This document shows positions 1 to 64,000 of a stretch of 64,000 nt of DNA, piece by piece. Under the pieces are notes generated by a model that had not been told where the DNA came from, did no database searches, and saw only the letters and a list, made by a program, of their open reading frames with translations. Positions within the stretch are counted from its first letter, which is position 1, and each line of letters starts with the position of its first letter. Source of the stretch: Dehalococcoidia bacterium. GTDB taxonomy: Bacteria > Chloroflexota > Dehalococcoidia > UBA6926. The translations under genes and the position numbers were made by a program. The stretch spans positions 23,137-87,136 of the forward strand of contig OZ250138.1 of NCBI GenBank assembly GCA_965237465.1, in the 5' to 3' direction.

Positions 1-684
1 GCCGGCCGCCGCCCGGTGCGCGAGCTGGGTTGGAACCGGGATCCTGTAGCGTGGCGAGCAGGCGAGCGCCCAATGAATCGCGGACTCCAGATCAATGTTG
101 TTGCCTAGAGAGACAAAAATGGGCCTCACGTCCGTGCGGGTTCGAACGACGGCGCCGATGGTCTCCCCACGACTGATGAGCGGCGACCATTCCCCACGCT
201 CTTGTCCGGGCGGATCATACGCGCCGGTCAGGCGGGACTTCGCGCACCCGATGGTTGGCGCATCGATAGCGAGGCCGATGTGGCACGCGACGCCAAAGCG
301 TCGTGGATGCGCCGTTCCTTGACCGTCCACCAAGAGGAGGTCGGGTTGTGAGTGAAGCCGCGAGAGGGCCTCAAGCAAGATAGGCGCTTCCCTGAAGGAC
401 AGCAGGCCAGGCACGTATGGAAAAGGCGCAATGCCCTCTGCTGTCGCCACCTCCACGACCTCAAGCGACGGCCACGCCAGGACGACAGCTGCGCCTCGCA
501 CCAACTGGGTGACGGGGTCGGGAGGGGACAGATCTACGCCGCAAACGGTCTTGACGTTCTCCGGCGAGACCGGCGTGTCCGTTATGGCCCGCCCGGCCAG
601 TTCTCTCTGAAGGGCAACCGCCTCGCTTGGAGAGAGATCCCAATCATGGAGGGTTCGCACGTGCATGTCCAAATGGTATGGCAT
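1..684 (-). CDS. nfi: Endonuclease V (deoxyinosine 3' endonuclease), C-terminus runs off window start
   Basis: Manual minus-strand translation is open from an ATG at 684 to position 1. It reads PGLLSFREAPILL...LLLVDGQGTAHPRRFGVACHIGLAIDAPTIGCAKSRL, which aligns to E. coli Nfi (PGFLSFREYPALL...[36 protein letters not shown]). The six-frame track omits it because it lacks a stop inside the window. The start could instead be M at 750 or 666. Confidence 0.75.
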   Translation of the reverse strand, partial: MPYHLDMHVRTLHDWDLSPSEAVALQRELAGRAITDTPVSPENVKTVCGVDLSPPDPVTQLVRGAAVVLAWPSLEVVEVATAEGIAPFPYVPGLLSFREAPILLEALSRLHSQPDLLLVDGQGTAHPRRFGVACHIGLAIDAPTIGCAKSRLTGAYDPPGQERGEWSPLISRGETIGAVVRTRTDVRPIFVSLGNNIDLESAIHWALACSPRYRIPVPTQLAHRAAAG

Positions 685-812
685 GCGGCGTGTATGGCGT
701 CCGCGCGCCACGCAGTGGGTTCCAGCAGAGCGAGGCAGCAGGCCAGACATGCGTCGCCACGGCTAATGGCTTGCGTGGGGTTGGATGCGCGGGTATGATT
801 CGCAACGTCGGT

Positions 813-889
813 CGGGGTGTAGCGCAGCCCGGAAGCGCACCTGCATGGGGTGCAGGGGGCCCCCGGTTCAAATCCGGGCACCCCGACCA
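813..889 (+). tRNA. tRNA-Pro (anticodon GGG) with encoded 3' CCA
   Basis: Hand-folded cloverleaf: acceptor stem CGGGGTG/CACCCCG, D-stem GCGC/GCGC, anticodon stem CCTGC/GCAGG with loop ATGGGGT (anticodon GGG, G37), variable loop GGGCC, T-stem CCCGG/CCGGG with loop TTCAAAT, discriminator A, then CCA. Length 77 nt. Confidence 0.85.
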
Positions 890-946
890 TTCACACAAGA
901 ACGGCGTCAACGGGCGCCGGTTTTCCCCAAAAGTCCCGGAGGCCCC

Positions 947-1349
947 GATGGAAGTTTCATTCGCCTTTGCGTGCGATTACGCCGACAACTCAAACAAGCT
1001 GACAGCCGTCGGCATTGGTCTCGATACGATTGTCGCCGCAAAGATTCCTGTGTCTCGTCCGTCCCTGTATACGGTCGCCGCATTTCGATTCCGAGCAGTT
1101 GAGGCCGGCAAGAAGACCTTCGAGGTTCATGTCATCAATGCGGACGGTGGCGAGATAGTGCCGCCGCTAAGAGCGGAGTTGGAAGTCGGCCGCCCCAATG
1201 CCGGATATCAATACCGGACGCATCGTATCGCGCTGGGTCTGCACGGCCTACAGTTCGAGGCGTATGGAGATTACGAGATCTCCTGGCTCATCGATGGCCA
1301 TGAGGTCGCGCGCATCCCGCTAAAGGTCGCGCCTCCGCCGAGCCAGTAG
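947..1349 (+). CDS. Hypothetical protein (134 aa), no recognisable domain
   Basis: ATG at 947 is preceded by GGAGG at -7. It is the 3' part of the 627..1349 ORF; the upstream extension overlaps the tRNA and is implausible. Confidence 0.5.
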
Positions 1350-1583
1350 GCCGCGAATCGGCCGGCGGTTTGCCAGCCGTGATCAATCACCGGCCACAGG
1401 AGCCCCGACTTTGCGAGGGCCGATTTACGCCTCCCAATAGAAACGGGGACGACATCGGCGAAGGGTCTTGAGCCGAGGGCATATGGACTGCCTTATGGGT
1501 TTGCGCGCGCCGTGGCGTGCAAGAGTGTCCTTGTTGTCGATCCGTCGATTTATCGCCGCCTGTGGCGGCCGAACGTGAATTGT

Positions 1584-1967
1584 CTAGGAGGAGGGAATGT
1601 GGATCTGCTCGTGGTTGGCCATGTCAAATTCCAGCCACGGCTGCTCAGCAGCCTCGTGCGCCCACCAAAATCCAAAATCGTTGTCTTGCGCCGCGAGAAA
1701 GTCCGTATCTCGATCGCCCATATGGTAGTAGGCATCCGCAGGATTCTCGCGCTTGACCTTGCCGAGCTGGTGTTTGGCGGCAACAAAGGCGGGAGCGAGC
1801 TCCATCTGTTGCCAAATCGTGCGTTGGACGCTCAGCGGCTTGTCTGAGCAACTACCGATGACAAAGCCCATATCATGGGCCCGGCGCACCATCTCTGTGG
1901 TGACACCACCGGGCGGATCGCCCAGCTCCAGCGTTCCGTCTATGTCAAAGCTAAGGACAATCACCAT
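1584..1967 (-). CDS. Small HAD-superfamily hydrolase
   Basis: Motif I FDIDGTL at the N-terminus and GDRDTD near the C-terminus. ATG at 1967 with GGGGGAG RBS; the track ORF's 5' extension to 2018 begins with GTG and lacks an RBS. Confidence 0.7.
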   Translation of the reverse strand: MVIVLSFDIDGTLELGDPPGGVTTEMVRRAHDMGFVIGSCSDKPLSVQRTIWQQMELAPAFVAAKHQLGKVKRENPADAYYHMGDRDTDFLAAQDNDFGFWWAHEAAEQPWLEFDMANHEQIHIPSS

Positions 1968-2000
1968 ACTTCTCCCCCGAAAGTAGTTGTCTGTAAGCGC

Positions 2001-2032
2001 GGAACTCCCAGCCGTCACCGGCTGGGAGTTCC
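2001..2032. terminator. 14-bp inverted repeat (GGAACTCCCAGCCG tcac CGGCTGGGAGTTCC) between the HAD gene start and the thiolase copy 1 stop
   Basis: Perfect stem read directly from the sequence. There is no strong T-tract, so it may act as a terminator or an RNA stability element. Confidence 0.35.
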
Positions 2033-2063
2033 GCCGCTACTTCCGTGATTATGACAGAAGTTT

Positions 2064-3353
2064 CTAGCTGGGGCTAGTGCTCATGGCCAGCGTGCCCGCG
2101 GAGACGGGAAGCACGCCGTGCGTCACTGCGACCTCTGCCTTGATGGTGACTTGCCGCTCGCCTGCGCGTCCCTGCAGCTGCTCAAGCGGGTCGGTGATGA
2201 ACACGGTTCGCATGCGTCCCGTGCCCATGTTGCCGCCGCCGGAGTTGAGCGGATTGGGGCCCTTCAGGCTAATGTCGCCGGCGTAGAAGTCGTGCGCCTC
2301 GCCGCGCTTGACGCCGCGCCATCCAAAGGCCTCAAGGAAGTACTGTGTGAACACTGCGAACCCGTCATAGGGCGCGAAGATGTCGATGTCCTCAGGCTTG
2401 AGGCCGGACCCGTTGTAGGACCGCTGCGCCTGGATGTCCGTCCACTCTTCCGTGTCATCGATGGTTTGGACCAGGCTTCGCGGCTGGAAGCCGCTCTGCG
2501 TGTGGTCAAGAATGTAGACGGGCTTCTGCTGCATGTCCCTGGCGCGCTCAGCCGTCGTGACGACGTAGGCCGCCGCAGCGAGAACGGGGCGGTCGCAATC
2601 GAAGATGCTGAGGTCGCGGGCGATCATTCGACCATTGAGGTAGTCCTCTTCGGTGAACTCGCCGGGCTCATGCTGCGCATAGTAGCTGTGCGGCCAGAGC
2701 TGGCCGTTCTTGCGCTCCTGCACCACAAACGGGGCCATGCCATCATGGGTCTTCCCGTACTTCTGGCAGTACTGGTTGAATGTGAAACCCTGGCCGGAGA
2801 GTCCCCAGCCCCAGGTATTCGGCCAGACGGCGGGTCCGCGGGCCTCATTGGTGGGGTCCTGATGATACCGGCCCGGCAGGTTGCCGGCGGGGTAGGTGAC
2901 CAGGACAACCTCTGCGCGGCCATCGCCGACAGCCTGGGCAGCCTGCCCTATGAGGTTCCAGATCGGGTCGCCGTGGTTGTTGATGTAGCGGATGTTCTTC
3001 ATGCCCATCTGATTTCGGAGCCACTGACCGGTGACGTGGGTCAGGCCGTCCTCAGAGTCATAGGGCGGGTCAAAGTAGGGCCGGGGGCCCCAGACATCGC
3101 TCAGAGGCTGGCCGTTGCCCTGGCCGCCCGCGGATCCAACGATGCCATCAACATCGTCGATGGTGAGCCCGGCGTCGTCGAGCGCATTCTGCGCGGCGGT
3201 CATCATGAACGCGCCAAGGGACTCATCAAGAGTCTCGCCGTCCCAGCGGCGCTCCGTGCGGGAGTGTCCTCGCGCGACCAACGCCACCTTGCCCCGGTAG
3301 GGCCAGAGACCGACGGGGTCGTGATTTCGCTCCCAGTTGACTTCACGTGCCAT
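2064..3353 (-). CDS. Thiolase-fold (SCP2/nsLTP-type) protein lacking the canonical Cys nucleophile, copy 1
   Basis: N-terminal thiolase pattern (KVALVARG...AAQNALDDAGLTIDDVDGIVGS). The canonical N-x-x-C-A-S-G position reads YINNHGDP, and there is no C-terminal Cys-His pair (NSGGGNMGTG). Followed by a DUF35 partner gene. Confidence 0.8.
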   Translation of the reverse strand: MAREVNWERNHDPVGLWPYRGKVALVARGHSRTERRWDGETLDESLGAFMMTAAQNALDDAGLTIDDVDGIVGSAGGQGNGQPLSDVWGPRPYFDPPYDSEDGLTHVTGQWLRNQMGMKNIRYINNHGDPIWNLIGQAAQAVGDGRAEVVLVTYPAGNLPGRYHQDPTNEARGPAVWPNTWGWGLSGQGFTFNQYCQKYGKTHDGMAPFVVQERKNGQLWPHSYYAQHEPGEFTEEDYLNGRMIARDLSIFDCDRPVLAAAAYVVTTAERARDMQQKPVYILDHTQSGFQPRSLVQTIDDTEEWTDIQAQRSYNGSGLKPEDIDIFAPYDGFAVFTQYFLEAFGWRGVKRGEAHDFYAGDISLKGPNPLNSGGGNMGTGRMRTVFITDPLEQLQGRAGERQVTIKAEVAVTHGVLPVSAGTLAMSTSPS

Positions 3354-3418
3354 TAGTATTTTGTCCTTTCAGCTTGCTGTCTGTCGCTTTCGCGGCAATT
3401 GCTCAATCACTGTCTCAG

Positions 3419-3850
3419 TCAGGAGACGATTTTCCACTCAGGAATCATGACGCCGGGCGCTGCCTCGACGAACATGACCTCGACGGTCGCGCCGACGGGG
3501 ATGTCGGGATCGCCCTGAATGTTGGCGCCGAAATCCTCCTCCAGGTTGGAGTGGAAGTTGATAAGCGCGTCCTCTTCCAACGCGACGATGGCGTTGATGA
3601 AGGGCTGCTTGGGGTGCCACTGAACCAGGCGGGAGTCAAACGTCATGGAGTAGCCGACGATCCTGGCTCGTCCACTGGTCTCCTGCCAGCTCAGATGGAA
3701 ATTGAAGCCGCAGTCGCGGCAGACGGGCTCAGGCGGAAACTGCCTGCGGTCGCACATTGAGCAGTACTGAACGATGAGCTTGCCCTCGTTGCAGGCATCC
3801 CAAAAGGGCTTGCTCGCTGGATCTGGAACTGGAACAATCGGTCGTGCCAT
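3419..3850 (-). CDS. DUF35 OB-fold / Zn-ribbon acyl-CoA-associated protein, copy 1
   Basis: CSMCDRRQFPPEPVCRDCG is a C4 zinc ribbon followed by an OB-fold region, the architecture typical of DUF35 partners of SCP2 thiolases. Start chosen at MARPIVPV (ATG 3850) with GGGGGTAGAA RBS, matching copy 2. Confidence 0.75.
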   Translation of the reverse strand: MARPIVPVPDPASKPFWDACNEGKLIVQYCSMCDRRQFPPEPVCRDCGFNFHLSWQETSGRARIVGYSMTFDSRLVQWHPKQPFINAIVALEEDALINFHSNLEEDFGANIQGDPDIPVGATVEVMFVEAAPGVMIPEWKIVS

Positions 3851-4040
3851 TTCTACCCCCATGTACAGTGACATTTTTGCTACCCTGCGGACAATATCAC
3901 GGCCAAAGTTTCCGTGTCAATGAGTACAGAAATACGCTGAATTAGAGATAGCAAATACTAGTATGTGCGTATATGTTCAGGCTCACCTTTTGGAAACCGG
4001 ACGCTGCGTCAGAAGGATGGGTAAACGTCGATGGCGGCCG

Positions 4041-4082
4041 CAAAAGTAGAGACGCCCCCTCGCCGGTCGGCGAGGGGGCGTC
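4041..4082 (-). terminator. Rho-independent terminator after thiolase copy 2
   Basis: Perfect 14-bp stem GACGCCCCCTCGCC ggtc GGCGAGGGGGCGTC at 4051-4082. The plus strand has AAAA immediately before it, giving a U-tract on the minus-strand transcript after the hairpin. Confidence 0.6.
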
Positions 4083-4111
4083 TCCCTTGTCCCTCTTGGT
4101 GAAGGAGAACC

Positions 4112-5401
4112 CTAGTCGGGGCTAGTGCTCATGGCCAGCGTGCCCGCGGTAACGGGGAGCACGCCGTGCGTCACTGCAACCTCAGCCTTGGTTGTGACCT
4201 GCCGCTCGCCTGCGCGTCCCTGCAGCTGCTCAAGCGGGTCGGTGATGAACACGGTTCGCATGCGTCCCGTGCCCATGTTGCCGCCGCCGGAGTTGAGCGG
4301 GTTGGGACCCTTCAGGCTGATGTCGCCGGCGTAGAAGTCGTGCGCTTCGCCGCGCTTGACGCCGCGCCATCCAAAGGCCTCAAGGAAGTACTGTGTGAAC
4401 ACTGCGAACCCGTCATAGGGCGCGAAGATGTCGATGTCCTCAGGCTTGAGGCCGGACCCGTTGTAGGACCGCTGCGCCTGGATGTCCGTCCACTCTTCCG
4501 TGTCATCGATGGTCTGGACCAGGCTTCGCGGCTGGAAGCCGCTCTGCGTGTGGTCAAGGATGTAGACAGGCTTCTGCTTCATGTCCCTGGCGCGCTCAGC
4601 CGTCGTGACGACGTAGGCCGCCGCAGCGAGAACGGGGCGGTCACAATCGAAGATGCTGAGGTCGCGGGCGATCATTCGACCATTGAGGTAGTCCTCTTCG
4701 GTGAACTCGCCGGGCTCATGCTGCGCATAGTAGCTGTGCGGCCACAGCAGGCCGTTCTTGCGCTCCTGCACCACAAACGGGGCCATGCCATCATGGGTCT
4801 TCCCGTACTTCTGGCAGTACTGGTTGAATGTGAAACCCTGGCCGGAGAGTCCCCAGCCCCAGGTATTCGGCCAGACGGCGGGTCCGCGGGCCTCATTGGT
4901 GGGGTCCTGATGATACCGACCCGGCAGGTTGCCGGCGGGGTAGGTGACCAGGACAACCTCTGCGCGGCCATCGCCGACAGCCTGCGCGGCTTGCCCGATG
5001 AGGTTCCAGATCGGGTCGCCATGGTTGTTGACGTAGCGGATGTTCTTCATGCCCATCTGATTTCGGAGCCACTGACCGGTGACGTGGGTCAGGCCGTCCT
5101 CAGAGTCATAGGGCGGGTCAAAAAAGGGTCGAGGGGCCCAGACGTCGCTCAAGGGGGCGCCGCCTGGCTGTCCGCCCGCGGACCCGACAATGCCATCGAC
5201 TTCGTCGACGGTTATGCCGGCGTCGTCGAGGGCGTTCTGTGCGGCTGTCATCATGAACGCGCCAAGGGACTCATCAAGGGTCTCGCCGTCCCAGCGGCGC
5301 TCCGTGCGGGAGTGTCCTCGCGCGACCAACGCCACCTTGCCCCGGTAGGGCCAGAGACCGACGGGATCGTGATTTCGCTCCCAATTGACTTCACGTGCCA
5401 T
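4112..5401 (-). CDS. Thiolase-fold protein lacking the canonical Cys nucleophile, copy 2 (about 97% aa identity to copy 1)
   Basis: Same length (429 aa) and near-identical sequence to 2064..3353, with scattered substitutions. Confidence 0.8.
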   Translation of the reverse strand: MAREVNWERNHDPVGLWPYRGKVALVARGHSRTERRWDGETLDESLGAFMMTAAQNALDDAGITVDEVDGIVGSAGGQPGGAPLSDVWAPRPFFDPPYDSEDGLTHVTGQWLRNQMGMKNIRYVNNHGDPIWNLIGQAAQAVGDGRAEVVLVTYPAGNLPGRYHQDPTNEARGPAVWPNTWGWGLSGQGFTFNQYCQKYGKTHDGMAPFVVQERKNGLLWPHSYYAQHEPGEFTEEDYLNGRMIARDLSIFDCDRPVLAAAAYVVTTAERARDMKQKPVYILDHTQSGFQPRSLVQTIDDTEEWTDIQAQRSYNGSGLKPEDIDIFAPYDGFAVFTQYFLEAFGWRGVKRGEAHDFYAGDISLKGPNPLNSGGGNMGTGRMRTVFITDPLEQLQGRAGERQVTTKAEVAVTHGVLPVTAGTLAMSTSPD

Positions 5402-5490
5402 TAGTGTTCTGTCCTTTCGACTGGAATTGCTATCCGTGACTCGCAGCGGCGCAATGCGGAGTTTTCGCCGCTATCTGGTTGATATATCAG

Positions 5491-5922
5491 TCAGGAGACG
5501 ATTTTCCACTCAGGAATCATGACGCCGGGCGCTGCCTCGACGAACATGACCTCGACGGTCGCGCCGACGGGGATGTCGGGATCGCCCTGGATGTTCGCGC
5601 CAAAGTCCTCCTCCAGGTTGGAGTGGAAGTTGATAAGCGCGTCCTCTTCCAACGCGACAATGGCGTTAATGAAGGGCTGCTTGGGGTGCCACTGAACCAG
5701 GCGGGAGTCAAACGTCATGGAGTAGCCGACGATCCTGGCTCGTCCACTGGTCTCCTGCCAGCTCAGATGGAAATTGAAGCCGCAGTCGCGGCAGACGGGC
5801 TCAGGCGGAAACTGCCTGCGGTCGCACATTGAGCAGTACTGAACGATGAGCTTGCCCTCGTTGCAGGCATCCCAAAAGGGCTTGCTCGCCGGATCTGGAA
5901 CTGGAACAATCGGTCGTGCCAT
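5491..5922 (-). CDS. DUF35 OB-fold / Zn-ribbon protein, copy 2 (100% aa identity to copy 1)
   Basis: The 143-aa ORF is identical in protein sequence to copy 1 from MARPIVPV onward. Only a few synonymous nucleotide differences separate the copies. Confidence 0.75.
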   Translation of the reverse strand: MARPIVPVPDPASKPFWDACNEGKLIVQYCSMCDRRQFPPEPVCRDCGFNFHLSWQETSGRARIVGYSMTFDSRLVQWHPKQPFINAIVALEEDALINFHSNLEEDFGANIQGDPDIPVGATVEVMFVEAAPGVMIPEWKIVS

Positions 5923-6066
5923 TTCTACCCCCTCCTCGGCATATGCTTATTGCCGACGAAACGTAGCATCCCGCCGTTGCCTGTGTCAATCAGACGTGAA
6001 CCGGCGCCGCCTACGCAAGCGCGGGGGCGGCGCCGGTCCTTGCCAGAGCTGATCTGAAGGACTGGC

Positions 6067-7791
6067 CTAGCTGCCTGAGGCCTGAATTCGCTCCGCCTGC
6101 ACGGTTAGAGCGGCAAACTCTGCGACGTCGCTATCGTCCGGCAATAGCCGCCGGAGCCGCTCGGCCTCGGCAACAACATCCTCGAGGCTGCCCTCTCTCG
6201 CCCAGTAGCTATCCCGCAAAATCTCCGCATATTCGGCCACGACGGCGGAAAGCTGGTAGCGCGCCGGCGCATTCTCAAACTGGTCTGAGAGACTGTTGCC
6301 TGAGAAGGTGTGTTGAATCTCGCTTACACCGCCCGTGTCGGGGTCTTCATACCGCACATAGACGGTGGCTAGGGCGGCGTCAGTTGGGCCGTCGTCTTGC
6401 AGCTTGTATTCGTAGAGCGCTGTCACGGTGTGTCCGGCGCCGACCTCGCCCGCGTCCACCGTGTCATCCCGGAAGTCCTCATCCGCCACGTCCCGATTCT
6501 CGTAGCCGAGCAACCGGTAGCTGCGCACGACGTCTTCATTGAAGACCACTTGCACCTTCGTATCCTTCGCGATGTTCTGGAGCGTGCCTGTCAGGTCGTC
6601 CACAAAGACGCGCCGCGCCTCCGCGATCGTGTCAACGTAGAAGTACGCGCCGTCGCCGTCATTCGCCAGCTGCTCCATCAGCACGTCGTTGAAGTTGGAC
6701 ATGCCGAACCCAACGGTGGTGAGCGTGACGCCCTCATCGACGTATTCGCGGACCTCGTTCAGGATTGAATCCGCCCCGGTGCGGCCAACGTTGCCAACGC
6801 CGTCCGACAACAGGATGACGCGCGTGATCCTGTCCGAATCCACCTCGCCGGCGGCCATTATGTACGCTAACTTCAGCCCGTCCTCAACGTAGGTGGAACC
6901 GCCCGACTGCAACCTATTGATTGCATTGATTATGGACGATCTCTCCCCGCCGTCCGTCGGCTCCAGCAATACGAATCCACGATCCCCGTAGATGACGATG
7001 CCAACCTCATCCGTGCGCCTCAATTCATCGACCAGCAGGCCCAGGGAGCGCTTTACCAGGCCGAGGCGGCCCTCCCCGGCCATGGAGCCGGACACGTCAA
7101 TCGCAAAGATGAGGGTTGCGTCCTTTCTGTCATCTGACGAAATGACTTCACCCTGCAGGCCGATGCGAAGCATCTTGTGGTTGTCCAGACCGAACCTGGA
7201 GGGAGAGCCATCCACGATGATGTTGAAAGCGCCCTCGGTCGGCGGCGTGTACCCTTGCTCGAAGTAGTTGATGAACTCCTCGACGCGCACAGAGTCGTTG
7301 TTCGGGAGATAGCCGTCCTGCACGTATGCCCGCGCTACGCTGTATGATGCCGTGTCCACGTCAATAGCAAACGTGGAAAGGTTGTCGTCCTCCGTGTCAA
7401 TAAACGGATTGACGCCGTAGTTCTTGAAGAAAGTCAGGTCATAGGCTTCGTCATTGACAATCGCCGAGCCGCCGATGGCGTTGAATCCCTCCCTGGAATC
7501 TGTCACGTAGATCGTCTGGGGAGCGTCCCATGATTCAGCGACCAAATTGTAAGATGCGCCAGAAGCCTGTGTTGGTCCCACGTATTCGCTTTGGGCCTCC
7601 AGCTGCGGACTCGTCCCGGAGAGGGCAGTCACACCCCCTCCCCCTCCACTCGAAACCAATCCCGATTCGCCGCTGAGCATAAGTACAGCCGGATCGCCGC
7701 CAGCGAACCTAAAGTACGTAAACACGACCAGCGTTATGCCAAAAAGCGTGAGCGCCGCCAGCAGCATCTTGCGTGTCATAAGTCGCCACAT
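6067..7791 (-). CDS. YfbK-like von Willebrand factor A domain protein with an N-terminal TM anchor
   Basis: N-terminal hydrophobic helix. The YfbK-type N-domain motif reads STFAIDVDTASYSVARAYVQDGYLPNNDSVRVEEFINYF. The VWA MIDAS motif is DVSGSM...SGGST...LLSDG. RBS GGGGTGA lies before the ATG at 7791. Confidence 0.8.
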   Translation of the reverse strand: MWRLMTRKMLLAALTLFGITLVVFTYFRFAGGDPAVLMLSGESGLVSSGGGGGVTALSGTSPQLEAQSEYVGPTQASGASYNLVAESWDAPQTIYVTDSREGFNAIGGSAIVNDEAYDLTFFKNYGVNPFIDTEDDNLSTFAIDVDTASYSVARAYVQDGYLPNNDSVRVEEFINYFEQGYTPPTEGAFNIIVDGSPSRFGLDNHKMLRIGLQGEVISSDDRKDATLIFAIDVSGSMAGEGRLGLVKRSLGLLVDELRRTDEVGIVIYGDRGFVLLEPTDGGERSSIINAINRLQSGGSTYVEDGLKLAYIMAAGEVDSDRITRVILLSDGVGNVGRTGADSILNEVREYVDEGVTLTTVGFGMSNFNDVLMEQLANDGDGAYFYVDTIAEARRVFVDDLTGTLQNIAKDTKVQVVFNEDVVRSYRLLGYENRDVADEDFRDDTVDAGEVGAGHTVTALYEYKLQDDGPTDAALATVYVRYEDPDTGGVSEIQHTFSGNSLSDQFENAPARYQLSAVVAEYAEILRDSYWAREGSLEDVVAEAERLRRLLPDDSDVAEFAALTVQAERIQASGS

Positions 7792-7937
7792 GAGATTTCA
7801 CCCCTTTTCGCCAGGCTGCTGGATCAGCCGCACCGCGCGCAGACATGACAACCAACGATATGCAGACGTACGGCCCGGCGGGTGCACGAGCCACAACCAC
7901 TATCACGCCGCCTACACCACAATCCGCACAACAAACG

Positions 7938-8050
7938 TGTTGCATTCAGACTGAAACGCGCGACAAACGTGTCGCATTCGGGCACATTTGGCGGACTTTT
8001 AGCGGCACACGTCGGGTAGGCGGCAATTTCTACGCCGAAAGCGCACCACG
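7938..8050 (+). repeat. Degenerate copy of the promoter-proximal region and first codons of the XRE-TPR gene (compare 9988..10100)
   Basis: GTGTTGCATTCAGACTG ... TGTCGCATTCGGGCACATTTGGCGGACT matches GTGTCGCATTCAGACTG ... TGTCGCAATCGCGCACGTTTGGCGAACT at 9988-10048. Weaker similarity continues about 60 bp further (ACGCCGAA block). The frame is broken by TTTTAG. Confidence 0.5.
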
Positions 8051-8196
8051 CCCCTTAAGGCCAGCGACGTCGTTGCGCTAATTTCGTGGGAAACGCCTTA
8101 GCATGGCGCCGCCTAGTCCTCCCGTCATTCCGGCGAAAGGCGGAATGAATCCCGGCTCTCCCATCCCCGCAGAGGCCCCATCCGCGACTCGCGTGT

Positions 8197-8232
8197 TGAC
8201 ATATCCCGCCACTGACCTACATAGAATATTAA
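8197..8232 (+). promoter_or_regulatory. Candidate sigma70-like promoter for the LRR lipoprotein gene
   Basis: Perfect TTGACA at 8197-8202. AT-rich -10 candidates (TACATA / TAGAAT) lie 16-20 bp downstream, so the spacer is ambiguous. Confidence 0.3.
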
Positions 8233-8269
8233 TGCTCGACGGCCAAAACTAAGGTAGGTGACAGCTCCG

Positions 8270-9610
8270 ATGCTCCGCGCTTCCAGATTGCTAACTCTCT
8301 TGCGGAATTGCGCTCCTGCGCTCCTAATGCTCCTTCTGGCCCTGCTCGCAGCATGCGACTCCGGTAACCCCTGCGCCACGCCGCCTTCTGACTCCCCGAG
8401 GCCAGTACAGCCTGCGGTTGTGCTCTTACCTACCGCTACTGTAGAGCCCACGCCCACGGTGGCGCCCACGCCCACGCCGGTTGTTTCGATGTCCGCCGAA
8501 ACGGATCGCCTGGCGCTGATCGCGCTTTACAACGCGACGAATGGCCCCAACTGGATCGACAATACATATTGGCTGAGCGATCAGCCCATCGACACGTGGA
8601 GCGGCGTTACCATCAACAGCAACGGCCGGGTCACTGCACTGCACCTCGGTCAAAACAGGTTGACCGGTGAGATGCCGATAGAGTTGAGCAACCTCGACAA
8701 ATTGGGAGCGATGATCCTCAGCGGAAACGAGTTGAGTGGATCACTGCCGTCGGAGTTGGGCAACCTGACGAACCTGGGAGCGCTGAACCTCAGTAAGAAC
8801 AGGTTGAGCGGGGAGATACCGCCTGAGTTAGGCAATCTAACGAACTTGTCTGAAATAGCCCTTGGTGACAACGGGTTGACTGGCCCGATACCGCCTGGGC
8901 TGGGCAACCTTGCCAGCCTGAGAAACCTGTACCTATACAACAACGATTTGAGCGGCCCGATACCGCCTGAGCTTGGCAACCTTGCCAGCCTGAGAAACCT
9001 GTACCTATACAACAACGATTTGAGCGGCCCGATACCGCCTGAGCTTGGCAACTTTGCCAGCCTTGAGCAATTGATCCTGTACGACAATCGGCTTAGCGGG
9101 GAGATACCGCCTCAGTTGGGTAATCTCGCCAGTCTCACGTTGTTGAGACTCAATGGCAACGAATTGAGCGGGGAGATACCACCTGAGCTGGGCAACTTCG
9201 CCAGCCTTGAGCAATTGATCCTCTACGACAACGAGTTGAGCGGAGAGATACCGCCTGAGTTGGGGAATCTGCCAATGCTGGTAACGCTGAACCTCTTCAA
9301 TAACGAGTTGAACGGTGAAATACCATCTGAGTTGGCAGGTCTCGCAAACCTGGAGACGCTGTCCCTTGGCGTGAACCACTTTAGCGGGGCGCTGCCGTCG
9401 AGGTTGGCGAATCTCGCCAAACTTGAGGTGCTAAACGTCAGCAGGAACCGGTTGAGCGGGACGATACCTTCGGAGATCGGCAATCTCGCCAACCTGCACG
9501 ATCTGAGGGTTAACGAGAGCGGATTGAGAGGGTGTATACCGGCCAATTTGCAAGCCCAGCTGAGCTCTGTTTCCAAGTTGGGTGGGCTGCCGTACTGCCC
9601 GGCGCCCTAG
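8270..9610 (+). CDS. Leucine-rich-repeat lipoprotein (plant-type 24-residue LRRs)
   Basis: Signal peptide with lipobox LLAAC. There are more than 12 tandem LxxLxLxxNxLSGxIPxELGNLxx repeats. ATG 8270 (MLRAS) is preferred over the GTG at 8258, which abuts the AAGGTAGG RBS. Confidence 0.8.
   Translation: MLRASRLLTLLRNCAPALLMLLLALLAACDSGNPCATPPSDSPRPVQPAVVLLPTATVEPTPTVAPTPTPVVSMSAETDRLALIALYNATNGPNWIDNTYWLSDQPIDTWSGVTINSNGRVTALHLGQNRLTGEMPIELSNLDKLGAMILSGNELSGSLPSELGNLTNLGALNLSKNRLSGEIPPELGNLTNLSEIALGDNGLTGPIPPGLGNLASLRNLYLYNNDLSGPIPPELGNLASLRNLYLYNNDLSGPIPPELGNFASLEQLILYDNRLSGEIPPQLGNLASLTLLRLNGNELSGEIPPELGNFASLEQLILYDNELSGEIPPELGNLPMLVTLNLFNNELNGEIPSELAGLANLETLSLGVNHFSGALPSRLANLAKLEVLNVSRNRLSGTIPSEIGNLANLHDLRVNESGLRGCIPANLQAQLSSVSKLGGLPYCPAP
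8909..9052 (+). repeat. Perfect 2 x 72-bp tandem repeat inside the LRR gene
   Basis: 8909-8980 is identical to 8981-9052 (one LRR unit each, LASLRNLYLYNNDLSGPIPPELGN). A third diverged unit follows. Confidence 0.9.
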
Positions 9611-9963
9611 CAGCTAACCGCTCTCAGAGTGCAGCGACTGTGGGACGAGAGCGGTAGGACCGGGGTTCTCGTCGGGCGTCGCAGACGGAGCGACGGTGGG
9701 GCTTCTTGACTGCTTCGGCGGGTCTCACCCTCTCCATGGGGTGATTGCGGCCATCAGGTCGTGACGCTTGGCCGCTCTTTGCCCAGCGGAACGGCCGCCG
9801 ATTGCTGGCGGCCGCGAAACGTGTCAATTCGCTGGCGTTTCCCCTAGGAAAGTCGCAAGCGTGGCCAACTACGTCGTCAGCGGCAACTGCCAACAGCCAT
9901 GCCTCGCTGCCGCCCGCTGCCGTGCTACTTCGGTCGGCGGCCACACAGCCGCCGGCACGCCCA

Positions 9964-10031
9964 TTGACGTACAATCTTGTATAGAGCCGTGTCGCATTCA
10001 GACTGGACCACGTTTCAAAATGTCGCAATCG
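9964..10031 (+). promoter_or_regulatory. Promoter/operator region of the XRE-TPR gene: TTGACG -35-like box plus TGTCGCA(T/A)TC direct repeats
   Basis: TTGACG sits at 9964. TGTCGCATTC at 9991 and TGTCGCAATC at 10021 (the second overlaps the start codon) are 30 bp apart. The same motif pair recurs at 7941 and 7969. Confidence 0.4.
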
Positions 10032-12014
10032 CGCACGTTTGGCGAACTCCTGTCGACATACATGGCTCGGACGGGCATTGGCGACGCCGAACTCGCGCGC
10101 CGGATCCCGGTCAATCGCCTTACGCTCGTGCGTTGGCGGGAAGGAGTTACAGGCCGGCCGCGCCACCGCAGCGACGTCCTGCGTTGCGCGGAGCTGCTCC
10201 GGCTAACGTCTGAGGAGCGGGATGAACTCCTCGCCGCCGCCGGTTTTCCGCCGGAAGCTGCGCCGGCTGCCGCTGTCCCGCCTGCCTCTCAGCCTTCCGA
10301 GCCTGCCCCGCCCGCTACCGCGCCGCTGCCTTCTCCCGTAACGCCACCCGCCGCGCCGCTTGATCCCATTGCGCCGGTGATAGCCGATGGCGCCGCCATG
10401 TTCGTGCGGCCCCGTCAAGCCGCCAGTCGCCTCAGGCGGATCGTTTTTGTCTCAGCGGCGGTAATGTTAGGTGTGTTGGTTGTCCTGGCGGCAATTGTCA
10501 TCACGACGCGAGACACGCTGACCTACCCCGTAGCCGGAGATGGCGAATCGCTGATCATCCTTGCGCCATTTGAGAACTACACGACAGGCGCGCAGGGATT
10601 CAACGTTGCAGGCCGTCTCCGGGAGGGGATCGATGCCGCTCTAGCTGAGGCCGAACTCCCAAGAACGCGCACCGCGGAATGGCCCACTTCGATCAAGACC
10701 GAGGAAGACGCCGGGCGCGCCGTGGAACGATCCTACGCGGCGTTCATCATCTGGGGCGAATACGATAGCGGGCGTGTTGTGGCCCGCTTTACGATGCCGG
10801 ATGGCCTGGGAACGGGCGGCGCGGATCAGATAGTAGACATTGCATCCACTCCCTCTGAACTGCCGGCGGTGATCAATGTCGGTCTCTCCGGTCAGGTGCA
10901 ACACTTCACCCTCGTCACGCTCGCTGTTTACTATCTGGAACAGAACGACTTTGACATGGCCAAGGCGGTGTTAATCAAGGCCCTGAGCCCTCTGCCATCC
11001 GATTCGGCAGAGCAGTCTCACGTTCTTTATTTGTTGGGGAACGCGTATCTGGGGGGAGCGCTACGCGACTACGATGAGGCGATCTGGCGATTCACGCAGG
11101 TGCTCTCAAACCAGCCTTGGTCCGTGGAAGCATTAAATGGCCGGGCCCTCGGATACCTGGGGCGAGAGCGGGACGGCGACGTCGTTCACGCTTTGATTGA
11201 CCTCGATCGCGCTGTTTCCATCGAGCCGGATCGCCCTGCCACGCACCTGAATCTGGCCGTGGCGTTCATGCAGCGGGGCGGGATTGGCGACACAGACAAC
11301 GCGCTCGGCGCATTGAATGATGCTCTATCGCTGGACGATGGCTATGCGGCGGCGTACGCAAGCCGCGCCGGAGTGTATCTGGCGAGGGACGAAAGCGGGG
11401 ACGTTGAACAGGCCTTTGAAGATGTGGCAATGGCGCTGGAGATTCGGGATGATCTTTCATCGGCTCTTCTGATTTACGGCCACGCCTACATCGCGCGCGA
11501 CAGGCAGGGAGACGTTGCGCGCGCTATTGGGCAATTCACACGCGCGGCGCAGCTTGAACCGGACGCGCCCGCGCCATACTACTATCGGGGTCTCGCTCAC
11601 TCCGCGCGCCAGGACATTCAGACTTCTGTATTGGATCTGTGGCACGCGCAGGGCCTTGACCCCCTGAAAGCGAACTACAGCCGCGCCCTGTGCCTACAGC
11701 TTGGCATTTTCGGACAGGCGGATGAAGCGACGACGCATTGCGATCTGGCGGTTGCGGCAGCTCCCGGAGAACTGACGTCGGACAGCCGCGGAATTGTGAA
11801 TGCGCGCCTAGGTCGATATAAGGAAGCAATCGCTGATTTTGAGGCCGTCCTGGACTGGGCGGACGCCTTCGGCAATCCGGTGTGCGGACAAGACTTTCGG
11901 GAAACACGCCTCAGGTGGATCGATGCGCTTGAGGCCGGCCGGAATCCACTGACGACACGGCTATTGCCAGAACTGCGGCCATTGCCGACGATTCCGGGCC
12001 GCCAACCGTGCTGA
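10020..12014 (+). CDS. Membrane-anchored transcriptional regulator: N-terminal XRE-type HTH, Pro-rich linker, one TM helix, extracytoplasmic TPR domain
   Basis: HTH: RTFGELLSTYMARTGIGDAELARRIPVNRLTLVRWREG. TM: IVFVSAAVMLGVLVVLAAIVITT. There are multiple TPR-like repeats. Start chosen at ATG 10020 (MSQSRTFGELL); the 9768 extension is Cys-rich and implausible. Confidence 0.7.
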   Translation: MSQSRTFGELLSTYMARTGIGDAELARRIPVNRLTLVRWREGVTGRPRHRSDVLRCAELLRLTSEERDELLAAAGFPPEAAPAAAVPPASQPSEPAPPATAPLPSPVTPPAAPLDPIAPVIADGAAMFVRPRQAASRLRRIVFVSAAVMLGVLVVLAAIVITTRDTLTYPVAGDGESLIILAPFENYTTGAQGFNVAGRLREGIDAALAEAELPRTRTAEWPTSIKTEEDAGRAVERSYAAFIIWGEYDSGRVVARFTMPDGLGTGGADQIVDIASTPSELPAVINVGLSGQVQHFTLVTLAVYYLEQNDFDMAKAVLIKALSPLPSDSAEQSHVLYLLGNAYLGGALRDYDEAIWRFTQVLSNQPWSVEALNGRALGYLGRERDGDVVHALIDLDRAVSIEPDRPATHLNLAVAFMQRGGIGDTDNALGALNDALSLDDGYAAAYASRAGVYLARDESGDVEQAFEDVAMALEIRDDLSSALLIYGHAYIARDRQGDVARAIGQFTRAAQLEPDAPAPYYYRGLAHSARQDIQTSVLDLWHAQGLDPLKANYSRALCLQLGIFGQADEATTHCDLAVAAAPGELTSDSRGIVNARLGRYKEAIADFEAVLDWADAFGNPVCGQDFRETRLRWIDALEAGRNPLTTRLLPELRPLPTIPGRQPC

Positions 12015-12025
12015 TTCGATAACGC

Positions 12026-12063
12026 AAGTCGGCCCGGCTGCCCTTCATAGGCAGCCGGGCCGA
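12026..12063. terminator. Bidirectional terminator between convergent genes (16-bp perfect stem)
   Basis: AGTCGGCCCGGCTGCC ttcata GGCAGCCGGGCCGACT. Confidence 0.6.
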
Positions 12064-12146
12064 CTTAGTCTCGCCTTAGAAAGCGACGGCTACGAAGGAA
12101 CCTCCGTCGCGAGAACGAGCGACGACATGTCGCTTATATATCCCCG

Positions 12147-13256
12147 TCAAGTGTTGACGAAGCAAACGTCATGCTTGGGGACCTGGTGACCTTCGGCGCG
12201 TCCCATGAGCTGGCGTACCGCCTCGACAACCTGTGTCGTGCCGGCGGTGGACTGGCCGTTGGAAAGCTGGCCTCCGCCGGTGTTCACCGGGAAATCCCCT
12301 CCCCAGGTCGTGTCGTGCTCCTCGTAGAACGGTCCTGCTGTTCCCTTGGGGAAGAAGCCGGAGTCCTCCAGCGTGATCATCACTGTGATTGTGTAGCAGT
12401 CGTACATCTGCGCCATGTCCATGTCGCGCGGCCCAAGCCCGGCCATCTGGAAGGCGTTCTTGGCGGACACGGTGCACGGGGATGTCGTGATGCGTCCCAC
12501 CCAGTCGACGCCATGCTCCGCTCGCAGGTTGTGCTGCCCGGCGCCGAGCAAATAGACGGGTGGATTGCGCAACGCGCGCGCCCGCTCCGGCGTGGTGACG
12601 ATTGTCGCCGCCGCTCCCTGGGCCGGCATAACGCACTCAAGCAGCCTTAGCGGGTCAGCAACATAGCGGGAATTTAGGATGTCCTCTTCATTGGCGGGCT
12701 GGCCGTTGAAGAAGGCCTTCTCATTCCCCTGCGCGTTGAAACGCTGATCCGCCGCCACGCGCGCCCTCTGAAAGTCCGTCGTGCCGTACTCGAAACCGTG
12801 TCGACGCGCGATCTGCGCGTACCAGCCATTGGCCGCGACAACGGGGCCGAACGGCGTAACAAACTGTGGGTCGACGTGATCCGGCGCCGGCGCGTACATT
12901 CCGGGCGTCGACGAGACGGGCCCGGCGCCATTGATGCACAAGATGGTGTCCGCGTAACCGGCGTTGATGGCCGCCGCGGCCACAGAAACAAAGCTGGCGG
13001 CGTTCTCGTTCAGCGCAGTCGCAAAGTTCGGCTGAATGCCGACATACTCCGCAAAGTCATAGGCGAAGCCCAGGCTCGGCAGACCGAATGGCGGCTCTGC
13101 AATGATGCCGTTGATGTCTTCCTTGCGAATACCTGCGTCGGCTATCGCCCCGGCCGCTGTCTCCGCGTACATCCCCATGAAGTGGCGCCCCGCGTATGAC
13201 CGCCGATGCTGCAGCTCATGGAATCCGGCTATTGCAGCCTTTCCTCGTATCGACAT
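12147..13256 (-). CDS. Third thiolase-fold paralog lacking the Cys nucleophile (no adjacent DUF35)
   Basis: SCP2-thiolase-like N-terminus. The nucleophile position reads NENAASF, with Ala in place of Cys. The C-terminal region is NTGGGQLSNGQSTAG, with no His. Start at ATG 13256 (MSIRGKAAIAG) with GAGGAG RBS. Confidence 0.75.
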   Translation of the reverse strand: MSIRGKAAIAGFHELQHRRSYAGRHFMGMYAETAAGAIADAGIRKEDINGIIAEPPFGLPSLGFAYDFAEYVGIQPNFATALNENAASFVSVAAAAINAGYADTILCINGAGPVSSTPGMYAPAPDHVDPQFVTPFGPVVAANGWYAQIARRHGFEYGTTDFQRARVAADQRFNAQGNEKAFFNGQPANEEDILNSRYVADPLRLLECVMPAQGAAATIVTTPERARALRNPPVYLLGAGQHNLRAEHGVDWVGRITTSPCTVSAKNAFQMAGLGPRDMDMAQMYDCYTITVMITLEDSGFFPKGTAGPFYEEHDTTWGGDFPVNTGGGQLSNGQSTAGTTQVVEAVRQLMGRAEGHQVPKHDVCFVNT

Positions 13257-13433
13257 CTGCGTTCTCCTCAGGCGCGACGCCTCCGTCCTGGCGTCGCATC
13301 GTCCGGACATATCCGCTAATCCGTATGGTGCTGCAACATACCGCCGCTGTCAATGCGCCGACAGCTTCCCCCGCTTGTGGACACGCCCGCCCTCTACTAC
13401 AATCACCTGAGCATCACGAACACATGTGCTTCC

Positions 13434-14132
13434 ATGACTTACCGCCGCGGAAACGAATCGGAGCTCACATACGCCCTCAAGTGGGCCGCGTGGCAGTGGA
13501 TGTATGTCTCAGCCCAGTGCCGCATCATCGGCTTTGAGGTTTCTTTGGAGGGTCCCGGCGGGCGCATTGTTGATCTCGCGGGCATTGGCCCGGATAAGGC
13601 CCTCTACGTGGTTGAAGTAAAGTCCTCGCGCTCCGATTTTCGGCGAGACGACCATGACGGACGCGACCGCGAGCGATTGCGGGAACAGGAAGAGACGCTT
13701 GACCGGGTGTCCGCCTTCGTTGAGGAAACCGCGCGCGAGGCCCAGGGAGAGGAGTCTGCTCAGCAGGCAACGCTTGACGCGGAGCTGATCGAGCGCAGGA
13801 TAACGAACCTTCGCTCCCGCTCAAACAATTTGAGCACCAAGTTCCATGACCCGCGGTTTATCCGTATCGCCGACTACAACTATGTAATGGCCCCGGTCCG
13901 TGCCGTTCGCCGATCGAACCTTCCCCCGCTGTGGGGACTTTTGTCGCCGACCCCGACTCCGAATGTTGTCGTGCAGGCGCCGCGCACGGGCGGCGGCAGG
14001 CCAACTCACATGTATGCGGCTATTCTCAGGGCGATCTCGCGGGCCAACACGCGCGACATGATGCGCGGTCACGGAGTTCAGTGGACGCGCCGCGGAGCTG
14101 AATTTCCTGACTCGGAGAAGGAACCGGAGTAG
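13434..14132 (+). CDS. PD-(D/E)xK nuclease-fold protein, MmcB-like, with a long C-terminal extension
   Basis: RIVDLAGIGPD...YVVEVKSSRSDF matches the D...EVK pattern of MmcB/DUF1052-type nucleases. The start is uncertain (ATG 13434, no clear RBS). Confidence 0.45.
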   Translation: MTYRRGNESELTYALKWAAWQWMYVSAQCRIIGFEVSLEGPGGRIVDLAGIGPDKALYVVEVKSSRSDFRRDDHDGRDRERLREQEETLDRVSAFVEETAREAQGEESAQQATLDAELIERRITNLRSRSNNLSTKFHDPRFIRIADYNYVMAPVRAVRRSNLPPLWGLLSPTPTPNVVVQAPRTGGGRPTHMYAAILRAISRANTRDMMRGHGVQWTRRGAEFPDSEKEPE

Positions 14133-14163
14133 TCGCCGCGACTCTAACTCCCATTGCAGGGCT

Positions 14164-15618
14164 TCAGCTGCCTCCGGAGTGCGGCGGGGATTCGTGATGC
14201 GACTGTCCGTCCTGGTGCGTGATCTTGTACGCCTCACGGTATGCCCGTCGGGGCAGGGCGATCAAGGCGAGACGCCGTTGCCGACTCAGAATCAGAACCA
14301 ACATGATCGCGAACAAATACATGAACGAGAAGACCAGCCGCACGCTCGCCACCGGTATTACAAGCTGTGTCGTAAAGAGGGCCAAAAGCAGCAGAGCGCC
14401 CCGTGGTCCAAGGAAAAGCGGCGCGAGCAGAACGACGGCGAACAGAGATTGCGCCGCTGTCAACAGAACCTCCTGCGCCTGCCGATCATCCAGGGGCAGC
14501 GCGGTCGGACTGCCAACTGATGCCGAGTACACAAGGGGAAGGCTGCCGACCAACAGAGACCACTGATTCACCTTGGCGGAAACGAGGAGGCCTAGCGCTG
14601 AGGCTGAATCGCCGCGGATCGCAAAAATAGACGCAACGACAATCTCCGGCGCCTCTGATGCGAGCGGCGCAATCCACTGAATGAGCAGAAATTCGTCTAT
14701 CCCGATGCTCTTCCCCGTCTCAATCATGCCCTCGGCAAACGGCTCTGCAGAGAGGAAAATGACGGCCGCTGCGAATGCGAAGAGGCCAAGAACAACAGTC
14801 CGGCGGCGTTTTGGAGATAGCCTGCCGATTAACGCCGCGGGCCCCACAAGCTCCGGTTCCACCACCTCCGCCCTTGAACTGAACCACATATACGCGATGA
14901 ACACGCCAATAAGGACAACAGCGTCTAGCAGGTCAATGCGGCCCTTTATGGGAATCGTGAATGCATAGATCGTCGCGGCAGCCAGGAATGACAACTCAAT
15001 GGCCTGGCTCCTGTACAACTGAACGCGCCCATGCGTGTTTTCAAACTGCCCAACGCCCGGCACGCGCCCGGCCATGCGCAGAAAGAGACTCTGACCTCGC
15101 GATTGCCCTGTGGCGGCGGACGGGCTAAGTCGGCGCAGTGCCTTTACCCAAACGATCATTACGATCAACGGCCAGGCTATGCCTATCAGCAGGCGGTTTG
15201 CGCCGGTCATATTGGCCACCGCGTATGCTGTGTACTCCGGGTCAGTCCCGGCTTTCCAGACGAGGCTGAAATCCACAGCGTACTCAGGCAGCACCGTAAT
15301 GATGGCGACAAGCGCGAGAGCGAGTCCGTGCGAAATATCGTGCTCAAACGCCTCTGCGGCCCAAGACAGGAGAAACGCCGAGCTGAGAATTCCCAGGCCG
15401 AAGAAGAAAGACGCGACAAGCGGCTCAACGTGAGCGCCCTGCGTATTGCTCAGAAAGAAAAGGATGATCGCCGGTACAGTGCCTGTCAGGGCGATCACGA
15501 TCAGTATTGGATTGCGCGTGGAGTTGCTGGGCACGGTCCTGAAGCCGGTGAGTCCTTTCGGGCAGATCGCGCCCAAGCCACATCGCGCGTATTCACGGAG
15601 TATACTAGGTTCCAGCAT
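14164..15618 (-). CDS. CaCA-family cation/Ca2+ antiporter-like membrane protein
   Basis: Polytopic membrane protein with two alpha-repeat-like motifs (VLPEYAVD and ASEAPEIVVASIF). The N-terminal boundary is uncertain. Confidence 0.55.
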   Translation of the reverse strand: MLEPSILREYARCGLGAICPKGLTGFRTVPSNSTRNPILIVIALTGTVPAIILFFLSNTQGAHVEPLVASFFFGLGILSSAFLLSWAAEAFEHDISHGLALALVAIITVLPEYAVDFSLVWKAGTDPEYTAYAVANMTGANRLLIGIAWPLIVMIVWVKALRRLSPSAATGQSRGQSLFLRMAGRVPGVGQFENTHGRVQLYRSQAIELSFLAAATIYAFTIPIKGRIDLLDAVVLIGVFIAYMWFSSRAEVVEPELVGPAALIGRLSPKRRRTVVLGLFAFAAAVIFLSAEPFAEGMIETGKSIGIDEFLLIQWIAPLASEAPEIVVASIFAIRGDSASALGLLVSAKVNQWSLLVGSLPLVYSASVGSPTALPLDDRQAQEVLLTAAQSLFAVVLLAPLFLGPRGALLLLALFTTQLVIPVASVRLVFSFMYLFAIMLVLILSRQRRLALIALPRRAYREAYKITHQDGQSHHESPPHSGGS

Positions 15619-15735
15619 GGGATCAGCACAGGACGGGCATCGGCGAGGACGAACGGTGGGCGAGCCCGTCAACGGTGACTCGAACAGACGGCCTTTGGAA
15701 GGCTGCAAGGGCGGGGCATACCCCTTGAGTAGTGA

Positions 15736-17586
15736 ATGAACCCCAGAGTTTTTCGAAATAGCTTTATCTGGCTGTTGGTCGCCGTTGCCTTGGTGGCCAT
15801 CCTTTTCACGCTGCTGCAGAGTTCGGGCGGCTCAAACGACAAGTCGTTGGGCTGGCTCATTGACCAGTCGCGCGCCGGCAACATCGCCTCAATTGAGGTT
15901 TCCGGCGAATCGATGGAAGTAATCACTGTCGATCAGCGCCCATTTAATGTGAACAAAGAGCCGACCGTGTCCGTATTTGAGATGCTGACTGACAGCGGAG
16001 TCGAGATCGGCGAAGGCCTTGGCAAGGTGGATATCAAGCCGAGCGGCAGCGGCGGTCTCGGCAGCATCTTTGGCCTTCTGATCAACTTCCTGCCGCTCAT
16101 ATTCTTTGGCGCAATCCTGATCTTCTTCATGCGGCAGGCGCAGGGCGGAAACAACCAGGCGCTGAATTTTGGACGCAGCCGGGCCCGGATGTTCATGGGC
16201 AATCGCCCGTCCGTATCCTTCTCGGACGTCGCTGGCGTGGAGGAGGCCAAGATGGAGCTGGAAGAGGTCGTTGAGTTCCTCAAGTTCCCTGAGAAGTTCG
16301 CCAGCCTCGGCGCGCGAATCCCGCGAGGCGTGCTTCTTGTGGGACCGCCAGGCGGCGGAAAGACTCTTCTGGCGCGTGCCGTGGCCGGGGAGGCCGGCGT
16401 TCCGTTCTTCTCCATCAGCGGCTCAGAGTTCGTGGAGATGTTTGTCGGAGTGGGCGCAAGCCGTGTCCGGGATCTCTTTGAACAGGCGCGGCGCAACGCC
16501 CCCGCGATCGTTTTTGTGGATGAGATTGACGCCGTTGGCCGTCACCGCGGCGCCGGGCTTGGCGGCGGCCATGATGAGCGAGAGCAGACCCTCAACCAGA
16601 TACTCGTCGAAATGGACGGCTTTGACAGCTCCACCAATGTAATCGTCATCGCCGCAACCAACCGCCCGGACATTCTTGATCCGGCGCTCTTGCGGCCCGG
16701 CCGATTTGATCGCCGCGTCACCGTTGATCTGCCTGACGTGCGAGGGAGGATCGCCATCCTTGATGTCCACGCGCGCGGCAAACCCCTCGATCCCGATATT
16801 GATATGGAAATCGTGGCCAAACAGACGCCCGGCTTCAGCGGCGCGGACCTCGCCAACCTCATTAATGAGGCCGCGATACTTGCCGCGCGGCGCAACAAGA
16901 AACTTGTCATGTACGACGAGCTTGCGGAGGCAGTAGACCGCGTCTTTGCGGGTCCGGAACGCAAGAGCCGCCTCGTTACGGAGCGTGAAAAGCGCGTGAC
17001 CGCCTACCATGAGGCCGGCCACGCAATCGTTGGCCATCTGGTGCCGAATGCCGAACCTGTTCAGAAAGTGACTATCGTCTCGCGCGGCTTGATGGGCGGC
17101 TACACTCGCTTCCTTCCAAGGGAAGAGTCGATGCTGCGCACGCGTTCGCAGCTGGTGGATTCCATCAAGGCGGCGCTTGGCGGCCGCGCGGCGGAGGACG
17201 TTGTCTTTGGCGACGTGTCGACCGGCGCATCCAACGATATTGAACAGGTGACGCGCATCGCCCGCTCCATGGTGACAACTTACGGCATGAGCGACAAGCT
17301 CGGCCCGCTGACGCTGGGCAAGAAAGAGGAAATGATCTTCCTCGGACGAGAAATTTCAGAGCAGCGCAACTATGGCGAGCGCGTCGCCGACATCATCGAC
17401 CAGGAGGTCAATGAAATTGTCTTCGGCTCGTATGACGAGGCAAAGAAGATCCTCAATAACAATCGTCCTGTTCTTGAGCGGCTGGCCAAGTTCCTCATTG
17501 TAGAAGAGACCGCAGAGGGCGACAAACTCCAGAGCCTTCTCGATGACCCCATCGCCGATGAGCCCATTGCGGTAGAGGCAACCTGA
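15736..17586 (+). CDS. ftsH: ATP-dependent zinc metalloprotease FtsH
   Basis: Two N-terminal TM helices, AAA Walker [12 protein letters not shown], and HEAGH zinc site. Confidence 0.9.
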
Positions 17587-17650
17587 GGGCCGCCAGTCGT
17601 CCACTAGCGACACCCAGTTAAGCTCCAATCCGCCTGAGAGACCCACCGAC

Positions 17651-18427
17651 GTGCGCGACATCCTCCAGGCCCTCGCGGATGGCGACGTTTCGGTCGACGA
17701 GGCGCAACGCCGACTCAACCTCTACGCCGTCCATGAGATGGAGGGGATGGCCAATCTTGATATTGGCCGCATCGCCCGGCTCGGCAAGCCTGAGATCATC
17801 CGGTGCGCCGGTAAGAGCGTCCAGCAGGCAATCGCGCTTGCCCTTCCATTCTTGAACGATCAGGGCGTCGTCGCCCTATCAGGCGCGGAACAGGCGCACG
17901 AAGACGCGCTGCTTGTCGAGCGTCCGGACGTCGACATTCGTTTTGAGGAAGCCGCGCGGATTCTCATTGCGCGGCTGCCAAGCGCCCCTGTTCCGGCACG
18001 CATAGGCAAGGCGGCAATCATGACGGCAGGCACCTCTGATCTGCCGGTGGCCATGCAAACACAGCTTATTGCAGAGATGCTTGGCGTGGAGACGATGCTT
18101 CGGGCCGACGTTGGAATCTCCGGCCTTCATCGCCTGTTTCCCGCACTGCGCGACATTGTTGAATCGGACCCGGATGTCATCGTGGTCATCGCCGGTCAAG
18201 AAGGCGGGCTCGCTCCCGTCGTCGCGGGTCTGGTTGATCTGCCCATCATCGCCGTGCCCACGTCGACTGGAACGGGTTTTGGAGGGCAGGGAATGGCCGC
18301 CCTCTCAACTATGCTTCAGTCCTGCTCCCTGGGCTTGGCCGTCGTGAACATCGATAACGGCATCGCGGCAGGCGTCATGGCCGCGACGATAGCCCGACGC
18401 GTCAAGCGCGGCGCCAACGAGGCCTAA
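17651..18427 (+). CDS. larB: LarB (pyridinium-3,5-biscarboxylic acid mononucleotide synthase, PurE-like)
   Basis: AIMTAGTSDLPVA...DVGISGLHRL...VIAGQEGGLAPVVAGLV...IAVPTSTGTGFGGQGMAALSTMLQSC...VNIDNG closely follows the LarB consensus. GTG start. Confidence 0.75.
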   Translation: MRDILQALADGDVSVDEAQRRLNLYAVHEMEGMANLDIGRIARLGKPEIIRCAGKSVQQAIALALPFLNDQGVVALSGAEQAHEDALLVERPDVDIRFEEAARILIARLPSAPVPARIGKAAIMTAGTSDLPVAMQTQLIAEMLGVETMLRADVGISGLHRLFPALRDIVESDPDVIVVIAGQEGGLAPVVAGLVDLPIIAVPTSTGTGFGGQGMAALSTMLQSCSLGLAVVNIDNGIAAGVMAATIARRVKRGANEA

Positions 18428-18480
18428 TCGGGAACCAGGTGGTCCGGCGGCAATTCGGCGCCGCGTGACCGCGTTGCCGC

Positions 18481-19278
18481 CTATTCTCCTCCGGCAACAA
18501 AGCTCAGGTCTGGCGCGACTGTCACGAACCGGTTGAGCGAATCGTTGAAGATGTCCTGCATCTCAATGTGCGGGAAGTGCCGGGCCAGCGGAATAGTGTC
18601 AAAGGATGCCTGCTGTATCCCGCCCAAGAGCCCGCCGGCCTGCTCCACCAAGGGGTCTTCCTCTCCGAAGATGATATGCGTGGGCGCCTGGATTGATGCG
18701 AGGCGAGGCATGCCGTCCCACTTGGCGGCCGCGACCAGATCCCGGATCGCCGTATCCGGGCGCTGCGCCATTCTGGCGGCGGTGAGCGCCTCGGCCGGCT
18801 GCGGCAGTGGCGGCTCTCGCAGGCCACGCGTCGCATTGCGCTCTCGATAGCCCGCCGGATCGGCCGCAAGGTCCGCTGCAGCGTCCGCGGCCCAGGGAAA
18901 CGTCACTCCCGTGCCGATCAGCGTAAGTGCCTCCACTTTGTTCGGGAATCGGTGCGCGTATTCCAGGGCAATGGCGCCGCCGAGGGCATGACCGCACAGG
19001 ATAACCGGCGCCAGGCCGAGCGTCCCGATAAAGTCATCCAGAAATGAAGCCCACTCGACAACCTCTTCCAGGGCGTCGCCGCTGGATTGTCCATGGCCCA
19101 GCAGGTCTGGCGCGATGGGAGTCTGTGACGGCGCGAAGAAGCGGAGCTGACCCTCGAAAAGTCGGTGATCAACGCCCGGCCCGTGGATAAAAAGGATGCG
19201 CGCGCCGCGCTCCGAGGAGCCAAGCTCACGAGGAGCGGCGTAGTGGATAGTATCCCCGCCAATGTTGACCTGCGGCAT
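18481..19278 (-). CDS. Alpha/beta-hydrolase-fold protein with Ala at the nucleophile-elbow position (GHALGG)
   Basis: HGPG oxyanion motif and alpha/beta fold pattern. The elbow reads VILCGHALGGAIAL, checked directly on the DNA. Confidence 0.7.
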   Translation of the reverse strand: MPQVNIGGDTIHYAAPRELGSSERGARILFIHGPGVDHRLFEGQLRFFAPSQTPIAPDLLGHGQSSGDALEEVVEWASFLDDFIGTLGLAPVILCGHALGGAIALEYAHRFPNKVEALTLIGTGVTFPWAADAAADLAADPAGYRERNATRGLREPPLPQPAEALTAARMAQRPDTAIRDLVAAAKWDGMPRLASIQAPTHIIFGEEDPLVEQAGGLLGGIQQASFDTIPLARHFPHIEMQDIFNDSLNRFVTVAPDLSFVAGGE

Positions 19279-19436
19279 GATGTATCTACTCTACATGAGC
19301 ATCCGATGCTCGACGCGGTCGCGGGCGCATGTTGCCCCTCCGCCTGCCGCTATAATTGATTCTGCGCGGGCATGTGATCAGCCCCGCGCCGATTCCAGCA
19401 ATCTGATGGTGTGAAGGGCCTGGGAGACAATTCAAC

Positions 19437-20477
19437 ATGGCGACTGCGGACGAGATCCGATTGACAAGCCTTTCGCACTGCGCCGGTTGAGCGGCAAAGC
19501 TCGGTCCTGCCGAGCTGGCGCAGGTTCTGCGCCATCTGCCGCCGGTGACAGATCCCAATCTGCTTGTCGGCATCAACACCGGCGATGATGCGGCCGTTTA
19601 TCGATTGACGGATGAGATCGCCCTGATTCAGACGGTCGACTTTTTCCCGCCTGTCGTCGATGACGCCTATGACTTTGGAGCCGTGGCGGCGGCTAATGCC
19701 CTGAGCGATGTGTACGCGATGGGCGGACACCCGATCATCGCCCTCAACATCGTCGCCTTTCCCGACGCCCTGGACAAGGAAATCCTTGGCCGCATCATTC
19801 AAGGCGGCGCGGACAAGGCGCGTGAGGCGGGAGTGTTGATTGTCGGCGGTCACACTATTGATGATCCTGAACCGAAGTACGGCTTGTCCGTCACCGGCCT
19901 TGTGCATCCTGGACATCAGGTGGCAAACGTTGGCGCGCAGGCGGGCGATTCGCTGATTCTCACCAAACCCCTCGGCAGCGGCGTGCTGACAACCGCGCAC
20001 AAGAACGGAGCGCTTGATGCGGACACCCTCGCTCGAACAGTAGCAATCATGTCCGCCCTGAATCGAGATGCGGCGGAGGCGATGATTGAGATCGGCGTCA
20101 ACGCCTGCACGGACGTAACAGGCTTCGGCTTGCTGGGCCACATGAGCAGCATGCTGGAGGGCAGCGGGGTGGGAGCGCGCATTTCCCTGGCGGACATGCC
20201 AGTCATCCCCGAGGCGTGGGACATGATTGAGCGGGGATTTGTGCCCGGCGGGACAGGCCGAAACCGCCTGTGGATTGAGGATGTAATTCAGTGGCATCCG
20301 GACGTGACAGAGGCAGGGCGCATCATGGTGATGGATGCCCAGACGTCCGGCGGACTGCTCATCTCCGTTACGGAGGAACGACGCGGCGCGCTTCTTGACG
20401 CCCTACAGTCTCGTGGTGTGCAGGGCAGTGTCATCGGATCTGTCACAGAGGACACGGAGATTCATGTCCTCCCATAG
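19437..20477 (+). CDS. selD: Selenide, water dikinase SelD with selenocysteine (in-frame TGA at 19488-19490)
   Basis: From ATG 19437 the frame reads [45 protein letters not shown], aligning with E. coli SelD IRLTQYSHGAGCGCK...DPNLLVG. The TGA sits exactly at the catalytic Cys17 position. The remaining 310 aa are canonical SelD. Confidence 0.75.
19497..19516 (+). promoter_or_regulatory. Candidate SECIS hairpin 7 nt downstream of the UGA
   Basis: AGCTCGG tcctg CCGAGCT stem-loop with G and U in the apical loop. Its position relative to the UGA is compatible with a bacterial SECIS. Confidence 0.4.
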
Positions 20478-20562
20478 CGTCAACGCCTCATGCACCTTAT
20501 CGCAACGTCTTAACTGTAGAGCGCTTCCGCCCAGGTGACCCTGGTCTACATGGAGAGTTGAT

Positions 20563-21003
20563 ATGGCCGTGCTTGAGATTGCCCAGGAATTCATTGACGG
20601 GATGATTGCCCACTCGCGGCAGGAGGACCCAAATGAGTGCTGCGGTGTCTTGCTTAGCGAGGGCGGGCAGGTTGTGGCGATCCGGCGTGTGCCCAACGCC
20701 GAGGCCAGCCCGTTCCGATACAACATGGACACGCAGGAGTTCTTCAAGGTCTATAAGGAGTCCGAGGAGAAGGGGTGGGACATGTGGGGGTTTTACCACT
20801 CCCATACGCACTCTCCGGCGTATCCGTCCCAAACTGATCGAAATCTAGCTGCATGGCCCGGCTCCTACTACCTGATCGTCTCGCTGGAGGACAAGGAGGC
20901 GCCTGTCGTCCGCGCGTACTCCATCTCAGACGACAACGTTGAGGGGCATGAGATCCGCGCAGTCGACGGCCTGCGCGCATCCCAGGAGGCCGGCGCCCCA
21001 TGA
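20563..21003 (+). CDS. JAMM/MPN+ metalloprotease of the Mec+ type
   Basis: EC...HSHTHSPAYPSQTD JAMM motif. At 146 aa with overall similarity to mycobacterial Mec+ (Rv1334-like). GGAGAG RBS. Confidence 0.75.
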   Translation: MAVLEIAQEFIDGMIAHSRQEDPNECCGVLLSEGGQVVAIRRVPNAEASPFRYNMDTQEFFKVYKESEEKGWDMWGFYHSHTHSPAYPSQTDRNLAAWPGSYYLIVSLEDKEAPVVRAYSISDDNVEGHEIRAVDGLRASQEAGAP

Positions 21004-21365
21004 GTCTCATCGCCGCAGCTATCGCTGCGGCGCTCGGCTGGATCACGCTGACTGGGACGGCCATCTGGTACTGGAACGTCGTCGTTCCCGATCTCTACGA
21101 AGGGGACTCCTCGCTCCCATTCTTCGGCGTCATGATTGGGGCGGGGCTGGCCTTCCTCGGCGTCCTGATTGGAGCGATCCGGAGAACTCAGGAGAAGGCG
21201 GACGGCCTCGCGACCATGGTTGTTGCCGCTTTTGTTCTTGTAGCGATCATATTCAGCACTCTGACGACGACAGGCGTGCTGCTGATCCCGGGATTCCTGG
21301 CATCAACTCTCGCGGCATCCCTGCCCGCAACGCGCCCGTGGCAGCGAGACTACGCCTCGCCCTAG
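21000..21365 (+). CDS. Small integral membrane protein (3-4 TM), unknown function
   Basis: Strong AGGAGG RBS. ATGA overlap with the JAMM stop. Hydrophobic helices. Confidence 0.55.
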   Translation: MSLIAAAIAAALGWITLTGTAIWYWNVVVPDLYEGDSSLPFFGVMIGAGLAFLGVLIGAIRRTQEKADGLATMVVAAFVLVAIIFSTLTTTGVLLIPGFLASTLAASLPATRPWQRDYASP

Positions 21366-21441
21366 GTGCCTAGCTTTGGAGAACTGCGCAGAGCGCCGAC
21401 CCTGGGCCGCCTAACGGCGGCAGTCGCTGCTATTGGTCGCC

Positions 21442-22326
21442 CTACTCAGAGCGCCTGGCGACAATCCATGAATCAACAACTTGCTGGAGAATTTCAAGCT
21501 CTTGCAGCTTGAGGTTACCCGCGGCCTTGAGCGCCTCGGCCAAGAGGCTCTGAGACCTCGCCTCTTGCATTGATGTGCCGGCGTCCAGGCTACCCTGCGA
21601 CTTGAACCACAACTCAATGTCGGCGTCCTCCGCCTGCTCGATGTCTTTTTCGATCATCCGCAAGAAGTGAGTCCGCATGTATTGCGTCACGCGCTCATCG
21701 TCGCCGTCCGGCGTCTGGATATACAGCACCCCGCCCTCAGAGCGCACATAGCGACTGTTAGGAGCACCGGTTGAAGCGGGCGGCGCCGGCGCCTGTGGCT
21801 GAGCGTGTGGGCTGTCTGAAATCGCCGGTTGACCGGATTGCGCATTACCCGCCGGCGAGTACCGCGGCGCCGGCGGCAAGCCACCCCCGCCCGCCTGATA
21901 ACGCGGAGGAGCGCCTAACTGGCTGCTGCTTGGCCGAGGCGGAGTCGGTGAGGATGCTTGTGGCAGCGGTGGAGGCTTTGCGCCACCGGATTGCTCCCCC
22001 GTCGGCGGCTGGTTCAATTCCTGCTCAAGCGAATCGTTTGGGTTCATCACCTGCGGCAGGTTCAGGATCTTGAGCTCCCTCGTCACCATGTCCGTCGCCG
22101 ACTCAGTCGCAAGTTTCCCGGTGACGCGCTCGCCCGTCGTGTCCTCCCGCGACCGCAGTCCGAAGAACTGCTCAACCTGCTTGTCCGTCGCCTCTTCGGG
22201 CGTGACGCCGGTCAGCCGATAGAAGTGCATTCGATTCATCCCGGCCATCACAACCTCGGCGTTGTCCAGGATGAGTCGCGCGACGCCATCCGCGTCAACA
22301 CGGAGATACTTGCTTGGCGCCGCCAT
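21442..22326 (-). CDS. Hypothetical protein with a Pro/Gln-rich low-complexity linker
   Basis: Start placed at M52 of the track ORF (ATG 22326) because the upstream part would overlap cimA. No domain recognised. Confidence 0.45.
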   Translation of the reverse strand: MAAPSKYLRVDADGVARLILDNAEVVMAGMNRMHFYRLTGVTPEEATDKQVEQFFGLRSREDTTGERVTGKLATESATDMVTRELKILNLPQVMNPNDSLEQELNQPPTGEQSGGAKPPPLPQASSPTPPRPSSSQLGAPPRYQAGGGGLPPAPRYSPAGNAQSGQPAISDSPHAQPQAPAPPASTGAPNSRYVRSEGGVLYIQTPDGDDERVTQYMRTHFLRMIEKDIEQAEDADIELWFKSQGSLDAGTSMQEARSQSLLAEALKAAGNLKLQELEILQQVVDSWIVARRSE

Positions 22327-22330
22327 GAGC

Positions 22331-23959
22331 TTAGGTCCCAGCGGAGGCTGCCTGCTCAGGCGCGCCCCAATGCATGAGCCAGTATTCGAGAGAGTCCGCC
22401 AGGGCCATCCAGGAAGCATGGATGATATTTGTGTGACTCCCGACGGTGCGCCAAACATGATCGCCGTCCGTGGATTCAATCAGGACGCGCACTGTGGCCG
22501 CCGTCGCGCTCTCCTGATTCAGGATGCGAACCTTGTAGTCCGTCAGCCGCACGACGCCGATTTGCGGGAAGCGGCTCCGCAGCGCCTTTCTCAGCGCCTC
22601 ATCAAGGGCGTTGACCGGGCCGTTGCCTTCCGCCGCCGTGTGGAACTGCTCGTCTCCAACGCGCACCTTGACGATGGCCTCGGAGAGCAGGTCCTCGCTG
22701 TCTTCCTCCACGCTGCGCGATGGACGGCGCCGCAGCGTTTCGACGACTGCCATGAAGTCCTCCAACACAAAGGCGGGGACGTAATCCGGCAGCGCTCGGC
22801 GGACCAGCATCTCAAACGATGCTTCCGCTCCTTCGAACTGGAAACCGGCCGCCTCCGCAACCTTCACCTGCTCCAGAATCGAGCGAGCAATGTCCGGCGG
22901 CACGTCCAGCCCCATTGCGTGCGTGGCCGCAAGCACGTTGCTTCTCCCCGCAAGCTCGGAAACCAGGACTCGGCGCGCGTTGCCCACTGTTTCCGGATCC
23001 ATGTGCTCGTAGCTCTTCTCGACCTTTGCGACGGCTGCGGCGTGCAGTCCGCCCTTGTGCGTGAAGGCTCGAGTCCCCACATAGGGCTGCGATGGATTCA
23101 TACCCATATTGACCAGCTCAGAGACCTCAAGGGCGATCGTGGTCAGCTTATTGAGCTGCTCATTCGTCACCACGGGAATCCCCATCTTCGTCTGCAGGCC
23201 CGGAATGATTGAGCACAGGTTTGCGTTGCCGCATCGCTCGCCGTAGCCGTTGATTGTGCCCTGCACCTGAACGATGCCGTGCTGCACGGCGGTAAGGGTG
23301 TTGGCGACAGCAAGATCGCCATCGTTGTGGACATGGATTCCTAGCGGCGTTGAGATATGCCCGCGCAACTCATCAACGACCTCGCCGAGCCGCAGCGGCA
23401 ATACCCCGCCGTTCGTGTCGCAGAGATGGATCACGTCGGCGTGGGCGTCTTCCGCTGCCTTCAAGCATTGCACCGCATAGTCCGGGTTTGCTGCGTAGCC
23501 GTCAAAGAAGTGCTCCGCGTCAAAGTGGACTTCACGGCCCAGACCCTTCAGATACTCGATGGAGTCGCAGATCATCCGGAGGTTTTCATCTAGGGTGGTT
23601 TCAAGGACTTCCGTCACATGCAGGTCCCACGTTTTGCCCACAAGCGTGATAATAGGCGCCTCAGAGTGCGCAAGCGCGAGTAAATTGGCGTCCTGCTCAG
23701 CAGTCGTGCCCGCTCGGCGGGTTGAGCCGAATGCGGCGACGCGGGCGGTATTCAGCGGCAAATCACGGACGCGCTGGAAGTACTCCTCATCCTTGGGATT
23801 CGAGAACGGCCAGCCGCCCTCAATGATGTGGATCCCCAGCTCATCAAGCTTGGTTGTAATGTCCAGCTTGTCCTTGACGGTGAGGGAGATGCCCTCCTGC
23901 TGAGCTCCGTCGCGCAAGGTGGTGTCATACAGGACTATTTGCTGCTTTTCCGTTGTCAC
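22331..23959 (-). CDS. cimA: Citramalate synthase (LeuA family with LeuA-dimer regulatory domain)
   Basis: LYDTTLRDGAQQEGISLT...HxH metal site and C-terminal LeuA_dimer region. About 542 aa, typical of CimA. GTG start at 23959 with AAGGAG RBS. Confidence 0.65.
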   Translation of the reverse strand: MTTEKQQIVLYDTTLRDGAQQEGISLTVKDKLDITTKLDELGIHIIEGGWPFSNPKDEEYFQRVRDLPLNTARVAAFGSTRRAGTTAEQDANLLALAHSEAPIITLVGKTWDLHVTEVLETTLDENLRMICDSIEYLKGLGREVHFDAEHFFDGYAANPDYAVQCLKAAEDAHADVIHLCDTNGGVLPLRLGEVVDELRGHISTPLGIHVHNDGDLAVANTLTAVQHGIVQVQGTINGYGERCGNANLCSIIPGLQTKMGIPVVTNEQLNKLTTIALEVSELVNMGMNPSQPYVGTRAFTHKGGLHAAAVAKVEKSYEHMDPETVGNARRVLVSELAGRSNVLAATHAMGLDVPPDIARSILEQVKVAEAAGFQFEGAEASFEMLVRRALPDYVPAFVLEDFMAVVETLRRRPSRSVEEDSEDLLSEAIVKVRVGDEQFHTAAEGNGPVNALDEALRKALRSRFPQIGVVRLTDYKVRILNQESATAATVRVLIESTDGDHVWRTVGSHTNIIHASWMALADSLEYWLMHWGAPEQAASAGT

Positions 23960-24005
23960 TGTGTCTCCTTGACTTGCAGTCGTGCGGCGCCCGATGTCGT
24001 ATCCG

Positions 24006-25151
24006 CTACAGCGGACGCGGAATCCGCGCCCGAGCCGGGCTCTCAATTCTCTGAATCACTGCGTCGGCCATCTCAGTGGTATTGACCATCCGTATATCGG
24101 GATCCGGCGGCGCAGAGCCGGCAAGGTCGGCCGTCCTGAACCCGGAGGCAAGCGTCGCATCAACCGCCGCCTCGACTGCCGCAGTTTCGTCCGCCAGACC
24201 AAGGGAAATGTCCAAAAGCATAGCTGCGCTGGAGATAGCGGCGAGGGGGTTGGCGATATGCTGCCCGGCGATGTCGGGAGCGGATCCGTGGATAGGCTCA
24301 TACATGCCGAAAAGACCAGCGCCTCGCCTGCGGTTGCGCCGTCTTCCTACGCTTGCAGATGGCAGCATGCCCATTGAGCCCGCGAGCACCGACGCCTCAT
24401 CCGTAAGAATATCGCCAAACATGTTCTCGGTGACAATCACGTCAAAATCAGCCGGACGCTGGATCAGCATCATGGCGCAGGCGTCCACCAGCACGTGATT
24501 GACTGCGATGTCCGGGTTTTCCTCCGCCATTTCCTGCGCCACCTCGCGCCACAGTCGCGACGACGCTAGGACGTTGGCCTTGTCGACCGACGTAAGCCGC
24601 TTGCTGCGGGAGCGAGCCAGGTCAAATCCAACCTGGAGCACGCGGCGAATCTCCTGCTCTGTGTATTTGAGCGTGTCCACCGCGCGCCGTCCCCGTGAGG
24701 TGTCCCACCTCCGCTTTGGCTCAGCAAAGTACAGCCCGCCCGTCAGCTCTCGCACCACAATCAGATCGACTTTCTCAATGATCGACATCTTGATGGGCGA
24801 TGCGCCGAGCAGATCCGGCACAACCTTGACGGGTCGCAGGTTGGCGAAGAGTCCCATGGCGCGGCGCAGACCCAAAAGGCCCGCCTCCGGCCGTGTCGAC
24901 GCTCGCGGATCGTCCCACTTGGGTCCGCCGACTGCGCCAAAGAGGATGGCGTCGGAAGCCTCAACGATCTCAAGGGTTTCCCCCGGCAATGGGTCGCCCG
25001 TTGCGTCGATCGCCGCGCCGCCCACCAGGCCCTCGTGAAAGGTGAAGGTGTGGTCGTATCGTTGGCCAATGGCCTCAAGGACGCGCGTTGCCTCATGCGC
25101 GACCTCCGGCCCAATGCCGTCACCCGGAAGCAGCGCGATCGTGTAGTCCAT
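24006..25151 (-). CDS. leuB: 3-isopropylmalate dehydrogenase
   Basis: MDYTIALLPGDGIGPEV... and NMFGDILTDEAS... consensus. Start at ATG 25151. Contains an Arg-rich insertion (GRRRNRRRGAG) before YEPIHGSAPDIAG. Confidence 0.85.
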   Translation of the reverse strand: MDYTIALLPGDGIGPEVAHEATRVLEAIGQRYDHTFTFHEGLVGGAAIDATGDPLPGETLEIVEASDAILFGAVGGPKWDDPRASTRPEAGLLGLRRAMGLFANLRPVKVVPDLLGASPIKMSIIEKVDLIVVRELTGGLYFAEPKRRWDTSRGRRAVDTLKYTEQEIRRVLQVGFDLARSRSKRLTSVDKANVLASSRLWREVAQEMAEENPDIAVNHVLVDACAMMLIQRPADFDVIVTENMFGDILTDEASVLAGSMGMLPSASVGRRRNRRRGAGLFGMYEPIHGSAPDIAGQHIANPLAAISSAAMLLDISLGLADETAAVEAAVDATLASGFRTADLAGSAPPDPDIRMVNTTEMADAVIQRIESPARARIPRPL

Positions 25152-25162
25152 GCGTGAATTCG

Positions 25163-25759
25163 CTACGCAGTCGGGACGAGGCTCGCTCGCTGCTCGTAGT
25201 TTGCGATGTCGTCCTCGTACTTCATCGTGAGGCCGATGCTGTCCAGGCCGTTCAGCAGGCAATTCTTTCGGAACGGATCGATCTCAAAGCGGGCCTCGAA
25301 CCCCTCACGATCTGACACGAGTTGATTCTCAAGGTCCACAGTCAGCTCATAGCCTGGTCGTATGCGCTCAAGAATCTGCTGGACGATTTCCTCCGGCAGC
25401 TCAACAGGCAGCAGGCCATTCTCAAAGGAGTTGTTGTAAAAGATGTCGGCAAAGCTGGAGGCGATGACGGCCTGAAAGCCGAACTGCTGGAGCGCCCACG
25501 GCGCGTGTTCACGACTTGAGCCGCTGCCAAAGTTGCGGCCTGCGACGAGGATAGTTGCCTCCCGGTAGCCGGGCTTATTGAGCACGAACTCGGGATTCTC
25601 CGCTCCGTCAGGCTTGTAGCGCCAGTCAAAGAACAGGAACGGCCCATAGCCCGTTCGCTCCACCCGCTTGAGAAACTGCTTGGGGATGATCGCGTCCGTG
25701 TCCACGTTTGCCCGCTCCAGCGGCGCCGCCGCCCCCGTATGACTGATAAACCGTTCCAT
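25163..25759 (-). CDS. leuD: 3-isopropylmalate dehydratase small subunit
   Basis: Aconitase swivel-domain consensus. Confidence 0.9.
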
Positions 25760-25816
25760 TTTCCTCTTGCTCCTATCCCCGGACCTATCCTGAATTACAG
25801 TGCGCCCTGCGCAGGC

Positions 25817-27235
25817 TTACGCGCCCGGCGTCGCCATCTCCCAATCGCGAACATCGACGAAACGGCCGGCGATGGCCGCCGCCGCCGCCATTTGCGGGCT
25901 GACGAGGTGCGTGCGTCCGTCCTTGCCCTGTCGCCCCTCAAAATTCCTGTTGGATGTTGATGCGCAGCGCTCCTGCGGCAGGAGGACATCCGGGTTCATA
26001 CCGAGGCACATTGAGCAACCGGCGGCGCGCCACTCAAATCCTGCCTCCATAAAGACGGCGTCCAAACCCTCCTGCTCAGCCTGCCACTTCACGAGCGCTG
26101 AGCCGGGAACAACCATTGCGCTGACGTCCGGATGCACTGTGCGCCCCTTGACCATCTCAGCCGCCGCGCGCAAGTCAGTCAGGCGCGAATTTGTGCATGA
26201 ACCGATGAATACCCGGTCAATGGCGATATCCTTGATGGCCGTGCCAGGTTCAAGACCCATGTACGCGAGGGCGCGCTCCGCAGCCTCGCGCTTGTCCGCC
26301 GGGAGCTCTGCGGGGTCTGGCACAGCGTCGTCAATTGTGACGACCTGTTCAGGATTGGCGCCCCACGTCACGTGTGGCCGCAGCTCGCTCGCGTCGAGCT
26401 CCACAACCGTGTCATACTCCGCGTCCTCGTCGGTGGCGAGTTGCCGCCACTCCTCGACGGCCGCGTCATACGACTCGCCCTGCGGCGCGAATTTGCGTCC
26501 GCGCAGCCAGTCGAATGTCGTGTCGTCAGGCGCGATCATGCCTGCCCGAGCGCCGGCCTCAATAGACATGTTGCACACCGTCATCCGCCCCTCCATGGGG
26601 AGCGCGCGGATGGCCTCGCCGGTGTATTCAATCACGTGGCCAGCGCCTCCGGAGACGCCAATCTTGCCGATGATGCCTAGAATGATGTCCTTCGCGGTGA
26701 CGCCCGGCGCCAGCGTTCCGTTGACGCGAACCTCCATAGTCTTTGGCTTGAATTGCCGCAGCGTCTGTGTCGCCAGGACGTGCTCAACCTCAGACGTGCC
26801 GATGCCGAGGGCGAAAGCGCCGAAAGCGCCGTGCGTCGCCGTGTGGCTATCCCCGCAAACGATGACTTTGCCGGGCTGGGTGTGCCCAAGCTGCGGCCCG
26901 ATTATGTGCACGATGCCCTGATTCTCATCGTGCATGTCGTAGAACGTTATCCCGAAGTCGCGCGTATTCTGTTCCAGCGTGTCAATCTGCTGCTTTGAGA
27001 TAGGGTCCTCAATTGGCAGGGAACGGTCAGTAGTCGGGACGTTGTGATCGACCGTCGCGATGGTCAGGTCTGGTCGGCGCACCGTGCGCCCGGCCAGGCG
27101 CAGCCCCTCATAGGCCTGCGGCGAGGTCACCTCATGCACCAGATGAAGGTCTACGTACACGATCGTCGGCTCGCCCGCCTGCTCGCGGACGACGTGCGCA
27201 TCCCAGATCTTCTCGAACATCGTTCTTGGGGCCAT
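25817..27235 (-). CDS. leuC: 3-isopropylmalate dehydratase large subunit
   Basis: [16 protein letters not shown]... and aconitase-family Cys ligands. Confidence 0.9.
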
Positions 27236-27309
27236 TCTGATCTCCTTAGGCGCCAGTGGATTCAGGATTATTCCGCGGCGAAGGCTATTTCACTCGCATA
27301 TCCATTCGA

Positions 27310-28854
27310 TCACGCGATGATGCTCGTTGCTCTCTGCTTTGTGGACAACAGGCGGTTGAGAGAGTCGACGTATGCCTTGGCGCTCGCTACGACGATATCC
27401 GTGTCCGCGCCGCGCCCGATGTAGGTCGTGCCCTCATGCTCAATGCGAAGCGTCACGTCCGCTATCGAATCCAGGCCCTCCGTTATGGCTTCCACCCGGT
27501 ATTCAACCAGCTGATTGGCCACGTCTACGATCTGCGTGATCGCTTGATAGACGGCATCGATGGGTCCCGTGCCAACGGCGCTCGCAGTTCGCGGGCTATT
27601 CTGCGGGTCGATGAGTCGGACGGTGGCCGTTGGCACCGCGGGCGAGCCGCTCAACGCTTGCACGTGGTCCAGCGTGTACTGGTCGTCGCCCATTGAACGG
27701 CGATCCTCGCCCATCAGCGATTCCAGGTCGCGGTCTGTCACGCTCTCTTTTTTGTCGGCAAGTTCCTTGAAGGCTGCGTATACGCGGCTCAGTTCCTCGG
27801 AGCCGATGTCAAAACCCAACTCCACCAAACGGGCCTGCAGAGCGTGGCTGCCGCTCTGCCGGCCGAGAACGAGCGCAGTGCCCGGAACGCCGACGGATTG
27901 CGGCTTCATGATCTCAAACGTAATTGGTGCCTTCAACATGGCGTCCTGATGAATGCCGGATTCATGCCGGAAGGCGTTCAGGCCGACGATTGCCTTGTTG
28001 GGCTGCACCGCGAAACCTGTGTAGTCGCTTACCATCCGGCTTGCCCGGTAGATGTGAGCAGTGTTGATTCCCGTCGTGAATCCAAGCAGGTCCTCGCGCG
28101 TGTGGATGGCCATGACCACCTCCTCGAGGGAGGCGTTGCCGGCCCGCTCGCCGATGCCGTTGACGCAGACCTCCACCTGCCGCGCGCCGTTCTGTATTGC
28201 AGCCAGTGAGTTTGCGGAGGCGAGTCCGAGATCATTGTGGCAGTGGACGCTGACGATGGCCTTGTCAATATTCTTCACGCGTTCAAAGATGCTGGCGATG
28301 AGCTCTCCGAATTCGTTGGGGATCGCGTAGCCGACAGTGTCAGGGATATTGATGGTCGTGGCGCCGGCGTCGATTGCTGCGCTGACGAGACGGTAGATGA
28401 AATCCCAGTCCGTTCGGGTGGCGTCCATAGGCGAGAATTCGATGTCATCGCAATAGCTCTTGGCGCGCTCGACTGAGGTGATAGCCTGTTCCAGGACCTC
28501 CTCAGGGCTCTTGCGAAGTTGATGCGTCAGGTGGATGTCTGAGCTTGAGATAAAGACATGAATGCGTGGGCGGGGCGCCACCTTGACGGCCTCCCACGCG
28601 GCGTCGATGTCGCCGGGCACGCAGCGCGCGAGTCCGGCGATGACGGGCGTCCGCACTTCAGTTGCGATGCGGCGCACGGTTTCGAGGTTGCCGGGAGAGG
28701 ATGCGGGAAAACCCGCCTCGATCACGTCAACGCCCAGCCGTTCCAGCTGCTGGGCAATCTCCAGCTTCTCCTCCCACGAGAGTCCCGCTCCGGCCGCCTG
28801 CTCCCCATCCCGCAGCGTGGTGTCAAAGATTATTATTCGTTGTGGATCCGCCAT
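27310..28854 (-). CDS. leuA: 2-isopropylmalate synthase
   Basis: IFDTTLRDGEQ..., HxH motif, and C-terminal regulatory domain. Confidence 0.85.
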   Translation of the reverse strand: MADPQRIIIFDTTLRDGEQAAGAGLSWEEKLEIAQQLERLGVDVIEAGFPASSPGNLETVRRIATEVRTPVIAGLARCVPGDIDAAWEAVKVAPRPRIHVFISSSDIHLTHQLRKSPEEVLEQAITSVERAKSYCDDIEFSPMDATRTDWDFIYRLVSAAIDAGATTINIPDTVGYAIPNEFGELIASIFERVKNIDKAIVSVHCHNDLGLASANSLAAIQNGARQVEVCVNGIGERAGNASLEEVVMAIHTREDLLGFTTGINTAHIYRASRMVSDYTGFAVQPNKAIVGLNAFRHESGIHQDAMLKAPITFEIMKPQSVGVPGTALVLGRQSGSHALQARLVELGFDIGSEELSRVYAAFKELADKKESVTDRDLESLMGEDRRSMGDDQYTLDHVQALSGSPAVPTATVRLIDPQNSPRTASAVGTGPIDAVYQAITQIVDVANQLVEYRVEAITEGLDSIADVTLRIEHEGTTYIGRGADTDIVVASAKAYVDSLNRLLSTKQRATSIIA

Positions 28855-29067
28855 TTTTGTGTGTCCCTTCGTGGCCTTGAGACAGCTGCGATGCGCGAGC
28901 TTTTCACCCGTCTATGCAGCCCCCGCCTGCTAGCGAATTAGTAGCGCGAGCGGGCGTGTAAGGTAGAGGCTGCCGCCGCATCCGGCCCCGCGCGTGCCGC
29001 GCGGAAATCCGGGTAGAGCCGCTGAGTGGGTCCGGAATGTGTGCATTGCGCGCATGGACAAGCGGCC

Positions 29068-30066
29068 CTATACCGTTTCGCGCAGCCAGGGCATCATGGC
29101 GCGCAGGTCTCTGCCGACGACCTCAATCAAGTGCGTCGTGTCCTGGGCCTTGAGGGCATTGAAGCTGGGGCGACCGGCCTGATTCTCAAGGATCCACTGC
29201 CTCGCGAAAGTCCCGTCCTGAACCTCTCGCAGAATGTCCTGCATCCTTTCGCGAGTGCCGTCATCGATGAGCCGAGGCCCGGAAACATAGTCGCCATACT
29301 CAGCCGTATCGCTGACGGAGTAGCGCATATACTCCAGACCGCCCTGATAGATGAGGTCAACGATGAGCTTCATCTCATGCAAGCACTCAAAGTAAGCGAT
29401 CTCCGGCTGGTACCCGGCCTTGACGAGGGTCTCAAAGCCCGCCTTGACCAGGCTGCTGATCCCGCCGCACAGGACGGCCTGCTCGCCGAAAAGATCGGTG
29501 ATCGTTTCCTCGGCGAAGGTGGTCTCAATGACGCCGGCCTTGGTTGCGCCGATGCCCTTTCCGTACGCCAGGGCGCGGGCCCGGGCTCCTTCGGTCACAT
29601 CCTGATGAATGGCAAGCAGGGCAGGGGTCCCCACACCCTTTTGGTAGAGCTCGCGGACCCTATGTCCAGGCGCCTTTGGCGCGATCATGGTCACGTCTAC
29701 GCCGGGGGGAGGCACTATCTGACTGAAGTGAATGTTGAAACCGTGCGCAAACATCAGAGTCTTGCCGTCGCTCAAGTGCGGCGCGATCGATTCCTCATAC
29801 ACCTTCTTCTGCATTGTGTCGGGGATCAGCATCATGATAATGCTGGCGCGCTGAGCGACCTCCTCAACCGTGCCGACCTCCAGGCCGTCGGATTCCGCCT
29901 GAGCCCAGGACTTGCTGCCGTGGTACAGGCCTACCAGGACGTTGGCGCCGGAGTCCCTGAGATTCAGCGCGTGAGCATGGCCCTGACTGCCGTAGCCGAT
30001 CACTGCGATCGTCTCGTCAGAGATGTGATCGAGGTTCGCGTCGCTATCGTAGAAGATGTCTGCCAT
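29068..30066 (-). CDS. ilvC: Ketol-acid reductoisomerase
   Basis: [17 protein letters not shown] Rossmann motif, with full-length similarity. Confidence 0.9.
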
Positions 30067-30113
30067 CGTGCCCTTCCTGAGTAGTGTCCGTATGCGTCAA
30101 CAAAACCGATCGG

Positions 30114-30668
30114 TTAGCGGGGAGTCGGAGGCGGCGCGCCAACCAGGACGGGACCCCGCCACGCGCCATCCCTGGAAATATTCTCGTCCTTCGTCAGGGC
30201 CACAAGTCCCGTGCGCATCAGCTCAAGGACATCGTACGGCTCCAGCAGGGCCAACAGGCTCTCCACTTGCTCCGTTGTGCCTGTCATCTCAATAATCACT
30301 GTCTTGGGCGAGACGCTGACAACCTCAGCGCCCTTGAAAAGGTCCAATATCTCGACGATCTGGCCGCGTGTCTCCCGTGTCGCGCGCACCTTGATCAAGG
30401 CCGTCTCGCGCGCCACATAGTCTTCGTCGGTGATGTCCATGACCTCTACGACGTCCACCACGTTGAACAGCTGAGACGTTACCTGGTAGAGCGCCGATTC
30501 CGGCACGTTGTCGACGACGATAGTCATGCGCGAAAAATCCGGTCGCTCTGATTGCCCCACTGCGAGGCTGGCGATGTTGAAATTGCGGCGCCGAAACATG
30601 CTCGCAACCCGATTCAGTACGCCCGGCCTGTCGTGGACCAAGGCGGAAATGACCCGTCGCATCGTCAT
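30114..30668 (-). CDS. ilvN: Acetolactate synthase small (regulatory) subunit
   Basis: ACT domain pattern. ATGA overlap with the ilvB stop. Confidence 0.85.
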   Translation of the reverse strand: MTMRRVISALVHDRPGVLNRVASMFRRRNFNIASLAVGQSERPDFSRMTIVVDNVPESALYQVTSQLFNVVDVVEVMDITDEDYVARETALIKVRATRETRGQIVEILDLFKGAEVVSVSPKTVIIEMTGTTEQVESLLALLEPYDVLELMRTGLVALTKDENISRDGAWRGPVLVGAPPPTPR

Positions 30669-32386
30669 CGCGTCATTGCCTCGGTCGGTTTCGGATTCAT
30701 CTCTGGATCCTCGACCATCTCCTTGACGGATTGACCCGCCGGAATCATCGGATAAACCAGCTCGTCAACCTCCACCATGAACTCAATGATCACCGGGCCA
30801 TCGTAGTCCTGCGCCTGCTTGATCGCGGCATCGACGTCCTTTATGTCATCAACGCGGATGCCGAGCATCCCGTACGCCTCGGCCAGCTTAACAAAGTCCG
30901 GCCCTGTTGTTTCAATCTGGCTATAGCGTTTGTCGTAGAACAGCGTTTGCCACTGGCGAACCATGCCGTGGTGCTGGTTGTTCATGATCGCGAACTTCAC
31001 CGGCGCTCGTTCATCCCGAATCGTGGCCAACTCTTGCAGCGTCATCTGGAAACCGGCATCGCCGCAGATCGACCACACCTGCTCCTCGGGCCTGCCCATC
31101 TGCGCGCCCAGCGCCGCGGGCACCTCATAGCCCATGGTGCCGAGGCCGCCCGACGTGATAAAGCTATTCGGCTGGTCTGTGACGTAGTGCTGTGCGGCCC
31201 ACATCTGATGCTGGCCGACGCCGGTTACGATGAATGCCTTGCCGTCCGTGGCCTCATGGATCCGCTTGATGACGTACTGCGTCGACGGCTTCCCGCCAAA
31301 ATCTCTGACGATCAGAGGGTGTTCCCGCCGCAGATCGTCCACGCGGGATAGCCACTCGGGTCGAGCGGTCTGCTCGACGAGGGGCAGCAGCGCATTGAGA
31401 GAGTTCTTTGCATCGCCAACCACCGGCGCATGGGCGAACAGGTTCTGATGGATGGCGGATCGGTCGATATTGAGGTGGATTATTTTCGCGCGAGGGGCGA
31501 AGTCCGCGACACGCCCGATGATCCGATCGTCAAATCGGGAGCCGATGTTTATCATCAGATCGCACTCATTGGCGACGAGGTTGGCGAAGGCGGAGCCGTG
31601 CATCCCCATCAGGCTCAGGTGCAGGTAATGCGTGCCGGGGAACGAGCCGATGCCGAGCAACGTTGGAATTACGGGTATCTGCGCCCGCTCCGCCAGTTCC
31701 TTAAGCTCAGCCTCGGCCCCTGCGATAAGCACACCGCGCCCCGCCAAAATGACCGGACGCTCCGCCGATCTGATGAGTTCCGCCGCGTAGCGCACCTGCT
31801 CCGCGTCGGGTTCTGTTATGGGTCTGAATCCTGGCAGGTCATCCACCGTCTTCGGATAGCCCGCGTATTCAGCAACCTCTTGCAGCACGTCGCGGGGAAG
31901 ATCCACCAGGACTGGGCCGGGCCGCGCCGACCGGGCGATGTGAAACGCTTCTTTCATGACGCGCGGAATGTCCGACGCGTTCATGACCAGATAGTTGTGC
32001 TTCGTAACCGGGATCGTAACGCCGGTCACGTCCGTCTCCTGGAACGCGTCCTTTCCGATGGCAGGCCGCGTCACCTGGCCGGTGATGGCCACAATGGGTG
32101 TTGAGTCCATGAATGCGGTGCCTAGGCCGACCGCGAGGTTGATGGCGCCGGGGCCTGATGTGGCGATGCAGACGCCCACGCGTCCTGTGGCGCGGGCGTA
32201 TCCGTCGGCGGCGTGCGCCGCGCCCTGTTCGTGCCGAGTCAGGACATGATGGATGGACGGGTACTTGAGGATGTGGTCATAGAAGGGCAGGATGGCGCCG
32301 CCGGGGACGCCAAAGACGAGGTCAACGCCCTCAGCCTCAAGCGCCTCGCACACCAATTCCCCACCGGCAAGCATCCTGCTCGACAT
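30665..32386 (-). CDS. ilvB: Acetolactate synthase large subunit
   Basis: TPP-enzyme motifs. Start at MSSRMLAGGELV (ATG 32386); the track's 5' extension is unlikely. Confidence 0.85.
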   Translation of the reverse strand: MSSRMLAGGELVCEALEAEGVDLVFGVPGGAILPFYDHILKYPSIHHVLTRHEQGAAHAADGYARATGRVGVCIATSGPGAINLAVGLGTAFMDSTPIVAITGQVTRPAIGKDAFQETDVTGVTIPVTKHNYLVMNASDIPRVMKEAFHIARSARPGPVLVDLPRDVLQEVAEYAGYPKTVDDLPGFRPITEPDAEQVRYAAELIRSAERPVILAGRGVLIAGAEAELKELAERAQIPVIPTLLGIGSFPGTHYLHLSLMGMHGSAFANLVANECDLMINIGSRFDDRIIGRVADFAPRAKIIHLNIDRSAIHQNLFAHAPVVGDAKNSLNALLPLVEQTARPEWLSRVDDLRREHPLIVRDFGGKPSTQYVIKRIHEATDGKAFIVTGVGQHQMWAAQHYVTDQPNSFITSGGLGTMGYEVPAALGAQMGRPEEQVWSICGDAGFQMTLQELATIRDERAPVKFAIMNNQHHGMVRQWQTLFYDKRYSQIETTGPDFVKLAEAYGMLGIRVDDIKDVDAAIKQAQDYDGPVIIEFMVEVDELVYPMIPAGQSVKEMVEDPEMNPKPTEAMTR

Positions 32387-32467
32387 ATCGCTCCTCACTG
32401 CTCGCTCAGCCGCTTCACATGCAGACCCGCACATCCTGGAGAGTCCGCCACGGGGGCCGAACTCCAC

Positions 32468-32790
32468 ATGACCTCAATGGGCGGGTTGCCGAATCGCCCA
32501 ACAAAAAACCCGCCCCATGAAGGGACGGGAGCTCCTGGCAATCCCGCGGTACCACCCTCCTTACCTGGCTATGTCGCCAAGTCGCTCTATGGAGTTTCTA
32601 ACGGACGCCGCTCCGCCGTCGCCCAACTCCACGCCGTTTCTGGCGGCCGGTTACGCCACGGATGCTCCAGGGCGACTTCACGGGTCATCACGACCGGGCT
32701 TGCACCATCCCCGGCTCGCTGTGCGCTAGACTGACGCTACTATTCCCTATCTCAGCAATAATAATTGTGCCATTCGGATTATGGAGTGTC
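32468..32790 (-). promoter_or_regulatory. T-box riboswitch leader of the ilvBNC-leuACDB-cimA operon
   Basis: The minus-strand RNA contains AGGGUGGUACCGCGG (the T-box consensus AANNNGGGUGGNACCGCG) at 32544-32558, followed by terminator 32503-32529. A UGAGA...AGUAG GA-motif lies near the 5' end. Confidence 0.65.
32503..32529 (-). terminator. T-box leader terminator (CCCGUCCC uucau GGGGCGGG UUUUUU)
   Basis: 8-bp stem with one G-U pair and a U6 tract, immediately 3' of the T-box motif on the minus-strand RNA. Confidence 0.65.
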
Positions 32791-32839
32791 AATGATGCCC
32801 CTTCCTGAGCGCCCAGCCATCATTTGTGTCTGTTGATCG

Positions 32840-33487
32840 ATGATTGTGCGGGCGCTGACGGACCTGGCTTTTGGATTGGTATTTCCCCAGCGCTGTGTCC
32901 TGTGCGGGCGGGAGGATTCCATGCTCTGCCGCCCCTGTCGTGGCTCACTGCCCGCCAACCTTCAACCGGATACGCTGCCAAAGCCGGAGGGAATGCAGTC
33001 GATATGCGCCGTTTGGCCCTATGAGGGGCAGATACGAGAAATAGTCCGCAACTACAAGTATTCGGGACTGAGGGCCCTGGCCCCGATCCTGGCCGCGGAG
33101 ATGGCGGCAGTCCTCCAGGAATGGGATCCGCCTGTCGGCATGATCGTCCATATCCCGAGTCACCACACGAGACTTCGCGAGCGCGGATTTGATCAGGCGG
33201 AGCTTCTGGCCGCAGAGGTTGCCTCCATTACGGGCATTCCCTTTGCCGCAGCCTTGAGTCGTACAAGGGAAACACCGATCCAGGCCCGCGCATCCAACCA
33301 AAAACAAAGGCGCGAGAACGTGCGTCGGGCATTTGCTGTAAAGGAACGAGCATCCCTGAGCGGCATGGACGTGCTGCTCATCGACGATGTCATGACGACA
33401 GGCGCGACGCTGAGAGACGGGGCGAGGGCAATTAGGGAAGCGGGCGGCAGGCGCGTTTACGGCCTGACTTTGGCGCATGAGACGTGA
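32840..33487 (+). CDS. comFC: ComF-family phosphoribosyltransferase-domain protein
   Basis: N-terminal C4 zinc finger (CVLCG...CRPC) and PRTase motif VLLIDDVMTTGAT. Confidence 0.7.
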   Translation: MIVRALTDLAFGLVFPQRCVLCGREDSMLCRPCRGSLPANLQPDTLPKPEGMQSICAVWPYEGQIREIVRNYKYSGLRALAPILAAEMAAVLQEWDPPVGMIVHIPSHHTRLRERGFDQAELLAAEVASITGIPFAAALSRTRETPIQARASNQKQRRENVRRAFAVKERASLSGMDVLLIDDVMTTGATLRDGARAIREAGGRRVYGLTLAHET

Positions 33488-33597
33488 TCCAGGACTGCCC
33501 AGTGGACGACGCCGCATTTGCGAGGAATACGTAATCTGCGCTAAATTGGATGCCACTTGTTTAGTTCCTCGTGGGATGTTGGGGGGGAGACGCGCTT

Positions 33598-34554
33598 ATG
33601 CCATCGCTAGCCTACTTTGAAGGGAAGATCGTCCCGCTTGAAGAGGCCAAAATTGGTGTCGTTACGCACGCCTTCAACTACGGAACAGGCGTCTTTGAGG
33701 GCATTCGCGGCAACTGGAACTCCTCACAGGAACAGCTCTTCCTTTTTCGAGTGCGGGAGCACTACGCGAGGCTGCTCCGTTCCTGCTCAATGCTGAACAT
33801 CAAGCTCCCCTATTCACTGGACGACTTTGAGAGGATCACGCTTGATCTGGTGGAGAAGTGCGACTTTCGAGAGGACATTTACGTCCGGCCACTTGCCTAT
33901 AAGTCGTCGGATGTCGTGGGCCTCCGCGTCCATGACCTTGAGGACGATTTTTTGATCTACATCGTTCCGTTTGGGAACTACCTGGATTCTGACGCAGGCA
34001 TTCGCTGCACATTCTCCAGTTGGACGCGTATACAGGACAGCGTCATCCCGCCAAGCGCAAAGGTCACGGGCATGTACGTCGCCAACAGCCTGGCCAAGAG
34101 CGAGGCCGTCTGGCGCGGGTATGACGAGGCCATACTGTTGACCCAGGACGGCAACGTCTCCGAGGGCAGCGGCGAGAACATCTTTCTTATCAAGAACGGC
34201 GTCCTCAGCACGCCGCGCCAGGAAGATGGAATCCTGGCAGGCATTACACGCGATACGGTTATCGAACTGGCGCAGAACGTGCTGGGCCTCAAGGTGGTCG
34301 AGCGCCAGATCCCCAAGACGGATGTTTACGTGGCGGATGAGTTCTTCATGACGGGGACCGCCGCGCACGTGACGCCGGTTGTGGAAGTGGACGGACGCCC
34401 CCTTGGCGACGGCGCCGTTGGCCCTGTCACAAGAGAACTTCAACGCCTCTACTTTGACGTCGTAAAGGGAGAGAACAATTCCTATTCTCATTGGCTGACG
34501 CCCGCGACTCGGGCAGCTGCAGGCGCGGCGATAATGGCCCCGCAACAGGCATAA
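33598..34554 (+). CDS. ilvE: Branched-chain amino acid aminotransferase
   Basis: Fold-type IV aminotransferase consensus (EGSGENIF..., TGTAA). ATG 33598 with GGGGGAGA RBS. Confidence 0.85.
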   Translation: MPSLAYFEGKIVPLEEAKIGVVTHAFNYGTGVFEGIRGNWNSSQEQLFLFRVREHYARLLRSCSMLNIKLPYSLDDFERITLDLVEKCDFREDIYVRPLAYKSSDVVGLRVHDLEDDFLIYIVPFGNYLDSDAGIRCTFSSWTRIQDSVIPPSAKVTGMYVANSLAKSEAVWRGYDEAILLTQDGNVSEGSGENIFLIKNGVLSTPRQEDGILAGITRDTVIELAQNVLGLKVVERQIPKTDVYVADEFFMTGTAAHVTPVVEVDGRPLGDGAVGPVTRELQRLYFDVVKGENNSYSHWLTPATRAAAGAAIMAPQQA

Positions 34555-34655
34555 CGGAGGCGATGGATAGACTCCCAGCGGTTGGCCCCGCCTGACCTGC
34601 CAGAGACTCGAATCTAAGGACCGGCGGCCGCCGATGAATGACTCAGGAGAGTCGC

Positions 34656-35099
34656 GTGGTCAGACTCGGCATTGAATACGCCATCCTAATATTTGTCGCA
34701 GCCACCGGCGTCATCCAGATCGCGGCGGCAAACGCGGACCTGCGGGGGATACTGTTCGTCGGTTCTCGTTGGGGGGCAGCGGTAATCGGCGCGGCGATCA
34801 TGCTGGCAGGATTCTCCTGGTTCTTCATCCTGGTTAATCGCAATGACCGCGGCCTTGAGGGCCTGGAACAGACGCTGATTTTCGTTCCCAGCGCCATCGC
34901 CGCCATCGTTGCCACCGTGCTAGCCACATCCGTCGTCCATCGCCTCCGGTTGCGACGCGACCGGCGCACGGGCGACGCTGAGGCGGGCGAAGACGGGAGC
35001 GTCAGCCAACAGGACAGCGCGGCTCAGGGCCTTGAGAGATTGAGGCGAAAAACCTACGTTGACGCGCTTCTTGAGCACGATGAAGTAGTCATTCGGTGA
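34656..35099 (+). CDS. Hypothetical membrane protein
   Basis: Three hydrophobic helices. GTG 34656 preceded by AGGAGA; ATG 34638 is an alternative. Confidence 0.4.
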   Translation: MVRLGIEYAILIFVAATGVIQIAAANADLRGILFVGSRWGAAVIGAAIMLAGFSWFFILVNRNDRGLEGLEQTLIFVPSAIAAIVATVLATSVVHRLRLRRDRRTGDAEAGEDGSVSQQDSAAQGLERLRRKTYVDALLEHDEVVIR

Positions 35100-35704
35100 T
35101 GCCCTCAGCCTGGGAGCTCTCACTCTTTGAATCCCTGAATCAGCTGGCCGGCCGATCGGTCTTCCTGGACACGGTTATCCGACTCTTTGTGGGTGACTAC
35201 TTTGTACCGGTCGTGCTGTCTCTTACCCTGTTGGGGCTATGGTTCGGGGCGCAGGGGCCGGCTGATCGAGAACGACAACAACGGGCCGTGATTGCGGCGG
35301 TTATCGCCATGGGCATCGCCAACTTAGCGATTCTTGTTTTGAACGCCACGGAGGCCGTGATGCGTCCCCGGCCATTTGAGATCTTCGAAAACGCCGCGAG
35401 GACTGCGGACACGCTCTTCTACCAACCCCCGGATCCAACTTTCCCCAGCAACTCTATGGCGGTAACATTCGCCATCGCCGTCGCGGTCTTTACAGGTCAC
35501 CGCTTGCTGGGTTCCGTTGCGCTGGCGTTTGCAACCGGCATGGGGCTATCGCGCATTCTGGCGGGCGTCCATTTTCCCCTGGACGTCTTTGCCGGCGCCA
35601 TGCTTGGTGTTGGGGCCGCCCTCGTGGGCCTCGCATTACTGAGAATATTCGAGCCTGCCGCGGCCATGTTTCTCCAATGGGCGCGCCGCCTCTACCTCGC
35701 CTAA
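35096..35704 (+). CDS. PAP2-family phosphatase (undecaprenyl-diphosphatase-like)
   Basis: PAP2 motifs PSNS and SRILAGVHFPLDV. Confidence 0.7.
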   Translation: MMPSAWELSLFESLNQLAGRSVFLDTVIRLFVGDYFVPVVLSLTLLGLWFGAQGPADRERQQRAVIAAVIAMGIANLAILVLNATEAVMRPRPFEIFENAARTADTLFYQPPDPTFPSNSMAVTFAIAVAVFTGHRLLGSVALAFATGMGLSRILAGVHFPLDVFAGAMLGVGAALVGLALLRIFEPAAAMFLQWARRLYLA

Positions 35705-35762
35705 GACCGCGATAGCGATTTCTTCAGAAGGCGGCCGGTGGTTGCCTGCCGGCGCCCAGCGT

Positions 35763-36089
35763 CTACGGCTGGTTTCCCTGGCCGGCTGACGTGATCTTGT
35801 CGTCCCACCAGGGATCATCCTCTGGCTCCTCGTACGGAATCACATCCGCCGACCGGCACCACTCGCATCGGCCGCTTGAGAGGAGCTCTGCCTCGGGGGT
35901 CTCGTTGCCGCAGCGATTACAGAATCCAAGCGGCGCGGTGGATGTCACGCAGGCAGCGCACACCATCGGCGCGAGCGCGCCGGGGGACGCCTCAGTCGTG
36001 AAGGCCGGCGACCATCTCTCCGGCGCGGCATCCGACTCGGCTTCGTGTGCGTCGGGCCGTCGTCCGCATCGGCCGCAAATGAGGGTCAT
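35763..36089 (-). CDS. Cys-rich zinc-ribbon protein (4 x CxxC)
   Basis: CGRCGRR...CAAC...CNRCG...CEWC. ATG 36089 overlaps the upstream stop by ATGA, indicating translational coupling. Confidence 0.4.
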   Translation of the reverse strand: MTLICGRCGRRPDAHEAESDAAPERWSPAFTTEASPGALAPMVCAACVTSTAPLGFCNRCGNETPEAELLSSGRCEWCRSADVIPYEEPEDDPWWDDKITSAGQGNQP

Positions 36090-36946
36090 GAACTGCCGCG
36101 TTCGCTGCCGGTTGGTTGGCCCTGAACGTTGACGGCCTGTGATGACCACGCGATCTCCGGTCGATACGGCGCGTCTCGCCCCTGCGTAATGGCCAGAGGA
36201 TTGTCGCGCGTAAGCGCCCGCGCCCTTTCCTCCCCAATAAGCAAGGCGGCGGCCTCAAATCCTGAGCGCATGTTAGGCGCCCGATTCCCGGTGGCGCTGT
36301 GCGCATCCGTTGCCAGAACGTGCGCCGCCTCCCGACGCAACAGGTACATGCCCGTCTCCAGGGCTTGAGGTCCATAGTGTCCCAACAGGCTGCCGGTGTT
36401 GACCTGCACCAGCACGCCGCGCTCAATGATCCGCCTCGTCATATCGGGGTCATATTGAATGACGCTGTTCCGCTCAGGGTGCGCCAGCACCGGCCGATAT
36501 CCGGCCGCGATCAGCCCATCAAGCTCCTCATCGACGAATTCCGGCCAGGAGGTAAATGGCGGTTCAACCAGAATGTACCGCGTGCTATTGATCGTCGCCG
36601 CGTCCTGAGAGGCGACCTGCGAGCCAAGGGTCCTGTTTATGCGGACCTCTTGCCCGGTTGTGAGAGTCAGTTCGATGCCCTCCTCAAGGATCGCGCGCTG
36701 TAGGAGATCCACACGATGCCGTGATTCATCCAGGATGGATCGCATTGTTCGGGGAAAGTTGTGCGGCGTCGTGGCGATGATGGCCGCGCCGGCGCTTTCA
36801 GCGATGCGAGCCATTTCAAGCGCTTCCCGCCGATCACGCGCGCCGTCGTCAATGCCAGGTAATATGTGGCAATGGATATCGACGAATGGCGCCTCTAAGG
36901 GGGACCCATCCTGATGTTCGTGGTTGTTGTCAGGCGTCATCGCCAT
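36086..36946 (-). CDS. CpsB/YwqE-type PHP-domain protein-tyrosine phosphatase-like enzyme
   Basis: FVDIHCHILPGIDDGA motif and C-terminal HxH/D ligands. The start is ambiguous (ATG 36946, or GTG 36976 overlapping the PIG-L stop). Confidence 0.6.
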   Translation of the reverse strand: MAMTPDNNHEHQDGSPLEAPFVDIHCHILPGIDDGARDRREALEMARIAESAGAAIIATTPHNFPRTMRSILDESRHRVDLLQRAILEEGIELTLTTGQEVRINRTLGSQVASQDAATINSTRYILVEPPFTSWPEFVDEELDGLIAAGYRPVLAHPERNSVIQYDPDMTRRIIERGVLVQVNTGSLLGHYGPQALETGMYLLRREAAHVLATDAHSATGNRAPNMRSGFEAAALLIGEERARALTRDNPLAITQGRDAPYRPEIAWSSQAVNVQGQPTGSERGSS

Positions 36947-36963
36947 AGACAGCGATTCGCTCC

Positions 36964-37677
36964 CTAGCCCGGCCACCGAAAGCGGTGGACGCGGAATCCC
37001 TCGGCGTAGGCGTAGCCGGGCGACTTGCCCTGCTCCTCATGTCGCCCTCTGATGCGTTCAAGGATGCCCTCGGGATTGCGGATCTGGCTCTTGTGCTCGC
37101 TCAGCGCGGCGGCTTTCAGCTCAATAACGTCCGAGATGTCGACCCAGGTATCCGGGTCATCGCTCCAGGCCCACGCCTCGCTGACGATGTGCGGCTCAAA
37201 TCCTTGCGCAGCCAGTTGCGGGAAATGGTGAACGTCTCGCGCGTATGGGTACATGGCGTCAAAGGCAGCCTGACCGGCGTTCCGGTGATCGCGATGATTA
37301 TGGGCCTTGCGCATCGGATCAAATGTAAACACGACCTCCGGCTTGAATCGCCGAATCTCCCTGACGATATGCTCACGAAGCTCTCGCGTGTCCTCCAGCT
37401 CCCCGTCCGGGTAGCCCAGGAATGTCACGTCTTCGATGCCGAGGACGAGCGCCGCAGCCGTGGCCTCAGCCTCGCGGATCTTGACCAGATCCTCCGGTCT
37501 CATATTTGCGTCGGATGTGCCGGCGCGGCCGTCTGTGCAGATGACCAGCGCGCCAACCCAGCCCTCCTGAATCCACTTGCCGATTGTCCCCCCGCAGCCG
37601 AACTCCATATCGTCCGGGTGCGCGGAGATGGCCATCAGGCGCTTGGGCCTGTCTTCATCCTGCTGCGGTTCCGTCAT
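36964..37677 (-). CDS. PIG-L/LmbE-family N-acetylglucosaminyl deacetylase (paralog 1)
   Basis: AHPDDMEFGCGG and HxDH motifs. MshB/BshB-like. Confidence 0.75.
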   Translation of the reverse strand: MTEPQQDEDRPKRLMAISAHPDDMEFGCGGTIGKWIQEGWVGALVICTDGRAGTSDANMRPEDLVKIREAEATAAALVLGIEDVTFLGYPDGELEDTRELREHIVREIRRFKPEVVFTFDPMRKAHNHRDHRNAGQAAFDAMYPYARDVHHFPQLAAQGFEPHIVSEAWAWSDDPDTWVDISDVIELKAAALSEHKSQIRNPEGILERIRGRHEEQGKSPGYAYAEGFRVHRFRWPG

Positions 37678-38429
37678 TCGTTGTCGTCCCCCTGTTGTTG
37701 GCTATCGTCATTATCGTCGTCAAATCCCATGCGGCTGATTCCGTACCGACGAAAGCCCTCCGCATACTCCATGCCGTGCTCTCCGCCAATGCGGGCGGAC
37801 CATTGCCGGACCCAATCTCCGGCATCTGGGCCGAACTGGCTTATGTGCAGTTTCGTTGCTTCAATCTTGAGGTCGATGGTCTCCGTGATGTCAACAAACA
37901 CATCCGGATTCTCCGCGCCCCAGAAATAGACTTCAGCCGTCTTGTGGGGCAGCAGCCCCGCCGCGTGGTGCTCAGGGAAGTGGAGACGATCCCGCGCGAA
38001 CGGGAACACTGCGTCCATGGTGACCATTCCGATCGTGCGGTGATCACGATGGATATAGAAGGTTGTCCTAAAAGGATCAGTCGTCAAAACAATGTCCGGC
38101 CGGACGCGGCGAATGTGCTCAGTGATTTCACGCACCAGGTCCCGGTCATCCGACAGCTCCCCGTCTCCGTGGTCGAGGATGATGACCTCCTTGACGCCCA
38201 GGACTGCTGCGGCCGCTCGCTGCTCGCCGTCGCGCGTGCGGGCCAGATCCGCGTTGGTCAGGTCCGGGTCCTCTGTGCCCTTATCACCGTTTGTGGCGAT
38301 GACGTAGTACACCTCGACGCCATCCCGCACGAGTTGCGCGACTGTGCCGCCGCAGCCGATCTCGGCGTCATCCGGGTGGGGCGCAACGACGAGCACTCGC
38401 TCAAGAGGACCAAACTCGGGAATTGGCAC
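37674..38429 (-). CDS. PIG-L/LmbE-family deacetylase (paralog 2)
   Basis: APHPDDAEIGCGG and HRDHRT. 4-nt overlap with paralog 1. Confidence 0.75.
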   Translation of the reverse strand: MPIPEFGPLERVLVVAPHPDDAEIGCGGTVAQLVRDGVEVYYVIATNGDKGTEDPDLTNADLARTRDGEQRAAAAVLGVKEVIILDHGDGELSDDRDLVREITEHIRRVRPDIVLTTDPFRTTFYIHRDHRTIGMVTMDAVFPFARDRLHFPEHHAAGLLPHKTAEVYFWGAENPDVFVDITETIDLKIEATKLHISQFGPDAGDWVRQWSARIGGEHGMEYAEGFRRYGISRMGFDDDNDDSQQQGDDNE

Positions 38430-38441
38430 GCAAACCTCCGC

Positions 38442-39671
38442 TTATACTGCGCCCGGACCCATTCCGGCCGCCACGCGCTCTCTGGCAATCAGATCGCTAT
38501 AGATAGCAAAAATGGAATCGCCGATGGACTCCCACTCAAGATGCGCCACCGCCCCGGTTGCCCCGGCGGACAGACGCTCCCGCAGGGCCGTGTCACCCAG
38601 TAGCCCTGCTATTGCGTCAGCAAGCGCGCGAGCGTCACCCGGCGGGACCAGCCGACCCGATTCTCCGTCCCGGATGAAAGATGCAGGCCCGGGCACCTTG
38701 GATGCGACGACGGGCGTTCCGCACGCCATCGCCTCGGCGGTCGCGATGCTAAAGCTCTCATACCAGGACGGTACGACCAGCATATCGGCCGCTGCATAGT
38801 GCAAGGGCAGTTCGGCGTTTGGGACTGCTCCAAGAAATGAGATATGCTGCGCGACGCCGAGGCTCTGAGCCAGTGAGGCGAGCGCGGCAGGCGTCGTTGA
38901 GGCCGTGCCGCCGCCCACGATCCGCAGCCGGAGTCGGGGGCGATTCTCAATGAGACTCAACGCCTCAAGGAGCACATCCGCCCCCTTGATGAGATCCAGC
39001 CGGCCGACATAGAGCAGTGTTTCCTCATCTACGGTAATGCCAAGCCGATTCCGCGCCGCGCTCTTGTCGAGGCGATGAAACCGGCTCTTGTCTATGCCGA
39101 TGGGGGTCACGGAGATGCGCGAAGGATCTGCGCCAAGCAGTCGTGACAAGGCGTCGGCCTCATGCTGAGTCCACGCCACGATTCCATCCGCCCTCTGGGC
39201 AATGAGCCGCTCCGCGTCATGCCGAGCCCGCGGCTCTACGCCGCGTGGAAAGGCCTCCTGTTTGAGCGCCGCAACCGTGTGAAAAGTCGTTACGTGCGAC
39301 GCATTCCATCGTTTCGCCAGCTCCACGCCGACAAGCCCGGAAACCCAATAATGACTGTGGATGATGTCATAGCCTCCGCCGCTCGGACGCAGCGCGCCAA
39401 TCACTTCCGCAAAGTCCATCGTGTACTCATGGAGCGATTCCTTGGCCGCTGACGGGGGCGCTGCATTCACGTGCACAATGTCGATGCCCGGTTCATCAAT
39501 CGGGACGGCATGTCCACCGGAGTGCTCTCGCGTAAAGATGTCTACGCGCACTCCCCGCCGCGCAAGTTCGCGCGCCAATCCGAGTGCGTAAACGTTCATG
39601 CCGCCAACATCACCCTCCCCGGCTGTCCCAAGAGGGCAGGAATGCAGCGTCAAGAAAGCCGCGGACTTCAT
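38442..39671 (-). CDS. GT4 glycosyltransferase, MshA/BshA-like (GlcNAc transferase)
   Basis: LTLHSCPLGTAGEGDVGGMNVYALGLAREL resembles the MshA N-terminal signature. C-terminal E-x7-E GT4 motif. Confidence 0.75.
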   Translation of the reverse strand: MKSAAFLTLHSCPLGTAGEGDVGGMNVYALGLARELARRGVRVDIFTREHSGGHAVPIDEPGIDIVHVNAAPPSAAKESLHEYTMDFAEVIGALRPSGGGYDIIHSHYWVSGLVGVELAKRWNASHVTTFHTVAALKQEAFPRGVEPRARHDAERLIAQRADGIVAWTQHEADALSRLLGADPSRISVTPIGIDKSRFHRLDKSAARNRLGITVDEETLLYVGRLDLIKGADVLLEALSLIENRPRLRLRIVGGGTASTTPAALASLAQSLGVAQHISFLGAVPNAELPLHYAAADMLVVPSWYESFSIATAEAMACGTPVVASKVPGPASFIRDGESGRLVPPGDARALADAIAGLLGDTALRERLSAGATGAVAHLEWESIGDSIFAIYSDLIARERVAAGMGPGAV

Positions 39672-39895
39672 GGCGCCCCAGGCCTTTCTGGAAATAGGAC
39701 TATGTCGTTGCCGATGCTCGAATGGCAGCGCTGTGGCAGGTCAGCTGGGGTCTCCATTCGCGCCCCGAACAGAGAGCGGTCAGATGATCGCAAGCAGGAC
39801 TTGAGTGGAGCTTTGTATGCGGGCCTCGACATTTGCGCCTAGGCGGGATTGATTCCCATCAAAATTGCTATGGGATCCGACGTGTCGGCCCCGAC

Positions 39896-40891
39896 TCAGC
39901 CGTCACGGTCGAGGCGCCAACGGTAGAGAAGGCGATCACTGCCGCCGAGATCATATTTGTAGGCCTCGTTTCCCCTAAGAAAGTCGTACTCCCTCAGGCC
40001 CTGCTCAATGGCGGCGCGTACACCGTAGGCTTTGAGCAACAACCCGACGGAGAGGCGCGCGTACTCCGGATCGTACCCGCTGTTGTAGAGTAGCAGGCGC
40101 TGATCATCAACAAAGCTCATGGTTGCGGACACGGGCTTTCCCCCTAAGTCCAGAAAAGCAAGCCTCAATGAATCCGCCGCCGCCATGTTGTGCGTCAAGG
40201 TGTTAAGGAAGTCGCGACGTTCCGGCGTCAGGAATTCGGATTTCGCCTCGCTGCTCATGCCCATGAGGGAGACGAATTCTTCCAGCGCCGCTGGCAGCTC
40301 ATCCTGCTGAGCGTCAATGACGCGGTATTCAGCTTCTCCGCTCGCCTCAAGTCGGCGCAGCTTCCGGCGCAGCTCATGGCGATCCTTCTTTGATAGTCCC
40401 TGCACGTGATCGTCCCATGTATCCGGCAAGACCACGTATGGCGAAACATCCCAGACGGACCGCTCCGCCCGCCAGCCGTGTCGCTCAGCGTGCGTTTCCA
40501 AAATCTGCGTAGACGGGGAATCGTCCCGTATACCCGTCAGCTCTATGGAGGACCAGCCGTCCTCGGCCCCGTACTCCAGAACGGCATCCCAGACAACTTC
40601 CTCCTCGCCGGGATGCGACAGTATGTCCTGATAGTCGGTGACGTTGTAGTCAAGGCCAAAGGTCACGGCGGCGTTCTCACAGTGCAAGGGGGCGATGCCT
40701 CTCAGCGAGCCATCGGAATCCCGGCGCACGGTGAGTAAGGTGTGATGCTCCGGAGAGCCGCAACAGTTCATGGCCCACGCCATCTGCCACGGCAGCGAAA
40801 GAAATATGGACTGTGTTGTCGCTGCGTGGAACACTTCTGACCACTCATCTGACAAAGCGGCCAGTGATTCCCATCGAACGGAAACGGTCAC
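39896..40891 (-). CDS. PF13480 (BioF2-like / FemAB-type) acyltransferase-fold protein
   Basis: The C-terminal YDFLRGNEAYKYDLG motif is typical of Acetyltransf_6 proteins. Confidence 0.6.
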   Translation of the reverse strand: MTVSVRWESLAALSDEWSEVFHAATTQSIFLSLPWQMAWAMNCCGSPEHHTLLTVRRDSDGSLRGIAPLHCENAAVTFGLDYNVTDYQDILSHPGEEEVVWDAVLEYGAEDGWSSIELTGIRDDSPSTQILETHAERHGWRAERSVWDVSPYVVLPDTWDDHVQGLSKKDRHELRRKLRRLEASGEAEYRVIDAQQDELPAALEEFVSLMGMSSEAKSEFLTPERRDFLNTLTHNMAAADSLRLAFLDLGGKPVSATMSFVDDQRLLLYNSGYDPEYARLSVGLLLKAYGVRAAIEQGLREYDFLRGNEAYKYDLGGSDRLLYRWRLDRDG

Positions 40892-41457
40892 GAGCGGCCG
40901 CCTGGTGTTGTCAGCGTGAGGAACTCGCTTTGAGCTCTTTCGTTGTCACGAAACACGCCCCGCCAGGCTGTCGTGATCACCTTGCTGCCGGGCGCCCTGA
41001 CGCCGCGAATAGTCATGCAAAGGTGTTCCGCCTCCACCCGCACCGCCGCGCCCTGGGGCTGGAGACACTCCATTAGGAGATCGGCCGCCTGATTCGTGAA
41101 GCGCTCTTGCATCTGTGGTCGCCGCGCAAGGCATTCGATCGCGCGAGCCACCTTGCTAATCCCCGCAACGCGACCCGACGGCAGATAGCCGATGTTGACG
41201 GCGCCAAAAAACGGGAGCAAGTGGTGCTCGCAGATCGACGCGAACGGTATGTCCTTGATGGTCACGAGGTCCCGGACGCCTTCCTCATAGGAGACAGTTA
41301 GGAGCGCCCGAGGGTCTGCATCAATGCCCGAGAAGAGTTCTGCGTACATGGCCGCGACGCGCTCAGGCGTCTTCGTGATGCCGTCGCGCCGCGGGTCCTC
41401 GCCAATGGCATTGAGGATTTCCTCAACGGCGCGTGCGATACGCTCCTGGTCAATCAT
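40888..41457 (-). CDS. folE: GTP cyclohydrolase I
   Basis: ICEHHLLPF and overall FolE consensus. Confidence 0.85.
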   Translation of the reverse strand: MIDQERIARAVEEILNAIGEDPRRDGITKTPERVAAMYAELFSGIDADPRALLTVSYEEGVRDLVTIKDIPFASICEHHLLPFFGAVNIGYLPSGRVAGISKVARAIECLARRPQMQERFTNQAADLLMECLQPQGAAVRVEAEHLCMTIRGVRAPGSKVITTAWRGVFRDNERAQSEFLTLTTPGGRS

Positions 41458-41516
41458 TCAGCAATCGACGCTATTCGTCATGAGCCTTGAGTACAGTGTA
41501 GCGCAGGCCAGGCTGA

Positions 41517-42572
41517 TCACCGCCACCCAAGAAACTTGCTTACCGCGGTGATATCCGCGGGGACTTCGTCGAACTCCATGTCTCCCCCGGACGTCACGCT
41601 GTCCGGGTCCTTGAGTCCGTTGCCAGTTATGATGCAGACGACTTGTCTATCGGCCATCTCCGGGTGGCTTGCTGTGTACTTTGTCAGGCCGGCTACGGAT
41701 GCTGCGGATGCCGGCTCCCCGAAGATGCCTTCCGACCCTGCGAGTACCGAGTACGCATCCATAATCTGCGTGTCCGTCACGCTATCAATGAGGCCCCCTG
41801 ATTCGTCGCGAGCCGCTATCGCCGCAGTCCAGCTTGCCGGCTTGCCGATGCGTATTGCAGTTGCCAGAGTGTCCGGCTCTTCTATCGGGTAGCCGAGGAC
41901 AAGGGGAGCCGCTCCGGCCGCTTGGAACCCCATCATTCGCGGGAGTTTCCCGCTGCGCTCCAAACGGTTGTATTCCTGAAAGCCCTTCCAATAGGCGGTA
42001 ATGTTGCCCGCATTGCCAACCGGAATAAATACATCATCAGGCGCGTCGCCGAGTTCATCAATGATCTCAAACGCGGCTGTCTTTTGGCCCTCAAGTCGAT
42101 GCGCGTTTACGGAGTTCACCAACCGCACGCGACCAGATTCCGCCATGGCGCGCACAATGTGCAGCGCGTCGTCAAAGGATCCGGCGATGGATACAACGCG
42201 CGCCCCGTACATCACGGCTTGCGCCAGCTTGCCCGCTGCGATCAGCCCGCTCGGGACCATTACGATGCTCTCAATACCGCTTTGCGCTCCGTACGCTGCG
42301 GCAGAGGCGCTGGTGTTGCCTGTTGATGCGCAAATGATGGCAGTGCACTCGTCTTCAAGCGCCTTGGCTACGGCCACAACCATGCCGCGATCCTTGAATG
42401 AGCCGGTTGGATTCATGCCTTCAAGCTTGAAATAGAGCTCGCCCACGCCCAATTCGGCCTCAATGCGGCGAGACCGGATCAGTGGCGTGCTGCCCTCGCC
42501 GAGTGTGATGCGAGGGGTGGATTCCGTCAGCGGGAGTAGGTCGCCATACCGTTCAAGCACGCCCACGCTCAT
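41517..42572 (-). CDS. thrC: Threonine synthase
   Basis: PLP lysine motif PTGSFKDRG and full-length similarity. Confidence 0.85.
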   Translation of the reverse strand: MSVGVLERYGDLLPLTESTPRITLGEGSTPLIRSRRIEAELGVGELYFKLEGMNPTGSFKDRGMVVAVAKALEDECTAIICASTGNTSASAAAYGAQSGIESIVMVPSGLIAAGKLAQAVMYGARVVSIAGSFDDALHIVRAMAESGRVRLVNSVNAHRLEGQKTAAFEIIDELGDAPDDVFIPVGNAGNITAYWKGFQEYNRLERSGKLPRMMGFQAAGAAPLVLGYPIEEPDTLATAIRIGKPASWTAAIAARDESGGLIDSVTDTQIMDAYSVLAGSEGIFGEPASAASVAGLTKYTASHPEMADRQVVCIITGNGLKDPDSVTSGGDMEFDEVPADITAVSKFLGWR

Positions 42573-42695
42573 GACAGTCGCTCCATGGGAGCGAGGCCGG
42601 CGCAGGCGCGCCGGCGCATGCCGCCGTTCATGTCAGGCCCCCTGCCTGATTGGACTGAAGCGTCGCGCGCATGATCCATCGCGGGTTTGCAGGCA

Positions 42696-44018
42696 TCACT
42701 CTTCCACCCGGATGATGCTGCCGATTTCCTTGACGACATCAAGGGCAGTCAACTCTTGAGATGCCGCGCGGATGGCGGCCTCCCGCGCGCGGTGCGTCAT
42801 GATCACGAGTTCCGCTGAGCGGGCAGTCTCGTTGGTCTCCTGCTGTATCACGGAGGCGATGCTGATTGATGCCTGTCCGAGGACCTGGGCAATTGCGGCG
42901 AGGACGCCGGGGCGATCCGTGACAGTCATGCGGACGTAGTAACGAAACTCAAGCTCATCGATCGGCCGGACTTGTCTGAAAGGTCCTGTGATTGTGTGCT
43001 GATCATGGCGCCCATGATCGACCAGGCCCCGCGCCACGTCTATCACGTCGCCAAGCACGGCGCTCGCGGTTGGGCCTGCCCCGGCGCCGCGCCCATAAAG
43101 CAGCAGTTCGCCCGCCGATTCACTGCCGAATTGCACGGCGTTGTACACGCCGTCGACCTTTGCCAGGAGCGCGTTGGCGTCGATAAAGGCGGGGTGAACG
43201 CGCACGTCAATCGAGCCGTCGTCAATTTCCTTGCCGATGGCCAGCAACTTGATTCGGTAGCCTAGATCGTCGGCGTATCGGAAATCGCGCGCGGTGAGGC
43301 CGCCGATGCCATCGTAGTAAATAGAGTCAATTGAAACCGGAGTCCGAAACGCCAGGCTCGCGAGCACTGCCAACTTGTAGGCGGCGTCGACGCCATCAAT
43401 GTCGTTGCTGGGGTCGGCCTCCGCGTACCCGCGAGACTGGGCGTCAGCCAACGCCTCCGAAAACGCGATTCCCTCGGTGGCCATCTGCGAGAGGATGTAG
43501 TTGGTGGTCCCATTAATGATTGCCCGCAACACGCTGATTCGCGTGCCCGCAAGTCCGCGCTGCAAGCTGGATATGACCGGTATGGCTCCGCCGACGGCCG
43601 CCTCAAATTCCAGGGCGACATTCTTGTTCCGCGCCATGGCCATCAGCCCCGCGCCATGCTTTGCCATCACCTCTTTGTTGCCGGTGACTACAGACTTGCC
43701 CGCCCCAATGGACGTTCGGATGGCGGACAGCGCAAAGTCCTCCCCGCCCATCAGCTCGATGACGATATCGACCCTCGGATCCTCGAGGATCTGACTCAAA
43801 TCTGTCGTGATGAGCGAGGGGTCCACAGCTTGGGATCGCTTCTTGGAGGCATCGCGCACAAGGATGCCGAGGAGCTGCGGAGGCAGGCCGATTGCTTCTG
43901 TCAGCGAGGCCCTTTCTCCCGATAGGGCCTCCGCGACGTTCGTGCCGACGACTCCCATTCCAAGGAGTCCTACGCCGATATATCCCCGGTCCTGGGGGGC
44001 TTGCGCCCCGTTAGCCAC
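42696..44018 (-). CDS. hom: Homoserine dehydrogenase with C-terminal ACT domain
   Basis: VGLLGMGVVG Rossmann motif and ACT domain. GTG 44018 is preferred; the track start at 44066 is TTG. Confidence 0.8.
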   Translation of the reverse strand: MANGAQAPQDRGYIGVGLLGMGVVGTNVAEALSGERASLTEAIGLPPQLLGILVRDASKKRSQAVDPSLITTDLSQILEDPRVDIVIELMGGEDFALSAIRTSIGAGKSVVTGNKEVMAKHGAGLMAMARNKNVALEFEAAVGGAIPVISSLQRGLAGTRISVLRAIINGTTNYILSQMATEGIAFSEALADAQSRGYAEADPSNDIDGVDAAYKLAVLASLAFRTPVSIDSIYYDGIGGLTARDFRYADDLGYRIKLLAIGKEIDDGSIDVRVHPAFIDANALLAKVDGVYNAVQFGSESAGELLLYGRGAGAGPTASAVLGDVIDVARGLVDHGRHDQHTITGPFRQVRPIDELEFRYYVRMTVTDRPGVLAAIAQVLGQASISIASVIQQETNETARSAELVIMTHRAREAAIRAASQELTALDVVKEIGSIIRVEE

Positions 44019-45114
44019 TCGCTTCCCTCTTCGGAAATAGCTCGCGATCCTGGCGCAATTGGTCAAGCACCCACTGATATCTTGTTGAGCTCAGGCCTCC
44101 GCCCGGGCGGCTGAGTGAGTCGGTGGCGACCAGTTCAGCGCGTTTCAGGTCGACCCAGAACGCGAACGCCTTCCCTTCCAGCGTTCCGAGATGATCTTCA
44201 CGAATGTCGCGCAGCTCCGACTCGCCGACGGCCAGAATGAGAGACACGCCTGAGGCGGTCAGCAGGGGACCCGAAATCTCGCCATCGTGCAGCTCAAATA
44301 GCACTTCGTCGTAGACTTCCTTGATTCCCAACGCAATCCAGCCAAGGTCGCCCCCGGCTGCGCCAACTTCCGCGTCATCGGAAAGCTCAACCGCCAGGTC
44401 GGAGAATGATTCCCCGGCGTCGATCCTGTCCAGGGCCGCGCGGGCGCGCTCCAGTCCCGTCTCAGTGCTGTTGAATTTGATTTCGTACAGGCGGCGCTGC
44501 ATAACCTTGGCCGGAAGGTTCTCTTCCAGCACTACCTTTAGCTTGCCTTCCAGCGCCCTCGCGCGAGCGATATCTTCAAAAACGTCCTTGCTCACCTTGA
44601 GGATCTCCAGGCGCAGGCGTAGGCGCTCCTGAAATTCTGATTCGCTGATTTCCGGATCGTCGATGTTCGCGCGGCCCAGTATCCGGGCCCGAACCTCAAT
44701 GTCCACGTCCTCCTGTGTTGCAACAATGCCCTCGCCGGGCGCGTACTGCCGAATGATCTCCTGGCGCTCCATCTCATTCATCATGTCAAATATGAGATTG
44801 TTCATGGATTCCGGCTGCCAGGCGCCGCTTGCCTGAGCCTCTGCGACCACCATCCGCAGCCGCGTCAAATAGTCGCCCCACGAATAGCGCGCGTCATTAA
44901 TCCTGAGCGACGTTTCCTGCACGGGCTGAACAAAAACGACGTAATAGCCGGTGGCAGGGATCACAAGCGCGGTCAACAGGGCGAGAAATCCTGCGATTGA
45001 CAGAATGCGGATGAAGCGATGCCGCCGCCGCCTCTCCGTCTCACGCCGGTGACCGCCCGGCGCGGCCGTGCCGCCCTGCGACTCTGGGTCTTGTTGTTCC
45101 GGTTCGTTCGTCAT
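44011..45114 (-). CDS. Membrane-anchored parvulin-type peptidyl-prolyl isomerase (SurA/PrsA-like)
   Basis: N-terminal TM and parvulin motif AAGGDLGWIALGI...GEISGPLLTASGVSLI. Confidence 0.65.
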   Translation of the reverse strand: MTNEPEQQDPESQGGTAAPGGHRRETERRRRHRFIRILSIAGFLALLTALVIPATGYYVVFVQPVQETSLRINDARYSWGDYLTRLRMVVAEAQASGAWQPESMNNLIFDMMNEMERQEIIRQYAPGEGIVATQEDVDIEVRARILGRANIDDPEISESEFQERLRLRLEILKVSKDVFEDIARARALEGKLKVVLEENLPAKVMQRRLYEIKFNSTETGLERARAALDRIDAGESFSDLAVELSDDAEVGAAGGDLGWIALGIKEVYDEVLFELHDGEISGPLLTASGVSLILAVGESELRDIREDHLGTLEGKAFAFWVDLKRAELVATDSLSRPGGGLSSTRYQWVLDQLRQDRELFPKREASG

Positions 45115-45175
45115 ATGCCCGGTTGGTGATTGACCTGCCTCAACGAGGCCGGCCTGTCAGCGGTTGCGTTCTGAA

Positions 45176-45559
45176 TCAGCGGGCGGGCGGCAGATCGTGC
45201 AGGGAATCCGTCGTAAATGGGATCATGCCCGCCTGACGGGCGCGCTTGATCTCCTTCGCCAGGGCCCTCTGGTGGCGCGAACAGGTGCTGGTTCTGCGGC
45301 GCGGCTCTATGCGCGCCCGCTCGGAGATATAGCGTCGCAGAGTTTCCGGCGACTTGAAGTCCATCTGCGCATCCTTGTTGGCGCAGAAGAAGCAGACGCG
45401 ACGCCTCGGGTAGAAGCGACGTCCTCCGCCTCCTCCATCCCGGCGTCCTCCAGATCCCGGAGGACGGCCACCGCCCGCGGGTCTATCTCCTGGCGGGCGA
45501 GGGCCGAATTGCGGCCGCCCGCCGCCGCCCGGCGGCTGCGTCGTGCTTTCTGACGTCAT
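45176..45559 (-). CDS. rpsR: Ribosomal protein bS18 with a roughly 45-aa Gly/Arg/Pro-rich N-terminal extension
   Basis: YPRRRVCFFCANKDAQMDFKSPETLRRYISERARIEPRRRTSTCSRHQRALAKEIKRAR. Confidence 0.85.
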   Translation of the reverse strand: MTSESTTQPPGGGGRPQFGPRPPGDRPAGGGRPPGSGGRRDGGGGGRRFYPRRRVCFFCANKDAQMDFKSPETLRRYISERARIEPRRRTSTCSRHQRALAKEIKRARQAGMIPFTTDSLHDLPPAR

Positions 45560-45669
45560 TCATGTCCTCCGAAAGTGACTGACCCTAAGGCGAAAGTGAT
45601 TGTGCTTCTAAGTGTACACGCCGTTGAATCGGAGCGGGCAGGGGAACTTGCCGTTCCGCCGTGATCCCG

Positions 45670-46086
45670 CTAGAAAGGCAGGTCAGGTTCGGGGGCGCCG
45701 CCCCCGTAGGGCTCCTCAGGAAACGCGTCGTCCCCTGGCGCGCCCCCGCCGGATTCACTTGGCCTGCTCATAAAGACTACGTTCTGAGCGACGATTTCCA
45801 CGGTTGTCCTGGCCGTGCCGTCGCGCCCCTCCCATTGTCTCGTTTGCAGGCGCCCGTCCACATAGACCTTCTGGCCTTTTGTCAGATACTGATTGCACCG
45901 CTCGGCAAGGGCGTTCCATGTGACGACGCTAAACCACTCCGTCTCTTCGCGCCGTTCGCCGTCCTGCGTATTGTAGGAACGACTAACTGCCATCCGAAAT
46001 GATGTTACCGGGCTGCCGTTGGGGGTGTAGCGCATCTCAGGATCGTTCCCAAGATTGCCGATGGCTGTCATTCTATTGAGCGTCAT
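45670..46086 (-). CDS. ssb: Single-stranded DNA-binding protein
   Basis: OB-fold consensus. Gly-rich tail ending in the acidic DLPF tip. Confidence 0.85.
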   Translation of the reverse strand: MTLNRMTAIGNLGNDPEMRYTPNGSPVTSFRMAVSRSYNTQDGERREETEWFSVVTWNALAERCNQYLTKGQKVYVDGRLQTRQWEGRDGTARTTVEIVAQNVVFMSRPSESGGGAPGDDAFPEEPYGGGAPEPDLPF

Positions 46087-46128
46087 GGCCTTGGAATTGA
46101 ATCCTTCCTCGTCGTGTGGGGTAAGCGG

Positions 46129-46410
46129 TTAGATCCGCGTGAGGAATGTTCGCAGGTGGGCGTCATTGGTTCGCAGGCTCGCGGTGAGCTCCTTGACCTC
46201 TGCGCCCGGCATCTCGAATCGGGACACCACCATAGTCCCGTCGCGCTTATTGCGTATCGGGTATGCAAGTCGGCGTCGTCCCTTGATCTCCGTCTCTTCG
46301 TCGGTGCCTCCGCGGTTTGCGATGGACTGTTTTACACGGTCAACCGCGCCGGTCAACTCTTCCTCCTGCACCTCAGGGTCCAGGATTACCATCAATTCGT
46401 AGCGAGTCAC
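46129..46410 (-). CDS. rpsF: Ribosomal protein bS6
   Basis: MTRYELMVILDPEV... consensus. Conserved rpsF-ssb-rpsR order. Confidence 0.85.
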   Translation of the reverse strand: MTRYELMVILDPEVQEEELTGAVDRVKQSIANRGGTDEETEIKGRRRLAYPIRNKRDGTMVVSRFEMPGAEVKELTASLRTNDAHLRTFLTRI

Positions 46411-46482
46411 TCGCCCTCCTTTGTGAAATCAACCCAAGAAGTATACACGCCGCTGCCCAGACGGCGCGGAAAATCCCACCCT

Positions 46483-47727
46483 TTAACCGTCCAGCCCAGG
46501 CACAGGATAGCTTCGGGCCAGGTCCAGCGCGTCCTGACGCGCGGCGATCTGCACCTCAGAACTCTCGGCATGAGTCAGAATGCTCGCAATGAGTCGCGCG
46601 ACGCTGCGGGCCGCGTCCTCATCAAATCCCCTACTCGTAATCGCCGGCGCGCCAATCCGGATGCCGCTGCCCACGCGCGGCGGCAGCGTGTCAAAAGGTA
46701 TGGCGTTGGCGTTGGTTATGATGCCGGCCGATTCCAGCAACTTTGACGCGTCGCTTCCGGTTGTTCCAAGCGGCGTTACGTCCACCAGAAACAGGTGACA
46801 ATCGGTGCCGCCGGAAACGATCCTCATGCCGGCTGACTGCAGTTCGTCCGCCATGGCTCGCGCATTTGCGAGCGTTTGAGCCTGATACTGCTGAAATGCC
46901 GGTTGCAGCGCCTCGCCAAAGCACACGGCCTTGGCCGCTATCGTGTGCATCATCGGCCCGCCCTGAGCGCCGGGAAACACGGCTCGATCTATGGCGGTCG
47001 CGTGCTCTTGCCGGGACAGCACAAACGCCCCGCGCGGGCCTCGCAGGGTCTTTTGCGTCGTTGAGGTCAGCATGTCCGCGTAAGGAACCGGGTCAGGGTA
47101 AACCTTGCCTGCGATAAGGCCTGCATAGTGCGCCATGTCGACCATAAGAAGCGCGCCGACGCCGTCGGCAATCCGGCGCATCGCCTCAAAGTCAATCGCG
47201 CGAGAATAGGAGCTGGCTCCCGCCACGATGATGCGTGGACGATGCTCTTGAGCAAGGAACTCAACCTCGTTGTAGTCGATGGTTTCAGTTTCATGGCTGA
47301 CGCCATAGGAGACAAAGTTGTAGTACTGCCCTGAAAAACTGACGGGGCTGCCGTGAGACAGGTGACCGCCCTGATCAAGGCGCATGCCGAGGATAGTCTC
47401 TCCCGGCTTCACATGAGCAAAATAGGCGCCCATGTTGGCCTGCACGCCGCTGTGCGGCTGAACGTTTGCGTGCTCCGCGCCAAACAGCTCCTTTACGCGG
47501 TTCCTGGCGAGTTCCTCAATGACGTCGGCAAACTCGCAGCCCGCGTAGTAGCGTCGTCCAGGGTAGCCTTCAGCGTACTTCTCCGTCAGCGCTGAACCCT
47601 GCGCTTCCATAACGGCGCGACTCGTGTAATTCTCTGACGCGATCAAGATAATTGAATCGCGCTGCCGGGTTTCTTCGCCCTGAATAGCAGCAAAAACCTC
47701 AGGATCCGCCTGCGCTAAAACGGACAT
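46483..47727 (-). CDS. glyA: Serine hydroxymethyltransferase
   Basis: Full-length SHMT similarity. ATG 47727 with GGAAGGGG RBS. Confidence 0.9.
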   Translation of the reverse strand: MSVLAQADPEVFAAIQGEETRQRDSIILIASENYTSRAVMEAQGSALTEKYAEGYPGRRYYAGCEFADVIEELARNRVKELFGAEHANVQPHSGVQANMGAYFAHVKPGETILGMRLDQGGHLSHGSPVSFSGQYYNFVSYGVSHETETIDYNEVEFLAQEHRPRIIVAGASSYSRAIDFEAMRRIADGVGALLMVDMAHYAGLIAGKVYPDPVPYADMLTSTTQKTLRGPRGAFVLSRQEHATAIDRAVFPGAQGGPMMHTIAAKAVCFGEALQPAFQQYQAQTLANARAMADELQSAGMRIVSGGTDCHLFLVDVTPLGTTGSDASKLLESAGIITNANAIPFDTLPPRVGSGIRIGAPAITSRGFDEDAARSVARLIASILTHAESSEVQIAARQDALDLARSYPVPGLDG

Positions 47728-48078
47728 TAATACCCCTTCCACATGTACACCTATTATAGCGACGGCAGGTCACCGGGTGCGCGACGAAAGGGCCGACCAG
47801 AGCACGAAAATGTCGCCGGCGCGGCGTTCTCTCGACAACCCAATGCATAACAGGAGGGCGGGGACGCCGGCGCATTCCTCAAGGGCCTGGCGAGACCGCA
47901 GCATGGACTTGCCAGAACGGAGGAAACGTAGTTCCATTGTGGTGAATGTATCCCACCCTACCCACCACATTCATGACCAATCACATCCCCCACTCTTCAT
48001 CGTCCCTCAGTGATATTCGGCCGCGCCTCTTGACTGCTGGCGTCAGTCGGACGCTATAGCGAGGGCGCTCCCATAGCT

Positions 48079-49248
48079 GTGGAAAGGCCATTGCCCGGAG
48101 ACGGACCTTCGGCCGTGCAAGACGCGAGCACCGAGGCGAGGTCCAGGTGGCGGCCCTACGTGGGCGGGGCCTTGTTGGGCCTTGCAGTCGCGGCATTTGT
48201 CATCCTGGCGGTGAGAGAGGTTGTGCTGGCTCCGCCGCCTATCGACATCCAGCTTCCGACGCCTGTGGCTGCGCCTGTTGAGGTCACCGTTCACATTGGC
48301 GGCGCGGTTGCTGAGCCTGGCGTGTACAGAGTGCCGGCCGGTTCACGGTTGCATGATGCAATTGGACTAGCCGGCGGGGTGACAGCCATGGCGGATCCGG
48401 ATGCTGCCAACCTCGCGGCGACGCTGGACGATGGCGGGAGCTACGTCATTCCTTTGCGGGAAAGCCCGCCGGATGTTGTTGTCGTCCATGTTGACGGCGC
48501 GGTAAATGAACCAGGCATATATGAGCTCGCTCTAGGAACCCGAGTCACCGATGCCATAAGTCTTGCTGGCGGCCTGACCAGGGAGGCCGACCTGAGCGAG
48601 CACAATCCTGCCGTGCCGCTTGTGGATGGGGGACGGTATCACGTGCCTACACGGGAGGCGCCGACTCGAATCAATGTGACGTTTCACATCGCCGGGGCTG
48701 TAGCAAACCAGGGCGTTTATACGTTGCCGCTTGGCAGCCGAATGCGGGATGCCATCGAGCTGGCCGGCGGTGTTCCGGGCAACGCCGATGTCAACGCCGT
48801 TGATCTGGCTCAACTGCTTTCAGACGGCGAGCGCTATTACATCCCAACCAAGGGCGAAACGGCAGTTGTGGATGTGTTGGTCCACGTTGTTGGGGCCGTC
48901 CAAGACCCTGGCCTCTACACGCTTCCGGCCGGCTCGCGACTTATTGATGCCATCGACCTGGCCGGCGGTCCGCTTCCAACGGCGGACATGCACGCCCTTA
49001 ATTTGGCGCAACGACTTCTGGATGGCGAGCGTTACCCTGTGCCAGTTGCCCGCCGGACCATCAATATCAACATCGCCACCGTGGACGAGCTTGACGCAAT
49101 CCCCGGTATCAGCCGGACGATCGCTCAGGCCATCGTCAACCACCGCGAGGCGTCAGGTATCTACAGCGCAATCGATGACCTCCTGGACGTCTCCGGCATT
49201 GGGCCAGTCACTCTGGCCGCGATTCGCCCCCACGTTTCCGTAGGGTAG
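48079..49248 (+). CDS. comEA: ComEA-like protein with four tandem SLBB domains and a C-terminal HhH DNA-binding domain
   Basis: N-terminal TM. Four repeats of V(H/N)(I/V)(G/A)GAV..PG(V/I/L)Y.LP.GSR..DAI.LAGG. C-terminal HhH motif INIATVDELDAIPGISRTIAQAIVNHRE... Confidence 0.75.
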   Translation: MERPLPGDGPSAVQDASTEARSRWRPYVGGALLGLAVAAFVILAVREVVLAPPPIDIQLPTPVAAPVEVTVHIGGAVAEPGVYRVPAGSRLHDAIGLAGGVTAMADPDAANLAATLDDGGSYVIPLRESPPDVVVVHVDGAVNEPGIYELALGTRVTDAISLAGGLTREADLSEHNPAVPLVDGGRYHVPTREAPTRINVTFHIAGAVANQGVYTLPLGSRMRDAIELAGGVPGNADVNAVDLAQLLSDGERYYIPTKGETAVVDVLVHVVGAVQDPGLYTLPAGSRLIDAIDLAGGPLPTADMHALNLAQRLLDGERYPVPVARRTININIATVDELDAIPGISRTIAQAIVNHREASGIYSAIDDLLDVSGIGPVTLAAIRPHVSVG

Positions 49249-49254
49249 GCGGGC

Positions 49255-51741
49255 ATGCGGCTGTTCGCGCTCTCGGCAGGCATGCTTGGCGGGCTCGTCC
49301 TGGCTCGATTCATTGGTTTGCCGGTGGCGCTGATGTTGGGCCTCACTCCATTGGTGATCGCCGCGGCTCTTGTCGCGCAGAAACGAGGCGTCCTCCTTGC
49401 TTCCCTGCTGATCCTGGGGTTGTTGGTTGGCGCTGCGCGCGGCGACCTGGCTTCTGGAGACCAGACGTCCCGTCAGACGGCGGGATCGTATGTCGGGACG
49501 GAATCCACATTGACAGGGATGGTGGAGGACACGCCATCACGTCGAGGCGGGCTCATCCGACTCCGCGTCAGACTGGAAACGGCCAGGCGCTCCATCGAGG
49601 CGGTAGGGTCTGAGGCGGCGGTCGTCGGCGACGCCATGGCATGGCTGTCGCCACTGTCCTACGATCTCAACGGCGGAGATCGAATTGCGCTCACCGGCGT
49701 CCCGGAATACCCGATTCGCGAAGAGGATGAGTCCCTGAATGCGCAGCCGACACGGAACGTTTTGGCCGCGCCGCCGCCGTCGGATTTCGTCATCCTGACG
49801 CGACCGAGCATCGCAGTTCTGGAGCGCGCGACAGGGCCTCGCGCGTGGCTCAATGCGATGCGGGCTAGTCTCGGAGCCTCGCTTGATAAGAGCCTGCCCT
49901 CGCCGCAGGCGGAGTTGGCGCGTGCGCTGCTGTTGGGTCAGCGTGATGATCTCCCCGCAGAGCTCACAGAGAATTGGCGGCGGGCGGGAACAGCCCATCT
50001 GCTGGCTATTTCCGGACTGCATGTGAGTGTCGTTCTGGGCGTGGCGCTCGTGGCGGGAGCATCTCTCTTTGGTCGGCGACGCTATGCGCACGTCCTGATT
50101 CCCTTGGCGTTCGTCTGGTTTTATGCGGCGATGTCCGGCATGAATCCGCCTGTGATGCGCGCCGCGATCATGGGCTCCGTCTACCTGTTTGCGATTGCGG
50201 CCGGCCGCCAGCCTAGCGGTGGCCTTGCGCTGATCCTGGCGGCGACTGCGCTGGCGATGTGGGAGCCCTCAGTCATTGCTACGGTCTCATTCCAGCTGAC
50301 GGTAGCCGCCATGGCCGGAATCATCTTTCTGACGCAGCCGCTGGAACTGTGGATCAAGACCCTCTTCGCAGGCCGCGCCGTGTCTGCTCGGCCCGCAGAT
50401 GACGCGCCGATTGCCGGATGGCGGCGGGTCATGACGACAGGCATCGCCGCCTCACTTGGCGCGGTCATTGGAATCAAGCCTCTCCTCCTTCACTACTTCG
50501 GAGCGACAGCCCTGTTCACTGTTCCGGCGAGCGCCCTTGGCACGCTGGCGTTGCCGCCGTTGTTGCTGACGTCCGCCGTCGTGGGCATCGTCGGTCTTAC
50601 CGCGGACGGTGTCATTTCCTCTCTTGCCGGCTGGCTTGCGTGGCCCTGGCTAACGTATCTGATCGGCCTTTCCGCGGCCTTCGCCGCATCTCCCTTTTCA
50701 TCCGTGACGATTGCTCCTCTAAGCGTAGGCGCGGTGCTGCTGATCTACGGCGCGATCATCGCTATATTTTGGATGTCTGTCTTCGGACGGCCATCCGGCC
50801 TACTAGGCCCGATGATCTCGCTGCCAGGCATCTCAGCCGACCATCGGCGGACGATGCTCACCTCATGGCCGGTGCTGGGCGGCCTGGCCTTCGTGGCTGC
50901 CGTAGCGAGCCTTGGAGCCGCCGCGCCCCTCATCTCAGGCTCGCTGATGTCCGAGGACCAAGAATTATCTGTCCACGTGCTGGATATTGGGCAGGGCGAT
51001 GCGATCCTTGTGGAATCGCCGGTCGGCAGGCGTGTATTGATCGACGGCGGGCCGAATGGCGCTCTGCTCAGGGCTCGCCTGTCTGAACGCCTTCCCTGGT
51101 GGTCTCGACGCATTGACGCAGTGATATTGACGCACCCAAGCGCCGACCACATCAGTGGACTCACTGAGGTTGTAGAGCGCTTTCAGGTTGGCCTCATCAT
51201 TGACCCGCAACTAGAGACCGACACAATCTATGGCCGTCAGTGGCAAGAAGCTCTTGATGACAATCCGAATGTGCCGGTGATTCGCGCGGAGCGGGGAATC
51301 TTGCTTGACCTTGGCGGCGGCGCCATTCTGGAATTCCTGCACCCGCCCGCCGAGCGACCCTTTGATGTTGCCGATGAACATGACGACAACTCTGTTGTCA
51401 TCAGGGTTACCTATGGGGAAGTCTCATTTCTGCTGTCGGCGGACATCTATGCGCCGGCCGAGAAATACTTGATCGAGTCCGGAATTCGTCTGCGCGCCAC
51501 CGTCCTCAAGGTTCCTCATCAGGGAAGCCGGTACGCGTCCACCGATGCGTTTCTTGAGGCCGTGTCGCCGCGCGTTGCAGTGATTTCAGCCGGAGAAGGC
51601 AATAGATTCGGCCATCCGCACCCTGAGACGCTAAGTCGGCTGGAGAATTCCCCCGCATCGCCTCATATACTCCGAACGGATCAACACGGCAGCATCACGC
51701 TCACAACGGACGGAGAGACGCTGAAATGGCGCAGCGAATAG
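49255..51741 (+). CDS. comEC: DNA internalization competence protein ComEC/Rec2 (with MBL-fold domain)
   Basis: Polytopic competence domain (AHLLAISGLHVS) and C-terminal metallo-beta-lactamase motif (VLDIGQGDAILVE..., HPSADHISGL). Confidence 0.8.
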   Translation: MRLFALSAGMLGGLVLARFIGLPVALMLGLTPLVIAAALVAQKRGVLLASLLILGLLVGAARGDLASGDQTSRQTAGSYVGTESTLTGMVEDTPSRRGGLIRLRVRLETARRSIEAVGSEAAVVGDAMAWLSPLSYDLNGGDRIALTGVPEYPIREEDESLNAQPTRNVLAAPPPSDFVILTRPSIAVLERATGPRAWLNAMRASLGASLDKSLPSPQAELARALLLGQRDDLPAELTENWRRAGTAHLLAISGLHVSVVLGVALVAGASLFGRRRYAHVLIPLAFVWFYAAMSGMNPPVMRAAIMGSVYLFAIAAGRQPSGGLALILAATALAMWEPSVIATVSFQLTVAAMAGIIFLTQPLELWIKTLFAGRAVSARPADDAPIAGWRRVMTTGIAASLGAVIGIKPLLLHYFGATALFTVPASALGTLALPPLLLTSAVVGIVGLTADGVISSLAGWLAWPWLTYLIGLSAAFAASPFSSVTIAPLSVGAVLLIYGAIIAIFWMSVFGRPSGLLGPMISLPGISADHRRTMLTSWPVLGGLAFVAAVASLGAAAPLISGSLMSEDQELSVHVLDIGQGDAILVESPVGRRVLIDGGPNGALLRARLSERLPWWSRRIDAVILTHPSADHISGLTEVVERFQVGLIIDPQLETDTIYGRQWQEALDDNPNVPVIRAERGILLDLGGGAILEFLHPPAERPFDVADEHDDNSVVIRVTYGEVSFLLSADIYAPAEKYLIESGIRLRATVLKVPHQGSRYASTDAFLEAVSPRVAVISAGEGNRFGHPHPETLSRLENSPASPHILRTDQHGSITLTTDGETLKWRSE

Positions 51742-51866
51742 AGCGGGGCCAATAGGCAGCAGGACAGAGCGCTGCAAGCGATATACTTGAACCGGCGTCG
51801 AAGCCCCAACCTGCTGCCCTTCCCAATTCCAGTCCCGACGCCAAGACATCCGGAGGTAATTCCGTA

Positions 51867-52631
51867 GTGCCGCTTACACGTTCCGACGGACGTAAGGCCG
51901 ATGAAATGCGGCCCGTGACAATCACCCCTGGCTACCTGGACTATGCGGAGGGCTCCGCCCTGATCACCCAGGGCAACACTCGCGTCTTGTGCGCCGCCTC
52001 CATAGAGGACCGCGTCCCCGGCTGGCTGCGCGGACAGCAAAGCGGCTGGGTGACGGCTGAGTATGCCATGCTGCCTCGCGCGACGCACACTCGCACGCCG
52101 CGCCCTCGCTCGCAGGGCAGGGACGTTGGCCGGTCGCAAGAGATCCAGCGCCTTATCGGCCGGTCATTGCGCGCCGTGACCGATTTGCCGGCGCTTGGAG
52201 AACGCAGCATCGTTGTCGATTGTGACGTCATTCAGGCGGATGGCGGCACACGGACGGCGTCCATTACGGGAGCGTATGTCGCACTCTATGCGGCGCTCCT
52301 TGGTATTCAGCGCTCGGCGAGCGAAGCGGGCGACGCCGATCCGTTCCCAACGTTTCCGCTAGTGGAGCCGGTGGCGGCCATCTCCATCGGGATCGGCGCC
52401 AGTGAGAATGACGGCGATCTGCTACTTGACCTTTGTTACGAAGAGGACTCAAGCGCCGGGGCCGATTTCAATATCGTCGCGACGGAGTCCGGCCAGCTGG
52501 TTGAGGTGCAAGGCACGGCTGAGGGCGCCACATATACCCGGGGGCAGCTTGACGCAGTCCTTGACCTGGCGATGCACGGTATGTCCGAGCTCATCGCTGC
52601 TCAGCGGACCGCCATCGCCACGCTAGCGTAA
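51867..52631 (+). CDS. rph: Ribonuclease PH
   Basis: Full-length RNase PH consensus. GTG start with GGAGGT RBS. Confidence 0.85.
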
Positions 52632-52785
52632 CGGCCCGAAACGCATTTTCACCTTGTCGGGCGCACGTTGCCGGTATTTCTACTTTGGCTGTTTCTGTTA
52701 ATGCGGACCCACTTGAATTCACGTGCAGATCATCCGATGATAGAGAATTACAAGGCCAAAACCCTATATATGGTGGCATGTATTG

Positions 52786-53412
52786 ATGCAGACCAACGTC
52801 TACATAGATGGATTCAACCTTTACTATGGGGCTGTGCGAGGGACAACGCTCAAGTGGCTTGACCTACGTCCTGTGATTGAGAACGTCTTCCCCAGCGACA
52901 AAATCAATTCGATTCATTACTTTACTGCGCCAATTCATCCGAGGCCAGGCAACGTTGGCGCTCCCCAACGGCAACAAGCTTACTGGCGGGCATTGGAGAC
53001 TATTCCCGGTTTCCAATTGCACTTGGGGGCGTTTCGGACGAGAGAGATTACGCGGCCCCTGGTTAAGCCGATCGCAGCGCTTCCCAATTACGTAACTGTT
53101 AGTGACTACGAAGAGAAACGATCAGATGTCAATTTAGCCTCCAGACTGCTGTTGGACGGTTGCCAGACAAAGTTTGAGCAAGCAGTCGTCGTGACCAATG
53201 ACGCCGACTTTGTCACACCATTGACGTACGTTCGTGATGAACTTGGGTTGAAAATCTGTCTCTTGAATCCAGTGGTTCGAGGTAGAACTCAGAAACAATT
53301 CGCACAATCAGTCTCGTTCGTGAAAAGACTTAGGCCGCGCCACCTGCGAGCTGCCCAGTTGCCAGCTGTAGTGAAGGACAGCAGGGGTGCCATACTTAAG
53401 CCAGCGGACTAG
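52786..53412 (+). CDS. NYN-domain (PIN-like) nuclease protein in an AT-rich islet
   Basis: NVYIDGFNLYYG N-terminal NYN motif and TNDADF acidic motif. Local GC is about 48% against a flank of about 66%. Confidence 0.7.
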   Translation: MQTNVYIDGFNLYYGAVRGTTLKWLDLRPVIENVFPSDKINSIHYFTAPIHPRPGNVGAPQRQQAYWRALETIPGFQLHLGAFRTREITRPLVKPIAALPNYVTVSDYEEKRSDVNLASRLLLDGCQTKFEQAVVVTNDADFVTPLTYVRDELGLKICLLNPVVRGRTQKQFAQSVSFVKRLRPRHLRAAQLPAVVKDSRGAILKPAD

Positions 53413-53453
53413 TGAAACCATGTGTTAACAAGAGACCGCATTGGCGTTCATTG

Positions 53454-53529
53454 TGGTACACTTTGTGTGTACCGCCCCCGTCGCTTCGGCGGCGGGCTTG
53501 GGGCCACGCAAGTGGCCCCTGTTTTTGTT
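53454..53529 (+). ncRNA. Three consecutive stable hairpins (7-bp stem, 8-bp stem with UUCG loop, 8-bp stem with GCAA loop) ending in a T-tract: terminator and/or small structured RNA
   Basis: GGTACAC tttgt GTGTACC; CCCGTCGC ttcg GCGGCGGG; GGGGCCAC gcaa GTGGCCCC followed by TGTTTTTGTT. Confidence 0.45.
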
Positions 53530-53661
53530 CTGGGATATTGACGTAAACTTCCCCTGAAGCTTCGGTGAAAGGGCAGAGGCCGCGATGGAGACAACTCCTG
53601 AGGCGGCCTTATTTTTGTCACTCCTCACCGTGGTCGGGCCCTGCGATACAATGCGGACACG

Positions 53662-54462
53662 ATGTCTTCCTCTGACGCCGTTGTTCCCTCAAAGAGACCG
53701 CTCAGCGGCAGTGTCGCGCTTATCACGGGCGGGTCGCGGGGCATCGGGCGGGCAATCACGATGGAGCTGGCCCGTCTTGGCGCGAATGTCGCCATCAACT
53801 ACTTTCGCAACCCGGAGCAGGCCAGATCTACCGCTGACGCTGTGCAGCGCGACTTAGGCGTCCTTGCAGTTCCAATCAAGGCCCACGTCGGTGAGGCGGA
53901 CCAGGTGGAAGGGCTGATTGACGCTGTCGTCCAGGAGTTCGGCGGGATCGACATTCTCATCAACAACGCGGCATCCGGCGTACAGCGTCCCGCCCAGGAG
54001 CTGGAGCCGAAGCATTGGGACTGGACGATGTCTATCAACGCCCGTGGTCCGTGGCTTGCCGCAAAGCACGCCGCGCCCCATATGGCAGCCCGGGGCGGCG
54101 GCGCCATCGTCAATATCTCCAGCGTTGGCGCCGGACGGGTCATGGCGGACTATACGTCCGTCGGCGTTTCGAAGGCTGCGCTTGAGGCCCTGACGCGCTA
54201 CCTTGCGGTTGAGCTTGCCCCCCAAGGCATCCGAGTCAACGCCGTATCCGGTGGTCTTGTACAGACTGAGGCGCTGGATCATTTTCAGGACCGCGACAAC
54301 ATGATTGAACAAGCTGGGCGCGACACACCTGCGGGGCGCATGGTGACGCCGCAGGACCTTGCGAGCGCCGTCGCCTTTCTCTGCCTGCCTGAATCCCAAA
54401 TGATCGTTGGTCAGACAATCATTGTTGACGGCGGCATGATGCTGCCATGGCGAACGTCATGA
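53662..54462 (+). CDS. SDR-family oxidoreductase (FabG-like)
   Basis: TGGSRGIGRA cofactor motif and YxxxK catalytic pair region. Confidence 0.8.
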   Translation: MSSSDAVVPSKRPLSGSVALITGGSRGIGRAITMELARLGANVAINYFRNPEQARSTADAVQRDLGVLAVPIKAHVGEADQVEGLIDAVVQEFGGIDILINNAASGVQRPAQELEPKHWDWTMSINARGPWLAAKHAAPHMAARGGGAIVNISSVGAGRVMADYTSVGVSKAALEALTRYLAVELAPQGIRVNAVSGGLVQTEALDHFQDRDNMIEQAGRDTPAGRMVTPQDLASAVAFLCLPESQMIVGQTIIVDGGMMLPWRTS

Positions 54463-55283
54463 GCGGCGACAACTCTGAGATCGTATCCACGGAAGAACTG
54501 CGAGCGCTCGCGCAGGCCGCCAGGGAGCAGGATCGGCCTTTGGAGGCGTGGGAGCATCTGCAGCGCGCATTGTCGATCGACCAGCAAGTGCACGGCGAAA
54601 CACACGCCGATGTCATCCTGGACCTCAACAACCTTGCCACGGTCTTCCAAGAGTTAGGGGATATGGGCGGCGCGCGGCAACATTATGAGCTGGCGCTGCA
54701 ACGCGCGGAGACCCTCTACGGGCCGGATGACGAGTCTGTCGCAATCATCCACAACAACCTTGGCGGCGTGCTGCAGGAGCTTGGCCATTTTGCCGATGCC
54801 AGGCGACATCTGGAAATCGCGCTGCGCAACCTTGAGGTCGCGCACGGCCCGGATGACGTGATAGTCGCCTCGATCGTGAATAACCTTGGCGGACTGGCTC
54901 ATGAGTCAGGTGATCTACAGGGTGCGAAAGCTCACTATGAGCGGGCGCTCGCCATCGATGAGCGGGTGCGTGGTCCCAACGACCCGCACGTGGCCGCCGA
55001 GGTGAACAACATCGCAGGTGTTCTCAGGGACCAGGGAGATATGGAGAGCGCGCGCGAGGGGTATCGTCGCGCGCTTGAGATTGATGAGGCGGCGTACGGA
55101 CCGGACAGCCCGCTCGTCGCCATACGCGCCAACAACCTGGCAGGCGTTCTGCAATACATGGGGGACATGGAAGGGGCGCGGGCGCTGTTTGAGCGAGCGC
55201 ACAAGGTTCTCAACGAGGCTCGCGGCGAAGGCCACCCTGCCACGCAGCTCGTTCAGGCAAACCTGGAATCCATGCCGGAGTAG
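54447..55283 (+). CDS. TPR-repeat protein (TPR_10/12, kinesin-light-chain-like)
   Basis: Five or more 42-aa repeats with HP(D/N)VA...NNL(A/G)(G/T)VL...G pattern. Confidence 0.7.
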   Translation: MANVMSGDNSEIVSTEELRALAQAAREQDRPLEAWEHLQRALSIDQQVHGETHADVILDLNNLATVFQELGDMGGARQHYELALQRAETLYGPDDESVAIIHNNLGGVLQELGHFADARRHLEIALRNLEVAHGPDDVIVASIVNNLGGLAHESGDLQGAKAHYERALAIDERVRGPNDPHVAAEVNNIAGVLRDQGDMESAREGYRRALEIDEAAYGPDSPLVAIRANNLAGVLQYMGDMEGARALFERAHKVLNEARGEGHPATQLVQANLESMPE

Positions 55284-55498
55284 CCGGACTGCGTGTGGCG
55301 GCCAATCGCCTCCGGCCCGGCGTACCGCGCAGTCATCCACGTAAGGGCCATCGCAGCACGCCGGCTATGGCGGATGCTGGATCGGTGGTCGCCTGGTTGA
55401 TGCTCTTTAGCTCCGCGCTTGCCCCCCCTGCGCGGCTATAATGCTGGCAGGGACGCGCTGCAACTACAGTGAGTGCGTCGTCCTTAGGCAGGTGTGGA

Positions 55499-56908
55499 AT
55501 GGCGAGGCAGTCTAGAAAGCCCTCCTCCGCGGCCGAGGCCGATATGTTTGACCGGCAACGGGAGGAGAGGGTCTCCCGCGAGGCCCCGCTGGCCGCCCGG
55601 ATGCGCCCCACCACCCTGGACGAATTCGTTGGCCAGCAGCACATTTTGGGTAAAGGACGCGTTCTTCGCCGGTCCATTGAGGCTGATCAGGCGCCGTCCA
55701 TTGTGCTGTGGGGCCCGCCCGGCACCGGCAAGACCACTCTTGCCCGCATCATCGCCCACATGACCAAGTCTCACTTTGAGCCGGTCAGCGCAGTCGAATC
55801 CGGCGTGGCCGATCTACGCCGCGTGGTGGCGGAGGCGCGAGAACGGCGCGGCCTCACCGGTCAGCGCTCCATCCTCTTCATTGACGAAATCCATCGATTC
55901 AACAAGGCGCAGCAGGACGTTGTGTTGCCGCACGTAGAGGACGGCTCCATAACGTTGATCGGCGCCACGACGGAGAACCCGGCGTTTGAAATAGTCGCGC
56001 CGCTTCTCTCGCGATCGCGTGTGTATACCCTCAACGCGCTGACCGACGATGAGATAAGGCTGCTGATTGACCGCGCTCTCACCGACCATGATCGCGGTCT
56101 CGGCCAGTTGAACGCCCGCATCAGCGAGGATGCTGAAGAGGCGCTGATTTCATTGTGCGGTGGGGACGCGCGTATGGCGTTGACCGCCCTTGAGGTCGCC
56201 GTAACAGCTACGCCGCCCGATGCGGACGGCGAGCGCGTCATTGACATCCAGACCATTGAGGACGCTATTCAGCATCGCGCCCTGCGCTATGACAAGGGCG
56301 GCGAGGAACACTACAACGTCATCTCCGCGTTCATCAAGTCGATGCGTGCTTCCGACCCTGACGCCGCCCTGTATTGGATGGCGCGAATGATTGAGAGCGG
56401 TGAGGATCCCCTGTTTGTGGTGCGGCGCATGGTCATTTTTGCGGCGGAGGACGTTGGGCTTGCTGATCCGCAGGCTCTTGGCGTCGCTGTGGCATGTCAG
56501 CAGGCCGTCAGCTTTGTCGGGATGCCGGAAGGGTATCTGCCGATGGCGGAGGCGTGCCTGTATTTGGCCACAGCTCCGAAGAGCAATTCTGCCTACAAGG
56601 CGTATCTTGCGGCGCAGGAAGATGTGCGAAGCGCTGGCGCTCTCCCTGTGCCGCTGCACCTCCGCAACGCGCCGCACCCGCTGATGAGCCAGATGGGCTA
56701 CGCCAATGGTTACAAGTACCCGCATGACTACCCCGGCCACGTTGTTGACCAGCATTCGCGACCGGAGTCGCTCGAGAATCACCGCTACTACGCGCCGACC
56801 TCGCAGGGGGCGGAGGCTGAGGTTAAGGCGCGCCTGGAACAGTTCGCTGAGCTGCGTCGCCGCGCCGCGGAAAACACCCCGGCATCCGACAGCGATGGGG
56901 ATGCGTGA
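55499..56908 (+). CDS. rarA: Replication-associated recombination protein A (AAA+ ATPase)
   Basis: GPPGTGKTTLA Walker A, IDEIHRFNK Walker B, C-terminal MgsA domain. Confidence 0.8.
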   Translation: MARQSRKPSSAAEADMFDRQREERVSREAPLAARMRPTTLDEFVGQQHILGKGRVLRRSIEADQAPSIVLWGPPGTGKTTLARIIAHMTKSHFEPVSAVESGVADLRRVVAEARERRGLTGQRSILFIDEIHRFNKAQQDVVLPHVEDGSITLIGATTENPAFEIVAPLLSRSRVYTLNALTDDEIRLLIDRALTDHDRGLGQLNARISEDAEEALISLCGGDARMALTALEVAVTATPPDADGERVIDIQTIEDAIQHRALRYDKGGEEHYNVISAFIKSMRASDPDAALYWMARMIESGEDPLFVVRRMVIFAAEDVGLADPQALGVAVACQQAVSFVGMPEGYLPMAEACLYLATAPKSNSAYKAYLAAQEDVRSAGALPVPLHLRNAPHPLMSQMGYANGYKYPHDYPGHVVDQHSRPESLENHRYYAPTSQGAEAEVKARLEQFAELRRRAAENTPASDSDGDA

Positions 56909-56960
56909 CGCGGGCGCCCTTTGTACAATGAATCGACGGCCGTGATCGTTCAATAAACGA

Positions 56961-57848
56961 ATGACAACTCAACAGAGGCAAGCCGACCGCCACTTATTTG
57001 CCCCTGGAGTGTCTTTTTCCACCTTGCGGGGATGCGACCCCGATGTCCTTCTGCAAACGGTTGGGAGCATTGTCCATAATCCATTGAGCGCTGTGGATCG
57101 GCTAAAGGGCCAATTCATCTCGACAGCCTTCTACGAGCCAAGCACGCGCACCCGTTTGGGATTTCAAGTCGCCGCCAGGAACCTGGGGCTGGATGTCATG
57201 CCGCTTGATATTTCCGCCAGCTCCGTGGCGAAGGGCGAGAGCCTTGCCGATACCATTCGAGTTCTGGCCGACTATGGAATTGCGGCCCTGATCCTGCGAC
57301 ACCCTGATCGAGAGTCGATGGAGACCGCCATATCCGTCAGTCACTGTCCCGTTGTAAATGCGGGCAATGGAAATGGCGAGCATCCTGTCCAGACGCTCAT
57401 TGACCTGGTGATGATCTACCAGAGATTTGGTCGACTTTCAGATCTGAATATAACGATGACGGGCGACATTCTTAACAGCCGCACAATTCACAGTCTGCTC
57501 CCAGCATTAACGTCGCTGGGAAACGCAGTCACGCTGGTTTCCGATAGATCTCTATCGTTGGACACCGAGTCCGCAGAGGCAGACACGCTGACCCCCGATA
57601 TTCTTGGCGAAACTGACATTCTGTATATGACGCGAGTACAGTCTGAGCGTGGCTCTGCAAACCTGCCGATCGTTATGACGGAACAGACGCAACGAGATTT
57701 GAACCCGGACGCCATCGTCTTGCATCCTATGCCCCGGCTGGAGGAGTTGCCCGTCTGGTTCGATTCAGATCCTCGCGCCGCGTACTTGGGGAGGAATATC
57801 GTGGGGCTGAACGTCATGATGTTTGTCCTCAACTCGGTTATCCTCTAG
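56961..57848 (+). CDS. pyrB: Aspartate carbamoyltransferase catalytic chain (short, lower-GC)
   Basis: STRTR, HPVQ and LYMTRVQSER (Asp-binding R-x-Q) motifs, and HPMP. Confidence 0.65.
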   Translation: MTTQQRQADRHLFAPGVSFSTLRGCDPDVLLQTVGSIVHNPLSAVDRLKGQFISTAFYEPSTRTRLGFQVAARNLGLDVMPLDISASSVAKGESLADTIRVLADYGIAALILRHPDRESMETAISVSHCPVVNAGNGNGEHPVQTLIDLVMIYQRFGRLSDLNITMTGDILNSRTIHSLLPALTSLGNAVTLVSDRSLSLDTESAEADTLTPDILGETDILYMTRVQSERGSANLPIVMTEQTQRDLNPDAIVLHPMPRLEELPVWFDSDPRAAYLGRNIVGLNVMMFVLNSVIL

Positions 57849-58041
57849 AAAGCAAGTCCAGTCCACTCCGGTAGATGCCGGGCGACGAGGAGTTGCAAGG
57901 AAAGCGCCATTGGCGCCATAGGATAAAATCCAGGAAATCCGCAACAGCCAGGCGAGGACGCAGAAGAACCGCATGCCCTTGTGGTGCGGCACGGCAGACC
58001 GGTTACATAAGCCGACTAGCGGTCCAGCGAGGTCAACATAG

Positions 58042-58371
58042 ATGGCAAATGATGACGCCCAGTCCGGCGCTGAGCTAGTTCGCGCGCTCGCCGCGCTGGG
58101 ACGCGTTGGCCTTACGGATGAAGAGGCCGAGGGTTTCGGCGGACAGCTGGACGCCATTCTCGAAAGCGTGTCCGCCTTGCAGGAAGTGGATACAACCGGC
58201 GTTGAGCCGACGGGCCACGCGATTGATCTCATCAACGTTTATCGCGATGACGCGGGCGCTGAATCTTTCACTCGTGGCGAAATGCTAGCCAACGCGCCCG
58301 CATCGCAGGAAGGATACGTGCGCGTGCGGTACGTATTTGGCGACGAAGGCGACGAGGCCGCCACGCCGTAA
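58042..58371 (+). CDS. gatC: Asp/Glu-tRNA amidotransferase subunit C
   Basis: About 100-aa GatC consensus (VRALAALGRVGLTDEE...). Confidence 0.8.
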   Translation: MANDDAQSGAELVRALAALGRVGLTDEEAEGFGGQLDAILESVSALQEVDTTGVEPTGHAIDLINVYRDDAGAESFTRGEMLANAPASQEGYVRVRYVFGDEGDEAATP

Positions 58372-58375
58372 GGCT

Positions 58376-59143
58376 CTACGACACCAGAGGCGGCGACTGC
58401 GCGTCGTCCAGGGGAGATTCCGGCCCAACGAGATCGATCAGCCACGACTCCAGCTTATCCCGCAGTTCCGGCTTCGCCTCAGTCAGGCGGTGAGTGGCAG
58501 TCGGGTAGAGCACCAGCTCCTTGGGCTCCTGCGCCCACTCGTAGATTCGCTCCGCATCCGTGTACGGCAGAACGTCATCCTCACGTCCGTGAATAACCAG
58601 CAAACGCCGTGGGGCAATTTCCGCCACGTCCTGCGCCCCAAACGTTTGACCGGATAGTGACGCGACGCCCACGACCTCGGGTGAGAATGCGGCGGACTTT
58701 ATTGCGACGGCGCCGTTCGAGGAGTGGCCGACAAGCGCCAGGCGTCGCGCGCCGATGCCGCGCAAGAAGGATATTCCAGCCAGCGCGTCCGCCACCGCCT
58801 CTATGAAGACCTCCGGCCGTCTCTGACCGAGGCGCAGCGAGGTTATGCCGCGCGCCGTCAGTTCCTTCGCCAACTCTTCATAAATGCCGTCGGCGGGGCC
58901 CTTTAGCTCACGCCCACCGCCCACGAATATTACTGCGCCATCCTGCCCCTCCCGCGGGTGCAGGATGGCTGAAATGTCGCCGCGATTCGTGCCGATGATC
59001 AGGTCAATGCTGCCGTCCTCATTGGGACGCGCGGAAATACCTGTAAAGCTGACGACGAGATCATCATCCTGAGCGGGGTCGCCCGGTCCCCCGGCGCCGT
59101 TCGGTCCGTGGTCCTGCATGGGTTCACATCCCTCCCGTCGCAT
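58376..59143 (-). CDS. Alpha/beta hydrolase (dienelactone-hydrolase-like)
   Basis: GHSSNG nucleophile-elbow variant, with Asp and His downstream. Confidence 0.6.
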   Translation of the reverse strand: MRREGCEPMQDHGPNGAGGPGDPAQDDDLVVSFTGISARPNEDGSIDLIIGTNRGDISAILHPREGQDGAVIFVGGGRELKGPADGIYEELAKELTARGITSLRLGQRRPEVFIEAVADALAGISFLRGIGARRLALVGHSSNGAVAIKSAAFSPEVVGVASLSGQTFGAQDVAEIAPRRLLVIHGREDDVLPYTDAERIYEWAQEPKELVLYPTATHRLTEAKPELRDKLESWLIDLVGPESPLDDAQSPPLVS

Positions 59144-59183
59144 CCATTACTAAAGTGGGCAGCTTGGCCGTCGAAATCGCCTG

Positions 59184-60401
59184 TCAACCGCTTCGCGCGT
59201 GTTTGGCTACGAATCGTCCCATGCGAACAATAGCCTCGTCGATGTCTTCCAGGCTCGCTGCGTAGCAACAGCGCACAAAGCCTTCTCCGGACTCCCCAAA
59301 GGCGCTTCCCGGAACGACAACGACGCCCTCCTCGATGAGCAGCCGCTCGGCGAACTCCTCTGAGGTCATGCCTGTCGGCATGATTGAGGGGAAAGCATAA
59401 AAGGCGCCGAGTGGTTCAACGCAGGGCAGGCCGATGCGGTGAAAACCCTCGAGAAGGGCGCGGCGCCGCTGGTCGTACGCCTCCCGCATCTCCGCCACGT
59501 CTCGCTCGCCCTCTCGCAAGGCCTCAAGCGCCGCCGCCTGAGCCATCGTTGGCGCAGACATCATGGTGTACTGATGAACCTTCATCATCGCCGCGATAAT
59601 GTCCGTCGGCCCCGCAGCATACCCCACACGCCAGCCGGTCATCGCATAGGCCTTGGAGAAACCGCCCAGAACAATCGTCCTATCCCGGACGCTTTCGACC
59701 GTGGCAAACGATGTGAACGGCTCATCAGCGGAGTAGACCAGTCGGTCGTAAATCTCATCGGCGATGATCAGCAAATCGTGGTGGTCCGCAATGTCGGCCA
59801 ATTGCATGACCGTTGCGCGATCAAGAACGGCGCCGGTCGGGTTGGATGGGTGGTTGATCAAAAGCGCGCGAGTCTGGGGCGTGATGCGTCGCTCAACCTC
59901 AGAAGCGCGTAGTCGAAACTCATCCTCCATCGTCGTTGGCACTGTTGTCAGTGTTCCACCGGCCATATGTACGACGGGAAAGTACGCGACATAGCTTGGA
60001 TCGGCAGTGATGACCTCATCGCCGGGGTTGAGGGTGGCGCGCAGGGCAAGATCCAGGGCCTCGGACACGCCCACCGTTATCAGCAGCTGCGACTCCGGAG
60101 AGAACTGCGCCCCGTAGAGTCGTTCCAGGTAATTTGAAAGCTCTTCTCGTAGTTCAAGCACGCCGAAATTGGACGTGTAGTGCGTGTCGCCGTTCTTGAG
60201 CGAATCGATGGCCGCCTCACGGATGTGCCACGGCGTGACAAAGTCCGGCTCGCCGACTCCTAGGGAGATGATGTCATCCCTGGACGCGATCAAGTCAAAA
60301 AACTTGCGGATGCCCGAAGATGGAATATCGTGCACGCGACGGGCAATGCGCTCGCGGTCGCTGCGGGCGGAGTCCATGGGGGCGCCGTCGGAAACCGTCA
60401 T
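59184..60401 (-). CDS. PLP-dependent aminotransferase class I (aspartate aminotransferase-like)
   Basis: INHPSNPTGAV and SKAYAMTGWRVGY (PLP Lys) motifs. Confidence 0.8.
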   Translation of the reverse strand: MTVSDGAPMDSARSDRERIARRVHDIPSSGIRKFFDLIASRDDIISLGVGEPDFVTPWHIREAAIDSLKNGDTHYTSNFGVLELREELSNYLERLYGAQFSPESQLLITVGVSEALDLALRATLNPGDEVITADPSYVAYFPVVHMAGGTLTTVPTTMEDEFRLRASEVERRITPQTRALLINHPSNPTGAVLDRATVMQLADIADHHDLLIIADEIYDRLVYSADEPFTSFATVESVRDRTIVLGGFSKAYAMTGWRVGYAAGPTDIIAAMMKVHQYTMMSAPTMAQAAALEALREGERDVAEMREAYDQRRRALLEGFHRIGLPCVEPLGAFYAFPSIMPTGMTSEEFAERLLIEEGVVVVPGSAFGESGEGFVRCCYAASLEDIDEAIVRMGRFVAKHARSG

Positions 60402-60651
60402 TACATCCCGGCCTGTGAGCGCGATAGCCGAATGAGTTCCAGCTCTGTGCCGACTCTGGAGAATCGCCTGCTTGCATTCCGGCGCATTGCCCTGGCCCTC
60501 AAATGCCGTCCCGCCTTCTATGGGTCAATCTCAAATACCAGATTCAGCCTGCTCCAAGTAGCGTAGGCATCCCCCCGCCACGGGTCAACCGCGCGGATAG
60601 AGGGCCATCGCTCGCTTAGGGGGACACGCGAACGCCCAACGGCTTCACGCC

Positions 60652-61035
60652 TCAGGGCCGCGCGGCGTCTGAGAGGTTCTGGTCGAAGGTCATTATCTCG
60701 CTCACGCCACGTCTCCGGCAGCTTGCGAGGTGACACAGATCCCTCGCCCCAAGAAGGGGATGTTGTTCGTGAAGCCGTCGCGCCAACGCCACGTCTCCTT
60801 CTTCGAGTGGCCATACCTCGACGCCTGAACGAGAGGCGAGAACCATTGCAGAGTCGAAGGCTGCGAGTCTACCTGCTGGCGTGTAGGCCTGGGCCAGCTC
60901 CTGCAGAACCTCAGCCGACGTGCAGAGTGGGATGGCGTTGCGCTGCGATTCGAGAAAGAAGGCCCGCGCGGGCGCCTGGAGAGGGTGGGGCCGCCCCACG
61001 GCGTACATGAAGACGTTTGTGTCGACGAAGATCAC
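60652..61035 (-). CDS. vapC: PIN-domain toxin VapC
   Basis: MIFVDTNVFMYA..., conserved acidic residues, about 127 aa. Confidence 0.75.
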   Translation of the reverse strand: MIFVDTNVFMYAVGRPHPLQAPARAFFLESQRNAIPLCTSAEVLQELAQAYTPAGRLAAFDSAMVLASRSGVEVWPLEEGDVALARRLHEQHPLLGARDLCHLASCRRRGVSEIMTFDQNLSDAARP

Positions 61036-61307
61036 ACACCCGTGCTTCCACTGGCGCGAGATGCATTGATTGTCCGAAGATGCTCATTCCAGTCTGGCTC
61101 CGTCTCCGGGCCTTCGATTGCATCGCAGTCGTCAAAAAAAGCCTCAACATCGCCTGCCGACTCGAACCGATTCACCTTCTGCCGCTCCTCCAATCGTGTT
61201 TGGGCGGCGGCCCGCAGCCAGGCGCTGAAGCTCATGCCCTCCAGGCGAGCTTGGATGATAAACCTGTCGCGGTCGTCATCCGGAATTATGAGCTGAACCC
61301 TGGCCAT
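61032..61307 (-). CDS. vapB: Antitoxin (RHH-like) VapB
   Basis: A 91-aa protein whose stop overlaps the vapC start by 4 nt. Confidence 0.6.
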   Translation of the reverse strand: MARVQLIIPDDDRDRFIIQARLEGMSFSAWLRAAAQTRLEERQKVNRFESAGDVEAFFDDCDAIEGPETEPDWNEHLRTINASRASGSTGV

Positions 61308-61388
61308 AGCGGTCTCCTAGAAAGCATTACTGATGTGTAGAAATGTTACACATCATCGGTTATCGGGTCAAACGAGCCGCCACGCGCA

Positions 61389-62867
61389 TCACGCAACGGT
61401 CGGACGCTGATTGTGCCAGTCTGTGGCCTGTTCATAGGTGTAAGCGGCGCGGAGAATGGCCTCTTCTCCCAACGAGGGTCCGATGAGCTGCATGCCGATG
61501 GGCAGGCCGTCGGCGAAGCCGCATGGCAGGCTGATGGCCGGGACGCCCGCGATGTTCACAGGGATCGTGCAAATATCTGCAAGGTACATTTGGACAGGGT
61601 CGTTCGTCCTCTCGCCCAGCCCGAATGGCAGCGTCGGCGATGTGGGCGTCAACAGGACGTCGTACCGCGTGAAGGCCTCCTCAAACTCGCGGCGTATCAA
61701 CGTCCGCACCTGCTGAGCCTTGCGATAGTAGGCGTCATAGTAACCGGAGGACAGCGCGTACGTGCCGAGCAGGATGCGTCGCTTCACCTCCGGCCCGAAT
61801 CCGTGCTGCCGAGTTCGCTCCATCCCCTCCCACATGTCCGCAGCGCCGTCCCACGAGTAGCCATATTTAACGCCGTCATAGCGCGCCAGATTGGATGAGG
61901 CCTCGGACGGCGCCAGCACGTAATAGACCGGCAGGGCGTACTGAGTTGTTGGCAAAGATGCGTCCCAGTCGACATCCGCGCCGGCATCCTGAAGAACCTG
62001 CGCTGCTTGCAGCACGGTGTCGCGCACGTCCGCCGTTACTCCTTCTCGAAACATCTCCTTGACGACGCCGATGCGCATCCCCCGCACGTCCGGGACCAGG
62101 GCCTTGGTGTAGTCGGGCCGTTCATGTGTCAATGACGTCGAGTCCATGGGGTCATGCCCCGCGATGGCATTGAGTGTTTGCGCGCCGTCCGTGACGTTGG
62201 TGGTAAGCGGTCCGATCTGATCCAGCGAGGACGCAAACGCGACGAGGCCGTATCGACTTACCAGACCATACGTAGGCTTTATGCCGGTTATTCCGCAGAA
62301 GGAGGCGGGCTGGCGGATAGATCCGCCCGTATCGGAGCCAAGGGCGAGGATCGTTTCACCGGCGGCGACGGCGGCAGCGGAGCCGCCGGATGACCCTCCG
62401 GGCACGCTATCGAGTCGCCAGGGATTATGCGTCGGGAAAAAGGCGGAATTCTCCGTGGACGATCCCATGGCGAATTCGTCCATGTTGGACTTGCCGATCA
62501 TCACGGCGCCCGCATCAAGCAGCTTCTGGACCGCTGTGGCGGTGTAGGGCGGGACAAAGCTCTCCAGCATTCGCGATGAGCACGTTGTGAGCACTCCCGC
62601 GGTGCACATATTGTCCTTGAAGACGATTGGAACACCGGTCAGCGGTGTTGCGCGCCCCTCGCGGATGCGGTGATCTGCTTCGCTTGCCGCCTGCAACGCG
62701 GCCTCCTCGGTGACAGTGACCAGGCCGCGCACGAGCGGCTCCGTCTGGCGGATACGCTCAAGGACGGCGTTGGTCAATTCAACAGCGCTGACCTCTCGGG
62801 CGGCGAGGAGCGCGGCGGCTTCATGGGCGGCGAGGTGATAGAGCGGCTTGTTGGTGGTCATTGGCAA
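61389..62867 (-). CDS. gatA: Glu/Asp-tRNA amidotransferase subunit A
   Basis: Amidase signature [14 protein letters not shown]... with full-length similarity. Confidence 0.9.
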
Positions 62868-62875
62868 AGGAGTTC

Positions 62876-63574
62876 CTACATGCGCATCTGTGGAGTCCGG
62901 GCGTCCAAATCCGGCAAGGCAGGCAGAGCAGCCACCCGATTCCAGATCTGAGTGTGGAGCTCTCCGGTCGGCCTTGTTGCGTCAAGAACCAGGAAACGAT
63001 TGGGATCGTTCTCCGCAATCTTCAGATATCCGTCGCGCACGCGGCGATGAAAGGAAAGCGACTGCTCCTCTATCCGGTCCCGTTTTTCGGGGACGCGGGC
63101 AAGACCCACGTTCGGATCAATATCCAGCAGGACAGTCAGGTCCGGTCTTAGCCCGCCCGTGGCGACCTCATTCATCTTGTCAACTTGTTCCCGTGGGAGT
63201 TCACGGCCAAAACCCTGGTACGCAGCCGTGGAGTCCGCAAACCGATCGCAGATGATGATCTCGTCGCGATCAAGCGCGGGCCGCAATACTTCGACGACCA
63301 ATTGGGCGCGCGCCGCGGCAAAGAGGAATAGTTCTGCTATCGGCGCCACCTCGCCGGGGAAGCCAGGACTGCCAAGCTCAGGGAAGAAGCCCTGATTCGG
63401 GGAATGTGCGCTCCGATGTCGAACGTATGAGTAAATGAAGTCCCCAAGATCGGTCCCCCCCGGTTCGCGCAGCATGGTCACCTTGCCGTGTTCCGAGAGT
63501 CTGTCGCCGAGCAGCGCGGCCTGCGTCGTCTTGCCGGTGCCGTCGCCGCCCTCAAAAGTGATGAAGATGCCCAC
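62876..63574 (-). CDS. tmk: Thymidylate kinase
   Basis: [16 protein letters not shown]-loop and DRF motif. Roughly 25-aa insertion after the P-loop region. Confidence 0.85.
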
Positions 63575-63582
63575 GACTAAAT

Positions 63583-63957
63583 CTACTGACCCGCAGCCAT
63601 GGCGTGGCTCTCACGGAAGACCCGCACACGCCGGTTCGGCTCGCGACCATTGGAGCGGGATCCCAGGCTGGCCTCGTTCGCCAGCTGGTGTTGCAGTCGT
63701 CGCACATAGGCGTTCTGGGGCCGCAGCTCAATCTCATCGATGTCGCCGGAGAGCACTCGCTGCAGCGACTCCTCCGTGTCCTCGATGATCGATTCGATGT
63801 CTTCCGACAAGCCCTTGGAATTCGCTATGGACTGCAGCGCCTGTTGGAGCTGCGTGGGCGTGTTCTTTCTGAGCACATAGACCGGGACGTGCGTTTCCTC
63901 CGCGGCCCGCACTGCGGGCGTGCGTCGCCGGTACAGCTGCTTTGTCGTCAGCATCAC
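63583..63957 (-). CDS. R3H-domain-like nucleic-acid-binding protein
   Basis: C-terminal YVRRLQHQ...RRVRVF resembles an R3H core. Low confidence. Confidence 0.4.
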   Translation of the reverse strand: MMLTTKQLYRRRTPAVRAAEETHVPVYVLRKNTPTQLQQALQSIANSKGLSEDIESIIEDTEESLQRVLSGDIDEIELRPQNAYVRRLQHQLANEASLGSRSNGREPNRRVRVFRESHAMAAGQ

Positions 63958-64000
63958 GTCCGCGCTGTGGATCGTGTCAACGACACGGAAGGGAAGGCTG

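Follow-up and report, generated by a model that had tools for sequence, protein, structure and literature searches.

Three adjacent genes of a Dehalococcoidia bacterium encode a YfbK-type VWA protein, a plant-type LRR lipoprotein and a protein with an HTH domain, a transmembrane (TM) helix and TPRs. The question raised by this locus is which of them belong together, and whether the HTH protein regulates them. We analysed the whole 64,000-nt stretch of DNA in which they lie (the window). A sequence-only reading had treated the three genes as one cell-surface module. Its three open reading frames, their domains, the ~470-bp divergent region, the TTGACA box and a repeated motif were all recovered in place (Table 1). 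Comparison with related genomes showed that the conserved unit is a cassette of two divergent genes, VWA and regulator. The cassette, whose function has not been described, is shared by a large clade within the Dehalococcoidia (Chloroflexota).

Table 1. Positions of genes, protein domains and control elements in the window
Feature	Position	Strand	Details
YfbK-type VWA protein, conserved cassette partner	6067-7791	-	574 aa; Pfam
VWA-proximal part of ancestral divergent control region	7792-7912	.	length fits the 110-165 bp intergenic distance elsewhere
Relic duplicate: regulator promoter, TGT..CA boxes (7937-7947, 7969-7979), ~28 decayed HTH codons	7913-8051	+	aligned to 9965-10103
Candidate LRR promoter: TTGACA (8196-8201), 16-nt spacer, TACATA (8218-8223)	8196-8223	+	read from sequence; inside inserted segment
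LRR lipoprotein	8258 (GTG) or more likely 8270 (ATG) to 9610	+	446 aa from ATG 8270
Regulator	9768-12014 (longest ORF); start placed at ATG 10020 by homolog alignment	+	664 aa
Regulator functional control region	9965-10029	+	conserved block in 81 loci
XRE-type HTH domain, cytoplasmic (predicted), aa 1-80	10020-10259	+	HTH_31, AF2
Single TM helix, aa 141-159	10440-10496	+	Kyte-Doolittle 2.96
TolB-N-terminal-like alpha/beta domain, extracytoplasmic (predicted), juxtamembrane, aa ~175-276	10542-10847	+	AF2 sub-model pLDDT 84
TPR superhelix, extracytoplasmic (predicted), ~10 repeats (aa 278-640), and C-terminal cap	10851-12014	+	Pfam TPR, AF2 pLDDT >90

Homology to the regulator identified 80 related Dehalococcoidia genomes, giving 81 loci with the window included. 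A VWA gene was found near the regulator in 74 of the 81 by tblastn, and in ~70 loci (~70 of the 80 genomes) a full-length VWA ORF lay directly upstream of the regulator in divergent orientation, the orthologs being 60-75% identical. Three weak tblastn matches still had the complete YfbK-type domain architecture. The genome scan also gave seven loci, out of 80, in which the 6 kb around the regulator held no VWA gene. Other gene families around the regulator reached at most nine loci, and the window's remaining neighbour genes did not recur at the related loci. MoxR, DUF58, TolQ/TolR or ExbBD-like genes did not accompany the pair. The proposal that a membrane-bound regulator is functionally tied to the VWA gene is thus supported by divergent pairing in ~70-74 of the 81 loci, with nothing else syntenic.

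Adjacency of this kind could be a frozen accident, the two proteins being functionally unlinked and their genes merely sharing a bidirectional promoter that is hard to separate. The control region is indeed compact (the intergenic distance outside the window is 110-165 bp), and splitting of the pair in the window required duplication of the whole of it. We nevertheless consider this account highly improbable. The pair has held together despite rearrangement, since everything else around it was frequently reshuffled across the 80 genomes, and both products are predicted to reside in the same cell compartment. Four loci have an extra gene inserted on the VWA side, in three of them a second VWA lipoprotein gene, and the association is nevertheless intact.

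Co-occurrence in related genomes, which the sequence-only reading had itself chosen as a test of its module, was found for the VWA gene and the regulator and not for the LRR gene, because the latter separates the two in just two cases, the window and an 85%-identical relative (L001). In 79 of the 81 loci it is absent from this position. The LRR gene is therefore a recent, lineage-specific insertion, a passenger outside the ancestral cassette. Its product has a signal peptide, MLRASRLLTLLRNCAPALLMLLLALLAAC, a lipobox (LLAAC) and ~12 plant-type LRRs of 24 aa, visible in the DNA as a repeat family with a 72-nt period; Pfam matches were to LRR_1, LRR_8, LRR_4 and related families.

A single adhesion or sensing surface module comprising all three proteins under the regulator is accordingly very unlikely in our estimate. 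The genes are adjacent, each product has a predicted extracytoplasmic location, the arrangement is repeated in L001, and another 6-7 loci have LRR paralogs at a distance of no more than 6 kb from the cassette. The positions and strands of these paralogs vary, however, and by a rough estimate their frequency (~8%) is what chance would give for a family with several copies per genome. The LRR gene also has a candidate promoter of its own, TTGACA-16-TACATA, which is kept in L001; as promoter evidence this is weak, because scanning of the window region for the consensus gave no canonical sigma-70 promoter.

The divergent region between the VWA and LRR genes (7792-8257 or 7792-8269, i.e. 466-478 bp) retains a trace of the insertion. 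Its VWA-proximal part includes, on the minus strand, AAGGGGTG, a Shine-Dalgarno-like sequence of the VWA gene. The motif GTGTYGCATTC had exactly three matches in the window (7937, 7969 and 9989; we estimate that ~0.06 exact matches would be expected by chance). The first two had been described as a duplicated operator motif of the regulator, but they did not prove to be free-standing: they belong to a degenerate copy of the regulator promoter and its first ~28 codons. Aligned with the intact sequence, this copy was identical at 88 of 140 positions (63%), with 73% identity in the box stretch and 63% in the former coding stretch. The local alignment score was 42, as against 11 +/- 1.4 (maximum 16) in 500 shuffles, and L001 carries the same relic (score 63). 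The relic (~140-190 bp) is a decayed segmental duplicate that remained next to the VWA gene upon insertion of the LRR gene.

In the window lineage, a segment of ~1.85 kb with the LRR lipoprotein gene thus entered between the VWA gene and the regulator. The control region and the 5' end of the regulator were duplicated in the process, and the VWA gene and the regulator therefore each retained a copy of the boxes. With the relic promoter and its boxes upstream, the LRR gene may be under their control and could have been captured into the regulon.

The VWA protein is composed of an N-terminal membrane anchor or signal (one hydrophobic helix, aa 9-27), a variable low-complexity linker, a vWF_A N-domain, a VWA domain with MIDAS and a YfbK_C domain. 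Pfam scores were 84.6 bits for vWF_A (PF12450), 64 bits for VWA and 122.7 bits for YfbK_C, each exceeding its curated cut-off. The VWA domain has an intact MIDAS motif (DxSGS...GST...SDG), which was kept in 68 orthologs, and nearly all orthologs have a lipobox. The protein is thus predicted to be surface-anchored with a functional MIDAS site, and to be a lipoprotein in most genomes. It shares the full three-domain architecture of the E. coli YfbK family (PF12450-PF00092-PF12034), but the orthologs described here are lipid- or TM-anchored and have a long low-complexity linker. Membership of this family gives no mechanism, because none of the papers listed by our literature search addresses the function of YfbK.

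In the regulator, the N-terminal 80 aa matched HTH_31 with 25.9 bits, just below the 27-bit cut-off. The best PDB sequence matches were weak (phage 434 repressor, E 0.2-0.4), and AF2 predicted five helices at aa 7-73. Conservation within the family is highest in this HTH, and the residues of helix 3 are near-invariant. A Pro-rich linker (aa ~82-139, ~60 aa), predicted to be disordered (pLDDT <50), precedes the TM helix. The predicted topology agrees with the sequence-only reading in placing the HTH in the cytoplasm and the VWA, LRR and TPR domains outside the cytoplasmic membrane. Among 25 homologs, K/R residues numbered 94 on the N-terminal side of the TM helix and 30 on its C-terminal side, and there were exactly four invariant Cys (558, 574, 622 and 664, the last residue), all on the C-terminal side. 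These four probably form two disulfides. The alpha/beta domain had no Pfam match; its top Foldseek PDB matches were the TolB N-domain (E 1e-5, TMq 0.55-0.61), followed by PelC, FlgT and LpoB, all of them envelope proteins. For the TPR region, Foldseek and PDB profile matches were all to TPR proteins.

RodZ is built on the same general plan (XRE-type HTH, single TM helix, extracytoplasmic C-terminal domain), and its HTH binds MreB, not DNA. The regulator could likewise be a scaffold and not a transcription factor, with an HTH that binds a cytoplasmic protein and an ectodomain acting as organiser of the VWA protein or of an envelope structure. The sub-threshold HTH match is consistent with this, as are the TolB-N-like, PelC and LpoB folds, which are typically structural or assembly domains. 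On the other hand, neither the DUF4115 C-domain of RodZ nor the HTH_25 signature was detected in the regulator, and RodZ is not known to be paired with a VWA gene. The strong conservation of the HTH, above all in helix 3, also argues against a scaffold, and the flexible linker is similar to the linkers of CadC and ToxR, two proteins that do contact DNA.

The control region of the regulator includes a -10-like TACAAT (9970-9975), box A, GTGTCGCATTC (9989-9999), and box B, TGTCGCAAT (10021-10029), which overlaps the ATG. Across the 81 loci a block consisting of GTACAcT, aCA, TGTnnCAyTC, GcGTatCa and gAG.TGTAaCA.TTG was kept in position and sequence, although the regulators themselves are only 43-52% identical. 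The ancestral shared control region (~150 bp) has three TGT(n)ACA-type boxes ~30 bp apart: one over the -10-like element of the regulator, one in the 5' leader and one between an SD-like GAG and the start codon. RNAalifold found no consensus RNA structure in the conserved block (0 pairs), and Rfam gave no match to it. The boxes were enriched 200-1600-fold in the control region over 1.1 Mb of flanking sequence, the upper value being that of TGTWACAYT (~1600-fold in -100..+15). In one locus (L049) a second VWA lipoprotein gene, downstream of the regulator, has a cluster of these boxes in front of it. The boxes thus travel with the genes upon rearrangement, both in L049 and in the relic beside the VWA gene in the window and L001.

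If the regulator were a scaffold, these boxes would be promoter or translation signals, or the sites of a different, soluble regulator. Because one box covers the -10-like element and another falls between SD and start codon, ordinary expression signals could explain part of their conservation. Recognition helix and boxes are both nearly invariant and showed no informative covariation; the boxes could therefore be bound by another factor, or they could be elements of the core promoter or of translation initiation. Yet they are almost missing from the flanking 1.1 Mb and recur upstream of the relocated VWA gene, which is more easily explained by a dedicated operator than by generic promoter signals. 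On balance we regard the scaffold as unlikely.

The reading towards which we lean, with moderate confidence, is that of a CadC/ToxR-like membrane-bound one-component regulator with the VWA protein as co-sensor and with autoregulation through the TGT..ACA boxes. The VWA protein and the TolB-like/TPR ectodomain would interact and jointly form an extracellular sensor, as in ToxR/ToxS, VtrA/VtrC and CadC/LysP. A presumed external signal would alter occupancy of the boxes by the tethered HTH, and both genes would be autoregulated. We infer, as the sequence-only reading did, that control by the regulator is direct.

Like the regulator, E. coli CadC and ToxR-like proteins use no phosphorelay and consist of a cytoplasmic DNA-binding domain at the N-terminus, joined through a flexible linker and one TM helix to an extracytoplasmic sensor at the C-terminus. 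Their DNA-binding domain is an OmpR/PhoB winged helix, whereas that of the regulator is of XRE/Cro type, and the host of the regulator is a member of the Chloroflexota that we take to be monoderm. In CadC the TM helix is followed by periplasmic alpha/beta and TPR-like helical subdomains with a periplasmic disulfide (PMC9214523). The alpha/beta subdomain of the regulator is instead TolB-N-like (CadC was not among the top 50 Foldseek matches listed), and its TPR region is a long canonical superhelix.

Co-component systems (ToxR/ToxS, VtrA/VtrC, TcpP/TcpH, PsaE/PsaF) likewise have a tethered transcription factor genetically locked to a second membrane-anchored extracytoplasmic protein, which is thought to complete the sensor. 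Their transcription factors, like the regulator, have a conserved Cys at or near the C-terminus, in their case a disulfide Cys (PMC9214523). The partner here is a YfbK-type VWA protein of ~570 aa, unlike their small lipocalin-like partners, and there is neither sequence nor fold homology between these systems and the VWA/regulator pair. Gene order differs as well: co-component genes overlap or are co-transcribed, as in ToxRS or VtrAC, while the VWA and regulator genes are divergent, an observation that counts against the co-sensor reading.

RRNPP regulators (PlcR, NprR, Rgg, PrgX) also combine an XRE HTH and TPRs in one polypeptide. They are soluble cytoplasmic peptide receptors, whereas the regulator has a TM helix and a TolB-like domain between HTH and TPRs, and its TPRs are predicted to lie outside. 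Membrane-tethered YfbK-like vWA proteins are recurrently associated with TPR proteins in envelope clusters (PMC12204202). Bat/aerotolerance-type operons and TolQR-associated vWA 'force transducers' with a TPR gene share this association with the cassette, but they differ from it in their accompanying genes, and in the cassette it is the TPR protein itself that is predicted to bear a DNA-binding domain.

The three ORFs and domains named in the sequence-only reading, its divergent region of ~470 bp, the TTGACA hexamer (8196-8201) and the repeated motif were all recovered in 6067-12014. Translation of the VWA gene gave the complete YfbK architecture in Pfam, with vWF_A (PF12450, 84.6 bits), VWA (PF00092, 64 bits) and YfbK_C (PF12034, 122.7 bits) in this order and all above their gathering scores, so by its domain content the protein is a bona fide YfbK-family member. 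Its MIDAS motif (DxSxS...T...D) is intact (D-V-S-G-S, then GST, then LSDG) and is conserved at >=95% among 68 orthologs. There is a single N-terminal hydrophobic helix; the window's protein has this anchor helix only, without the lipobox Cys that is present in most or nearly all orthologs. These orthologs are 60-75% identical, i.e. better conserved than the regulator. Among the papers on YfbK listed by our literature search, none deals with the function of the family.

Positions of the genes, RNA element and control-block elements discussed in the text (window coordinates unless a locus is named)
Feature	Position	Strand	Remark
Thiolase-like ORFs (two; Thiolase_C_1)	2064-3353, 4112-5401	-	97% identical over 428 aa
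zf-ChsH2 ORF	5491-5922	-	confirmed in window
VWA gene, YfbK-type	6067-7791	-	574 aa
LRR lipoprotein gene	8258/8270-9610	+	
Regulator gene	10020-12014	+	
Third thiolase-like gene	12147-13310	-	more distant; window
TPP enzyme, acetolactate-synthase-like	30665-32467	-	600 aa; downstream of T-box leader
T-box leader	32518-32762	-	Rfam RF00230, 100.5 bits
Second VWA lipoprotein gene	L049 8293-9546	+	just downstream of regulator
Block element 1	GTACA(C/A)T, -10-like		often within palindrome GTGTACAC
Block element 2	ACA		after -10-like element
Block element 3	TGTnnCAyTC = box A		about -32
Block element 4	GcGTatCa		after box A
Block element 5	gAG, SD-like		before box B
Block element 6	TGTAaCAnTTG = box B		last in block

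The third ORF had been listed from a TTG at 9768. Alignment of homologs moves its start to the ATG at 10020, giving a regulator of 664 aa. Residues 1-80 gave a weak yet specific XRE-type match in Pfam (HTH_31, 25.9 bits against a cut-off of 27 bits, E 1.2e-5), and the best PDB sequence match to this HTH, also weak (E 0.2-0.4), was the phage 434 repressor. Given the family alignment, AlphaFold2 produced a model of the protein with a mean pLDDT of 82. The model begins with a five-helix N-terminal bundle (aa 7-73), predicted to be lambda-repressor-like (helices 7-18, 22-28, 33-41, 50-59 and 64-73; pLDDT 74-92), which is followed by a Pro-rich disordered linker (aa 82-139), an alpha/beta domain (aa ~175-276) and a superhelix of ~10 TPRs reaching aa ~640, where Pfam also reports many TPR matches. 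A single TM helix occupies aa 141-159. No Pfam match was obtained for the alpha/beta domain. As Foldseek searches with the full-length model were swamped by TPR proteins, this domain was modelled alone (pLDDT 84); its best structural matches were to the TolB N-terminal domain (E 1e-5, TMq 0.55-0.61), followed by PelC, FlgT and LpoB, all of them envelope proteins. A homolog search with the juxtamembrane domain alone returned only 4 matches and no new architectures. The TM, AlphaFold2 and Foldseek results together give the layout HTH, linker, TM helix, TolB-N-like domain and TPRs: the earlier reading had seen the XRE-type HTH, the TM helix and the TPRs but missed the TolB-like domain.

The predicted orientation of the HTH inside and the TPRs outside held up. 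In 25 homologs K/R total 94 in the 15 positions preceding the TM helix and 30 in the 15 following it, and exactly four Cys, all invariant, come after the helix in every sequence (C558, C574, C622 and C664; window 11691-12011). Because of this charge bias and of invariant Cys lying only after the TM helix, the data support a predicted N-in/C-out single-pass topology, with the HTH in the cytoplasm and the C-terminal part outside it; a TolB-N-like fold, which is of the envelope type, is consistent with such a placement of the ectodomain. All 25 aligned homologs end with C664 (…PC, then stop); it is unusual for a C-terminal Cys to be invariant.

We found >355 full-length regulator homologs (43-52% identity), and the only one with a source name is a Dehalococcoidia MAG protein. 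When the N-terminal 307 aa were used as query against 1.84 billion 50%-identity clusters, 93 representatives were obtained at E<=1e-30. A scan of species-representative genomes yielded 266 stretches encoding a relative; 80 loci were kept, every one of them titled as a Dehalococcoidia or Chloroflexota MAG. To these 80 genomic loci two metagenomic ones were added, and the window genes were sought near the regulator. The VWA gene was the sole window gene to recur broadly, being present in 74/81 loci, while the thiolase, Na/Ca exchanger, FtsH and other window neighbours recurred in 0-2. Unsupervised clustering of all ORFs gave the same picture, with the regulator family in 79 loci, the VWA family in 70 and the next family in 9; in those 70 loci the VWA family is always upstream of the regulator and on the opposite strand. 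Three loci with merely weak VWA matches still encode the three-domain YfbK architecture. No family was conserved downstream of the regulator in the 81 loci. MoxR, TolQR, sigma/anti-sigma factors and ABC transporters were considered as conserved neighbours and rejected, none exceeding 9/81 loci.

These counts bear directly on the idea that the VWA, LRR and regulator genes form one three-gene module. Its VWA-regulator part stands. The LRR gene, however, lies between the pair only in the window and in L001, a relative with proteins that are 85-88% identical; LRR matches near the regulator were found in 7 loci, at varying positions and on varying strands. Since synteny speaks against LRR membership, we regard a three-gene module as improbable. 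By the same counts, what is conserved as a unit is the VWA/regulator pair in divergent orientation; from its distribution, the LRR gene is a recent insertion into it. The LRR product itself was described correctly as a plant-type lipoprotein: the ORF begins with a lipoprotein signal and a lipobox cleavage site (...LLALLAAC|DSG) that matches [LVI][ASTVI][GAS]C, followed by ~12 repeats of 24 residues (LxxLxLxxNxLSGxIPxxLGNLxx), visible in the DNA as a repeat family with a 72-nt period and in Pfam as LRR matches at E 4e-40. The locus is best seen as a two-gene cassette for envelope signalling, conserved in Dehalococcoidia and so far uncharacterised, that carries an LRR insertion specific to this lineage. 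VWA ortholog starts are ~110-165 bp away from the regulator start. Mere promoter entanglement, with no functional link between the two proteins, would also place the genes back to back, but the pair persists while everything else is wholly reshuffled, and we consider this explanation a poor one, with little chance of being right. Conservation of the pair where no other synteny remains marks the cassette as having a function under strong selection. At least 4 genomes (L049, L025, L027 and L042) have a second VWA lipoprotein associated with the cassette, a shorter one of 417 aa; in the last three its gene is an insertion that separates the YfbK-type gene from the regulator.

The repeat element said to be shared by the three genes is real, since the 64-kb window contains exactly three copies of the 11-mer GTGTYGCATTC (7937, 7969 and 9989), but its VWA-side copies are not independent sites. 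Alignment of 7860-8080 with 9912-10132 placed both of them inside a degenerate duplicate, in which 7913-8051 matches 9965-10103 with 88/140 identities and which takes in the regulator's -10-like element, both boxes and ~28 HTH codons. The local alignment score was 42, compared with 11 +/- 1.4 (maximum 16) in shuffles. L001 carries the same relic in a better preserved form (score 63), and the duplication is therefore older than the split of the two lineages. The ancestral order would have been VWA gene, ~150 bp, regulator; a ~1.85-kb LRR-bearing segment would then have interrupted the pair, with the control region and the regulator 5' end duplicated on both sides. Such an insertion plus duplication is the simplest history of the locus. 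The locus is also a clean record of gene insertion into a compact bidirectional control region, where duplicating that region lets both flanking genes keep regulatory sites. The neighbourhood is prone to segmental duplication, because a recent tandem duplication of ~2 kb, that of the thiolase-like ORFs, lies directly beside the VWA gene; in L001 a zf-ChsH2/DUF35 ORF lies next to each of the thiolase-like copies.

Upstream of the regulator all loci have a common block, which aligns almost gap-free although the proteins are only ~50% identical. Most genomes use the TTG of box B as start codon; in the window the start is an ATG overlapping box B. The VWA-LRR intergenic region measures 466-478 bp. 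On paper the two boxes can pair (each is near-palindromic), and on inspection their central positions lack covariation. RNAalifold on -50..+30 of the 81 loci returned 0 base pairs and no consensus structure, and Rfam at the gathering threshold gave no match in the control region, its only matches elsewhere in the window being tRNA and the T-box; a structured RNA leader was rejected on these results. Compared with the other 1.1 Mb of fetched sequence, -100..+15 shows a 200-1600-fold enrichment of the boxes. Taken together, the missing RNA structure, the missing Rfam match, the strong enrichment and the presence of only one other TGTWACAYT in the window argue that the block is a locus-specific DNA-level element. 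CRP-like boxes (TGTGA-N6-TCACA) were rejected by eye, as no partner half-site was seen at the right spacing.

The boxes follow the genes on rearrangement, being kept in the relic beside the VWA gene in the window and L001. In L049 a control-region-like TGTGAC/TGTTACA box cluster (8130-8190) precedes the second VWA lipoprotein gene. This pattern fits a dedicated operator common to the regulator and VWA genes, and the near-invariant HTH of the regulator is the obvious candidate to bind it. Seven genomes encode the regulator without a VWA gene within 6 kb (L028, L030, L034, L037, L040, L045 and L054). In L028, L030, L037 and L045 box B reads TGCAGCA in place of TGTAACA and box A differs as well, and in L037 and L045 an SBP_bac_5 lipoprotein gene is found upstream instead of the VWA gene. 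Covariation of the recognition helix with the boxes in 82 loci was uninformative, both being too invariant. A canonical sigma-70 promoter scan of 5900-12300 gave 0 sites where 1.5 were expected, so the putative promoters TACAAT/TACACT and TTGACA-16-TACATA were called by eye and conservation only.

RodZ has the same layout as the regulator, and in a RodZ-like role the HTH would not bind DNA and the boxes would belong to another factor. However, the RodZ signatures HTH_25 and C-terminal DUF4115 are missing, with neither model matching the regulator, and the boxes are locus-specific; we think such a role unlikely. RRNPP proteins contain the same domain types but are soluble and cytoplasmic, whereas in the regulator the TM helix splits the HTH from TPRs that would lie outside; in place of the adjacent RRNPP pro-peptide gene, clustering of the loci found no small conserved gene beside the regulator. 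Other phyla repeatedly show envelope gene pairs of a VWA and a TPR protein, accompanied by MoxR or TolQR (PMC12204202); beside the cassette these partners are absent. Neither the window neighbourhood nor the conserved families of the 81 loci include the MoxR AAA+ ATPase and DUF58 genes of Bat/MoxR-VWA systems.

The closest parallels are CadC and ToxR. Both are N-in/C-out single-pass proteins with an extracytoplasmic sensor, as predicted for the regulator, and the CadC sensor combines an alpha/beta subdomain with a TPR-like helical subdomain (PMC9214523). Co-component transcription factors retain a C-terminal disulfide Cys (PMC9214523), and that of the ToxR type is paralleled by the invariant last-residue Cys. 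The DNA-binding domains differ, CadC and ToxR having an OmpR/PhoB-type winged helix (Trans_reg_C) and the regulator an XRE-type HTH with no Trans_reg_C match. We infer that the regulator works as a membrane-bound one-component transcription factor like these proteins, though it falls outside their family. In ToxRS and VtrAC the partner gene is downstream, co-transcribed, often overlapping and lipocalin-like, whereas the cassette partner is divergent and a VWA protein.

By analogy with ToxR/ToxS, VtrA/VtrC and CadC/LysP, the TolB-like/TPR ectodomain and the surface VWA protein would jointly form the sensor. A MIDAS-dependent ligand is the natural guess for the signal. Occupancy of three boxes ~30 bp apart would autoregulate both genes, and transcription of the LRR gene may now start either at the relic promoter or at the gene's own TTGACA-16-TACATA element. 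We therefore put forward, tentatively and at less than even confidence, a previously unrecognised class of co-component transmembrane signalling specific to Dehalococcoidia/Chloroflexota, in which a MIDAS VWA lipoprotein would capture an extracellular ligand and present it to the TolB-like/TPR ectodomain, and the direct targets of the tethered XRE-type factor would be TGT(n)ACA operators at periodic intervals. The ligand could be a metal-dependent protein, glycan or cation. The pairing and the cis-element are solid and unexpected; the mechanism is what we infer from them, in organisms that are uncultured. Our literature search found no paper describing the cassette or an XRE-HTH/TM/TPR regulator paired with a VWA protein.

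Dehalococcoidia are an abundant and largely uncultured group, and to our knowledge almost nothing is known of how they sense their surroundings. If the proposed mechanism is true, the regulator would be the first described XRE-class membrane-bound one-component regulator with a VWA co-receptor. The CadC/ToxR paradigm of membrane-bound transcription factors would then include an XRE-type DNA-binding domain, there would be a first functional context for the YfbK family, and the TolB-N-like and TPR module would be an extracellular sensor in presumably monoderm bacteria. If it is wrong, an ordinary envelope-protein pair of unknown function remains.

Some further observations were made in the window and the fetched loci. 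A 259-aa ORF at 13353-14132 (plus strand) has no Pfam match and no tblastn counterpart in the fetched loci (L001 excluded from the count). The window's only other TGTWACAYT belongs to a palindrome with perfect 8-bp arms, GATGTGTA-ACATTTC-TACACATC, at ~61330-61352 (minus strand), and a small ORF beginning MARVQLIIPDDDRDRF lies just downstream of it. Intergenic repeats containing GTGTGACA, with a period of ~45 nt, were found in L020 (12140-12320), where they adjoin ABC-transporter and FtsX-permease genes, and in L081 (12298-12330); these could be additional candidate binding sites or else an unrelated tandem repeat.

Follow-up and report, generated by a model that had tools for sequence, protein, structure and literature searches.

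Three kinds of described systems resemble the locus analysed here. The first is the RRNPP group of regulators (PlcR, NprR, PrgX and the Rap/Rgg relatives), which are soluble cytoplasmic HTH and TPR receptors devoid of a membrane segment. The HTH-TPR protein encoded in our window (the whole 64-kb stretch of DNA that was analysed, originating from an uncultured Dehalococcoidia lineage) likewise combines an XRE-type HTH at its N-terminus with TPR repeats behind it, however, it is a Chloroflexota protein of about 660 amino acids in which a proline-rich linker and one transmembrane (TM) segment separate the HTH from the TPR, and which has a conserved partner, a VWA/YfbK-like protein. The hydrophobic segment (residues ~141-161) reaches a Kyte-Doolittle 19-residue mean of 2.96. 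The HTH_31 match of the window protein (E = 5e-4) is under the Pfam cut-off; 23 of 24 family members match HTH_31, the best with 7e-9. No small signalling-peptide gene is evident beside HTH-TPR among the called genes of the loci.

The second kind is that of the autoregulated divergent pairs of an HTH regulator and its target, with which the locus shares the conserved divergent pairing, a compact intergenic region (~100-200 bp) and two TGTnnCA-type boxes, a candidate operator, just downstream of a -10-like hexamer. Unlike in the classical pairs, a membrane anchor and an extracytoplasmic TPR part are predicted for the regulator, and in the window lineage the pair is split by an LRR lipoprotein gene. 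The third kind is the truncated-pseudogene relic: in the window a 5' fragment without coding capacity (copy A) flanks the inserted gene as a direct repeat, this copy drifts near-neutrally and in one relative carries a conversion tract from the functional copy (copy B), and the organization of an LRR-less relative (L014) is compatible with repeat-mediated deletion. The locus differs from typical relics in that the duplicated unit is an entire bidirectional control region together with the first codons, so that both VWA and HTH-TPR kept an upstream region; furthermore, no mobile-element signature was found, and copy A may be old, as it is shared with a deeply diverged clade (L100). The literature search returned only general conflict-system papers and no description of the VWA/HTH-TPR module. 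We propose that copy A, which spans about 7888-8044 and may extend to 8078, is very probably the relic of the original control region and of the first ~25 codons of HTH-TPR. The features of the locus are as follows.

6067-7791, minus strand: VWA/YfbK-like gene, product membrane-anchored at its N-terminus (Pfam vWF_A, VWA, YfbK_C), the ancient divergent partner of HTH-TPR.
7888-7968, plus strand: non-coding part of copy A, counterpart of the putative HTH-TPR promoter and leader in its original place.
7918-7923 and 7936-7953, plus strand: -10-like CACAAT and box 1 (CGTGTTGCATTCAGACTG) of copy A, located by alignments and by colinearity of the L014 nhmmer match.
7969-8044, plus strand: codon remnant of copy A, about the first 25 codons of HTH-TPR, reading GTG-SHSGTFGGLLAAHVG-stop (TAG 8017-8019).
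Within 7969-8044, plus strand: ACGCCGAA block of copy A, GIGDAE-like, frame-shifted.
8062-8078, plus strand: possible extra remnant CAGCGACGTCGTTGCGC, resembling HTH-TPR codons ~50-57 (10169-10189), marginal.
8111-8269, plus strand: LRR upstream region with TTGACA (8196-8201), TAGAAT (8222-8227) and the SD AAGGTAGGTG, strongly conserved.
8270-9610, plus strand: LRR lipoprotein gene, inserted (lipobox LLAAC; Pfam LRR families; 24-residue repeats with a 72-nt period).
9938-10019, plus strand: non-coding part of copy B, the putative promoter/leader now serving HTH-TPR.
9964-9969, 9970-9975, 9980-9985 and 9988-10005, plus strand: TTGACG, TACAAT, TATAGA and box 1 of copy B.
10020-12014, plus strand: HTH_31, single TM and TPR gene, HTH-TPR (Pfam TPR families and HTH_31).

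Two further repeats were seen in the window. A perfect 17-bp inverted repeat (AAGTCGGCCCGGCTGCC/GGCAGCCGGGCCGACTT, 12026-12066) occupies the gap between the convergently oriented HTH-TPR and thiolase genes and is likely to form a bidirectional terminator hairpin that has no T-run. Positions 2064-3860 and 4112-5932 constitute a 1.8-kb tandem duplication of 94% identity that comprises a thiolase-like and a zf-ChsH2 gene. Since two ChsH2/thiolase sets are also present in L011, L098, L099 and L100, this duplication is old, and concerted evolution may keep its two halves 94% alike in the window. As to the LRR gene, a protein search for its provenance yielded matches dominated by long, repeat-rich LRR proteins; its upstream region (8111-8269), which lacks a counterpart in L100, includes a near-palindrome (CATTCCGGCGAAAGGCGGAATG).

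Alignment of the two 5' regions confirmed the duplicate that an earlier note on this DNA had placed at 7938-8050 and 9988-10100, in a register corrected by 2 nt: copy A 7936-8044 pairs with copy B 9988-10096 (7936 with 9988), with a single 1-nt gap and 79 identities in 111 columns (71%). The claimed 75-80% identity is reached only in the leading 63 nt, where it is 78% and which comprise box 1, the spacer, box 2 and the first codons; it falls to 62% in the following 46 nt, and the 33 nt upstream of the match (7903-7935) are 53% identical. The local alignment score of 41 is far above those of 1000 dinucleotide shuffles (mean 10.4, sd 1.4, maximum 16). A blastn search of the entire VWA/LRR intergenic region against the window returned copy B as the sole match (E = 8e-11), an nhmmer profile of A regions recovered the B copies with E = 1e-19 to 3e-23, and the 18-mer CGTGTYGCATTCAGACTG occurs exactly twice in the 64 kb, where 0.08 occurrences are expected. 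Box 1 of copy A (GTGTTGCATTCAGACTG) has a single mismatch relative to copy B. Box 2 is TGTCGCATTC at 7970-7979 in A and TGTCGCAATC at 10021-10030 in B, where it overlaps the start codon of HTH-TPR; the ACGCCGAA block of A (8033-8040) pairs with 10084-10091 of B. The two boxes, the weaker similarity at this block and the correspondence of VSHSGTFGGL to MSQSRTFGEL as the first ~10 codons had all been described correctly. The stop had been misplaced: the TAG of the proposed TTTTAG (8000-8002) is out of frame with the GTG at 7969, the frame of which first stops at TAG 8017-8019 and thus has 16 codons. Further downstream, similarity of the patch 8062-8078 to 10169-10189 is marginal (p about 0.01 against random window segments), and so is any extension of the homology past 8045 (p about 0.01-0.03). 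If the patch is real, it implies a 56-nt deletion in copy A by which the HTH recognition region would be lost.

The question of which copy is ancestral was approached through the family. A metagenome contig scan contributed 80 more loci, and 57 loci (earlier ones included) have at least 1200 nt upstream of HTH-TPR. A divergent VWA gene is upstream of HTH-TPR in 45 of these 57, less than 700 nt away in 40 of the 45. In L001-L003, L014 and L094-L097, VWA and HTH-TPR are immediate divergent neighbours separated by about 125-210 bp (about 150-210 bp without L014) and by no LRR gene; HTH-TPR and VWA of L001-L003 and L094-L097 are 51-55% and 67-72% identical to those of the window, respectively, and for the VWA of L002 and L003 the values are 72-73%. 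Among L001-L093, tblastn found the LRR gene in L010-L013 only, and the later-added L098-L100 also carry it between VWA and HTH-TPR. The order VWA, copy A, LRR, copy B, HTH-TPR is common to the window, L010, L011, L012, L098 and L099, the HTH-TPR of the latter five being 85-91% identical to that of the window; L013 is a short contig with just the end of LRR, copy B and HTH-TPR. The divergent VWA in 45 of 57 loci and the LRR gene in only a few argue that the VWA/HTH-TPR pair is ancient and that LRR was inserted into it. In L012 (ENA ctg124831) the gene calls split both VWA (435 + 58 aa) and HTH-TPR (433 aa), although the DNA aligns well; owing to probable frameshift errors in the assembly, L012 was excluded from codon-based tests of these two genes.

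When four A regions were combined into an nhmmer profile, this matched the LRR-less L014 in colinear order all the way from the start of VWA to the first codons of HTH-TPR (E = 4e-24), surpassing its matches to the B copies. Copy A also retains ancestral states that are lost from B: of the 13 positions that separate the -10-like hexamer from box 1, A agrees with the orthologs at 7 and B at 2, and A has CTGAAACG as in L014 and SHS as in the MSHSRTF of L014. Within the window clade, identities are 0.76-0.94 among A copies, 0.90-0.97 among B copies and 0.60-0.70 between A and B. Among 63 loci from outside the window clade, not one carries a second 5' region upstream; the later-added L100 does. 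No residual homology was found between the VWA N-terminus and the region upstream of copy B. As judged from these alignments, copy A is the in-situ original, and what came in addition was the LRR gene together with another copy of the control region. The notion of a transplanted operator put forward in the earlier note therefore has to be turned around, since it is A that occupies the ancestral position beside VWA.

A ~70-nt segment next to VWA (window 7792-7861) and the VWA N-terminus MWRxMTRK are common to the window, L010 and L099, whereas L011, L012 and L098 have neither and instead carry an L014-like CACGAACCTCCTG start region. This pattern contradicts the species split, so recombination between lineages is likely at the 5' end of VWA. 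L010 (3564-3700) has, in addition, a perfect 55-nt tandem duplication in the VWA-proximal region.

Rates of change were expressed as the fraction of invariant columns across five genomes of the window clade. This fraction is 0.53 (345/655) at 4-fold degenerate sites, 0.58 and 0.70 in two generic intergenic regions, 0.69 in the non-coding part of copy A (7868-7968), 0.64 in its codon remnant (7969-8044) and 0.48 in 8045-8110. The LRR upstream region (8111-8269) reaches 0.78-0.80 (p = 3e-9 against 4-fold sites), and the non-coding part and first codons of copy B reach 0.85 (pairwise 0.89-1.00 within the clade) and 0.90, respectively; except for copy B, the LRR upstream region is the most conserved stretch nearby, and in the window clade it is likely to be the LRR gene's own promoter and leader. 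An early four-genome test suggested that copy A is constrained relative to 4-fold sites, and this became weaker with the generic-intergenic yardstick and two more genomes. The excess of the non-coding part of A, in which the element conserved throughout the family is located, over 4-fold sites (0.69 vs 0.53, p = 0.002) is real, yet not specific to A; with 0.64-0.69 against 0.58-0.70, copy A behaves as ordinary intergenic DNA. The stretch from the -10-like hexamer to box 1 likewise has 0.69 invariant columns (p = 0.054).

The boxes of copy A show no sign of purifying selection, as positions invariant in the family changed independently in the A copies of the window, L098, L099 and L011. The -10-like hexamer became CACAAT in the window and L098 and TACAAA in L099; box 1 became GCGTTGCACTT in L098 and ATGTTGCATCC in L011, and copy B is unchanged throughout. 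Copy A has also lost its coding capacity, since neither start nor length is conserved and the later blocks are frame-shifted. The start codon is GTG in most relatives and ATG in L011 and L100; the window, L011 and L098 have the stop at 8017, where the frame of L010, L012 and L099 has CAG and continues.

One A copy bears the trace of gene conversion. Copy A of L011 has 17 private changes, 11 of which equal the state of its own copy B; 10 of these 11 fall in a 52-nt tract (7956-8007 in window coordinates) that includes the restored ATG. In the other A copies only 2 of 9, 1 of 4 and 0 of 2 private changes equal B. The species split (window and L011 against L010 and L012) is supported by 9 sites, the alternatives by 0 and 1, which identifies the tract as a B-to-A conversion on the L011 branch.

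As for the course of events, we infer the following. The LRR lipoprotein gene would have come between VWA and HTH-TPR in an ancestor of this Dehalococcoidia lineage, with an accompanying duplication of ~160-250 bp that took in the coding start and the ~80 nt of intergenic DNA immediately before it. The downstream duplicate, B, would have stayed on the intact gene, where it is now strongly constrained. The upstream duplicate, A, has lost its coding function through the change of ATG to GTG in most lineages, frame shifts, stops and the probable 56-nt deletion, and now drifts at the ordinary intergenic rate, its likeness to B being aided by occasional B-to-A conversion. This state may have been reached by (i) tandem duplication of the control region and first codons with subsequent landing of LRR between the copies; or (ii) an insertion whose repair duplicated the target. 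The data fit both routes.

L100 and L014 bear on the age of the event. L100 represents a deeply diverged sister clade (HTH-TPR and VWA 47% and 67% identical to the window) with the order VWA, A-like remnant (ATG and 16 matching codons), LRR, copy B, HTH-TPR; its LRR gene is a shorter ortholog of 57% identity, and the ChsH2/thiolase genes that flank VWA are shared with the window. L014, the nearest relative of L100 (HTH-TPR 68%, VWA 80% identical to L100), has the flanking genes of the window on both sides and no LRR. The most economical account is that a single insertion and duplication took place in the common ancestor and that LRR was later lost in L014, the very loss to be expected if the direct repeats A and B recombined with each other. 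In the alignment of the copies, A and B of the same clade go together in 15 columns, against 6 columns that unite copies of the same type and 4 crossed ones, a distribution that fits recurrent conversion and independent duplications alike and hence leaves a single ancient origin unproven. The 4-fold sites between the window and L100 clades are saturated (0.33-0.42), so an old neutral relic would need conversion, or else selection or independent later duplications, to stay recognisable.

Some peculiarities of these two loci may be recorded here. In L100 (reverse complement, 6949-7180) the LRR frame holds a signal peptide and the lipobox RILILVLILVAVLISC, with no ATG, GTG or TTG upstream of the hydrophobic core; it is in a different frame from the A-remnant ORF, whose end it overlaps, and starts about 65-150 nt past the remnant. 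The gene may begin at a rare codon (ATT after GAGGGGG), be affected by an indel in the assembly, or depend on copy A. Just past the 3' end of HTH-TPR, L100 (1-1417) has a second VWA/YfbK gene that is absent from this place in the window; in L014 a ~2.3-kb gap (about 5200-7500) is found at the corresponding position.

The control region that was duplicated is recognisable throughout the family. The VWA/HTH-TPR control region has the common form GTACACTTCAA-N-TGTGTTACATT-N-TGCAACA, and in the short VWA/HTH-TPR intergenic region of 34 non-identical family loci the motif cc.AtccT-N~14-GTaCACTTCAAgc.cCAG.TGTGTtaCATT...tGcaACa was found, in which a -10-like TACACT/TACAAT is followed ~13 nt on by two TGTnnCA boxes. 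A sharply conserved ~40-nt form, GTACACTTCAAG-N7-TGTGTTACATT-N3/4-TGCAACA, is seen in 34 distinct metagenome loci among L014-L097 (e.g. L043, L076 and L089). This ~40-nt motif may serve an uncharacterised module as bidirectional promoter and operator, and the TTGAAG element, read on the minus strand, could act as the -35 of VWA. Box 1 of the window, GTGT(T/C)GCATTCAGACTG, is the family element, which makes box 1 at copy B a good candidate operator for the HTH domain. The paired boxes vary in the family without compensation (TGCACCA/TGCAACA, TGTACCA/TGTACCA), which points to DNA sites and not to a hairpin in RNA. A scan of both strands of 7600-10200 (copy A, LRR upstream region and copy B) for sigma-70-type consensus promoters gave no site, and L002 likewise gave none. 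By eye, the spacer is 20 nt between TTGACA and TAGAAT of LRR and 10 nt between TTGACG and TATAGA of copy B; with empty scans and such spacers, the promoter assignments remain guesses. Reading the TGCAAC/TGTAAC box as an ECF-type -35 of HTH-TPR was rejected, the box being too near the start codon.

These motifs bear on the alternative that fares best beside the relic, namely that copy A is a functional second operator/promoter, the HTH-TM-TPR protein binding TGTnnCA boxes in both copies so that VWA, LRR and the regulator would form one envelope regulon. The duplication would then have preserved the control region of VWA or provided LRR with a co-regulated promoter upstream. The best block shared by A and B (box 1 and CAGACTG, 17/18) is indeed the window form of the motif of the 34 loci and stands just past the position of the -10-like TACACT, the homolog of A is the sole upstream DNA of VWA in the outgroups, and the non-coding part of A exceeds the 4-fold sites in conservation. 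Moreover, neither a start nor an upstream region proper to LRR is evident in L100, and copy A may drive LRR there. Set against this, A is conserved like generic intergenic DNA and far less than B, its box 1 and -10 positions mutated independently in four genomes, the LRR gene of the window clade has its own, better conserved upstream region (0.78) with a strong SD, and the promoter scan was empty. Nor does the rest of the window hold an excess of the box: the 10-mer TGTCGCATTC, with one mismatch allowed, was found 8 times against 6 expected. The co-control of LRR and/or VWA through A that the earlier note had envisaged is thus unsupported, and we consider a functional second operator unlikely. 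It is similarly doubtful that duplication of the control region allowed LRR to enter the regulator/target pair without orphaning either gene, with A still bound and recurrent conversion keeping the operators alike across a divergence that has saturated the synonymous sites. The relic that we favour may nevertheless have a weak residual function in its non-coding part, e.g. within the VWA upstream region, of which it is the only stretch with a counterpart upstream of VWA in the outgroups, and could to that extent still contribute to VWA or LRR expression.

A second alternative, also raised by the earlier note, is that copy A is what remains of a full paralog: the whole HTH-TPR gene would have been tandemly duplicated, its upstream body lost and LRR put in its place. 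The neighbouring 1.8-kb duplication demonstrates that the region does duplicate in units of ~2 kb, and the offset between A and B in the window (2052) is close to the length of HTH-TPR. The offset ranges from 1875 to 2199 among the relatives, however, which makes 2052 a coincidence; for the same reason a link with the offset of the neighbouring tandem duplication (2048) was rejected. No HTH-TPR 3' or TPR debris was found between 8045 and 9950, where full-length tblastn detected only the gene itself and a diagonal scan was negative, and no relative has an intact second HTH-TPR at the position of A: the six close relatives in which the region is available all have the same truncated fragment. 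What stands of the pseudogenised paralog is that A is a non-coding relic of the HTH-TPR 5' end; with no TPR debris left, duplication of the entire gene is improbable.

Still less credible is a small leader ORF or a structured RNA common to both 5' regions. A 16-codon ORF does start at GTG 7969, and ATG is kept in L011 and L100, but neither length nor stop is conserved; folding z-scores (-0.25 for A, -0.52 for B and about +1.2, i.e. +1.16, for the LRR leader) indicate no stable fold, Rfam gave no match below E = 0.99, and the lack of compensation in the family boxes also speaks against an RNA structure. Finally, transposons and IS elements are recognised by 2-15 bp target duplications, terminal inverted repeats and a transposase or integrase, and such an insertion was rejected because there is no transposase and no short target duplication, no inverted repeats flank 8045-9950, the direct repeat is at least 110-160 bp long and LRR is the sole gene inside.

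Copy A, read as the relic of the original 5' region, provides a clean worked example of insertion into a divergent pair, duplication of the control region, decay, conversion and probable repeat-mediated reversal. A by-product of more use is the recognition of a divergent module of VWA/YfbK and membrane-anchored HTH-TPR across many Chloroflexota metagenome loci, for which the ~40-nt motif constitutes a testable candidate operator of uncharacterised, putative transmembrane one-component regulators.

Follow-up and report, generated by a model that had tools for sequence, protein, structure and literature searches.

A selD gene with an in-frame UGA at the catalytic position and a probable SECIS hairpin within its coding sequence

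Gene model of selD

The 64-kb stretch of DNA analyzed here, referred to as the window, carries a selD gene with the following features, all on the plus strand.

19422..19426, plus strand: Shine–Dalgarno-like GGGAG, read from the sequence, 10 nt upstream of ATG 19437
19437..20477, plus strand: full-length selD coding sequence, from ATG 19437–19439 to stop codon TAG 20475–20477, 346 codons including the predicted Sec18
19437..19487, plus strand: the 17 codons before the UGA, which encode the first half of the glycine-rich catalytic loop at the N-terminus
19479..19481, plus strand: TGC codon of Cys15, three residues before Sec in a C-x-x-U arrangement
19488..19490, plus strand: in-frame UGA, predicted Sec codon for residue 18, which the 3U0O alignment matches with Cys17 of E. 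coli SelD
19497..19499, plus strand: AAG codon of Lys21, equivalent to Lys20 of E. coli SelD in the 3U0O alignment
19498..19516, plus strand: hairpin H1, AGCUCGGU-CCU-GCCGAGCU, 8 pairs including a terminal U-G, loop CCU, starting 7 nt after the UGA
19517..19533, plus strand: hairpin H2, GGCGCAG-GUU-CUGCGCC, 7 bp, loop 19524–19526, abutting H1 and unmentioned in the preliminary description of this DNA
19545..19547, plus strand: GTG, a spurious start for ORF finders and gene callers, giving a 310-aa product without the catalytic loop

The predicted product of 19437..20477 is a selenide, water dikinase (selenophosphate synthetase, SelD). With Cys put in for the TGA, the 346-aa product scored 395.8 bits against the NCBIfam model TIGR00476 selD (cutoff 125) and 366.2 bits against NF002098, also of NCBIfam (cutoff 299). 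The match to TIGR00476 starts from residue 8, which already lies upstream of the TGA. A phmmer search against the PDB aligned residues 5–336 of the product with residues 4–334 of E. coli SelD (3U0O, E = 2.9e-78) and also matched Aquifex SelD (2YYE, E = 3.5e-71). The nearest named genome to the window SelD is that of a Dehalococcoidia MAG (UBA6926), at 67% identity.

ORF listing of the window yields only the fragment 19545..20477, which has a GTG start and encodes 310 aa. Among the matches listed from a 5.8-billion-protein database, the close SelD homologs are almost all 303–327 aa long, with 88–92% query coverage and the N-terminus absent, so that close homologs in public protein collections share the same truncation. 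The preliminary description had stated that the ORF at 19545..20477 lacks the N-terminal active-site loop, that the frame read upstream from ATG 19437 aligns with the E. coli SelD N-terminus, and that automatic callers truncate the gene. The ORF list gives exactly this shortened form, the TIGR00476 and 3U0O alignments agree with the upstream frame, and the 303–327-aa database entries carry the truncation expected of automatic calling. The practical value lies in an annotation fix, in which the true selD product would have 346 residues with Sec18 in place of the 310-aa fragment.

The in-frame UGA among selD homologs

The catalytic codon was compared across 85 selD sequences, made up of the window gene, four close relatives (L001–L004) and 80 loci from a one-genome-per-species scan. 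The scanned loci come from Chloroflexota, Methylomirabilota, Latescibacterota, Armatimonadota, Gemmatimonadota, Actinomycetota, Myxococcota, Firmicutes and others, and the homolog set spans at least 10 phylum-level groups. Counting the window, the codon is TGA in 70 of the 85 sequences (Sec-type genes) and TGC or TGT in 15 (Cys-type genes). The DNA of L001–L004, which come from different samples and encode proteins 74–89% identical, has in each case the same in-frame TGA, conserved preceding residues and an ATG 17 codons upstream. The TGA of the window is more than a chance occurrence, since 69 other independent assemblies carry this TGA between conserved flanks.

Pairing of Sec and Cys serves to recognize selenoproteins (PMC13188914), and a Sec/Cys pair of the kind that marks a bacterial selenoprotein gene is found at the selD TGA. 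The earlier proposal that selD is a selenoprotein gene, with an in-frame UGA at the catalytic Cys position, fits both the alignment of the TGA with E. coli Cys17 and the split of homologs into 70 with TGA and 15 with Cys. The glycine-rich loop of the SelD family is also present, with the Sec/Cys position followed by Lys three residues on, and the AA of the Lys21 codon (alignment columns 10–11) is invariant in the 70 Sec-type genes. In E. coli SelD, selenide is bound by the catalytic residue Cys17 (PMC3956282), and an E. coli strain deleted for selD is not complemented by SelD proteins lacking the N-terminus (PMC7595633); the product started at GTG 19545 would therefore be inactive.

TGA is the stop codon of 24 of the 59 predicted genes of the window, including the flanking ftsH and JAB genes, indicating that the genetic code is not reassigned here. 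When other genes with TGA read-through were sought in the window, only selD was credible, the remaining candidates being of low complexity or overlapping neighboring genes.

Translation upstream of the UGA

The codons preceding the TGA evolve as coding sequence. Compared with L003 and L004, the last 10 codons before the TGA differ by 5–6 synonymous and 0 non-synonymous changes, a pattern indicating that these 10 codons are under purifying selection. Over the 70 genes, divergence per site upstream of the TGA is 0.379, 0.213 and 0.586 at codon positions 1, 2 and 3, respectively, which is a period-3 pattern. Coding conservation is thus seen on both sides of the UGA, upstream in the synonymous pattern and downstream in the bulk of the SelD alignment.

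The start sites point in the same direction. The Shine–Dalgarno-like motif of the window has a counterpart in L001–L004, where GGGAG or GGAGG also precedes the homologous ATG, and no comparable purine-rich motif precedes GTG 19545. The gene calls of L001 and L002 start at a TTG three codons upstream of the GTG; because these calls use a different start, the truncated selD start is not conserved as such. A scan of 19200–21500 for sigma-70 promoters and terminators gave nothing above shuffle expectation near selD.

Hairpins downstream of the UGA

The bacterial SECIS (bSECIS) consensus has a 3–9 nt apical loop on a 4–16 bp stem, a G within the first two loop positions that is usually followed by G or U, a UGA-to-loop distance of 16–37 nt, and an MFE of −7.5 kcal/mol or lower (PMC13188914). 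Both hairpins of the window were compared with this consensus and followed through an ungapped alignment to which each of the 70 Sec-type genes contributes 60 nt starting at the UGA. Because the hairpin region is coding, the pairing observed was set against that expected after resampling of synonymous codons, using each gene's own codon usage.

Hairpin H2 overlaps the codons of Leu27-Ala-Gln-Val-Leu-Arg-His33. It agrees with the bSECIS consensus in all four respects, with a 3-nt GUU loop (G then U), a stem of 7 bp, a spacing of 33 nt (19491–19523) and a folding energy of −11.3 kcal/mol (z = −3.7). Across the 70 Sec-type genes it is 91.2% paired, is fully paired in 49, and shows changes on both sides at five of its seven pairs. 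The compensatory changes replace GCG/CGC by GCU/AGU, GCC/GGU or GCA/UGC, and CAG/CUG by CAA/UUG. H2 is also the sole helix that RNAalifold predicts from these genes. Observed pairs averaged 6.39 of 7, compared with 4.59 expected under synonymous resampling (Wilcoxon p = 1.7e-12, a value that, like the one given for H1 below, overstates independence because the 70 genes are phylogenetically related). Among Cys-type genes the mean is 3.0 of 7 pairs, and none of the 15 has six or more. Taken by itself, the window sequence gives a non-significant p = 0.07 against synonymous resampling; as H2 overlaps the conserved L-A-Q-V-L-R codons, the case for it rests on the comparative set. Together, these comparisons make H2 the probable SECIS core and a putative SelB-binding hairpin. 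The comparative set would thereby define a conserved SECIS core for a large selD clade, a hairpin over the L-A-Q-V-L-R codons, and such a definition could improve the automated detection of Sec-type selD.

Hairpin H1 is the structure that the preliminary description had put forward as the SECIS. It exists and starts 7 nt after the UGA as described, although it spans 19498–19516 with 8 pairs rather than 19497–19516 with 7. Its 8-bp stem and folding energy of −11.8 kcal/mol (z = −4.4) are acceptable under the bSECIS model. H1 departs from that model on the other two counts, because its CCU loop lacks a G at loop position 1 or 2 and its UGA-to-loop spacing is 15 nt (19491–19505). Across the 70 Sec-type genes it is 71.1% paired, with changes on both sides at four of its eight pairs. 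Observed pairs averaged 5.69 of 8, compared with 5.22 expected (p = 0.007, again among related genes), and Cys-type genes form 4.2 of the 8. Seven or more of the eight positions pair in 27 of the 70 Sec-type genes, a level that no gene of the 15 in the Cys-type set reaches. The helix is absent from whole clades (for example L008, L015, L016, L018, L036 and L042), and RNAalifold run on the 70 Sec-type genes does not predict it. With two of four consensus features missing, pairing marginally above codon expectation and no RNAalifold prediction, the assignment of H1 as the SECIS is not upheld. These data suggest that H1, which varies between clades, acts as an accessory or spacer helix at most, and the K-L-G-P-x-E-L codons may largely account for it.

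The MFE fold of the window also contained an outer helix (columns 4–9 with 50–55) closing a three-way junction around H1 and H2. This helix was rejected, being 36% paired over the 70 genes, which is the slid-register background.

Comparison with known SelD proteins and SECIS elements

Sec-containing SelD is textbook knowledge. The novelty of a Sec-type selD is low, because this form of SelD is one of the two selenoproteins found most widely in bacteria (PMC1794560), and the Sec and Cys forms have been mapped in detail across prokaryotes (PMC4561486). The selD described here is best regarded as a new, unannotated gene of a well-known type, and the useful outputs are a corrected gene model and a corrected SECIS assignment.

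The closest known parallels include the Sec-containing SelD of Aquifex aeolicus, which was solved as a Cys variant (PDB 2YYE and 2ZOD). It belongs to the same family, has its UGA at the same position in the glycine-rich loop, and shares with the window SelD the loop following Sec, U/C-A-A-K-x-G-P. Sec-containing bacterial SelD genes likewise have a SECIS hairpin in the coding sequence directly downstream. E. coli SelD, in contrast, is of the Cys17 type (3U0O), and its Cys codon needs neither recoding nor a SECIS. The proteins also differ in a second Cys near the catalytic position. E. coli SelD has it at +2 (G-C-G-C-K) and the window SelD at −3 (C-A-G-U), whereas Aquifex SelD has a Cys at neither position (S-S-G-C-A-A-K in the solved chain). 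Among the 85 homologs, the second Cys is at −3 (C-x-x-U) in 27 and at +2 (U-x-C) in 57; it is missing once, and no sequence has both.

Like H2, the SECIS of E. coli fdhF is a stem–loop that the coding sequence forms downstream of the UGA; in both, a G+C-rich stem carries a small apical loop containing G-U. The fdhF apex, read from the genome as GCA-GGUC-UGC, is similar to GCAG-GUU-CUGC of H2. The fdhF element has a bulged U, for which the perfect 7-bp helix of H2 offers no counterpart. The two also differ in distance from the UGA. Counted from its U, the loop lies at +37 to +39 in H2 and at +22 to +25 in fdhF, placing H2 about 14 nt further away, and unlike in fdhF the intervening spacer is filled by a separate 19-nt hairpin, H1. 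Relative to the bSECIS model used by bSECISearch, the 33-nt spacing of H2 is near the upper limit of 16–37 nt; the model describes no second hairpin within the spacer, where H1 sits here. Rfam searches of the whole window at the gathering threshold returned only a T-box and a tRNA and no SECIS family, and a search of 19380–19620 at E up to 10 gave chance-level matches only.

Proposed decoding of the UGA and alternatives

The data establish what the gene is, where its UGA lies, that Sec and Cys pair at this codon among homologs, that the codons upstream are translated, and that H2 is under selection. Judged from these sequence comparisons, it is highly probable that 19437–20477 encodes a full-length Sec-containing SelD whose UGA (19488–19490) is decoded via SelB and a downstream hairpin, most likely H2. 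Translation would initiate at ATG 19437, and at UGA 19488–19490 the ribosome would insert selenocysteine rather than terminate. By analogy with the established bacterial Sec pathway, which also predicts SelB binding, Sec insertion, and selA, selB and selC elsewhere in the genome, a complex of SelB, GTP and Sec-tRNA(Sec) would be anchored at an mRNA hairpin formed by the coding sequence just past the UGA. The most likely SECIS is H2, whose GUU loop, 33 nt past the UGA, would offer the G-U recognized by SelB. H1 would occupy the interval separating the UGA from H2, where it may serve as a helper or spacer or be a mere by-product of the codons that it covers. A minor possibility is that the SECIS of this selD family comprises two hairpins, with H1 folding the 33-nt spacer and so bringing H2 to the ribosome. 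In the finished protein, Sec18, together with Lys21 in the glycine-rich N-terminal loop, would bind selenide as Cys17 does in E. coli. SelD expression would then be self-dependent, as the selenium donor needed for its Sec is the enzyme's own product, a dependence discussed previously (PMC1794560).

An alternative that keeps the gene as a selenoprotein gene is that the SECIS is instead H1 (19498–19516), the hairpin starting 7 nt after the UGA. H1 is stable (−11.8 kcal/mol, z = −4.4), its apex in the window, GGUCC, resembles the GGUC loop of E. coli fdhF, four of its pairs have changed on both sides, and near-complete pairing (seven or more of eight) separates 27 of the 70 Sec-type genes from the 15 Cys-type genes, where it is not seen. 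This apex is short-lived, however, as its GU is already missing in L001, which is 89% identical (CGGCCCUGCCG). The loop and spacing also lie outside the bSECIS consensus, and H1 is 71% paired overall, missing in whole clades, unpredicted by RNAalifold and, at 5.69 against 5.22 pairs, barely above codon expectation. We therefore consider H1 an unlikely SECIS.

The remaining alternatives deny the recoding itself. If the TGA were a true stop, selD would be a pseudogene, or a 310-aa protein would be made from GTG 19545 with catalysis supplied otherwise. ORF finding and database gene calls do give the truncated form, and Sec machinery was not seen within the 64-kb window. This reading is nonetheless very improbable, as the 17 codons before the TGA are conserved in frame, show synonymous changes only among close relatives, and match both the SelD profile and E. 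coli SelD in alignments; moreover, ATG 19437 and its Shine–Dalgarno motif are conserved, whereas GTG 19545 has no such motif and L001 and L002 use TTG. The 310-aa form would lack both Sec/Cys17 and Lys20, and N-terminal SelD deletions fail in complementation (PMC7595633; PMC3956282). A TGA kept in 70 lineages beside 15 with Cys is the pattern of a recoded codon and not of decay. Equally improbable is that the UGA is read as one of the standard amino acids (Trp, Cys or Gly) through near-cognate decoding or a reassigned code, with no part played by Sec machinery. The inserted residue is not distinguishable from sequence alone, and Cys would function at residue 18, as Cys-type SelD exists. Reassignment of the code is, however, contradicted by the TGA stops of 24 of the 59 window genes. 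H2, specific to TGA-type genes and under selection just downstream, would be needed by SelB-dependent recoding but not by near-cognate read-through, and Sec-type selD adjoins selA in related Firmicutes. Finally, TGA differs from TGC and TGT by a single base and could in principle be a sequencing or assembly error in a Cys codon, but the same TGA recurs in 69 other independent assemblies, four of them close relatives from different samples, making such an error vanishingly unlikely. Decoding of the UGA as Sec thus remains the preferred reading.

Selenocysteine machinery and gene neighborhood

The preliminary description had noted that selA, selB and tRNA-Sec are not within the window. ARAGORN and tblastn concur: in the 64-kb window ARAGORN detected a tRNA-Pro only and no tRNA-Sec, and tblastn queries with the SelA and SelB proteins of the annotated E. 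coli genome gave no match. Among the homologous loci, seven Firmicutes genomes (Desulfosporosinus, Dehalobacter and Gracilibacter) have selA immediately upstream of Sec-type selD, and at one Nitrospirae locus a selB fragment and tRNA-Sec adjoin selD. The recoded UGA would mark this uncultured Dehalococcoidia-related lineage as a selenocysteine user, and selA, selB and selC are therefore predicted elsewhere in its genome. Other selenoproteins would probably also be expected there, given selenocysteine use.

The window and its close relatives share a gene order of ftsH, AIRC, hydrolase, selD, JAB and a small membrane protein, followed by ilv/leu genes. Linkage of selD to a Prok-JAB gene, encoding a Mec-like peptidase, recurs in Chloroflexota, Actinomycetota and Methylomirabilota, and many loci also have ThiS-like (CysO) and PALP (CysM) genes. 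The JAB gene comes after selD in Chloroflexota and Actinomycetota; in the latter, ThiS-like and PALP genes come next, giving the Mec–CysO–CysM layout, and ThiS and PALP pairs are also found near selD in Methylomirabilota. Of the JAB/ThiS/PALP set, only JAB remains in the window, directly downstream of selD. A literature search found no paper linking SelD and CysO. That this linkage reflects functional coupling of selenophosphate synthesis with a protein-thiocarboxylate-type carrier pathway, and not mere synteny, is a speculative reading to which we give little weight. If true, the coupling could represent, for example, a selenium-carrier or selenide-supply route.

Elsewhere in the window, the paired 429-aa ORFs at 2064–5401 were considered as IS transposases. 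Pfam assigns them as thiolase-like genes with ChsH2 partners, and the region is therefore interpreted as a tandem gene duplication and not as an IS.

A second cysteine beside the catalytic residue

The catalytic residue of SelD is accompanied by a second cysteine at one of two positions. Comparison of the window selD with 84 loci from other assemblies places this cysteine at −3 of the catalytic Sec or Cys (C-x-x-U/C) in 27 of the 85 homologs, the window among them, and at +2 (U/C-x-C) in 57. The two are never found together (0/85), and a single homolog has neither.

19479–19481: Cys15 codon of selD, the −3 cysteine of the window; the same positions were compared in the 84 other loci.

This alternation, seen in the aligned sequences, suggests that the flanking cysteine is a partner thiol of the catalytic Sec/Cys that can be relocated from one side to the other. 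Its putative role is possibly to supply the thiol for a selenenylsulfide with Sec.

Recoding signals, Sec machinery and annotation

The probable SECIS core of the window gene, hairpin H2 (19517–19533), is absent from the Actinomycetota Sec-type selD genes L048, L049, L054 and L065. These have another, covarying hairpin nearer the UGA, at about +16 to +34 after it, with the sequence GCCCCAAG-GAC-UUGGGGC, or GUCCCAAG-GAC-UUGGGAC in L065. The SECIS position therefore varies among clades of the selD family. In a Nitrospirae MAG (L028, 133–1386), a Cys-type selD has a fragment of selB and the gene for tRNA-Sec directly upstream, and thus the Sec trait exists even with a Cys-using SelD.

Essentially all of the close SelD homologs among the public protein database matches listed (P0001–P0120) are truncated calls of 303–327 aa, without Sec and the catalytic loop. 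SelD of this clade is systematically misannotated in this way.

Upstream motif

19350–19360: GCTATA(A/C)TTGA motif upstream of selD, with TATAAT at 19352–19357.

The motif is kept in the window and its four close relatives (L001–L004), 52–88 nt before the selD ATG, and is probably a −10 promoter element. A sigma-70 consensus scan made no call at this motif because there is no −35 element at canonical spacing.

Gene neighbourhood of selD

20563–21003, + strand: Prok-JAB gene (PF14464), directly downstream of selD.
21000–21365, + strand: gene for a 121-aa product, whose hydrophobic segments are membrane-like.
21442–22479, − strand: gene for a 345-aa protein whose central stretch is rich in Pro, Ser, Ala and Gln.

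A Prok-JAB gene lies immediately 3′ of selD in Chloroflexota and Actinomycetota (window, L001, L003–L006, L013, L040, L052 and L083), adjoining both Sec- and Cys-type genes. Three of these loci (L040, L052 and L083) carry ThiS-like (PF02597) and PALP (PF00291) genes after the JAB gene, a Mec-CysO-CysM layout. In L010, L011 and L050 (Methylomirabilota), and likewise in L013 and L060, ThiS and PALP pairs occur no more than 10 kb from selD. No ThiS or PALP match occurs in the window, though the JAB gene is present, and no paper linking SelD to CysO was found in the literature. The Chloroflexota MAG L013 has a dense sulfur/selenium-relay neighbourhood (1877–5508): genes for DsrE, DsrE, DsrH and TusA ahead of selD, and a glycine-cleavage H-protein-like gene between selD and JAB.

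The start of the 121-aa gene and the stop of JAB share 4 nt. Neither the 121-aa nor the 345-aa protein has a Pfam match, and both genes are conserved beside selD-JAB in close relatives.

Other features of the window

2064–3874 and 4112–5922, − strand: tandem two-gene unit, a duplicated thiolase-like and ChsH2 pair.
32518–32762, − strand: T-box leader (100.5 bits; gathering score 93).
30665–32467, − strand: TPP-dependent enzyme, acetolactate synthase large subunit-like, behind the T-box.

In each copy of the duplicated unit a thiolase-like gene (PF22691, 429 aa) is paired with a ChsH2 zinc-ribbon/OB gene, whose product has 151 aa in one copy and 143 aa in the other. Between the copies, protein identity is 97% and 95%, and DNA identity about 91%. 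The T-box and the acetolactate synthase-like gene head an ilv/leu gene block.

Follow-up and report, generated by a model that had tools for sequence, protein, structure and literature searches.

Mycothiol biosynthesis in Actinobacteria proceeds by transfer of GlcNAc to a phospho-acceptor by the GT4 enzyme MshA, followed by dephosphorylation, de-N-acetylation and re-acylation of the amine, the last being the job of MshC, an ATP-dependent ligase and CysRS paralogue. Bacillithiol biosynthesis (BshA, BshB1/BshB2 and BshC) also relies on a GT4 GlcNAc transferase and a PIG-L deacetylase, and because the acceptor of BshA is unphosphorylated L-malate, this pathway needs no phosphatase. Sucrose-phosphate synthase (SPS)/phosphatase systems likewise glycosylate a phospho-acceptor and then dephosphorylate it, and in 2-deoxystreptamine aminoglycoside biosynthesis pairs such as NeoD/NeoL and BtrM/BtrD combine an MshA-like GlcNAc transferase with a PIG-L deacetylase that acts after it. 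Here, a minus-strand gene cluster within a 64,000-nt stretch of Dehalococcoidia DNA (the window) is compared with these systems. The conserved gene set looks like a re-tooled actinobacterial mycothiol pathway, and we give somewhat better than an even chance to the reading that its product is an N-substituted glucosaminyl-inositol, made by a mycothiol-type pathway. All six genes that an earlier note had described on the minus strand are present at 35763-40891, and each of its family assignments is borne out by Pfam search, the Zn-ribbon protein itself matching no Pfam or NCBIfam family. The cluster and its upstream neighbours are as follows.

35763..36089, minus strand: small Cys-rich Zn-ribbon protein, 108 aa from ATG 36089; ATGA overlap with the PHP gene
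36086..36946, minus strand: CpsB/YwqE-type PHP phosphoesterase, 286 aa from ATG 36946 (alternative GTG 36976); PF19567, 181 bits
36964..37677, minus strand: PIG-L deacetylase 2 (PIG-L2), 237 aa; PF02585, 124 bits
37674..38429, minus strand: PIG-L deacetylase 1 (PIG-L1), 251 aa; PF02585, 116 bits
38442..39671, minus strand: MshA-like GT4 glycosyltransferase, 409 aa; matches TIGR03449 and CgMshA
39672..39895, minus strand: non-coding spacer of 224 nt between the PF13480 stop (39896) and the GT4 start (39671)
39896..40891, minus strand: PF13480 tandem-GNAT Fem-like transferase, 331 aa; PF13480, 120.7 bits
40888..41457, minus strand: folE, GTP cyclohydrolase I; PF01227, 232 bits, and NF006826, 249 bits, above cutoff
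41517-42572, upstream of folE, with hom further upstream: thrC, by its score a true threonine synthase; TIGR00260, 296 bits, cutoff 167

The arrangement had previously been described as a six-gene translationally coupled operon, which is incorrect, because the 224-nt spacer parts the PF13480 gene from the GT4 gene. The GTG start of the PF13480 gene overlaps the folE stop as GTGA, so that its coupling is not to GT4 but to folE, thrC and hom. The tightly packed part of the cluster consists of the GT4, PIG-L1, PIG-L2, PHP and Zn-ribbon genes, and most of the junctions described for it are evident in the sequence: a 12-nt gap from the GT4 stop to the PIG-L1 GTG, with GGAGG upstream, a 4-nt ATGA overlap of PIG-L1 with PIG-L2, and the ATGA overlap of the PHP and Zn-ribbon genes at ATG 36089. 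A start-dependent overlap had also been claimed between PIG-L2 and PHP; it amounts to 13 nt if translation begins at GTG 36976, but becomes a 17-nt gap if it begins at ATG 36946, which is preceded at 12 nt by an AGGGAG Shine-Dalgarno-like site and matches the PHP gene calls in relatives (286-289 aa). The spacer is probably a 5' UTR or an internal promoter region; its approximately 100 proximal nucleotides are partially conserved in one relative, whose GT4 is 77% identical, and the spacing between PF13480 and GT4 differs among relatives, the extremes being an overlap and an inserted methyltransferase gene. A consensus scan found neither promoter-like nor terminator-like sites in the spacer, and an Rfam search of the region matched no family. 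Across 35500-42800 the scan gave one promoter-like match and four of terminator type, all inside thrC, folE, GT4 and PIG-L2 and no more numerous than in shuffled sequence. A convergent PAP2 lipid-phosphatase gene also adjoins the cluster, an adjacency kept in the closest relatives only.

The GT4 protein (PF00534, PF13579 and PF13439) is a full-length homologue of MshA, scoring 312 bits against TIGR03449 and at most 130 bits against every other family (EpsE, the second, 130 bits; BshA 105 bits; the SPS N-domain model 78 bits), and its nearest solved relatives are CgMshA (3c48/3c4q, 225 bits) and then TeSPS (6kih, 190 bits). It falls below the MshA equivalog cutoff of 462.5 bits. Its identity to canonical actinobacterial MshAs (37-44%) is similar to that to other Chloroflexota homologues, and a rough, unbootstrapped NJ tree places it adjacent to, and outside, the canonical clade. 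The earlier note had allowed that the protein might cluster with EPS or lipid GT4 enzymes; TIGR03449, CgMshA and the rough tree all group it with MshA. The MshA-like N-terminal signature CPLGTAGEGDVGGMNVY is present, as had been reported, with GGMNVY kept, and K77, Y108, H131-T132 and R150 align with CgMshA K78, Y110, H133-T134 and R154. K77 and R150 also align with TeSPS R105 and R178, the two residues demonstrated to hold the phosphate of the acceptor. At CgMshA-numbered positions M24, H109, Y110, W111, T134, K139 and E150, these residues occur in at least 94% of both canonical MshAs and the set of GT4 proteins linked to PF13480, whereas those positions in an unlinked outgroup read Q, N, F, F, A, R and F; none of the three groups varies at R154. 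The enzyme retains the MshA-specific residues of the acceptor and phosphate sites, and it is proposed to be a UDP-GlcNAc:inositol-phosphate GlcNAc transferase.

The description of the two PIG-L proteins as MshB/BshB-type enzymes stands as regards the AHPDD and HxDH motifs (APHPDD...HRDH in PIG-L1, SAHPDD...HRDH in PIG-L2), but both are nearer to BshB and archaeal diacetylchitobiose deacetylases than to MshB, and they are not MshB orthologues. PIG-L1 scores 105 bits against BshB1 and 40 bits against MshB, both below cutoff, and the best solved relatives of PIG-L2 are archaeal diacetylchitobiose deacetylases (120 bits), then BshB1 (71 bits) and MshB (27 bits). Among NCBIfam models the two do best against BshB1 and BshB2, with cutoffs unmet, and as a paralogue pair of approximately 41% identity they recall BshB1 and BshB2/Bca of the bacillithiol pathway, of which BshC is absent here. 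The single PIG-L of one-copy loci shares 54-59% identity with PIG-L1 as against 43-45% with PIG-L2; PIG-L1 is the ancestral copy and is proposed to be a GlcNAc-Ins de-N-acetylase. PIG-L2 is a paralogue specific to the lineage, which may serve as a second deacetylase or as a conjugate amidase of the Mca/Bca kind. The PHP protein resembles the CpsB/YwqE protein-tyrosine phosphatases in its PF19567 membership, in its match to YwqE (3qy6, 138 bits over approximately 200 residues) and in the presence of all metal motifs (HCH, TPH, E, AHPER and DAH). It differs from them in its linkage to PIG-L and an MshA-like glycosyltransferase without nearby capsule genes or a BY-kinase, none of the latter being found in the window, and in its proposed substrate, a small sugar phosphate like those of PHP-family histidinol phosphatases; the activity proposed is that of a GlcNAc-Ins-P phosphatase. 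The Zn-ribbon protein is kept in close relatives only (L001-L004 and L006, 43-97% identity by tblastn).

No MshC is encoded in the cluster, and the conserved partner of the GT4 is instead the PF13480 protein. A Foldseek search of the PDB with its AF2 model (pLDDT 96.3) returned as best matches the aminoacyl-tRNA-dependent tandem-GNAT transferases Sba18/Sbb17, FemX and MprF, with TM scores of 0.61-0.70 for Sba18 and Sbb17, which were crystallised with the amino-sugar compound streptothrisamine, and lower scores (0.4-0.53) for acetyl-CoA tandem GNATs. Orf11 aminoacylates an amino-sugar amine, the reaction type proposed for the PF13480 protein, and the PDB complexes suggest that Sba18/Sbb17 presumably do likewise. 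Residues 166-183, where GNAT domain 2 begins, form an invariant, strongly basic helix, LSKKDRHELRRKLRRLE. FemX-type transferases also have a basic helix there, and a review gives a positively charged helix of GNAT domain 2 as the proposed contact of FemX with the tRNA acceptor stem; a further invariant motif comprises E309/Y311/K312/Y313. Sequence similarity to FemX-type enzymes is marginal, with a sub-threshold FemAB Pfam match (E 0.016) and membership of PF13480 rather than PF02388 or DUF2156, and the sole NCBIfam similarity is a weak one to BspF, a crotonyl transferase and acyl-CoA-using PF13480 member. Fold matches at TM 0.6-0.7 and 10-16% identity are not enough to fix the donor; judged from the model, the protein is probably an aminoacyl-tRNA-dependent Fem-type transferase standing where a cysteine ligase would be. 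The glucosamine amine is its proposed target, for re-acylation or aminoacylation. Some sources label homologues 'CelD/BcsL family acetyltransferase'.

Gene linkage in relatives extends well beyond the window. Of 80 species-level genome loci, 27 have PF13480 as the same-strand gene immediately upstream of GT4, no more than approximately 510 nt away; they come from across Chloroflexota (Dehalococcoidia, Anaerolineae, Chloroflexia, Limnocylindria and Caldilineaceae), together with some Deltaproteobacteria and basal Actinomycetota MAGs. A PIG-L gene follows GT4 in 13 of the 80 (12 within approximately 1.2 kb, L007 at 4.2 kb), and 12 of these 13 also have PF13480. PHP linkage is limited to Dehalococcoidia, where PIG-L-PHP adjacency is kept down to 43% PHP identity and the unit is intact even 3-4 kb from GT4. 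By comparison, none of the canonical actinobacterial mshA loci fetched has PF13480, PIG-L or PHP within 10 kb. Four relatives have an MshD-like tandem GNAT of full length, which adjoins GT4 in L005, L007 and L090 and lies between GT4 and PIG-L in L010. TIGR03448 is the best family for the copies of L005 (125 bits), L090 (125 bits) and L010 (79 bits), and the L007 copy is 89% identical to that of L005; the window has none. No ino1 was found in the window or within 10 kb of GT4 in any Chloroflexota locus; Ino1 genes have been reported in SAR202 and Dehalococcoides. The cluster in relatives sits among housekeeping genes (hom-thrC-folE, ilvE, ilvBNC-leuA and his genes), many Dehalococcoidia loci having the order folE-PF13480-GT4, and not in a polysaccharide locus, a setting the earlier note had raised; no polysaccharide machinery was found near the cluster in the relatives' loci or the window examined.

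The pathway logic of the earlier note has thus held up, the GT4 grouping with MshA and the locus not being one for polysaccharide, and additional support comes from the PF13480-GT4(-PIG-L) and PIG-L-PHP linkages, the MshD-like genes and the FemX-like fold. With family assignments, residue conservation, gene linkage and fold similarity as the demonstrated elements, the following scheme can be proposed. The GT4 would move GlcNAc from UDP-GlcNAc onto a phosphorylated polyol, most likely 1L-myo-inositol-1-phosphate, to give GlcNAc-Ins-P, from which the PHP phosphoesterase would take off the phosphate (the 'MshA2' step); PIG-L1 would then strip the N-acetyl group to leave a free glucosamine amine, on which the PF13480 enzyme would make a new amide. 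Its donor would most likely be an aminoacyl-tRNA, possibly carrying Cys (Cys-tRNA), and PF13480 would therefore do the job of MshC. PIG-L2, a recent paralogue, may be a conjugate amidase like Mca and BshB2, and in some relatives the MshD-like N-acetyltransferase would cap the amino acid afterwards. The PHP protein is thereby a specific phosphatase candidate for this step, whereas for mycothiol biosynthesis a 2026 paper still names MshA2 no further than 'a phosphatase'.

Other readings account for parts of these data. PF13480 could be an ordinary acyl-CoA-dependent N-acyltransferase, the first three steps being unchanged and the product a non-thiol N-acyl-glucosaminyl-inositol serving as a compatible solute or as a glycolipid or lipoglycan head group, with MshC/BshC absent or elsewhere. 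The Pfam annotation of PF13480 as a GNAT acetyltransferase domain, the BspF similarity, the acetyl-CoA GNATs among the fold matches, the adjoining PAP2 gene and the treatment of inositol as an osmolyte in SAR202 in the literature are consistent with this. We nonetheless regard it as unlikely, since the fold search ranks aminoacyl-tRNA-dependent enzymes higher, the invariant basic helix fits RNA binding, PAP2 adjacency is limited to the closest relatives, and the MshD-like acetyltransferase in four relatives' loci implies a free alpha-amine to cap, pointing to an aminoacyl rather than an acyl group. Less likely still is a GT4 acceptor other than inositol phosphate, such as a sugar phosphate, glycerate phosphate or a phosphorylated pterin side chain, the last derived from FolE and leading to a glucosaminyl pterin glycoside of the solfapterin/tepidopterin type. 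Pterin glycosides with GlcNAc and GlcN are known from Chlorobium and Sulfolobus, folE overlaps PF13480 here, the folE-PF13480-GT4 order is widespread, with folE beginning the same-strand array in L018 and L036, and the second-best solved GT4 relative is SPS, an enzyme that uses fructose-6-phosphate. Yet PF13480-GT4 occurs without folE in L005, L007, L009 and all Anaerolineae-type and proteobacterial loci, hom-thrC-folE resembles housekeeping synteny, MshA-specific residues outside the phosphate site (GGMNVY, HSHYW, K139 and E150) are kept, and the SPS model scores well below MshA. In contrast to the sucrose-phosphate and aminoglycoside systems, the window has no SPP-type HAD phosphatase, 2-deoxy-scyllo-inosose synthase or other antibiotic-cluster genes.

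It is very improbable that the GT4 and PIG-L proteins make and partly deacetylate a GlcNAc polymer of the envelope or an exopolysaccharide, with PF13480 a CelD-like modifier and PHP a CpsB-type tyrosine phosphatase regulating a BY-kinase: the window and the related loci examined have no BY-kinase, Wzx/Wzy, polyprenyl-phosphate transferase or export gene, the acceptor site is of the soluble phospho-acceptor type of MshA and SPS, and amino-acid biosynthesis genes surround the cluster, against which stand the CelD/BcsL label, the proximity of PHP to YwqE and CpsB, and the rank of EpsE as second GT4 family. Least probable of all is that the genes share inherited synteny and no single pathway, PF13480 belonging with folE/thrC and the PHP and Zn-ribbon genes being unrelated. 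The spacer between PF13480 and GT4 and the narrow phylogenetic spread of the PHP and Zn-ribbon genes would suit this explanation; against it are a PF13480-GT4 pair kept across phyla while every other neighbour differs, and a PIG-L-PHP unit that stays together even at a distance from GT4.

Comparative evidence largely bears out the idea of an earlier note that a cluster on the minus strand of the window serves a pathway to a GlcNAc glycoside or thiol, but the operon described there has to be redrawn. Six translationally coupled genes had been claimed; instead, a non-coding spacer of 224 nt separates the gene for the PF13480 protein, a tandem-GNAT Fem-like transferase, from that for the MshA-like glycosyltransferase (GT4), and the GTG start of the PF13480 gene overlaps the folE stop codon (GTGA, read from the junction sequence). 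The spacer and this overlap define the unit as hom-thrC-folE-PF13480, spacer, GT4-PIGL-PIGL-PHP-ZnR, the genes of which, from folE onwards, are as follows.

40888-41457, minus strand, folE, above the Pfam gathering score
39896-40891, minus strand, PF13480 protein, above the Pfam gathering score
38442-39671, minus strand, GT4 glycosyltransferase, above the Pfam gathering score
37674-38429, minus strand, deacetylase PIG-L1, above the Pfam gathering score
36964-37677, minus strand, deacetylase PIG-L2, above the Pfam gathering score
36086-36946 (or -36976), minus strand, PHP phosphoesterase of CpsB/YwqE type, above the Pfam gathering score
35763-36089, minus strand, Cys-rich Zn-ribbon protein (ZnR), 108 aa, ORF only, without any family match

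Downstream of the spacer most junctions read from the sequence are as the note had them: a 12-nt gap, with a GGAGG site, precedes PIG-L1, and ATGA overlaps join the two PIG-L genes and, further on, PHP and ZnR. The overlap proposed between PIG-L2 and PHP gives way to a 17-nt gap, since ATG 36946 is the more likely PHP start, judging from an AGGGAG site upstream and from the corresponding 286-289-aa gene calls of relatives. Scanning the spacer for consensus promoters and terminators returned no match, the few matches elsewhere in the cluster did not exceed the level of shuffled sequence, and an Rfam scan of the spacer and cluster region found no family. About 100 nt directly 5' of the GT4 start (window 39672-39780, minus strand) are partly kept in a relative whose GT4 is 77% identical, and may represent a 5' UTR or promoter element.

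The top family of the glycosyltransferase by a wide margin is MshA (TIGR03449; 312 bits over profile positions 3-404 of 406), the next best family scoring 130 bits and the sucrose-phosphate synthase N-domain 78; membership of BshA, at 105 bits, was considered and rejected. The equivalog cutoff is 462.5 bits, and GT4 should not be classed as an MshA equivalog. The nearest solved structures are MshA of Corynebacterium glutamicum (CgMshA, 225 bits) and then sucrose-phosphate synthase of Thermosynechococcus elongatus (TeSPS, 190 bits), both of which glycosylate a phosphorylated acceptor and are followed in their pathways by a phosphatase step. The CgMshA acceptor- and phosphate-site residues GGMNVY, K78, Y110, H133-T134 and R154 are all retained in the window GT4, with Y110 and T134 reportedly acting at the acceptor or phosphate site. 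For K78 and R154 the assignment comes from alignment with TeSPS, where R105 and R178 are described as gripping the acceptor phosphate; at these positions CgMshA has K78 and R154, and the window enzyme K77 and R150.

A comparison of 33 canonical actinobacterial MshAs with 32 homologues linked to PF13480 and an unlinked outgroup of 7 sequences extends this pattern. In both the canonical and the PF13480-linked sets, M24, H109, Y110, W111, T134, K139 and E150 each reach 94% conservation or more, the seven outgroup sequences having Q, N, F, F, A, R and F at these positions; R154 is invariant in all three sets. None of the 32 linked homologues departs from Y110, T134 or R154, and 72% of them keep K78. 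In a rough neighbour-joining tree without support values, the PF13480-linked enzymes, including two sequences from basal Actinomycetota/Acidimicrobiia MAGs, form a grade adjoining the canonical actinobacterial MshA clade that holds CgMshA, with the window GT4 group outside that clade. The expected placement near MshA is upheld as a neighbouring rather than a nested position, and the MshA-like label agrees with the best family, the best structure and the retained site residues. Most plausibly, on this sequence evidence, GT4 would act in the fashion of MshA on a phospho-acceptor, inositol phosphate being the likeliest.

Both deacetylases belong to PF02585 (116 and 124 bits for PIG-L1 and PIG-L2; cutoff 28.2) and carry the Zn-binding HPDD...HxDH motifs. 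They had been called MshB/BshB-type, and here the family and motifs hold, but the equivalog assignments do not, with 40 and 42 bits against an MshB cutoff of 224 (TIGR03445) and 105 and 110 bits against a BshB1 cutoff of 182.5 (TIGR04001). The single PIG-L of other loci is 54-59% identical to PIG-L1 and 43-45% to PIG-L2, which makes PIG-L1 the ancestral copy; PIG-L2 is a lineage-specific duplicate. The paralogous pair parallels MshB and Mca of the mycothiol system.

The PHP protein is a clear member of the CpsB/YwqE family, matching PF19567 with 181 bits (cutoff 27), aligning with YwqE at 138 bits and possessing all metal-binding motifs, although it falls far under the Cps4B equivalog (NF041488, 89 bits versus 400). 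No BY-kinase or capsule operon partner accompanies it among the ORFs scanned in the window (about 45 of roughly 60) or in the related loci examined. This absence, the linkage to PIG-L and the phospho-acceptor type of the GT4 active site together would place PHP at the sugar-phosphate step of the pathway, a step (MshA2) for which a 2026 paper still gives only 'a phosphatase'.

How widely the genes travel together was assessed with a GT4 profile scan, one genome per species, which yielded 80 loci. PF13480 lies immediately upstream of GT4 on the same strand, at spacings from overlap to about 510 nt, in 27 of them, spread over Dehalococcoidia, Anaerolineae, Chloroflexia, Limnocylindria, Caldilineaceae, four Deltaproteobacteria MAGs and two basal Actinomycetota MAGs. 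GT4 is followed by PIG-L in 13 of the 80 loci, at 4.2 kb in locus L007 and at no more than about 1.2 kb in the other 12; all but one of these 13 also have PF13480. The canonical actinobacterial mshA loci, without exception, contain neither PF13480 nor PIG-L nor PHP inside 10 kb. Four Dehalococcoidia loci encode in addition a tandem GNAT resembling MshD.

L005, 13147-14061, minus strand, MshD-like, adjoins GT4; best family TIGR03448, 125 bits
L007, MshD-like, adjoins GT4; 89% identical to the L005 copy
L010, 10710-11606, minus strand, MshD-like, in the GT4/PIG-L interval; best family TIGR03448, 79 bits
L090, 12139-13047, minus strand, MshD-like, adjoins GT4; best family TIGR03448, 125 bits

The L005, L010 and L090 proteins match nearly the entire length of TIGR03448 (mycothiol synthase MshD), under its cutoff of 163. 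These genes are usually accompanied by one for a DUF502 membrane protein and, in L005 and L007, by a Metallophos phosphoesterase; the 64-kb window has no MshD-like counterpart. Taken across relatives, the locus contents thus offer a candidate for every mycothiol step but the cysteine ligase, and PF13480 is the one conserved enzyme left without an assigned step.

PF13480 is more strongly conserved than GT4 among the same relatives (72-77% versus 51-56% identity). With its AlphaFold model (pLDDT 96.3) as query, the top 10 Foldseek matches in the PDB are all aminoacyl-tRNA-dependent tandem-GNAT transferases, comprising Sba18/Sbb17, FemX and aminoacyl-phosphatidylglycerol synthases such as MprF (TM 0.53-0.70, E about 1e-12 to 1e-11). 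The PDB entries of Sba18 and Sbb17 are of aminoacyl-tRNA-dependent peptide synthases in complex with an amino-sugar compound, streptothrisamine. In PF13480 proteins the second GNAT domain opens with a strongly basic helix that is invariant (LSKKDRHELRRKLRRLE, residues 166-183), and their likewise invariant C-terminal E-x-Y-K-Y motif, which includes K312, appears to resemble the catalytic Lys of FemX (K305) and DhpH-C. The window protein scores under the FemAB cutoff (14.5 bits, E 0.016, versus 24) and falls outside PF02388 and PF04339; some orthologues exceed the FemAB_like cutoff (44.8 versus 27 bits). Directly upstream of PF13480-GT4-PIG-L in two Deltaproteobacteria MAGs lies a gene for a protein of about 417 aa.

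L029, 4858-6111, plus strand, gene for the ~417-aa protein
L049, 7643-8905, plus strand, gene for the ~417-aa protein

The N-terminal part of this protein is a cyanophycinase/S51-like domain; its C-terminal part is the anticodon-binding domain of CysRS (PF23493, above cutoff at 29 bits; C-terminus of TIGR00435, E about 5e-6), which may hint at a role for tRNA(Cys).

On balance, the cluster probably encodes a mycothiol-type pathway. GT4 would form a GlcNAc-(inositol)-phosphate, PHP would take off the phosphate, PIG-L1 would deacetylate the product, PF13480 would re-acylate the amine with an aminoacyl-tRNA as probable donor, and PIG-L2 could be a conjugate amidase. That the transferred amino acid is cysteine, and the product a new thiol, is a tentative suggestion that draws on the MshD-like genes, the MshB/Mca-like PIG-L pair and the CysRS-domain protein of the two deltaproteobacterial loci. 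Equally speculative is the broader proposal that a hitherto unrecognised mycothiol-like low-molecular-weight thiol is made by Chloroflexota, and by some Deltaproteobacteria and basal Actinomycetota, using PF13480 with Cys-tRNA(Cys) and PHP as GlcNAc-Ins-P phosphatase. PF13480 would then join Cys to GlcN-inositol, as an ancestral or alternative counterpart of the CysRS-derived ligase MshC, and the CpsB-like PHP would be the dedicated enzyme of the MshA2 step.

Other accounts of the same genes can be weighed against this pathway. An acyl-CoA-dependent PF13480 protein yielding N-acyl-GlcN-Ins is unlikely. In its favour, the PF13480 family also includes an acyl-CoA user, BspF; against it, acetyl-CoA tandem GNATs rank after the tRNA-dependent enzymes in the Foldseek search (TM 0.4-0.53). 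Use by GT4 of a different phospho-acceptor, pterin included, is improbable; the coupling of folE to PF13480 speaks for pterin, and when the neighbours of 31 PF13480-GT4 loci were clustered no recurrent acceptor-supplying gene emerged, the only recurrent elements being PIG-L, PHP, MshD-like and DUF502 genes and the hom-thrC-folE synteny. The thrC-(folE)-PF13480-GT4 order (window 40888-42572, minus strand, and related loci) survives relocation of hom in L005 and L090, the same-strand array begins with folE in L018 and L036, and the order may reflect either synteny inertia or a functional link, for example with pterin or threonine. It is highly improbable that synteny alone holds the cluster together: the PIG-L-PHP pair is kept within Dehalococcoidia down to a PHP identity of 43% (L086, L087) and stays paired where it lies 3-4 kb from GT4 (L005, L007); a PHP homologue at 39% identity occurs in an unrelated gene context.

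A role in envelope polysaccharide, to which CpsB-type PHP proteins might point, is highly improbable. In the window as in its nearest relatives, Dehalococcoidia MAGs whose contigs measure 1.7-2.0 Mb, the neighbours are housekeeping genes, including glyA, rpsF-ssb-rpsR, a PpiC-type rotamase gene, hom, thrC, folE, ilvE, ilvBNC-leuA and his genes. The earlier note had considered that relatives might carry the operon inside a polysaccharide locus; with these flanks, and with no polysaccharide export genes or BY-kinase in the 64 kb, of whose roughly 60 ORFs about 45 were scanned, that reading was rejected. The same Pfam and NCBIfam scans, together with tblastn for Ino1 (query validated by a 78% match in an Arthrobacter locus), found no ino1, mshC/cysS or mshD in the 64-kb window, in agreement with the note's remark that an mshC-type ligase is missing from it. 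Ino1 has been reported from SAR202 genomes and Dehalococcoides. The thrC product, considered as a possible cysteine synthase, is a true threonine synthase (TIGR00260, 296 bits).

Neither a mycothiol-like pathway in Chloroflexota nor a partnership of PF13480 with MshA turned up in the literature searches, which also gave no prior account of such a system in work on the identity of MshA2 or on PF13480 with glycosyltransferases. If the thiol proposal is true, mycothiol-type redox or conjugate chemistry would reach from Actinobacteria into Chloroflexota, a phylum that is abundant but for the most part uncultured; it would suggest a route by which tRNA-independent MshC could have displaced a CysRS-plus-Fem-type system, and would give the GlcNAc-Ins-P phosphatase step a defined enzyme-class candidate.

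Several other features of the window deserve mention. A T-box leader (32518-32762, minus strand; RF00230, 100.5 bits, above gathering) sits 5' of an acetolactate-synthase-like TPP-enzyme gene (30665-32467) in an ilvBN-type operon. The ribosomal protein S18 ORF (45176-45559, minus strand) has a putative long Gly/Pro/Arg-rich N-terminal extension, its longest form being 127 aa against a 62-aa call in a close relative. A tandem duplication of ~2.05 kb (2064-3874 and 4112-5922, minus strand) carries thiolase-like (Thiolase_C_1) and zf-ChsH2 OB-fold/zinc-ribbon genes in copies that are 95-98% identical over two 300-nt stretches compared, and a further, third thiolase-like gene occupies 12147-13310. 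A Prok-JAB/desampylase-like protein (20563-21003, plus strand; NF041370, 97 bits, under cutoff) may be part of a ubiquitin-like sulfur-carrier system of CysO/SAMP type. Leucine-rich-repeat proteins are uncommon among small Chloroflexota genomes; the window encodes one of 450 aa (8258-9610, plus strand), adjoining a 748-aa TPR protein (9768-12014, plus strand).
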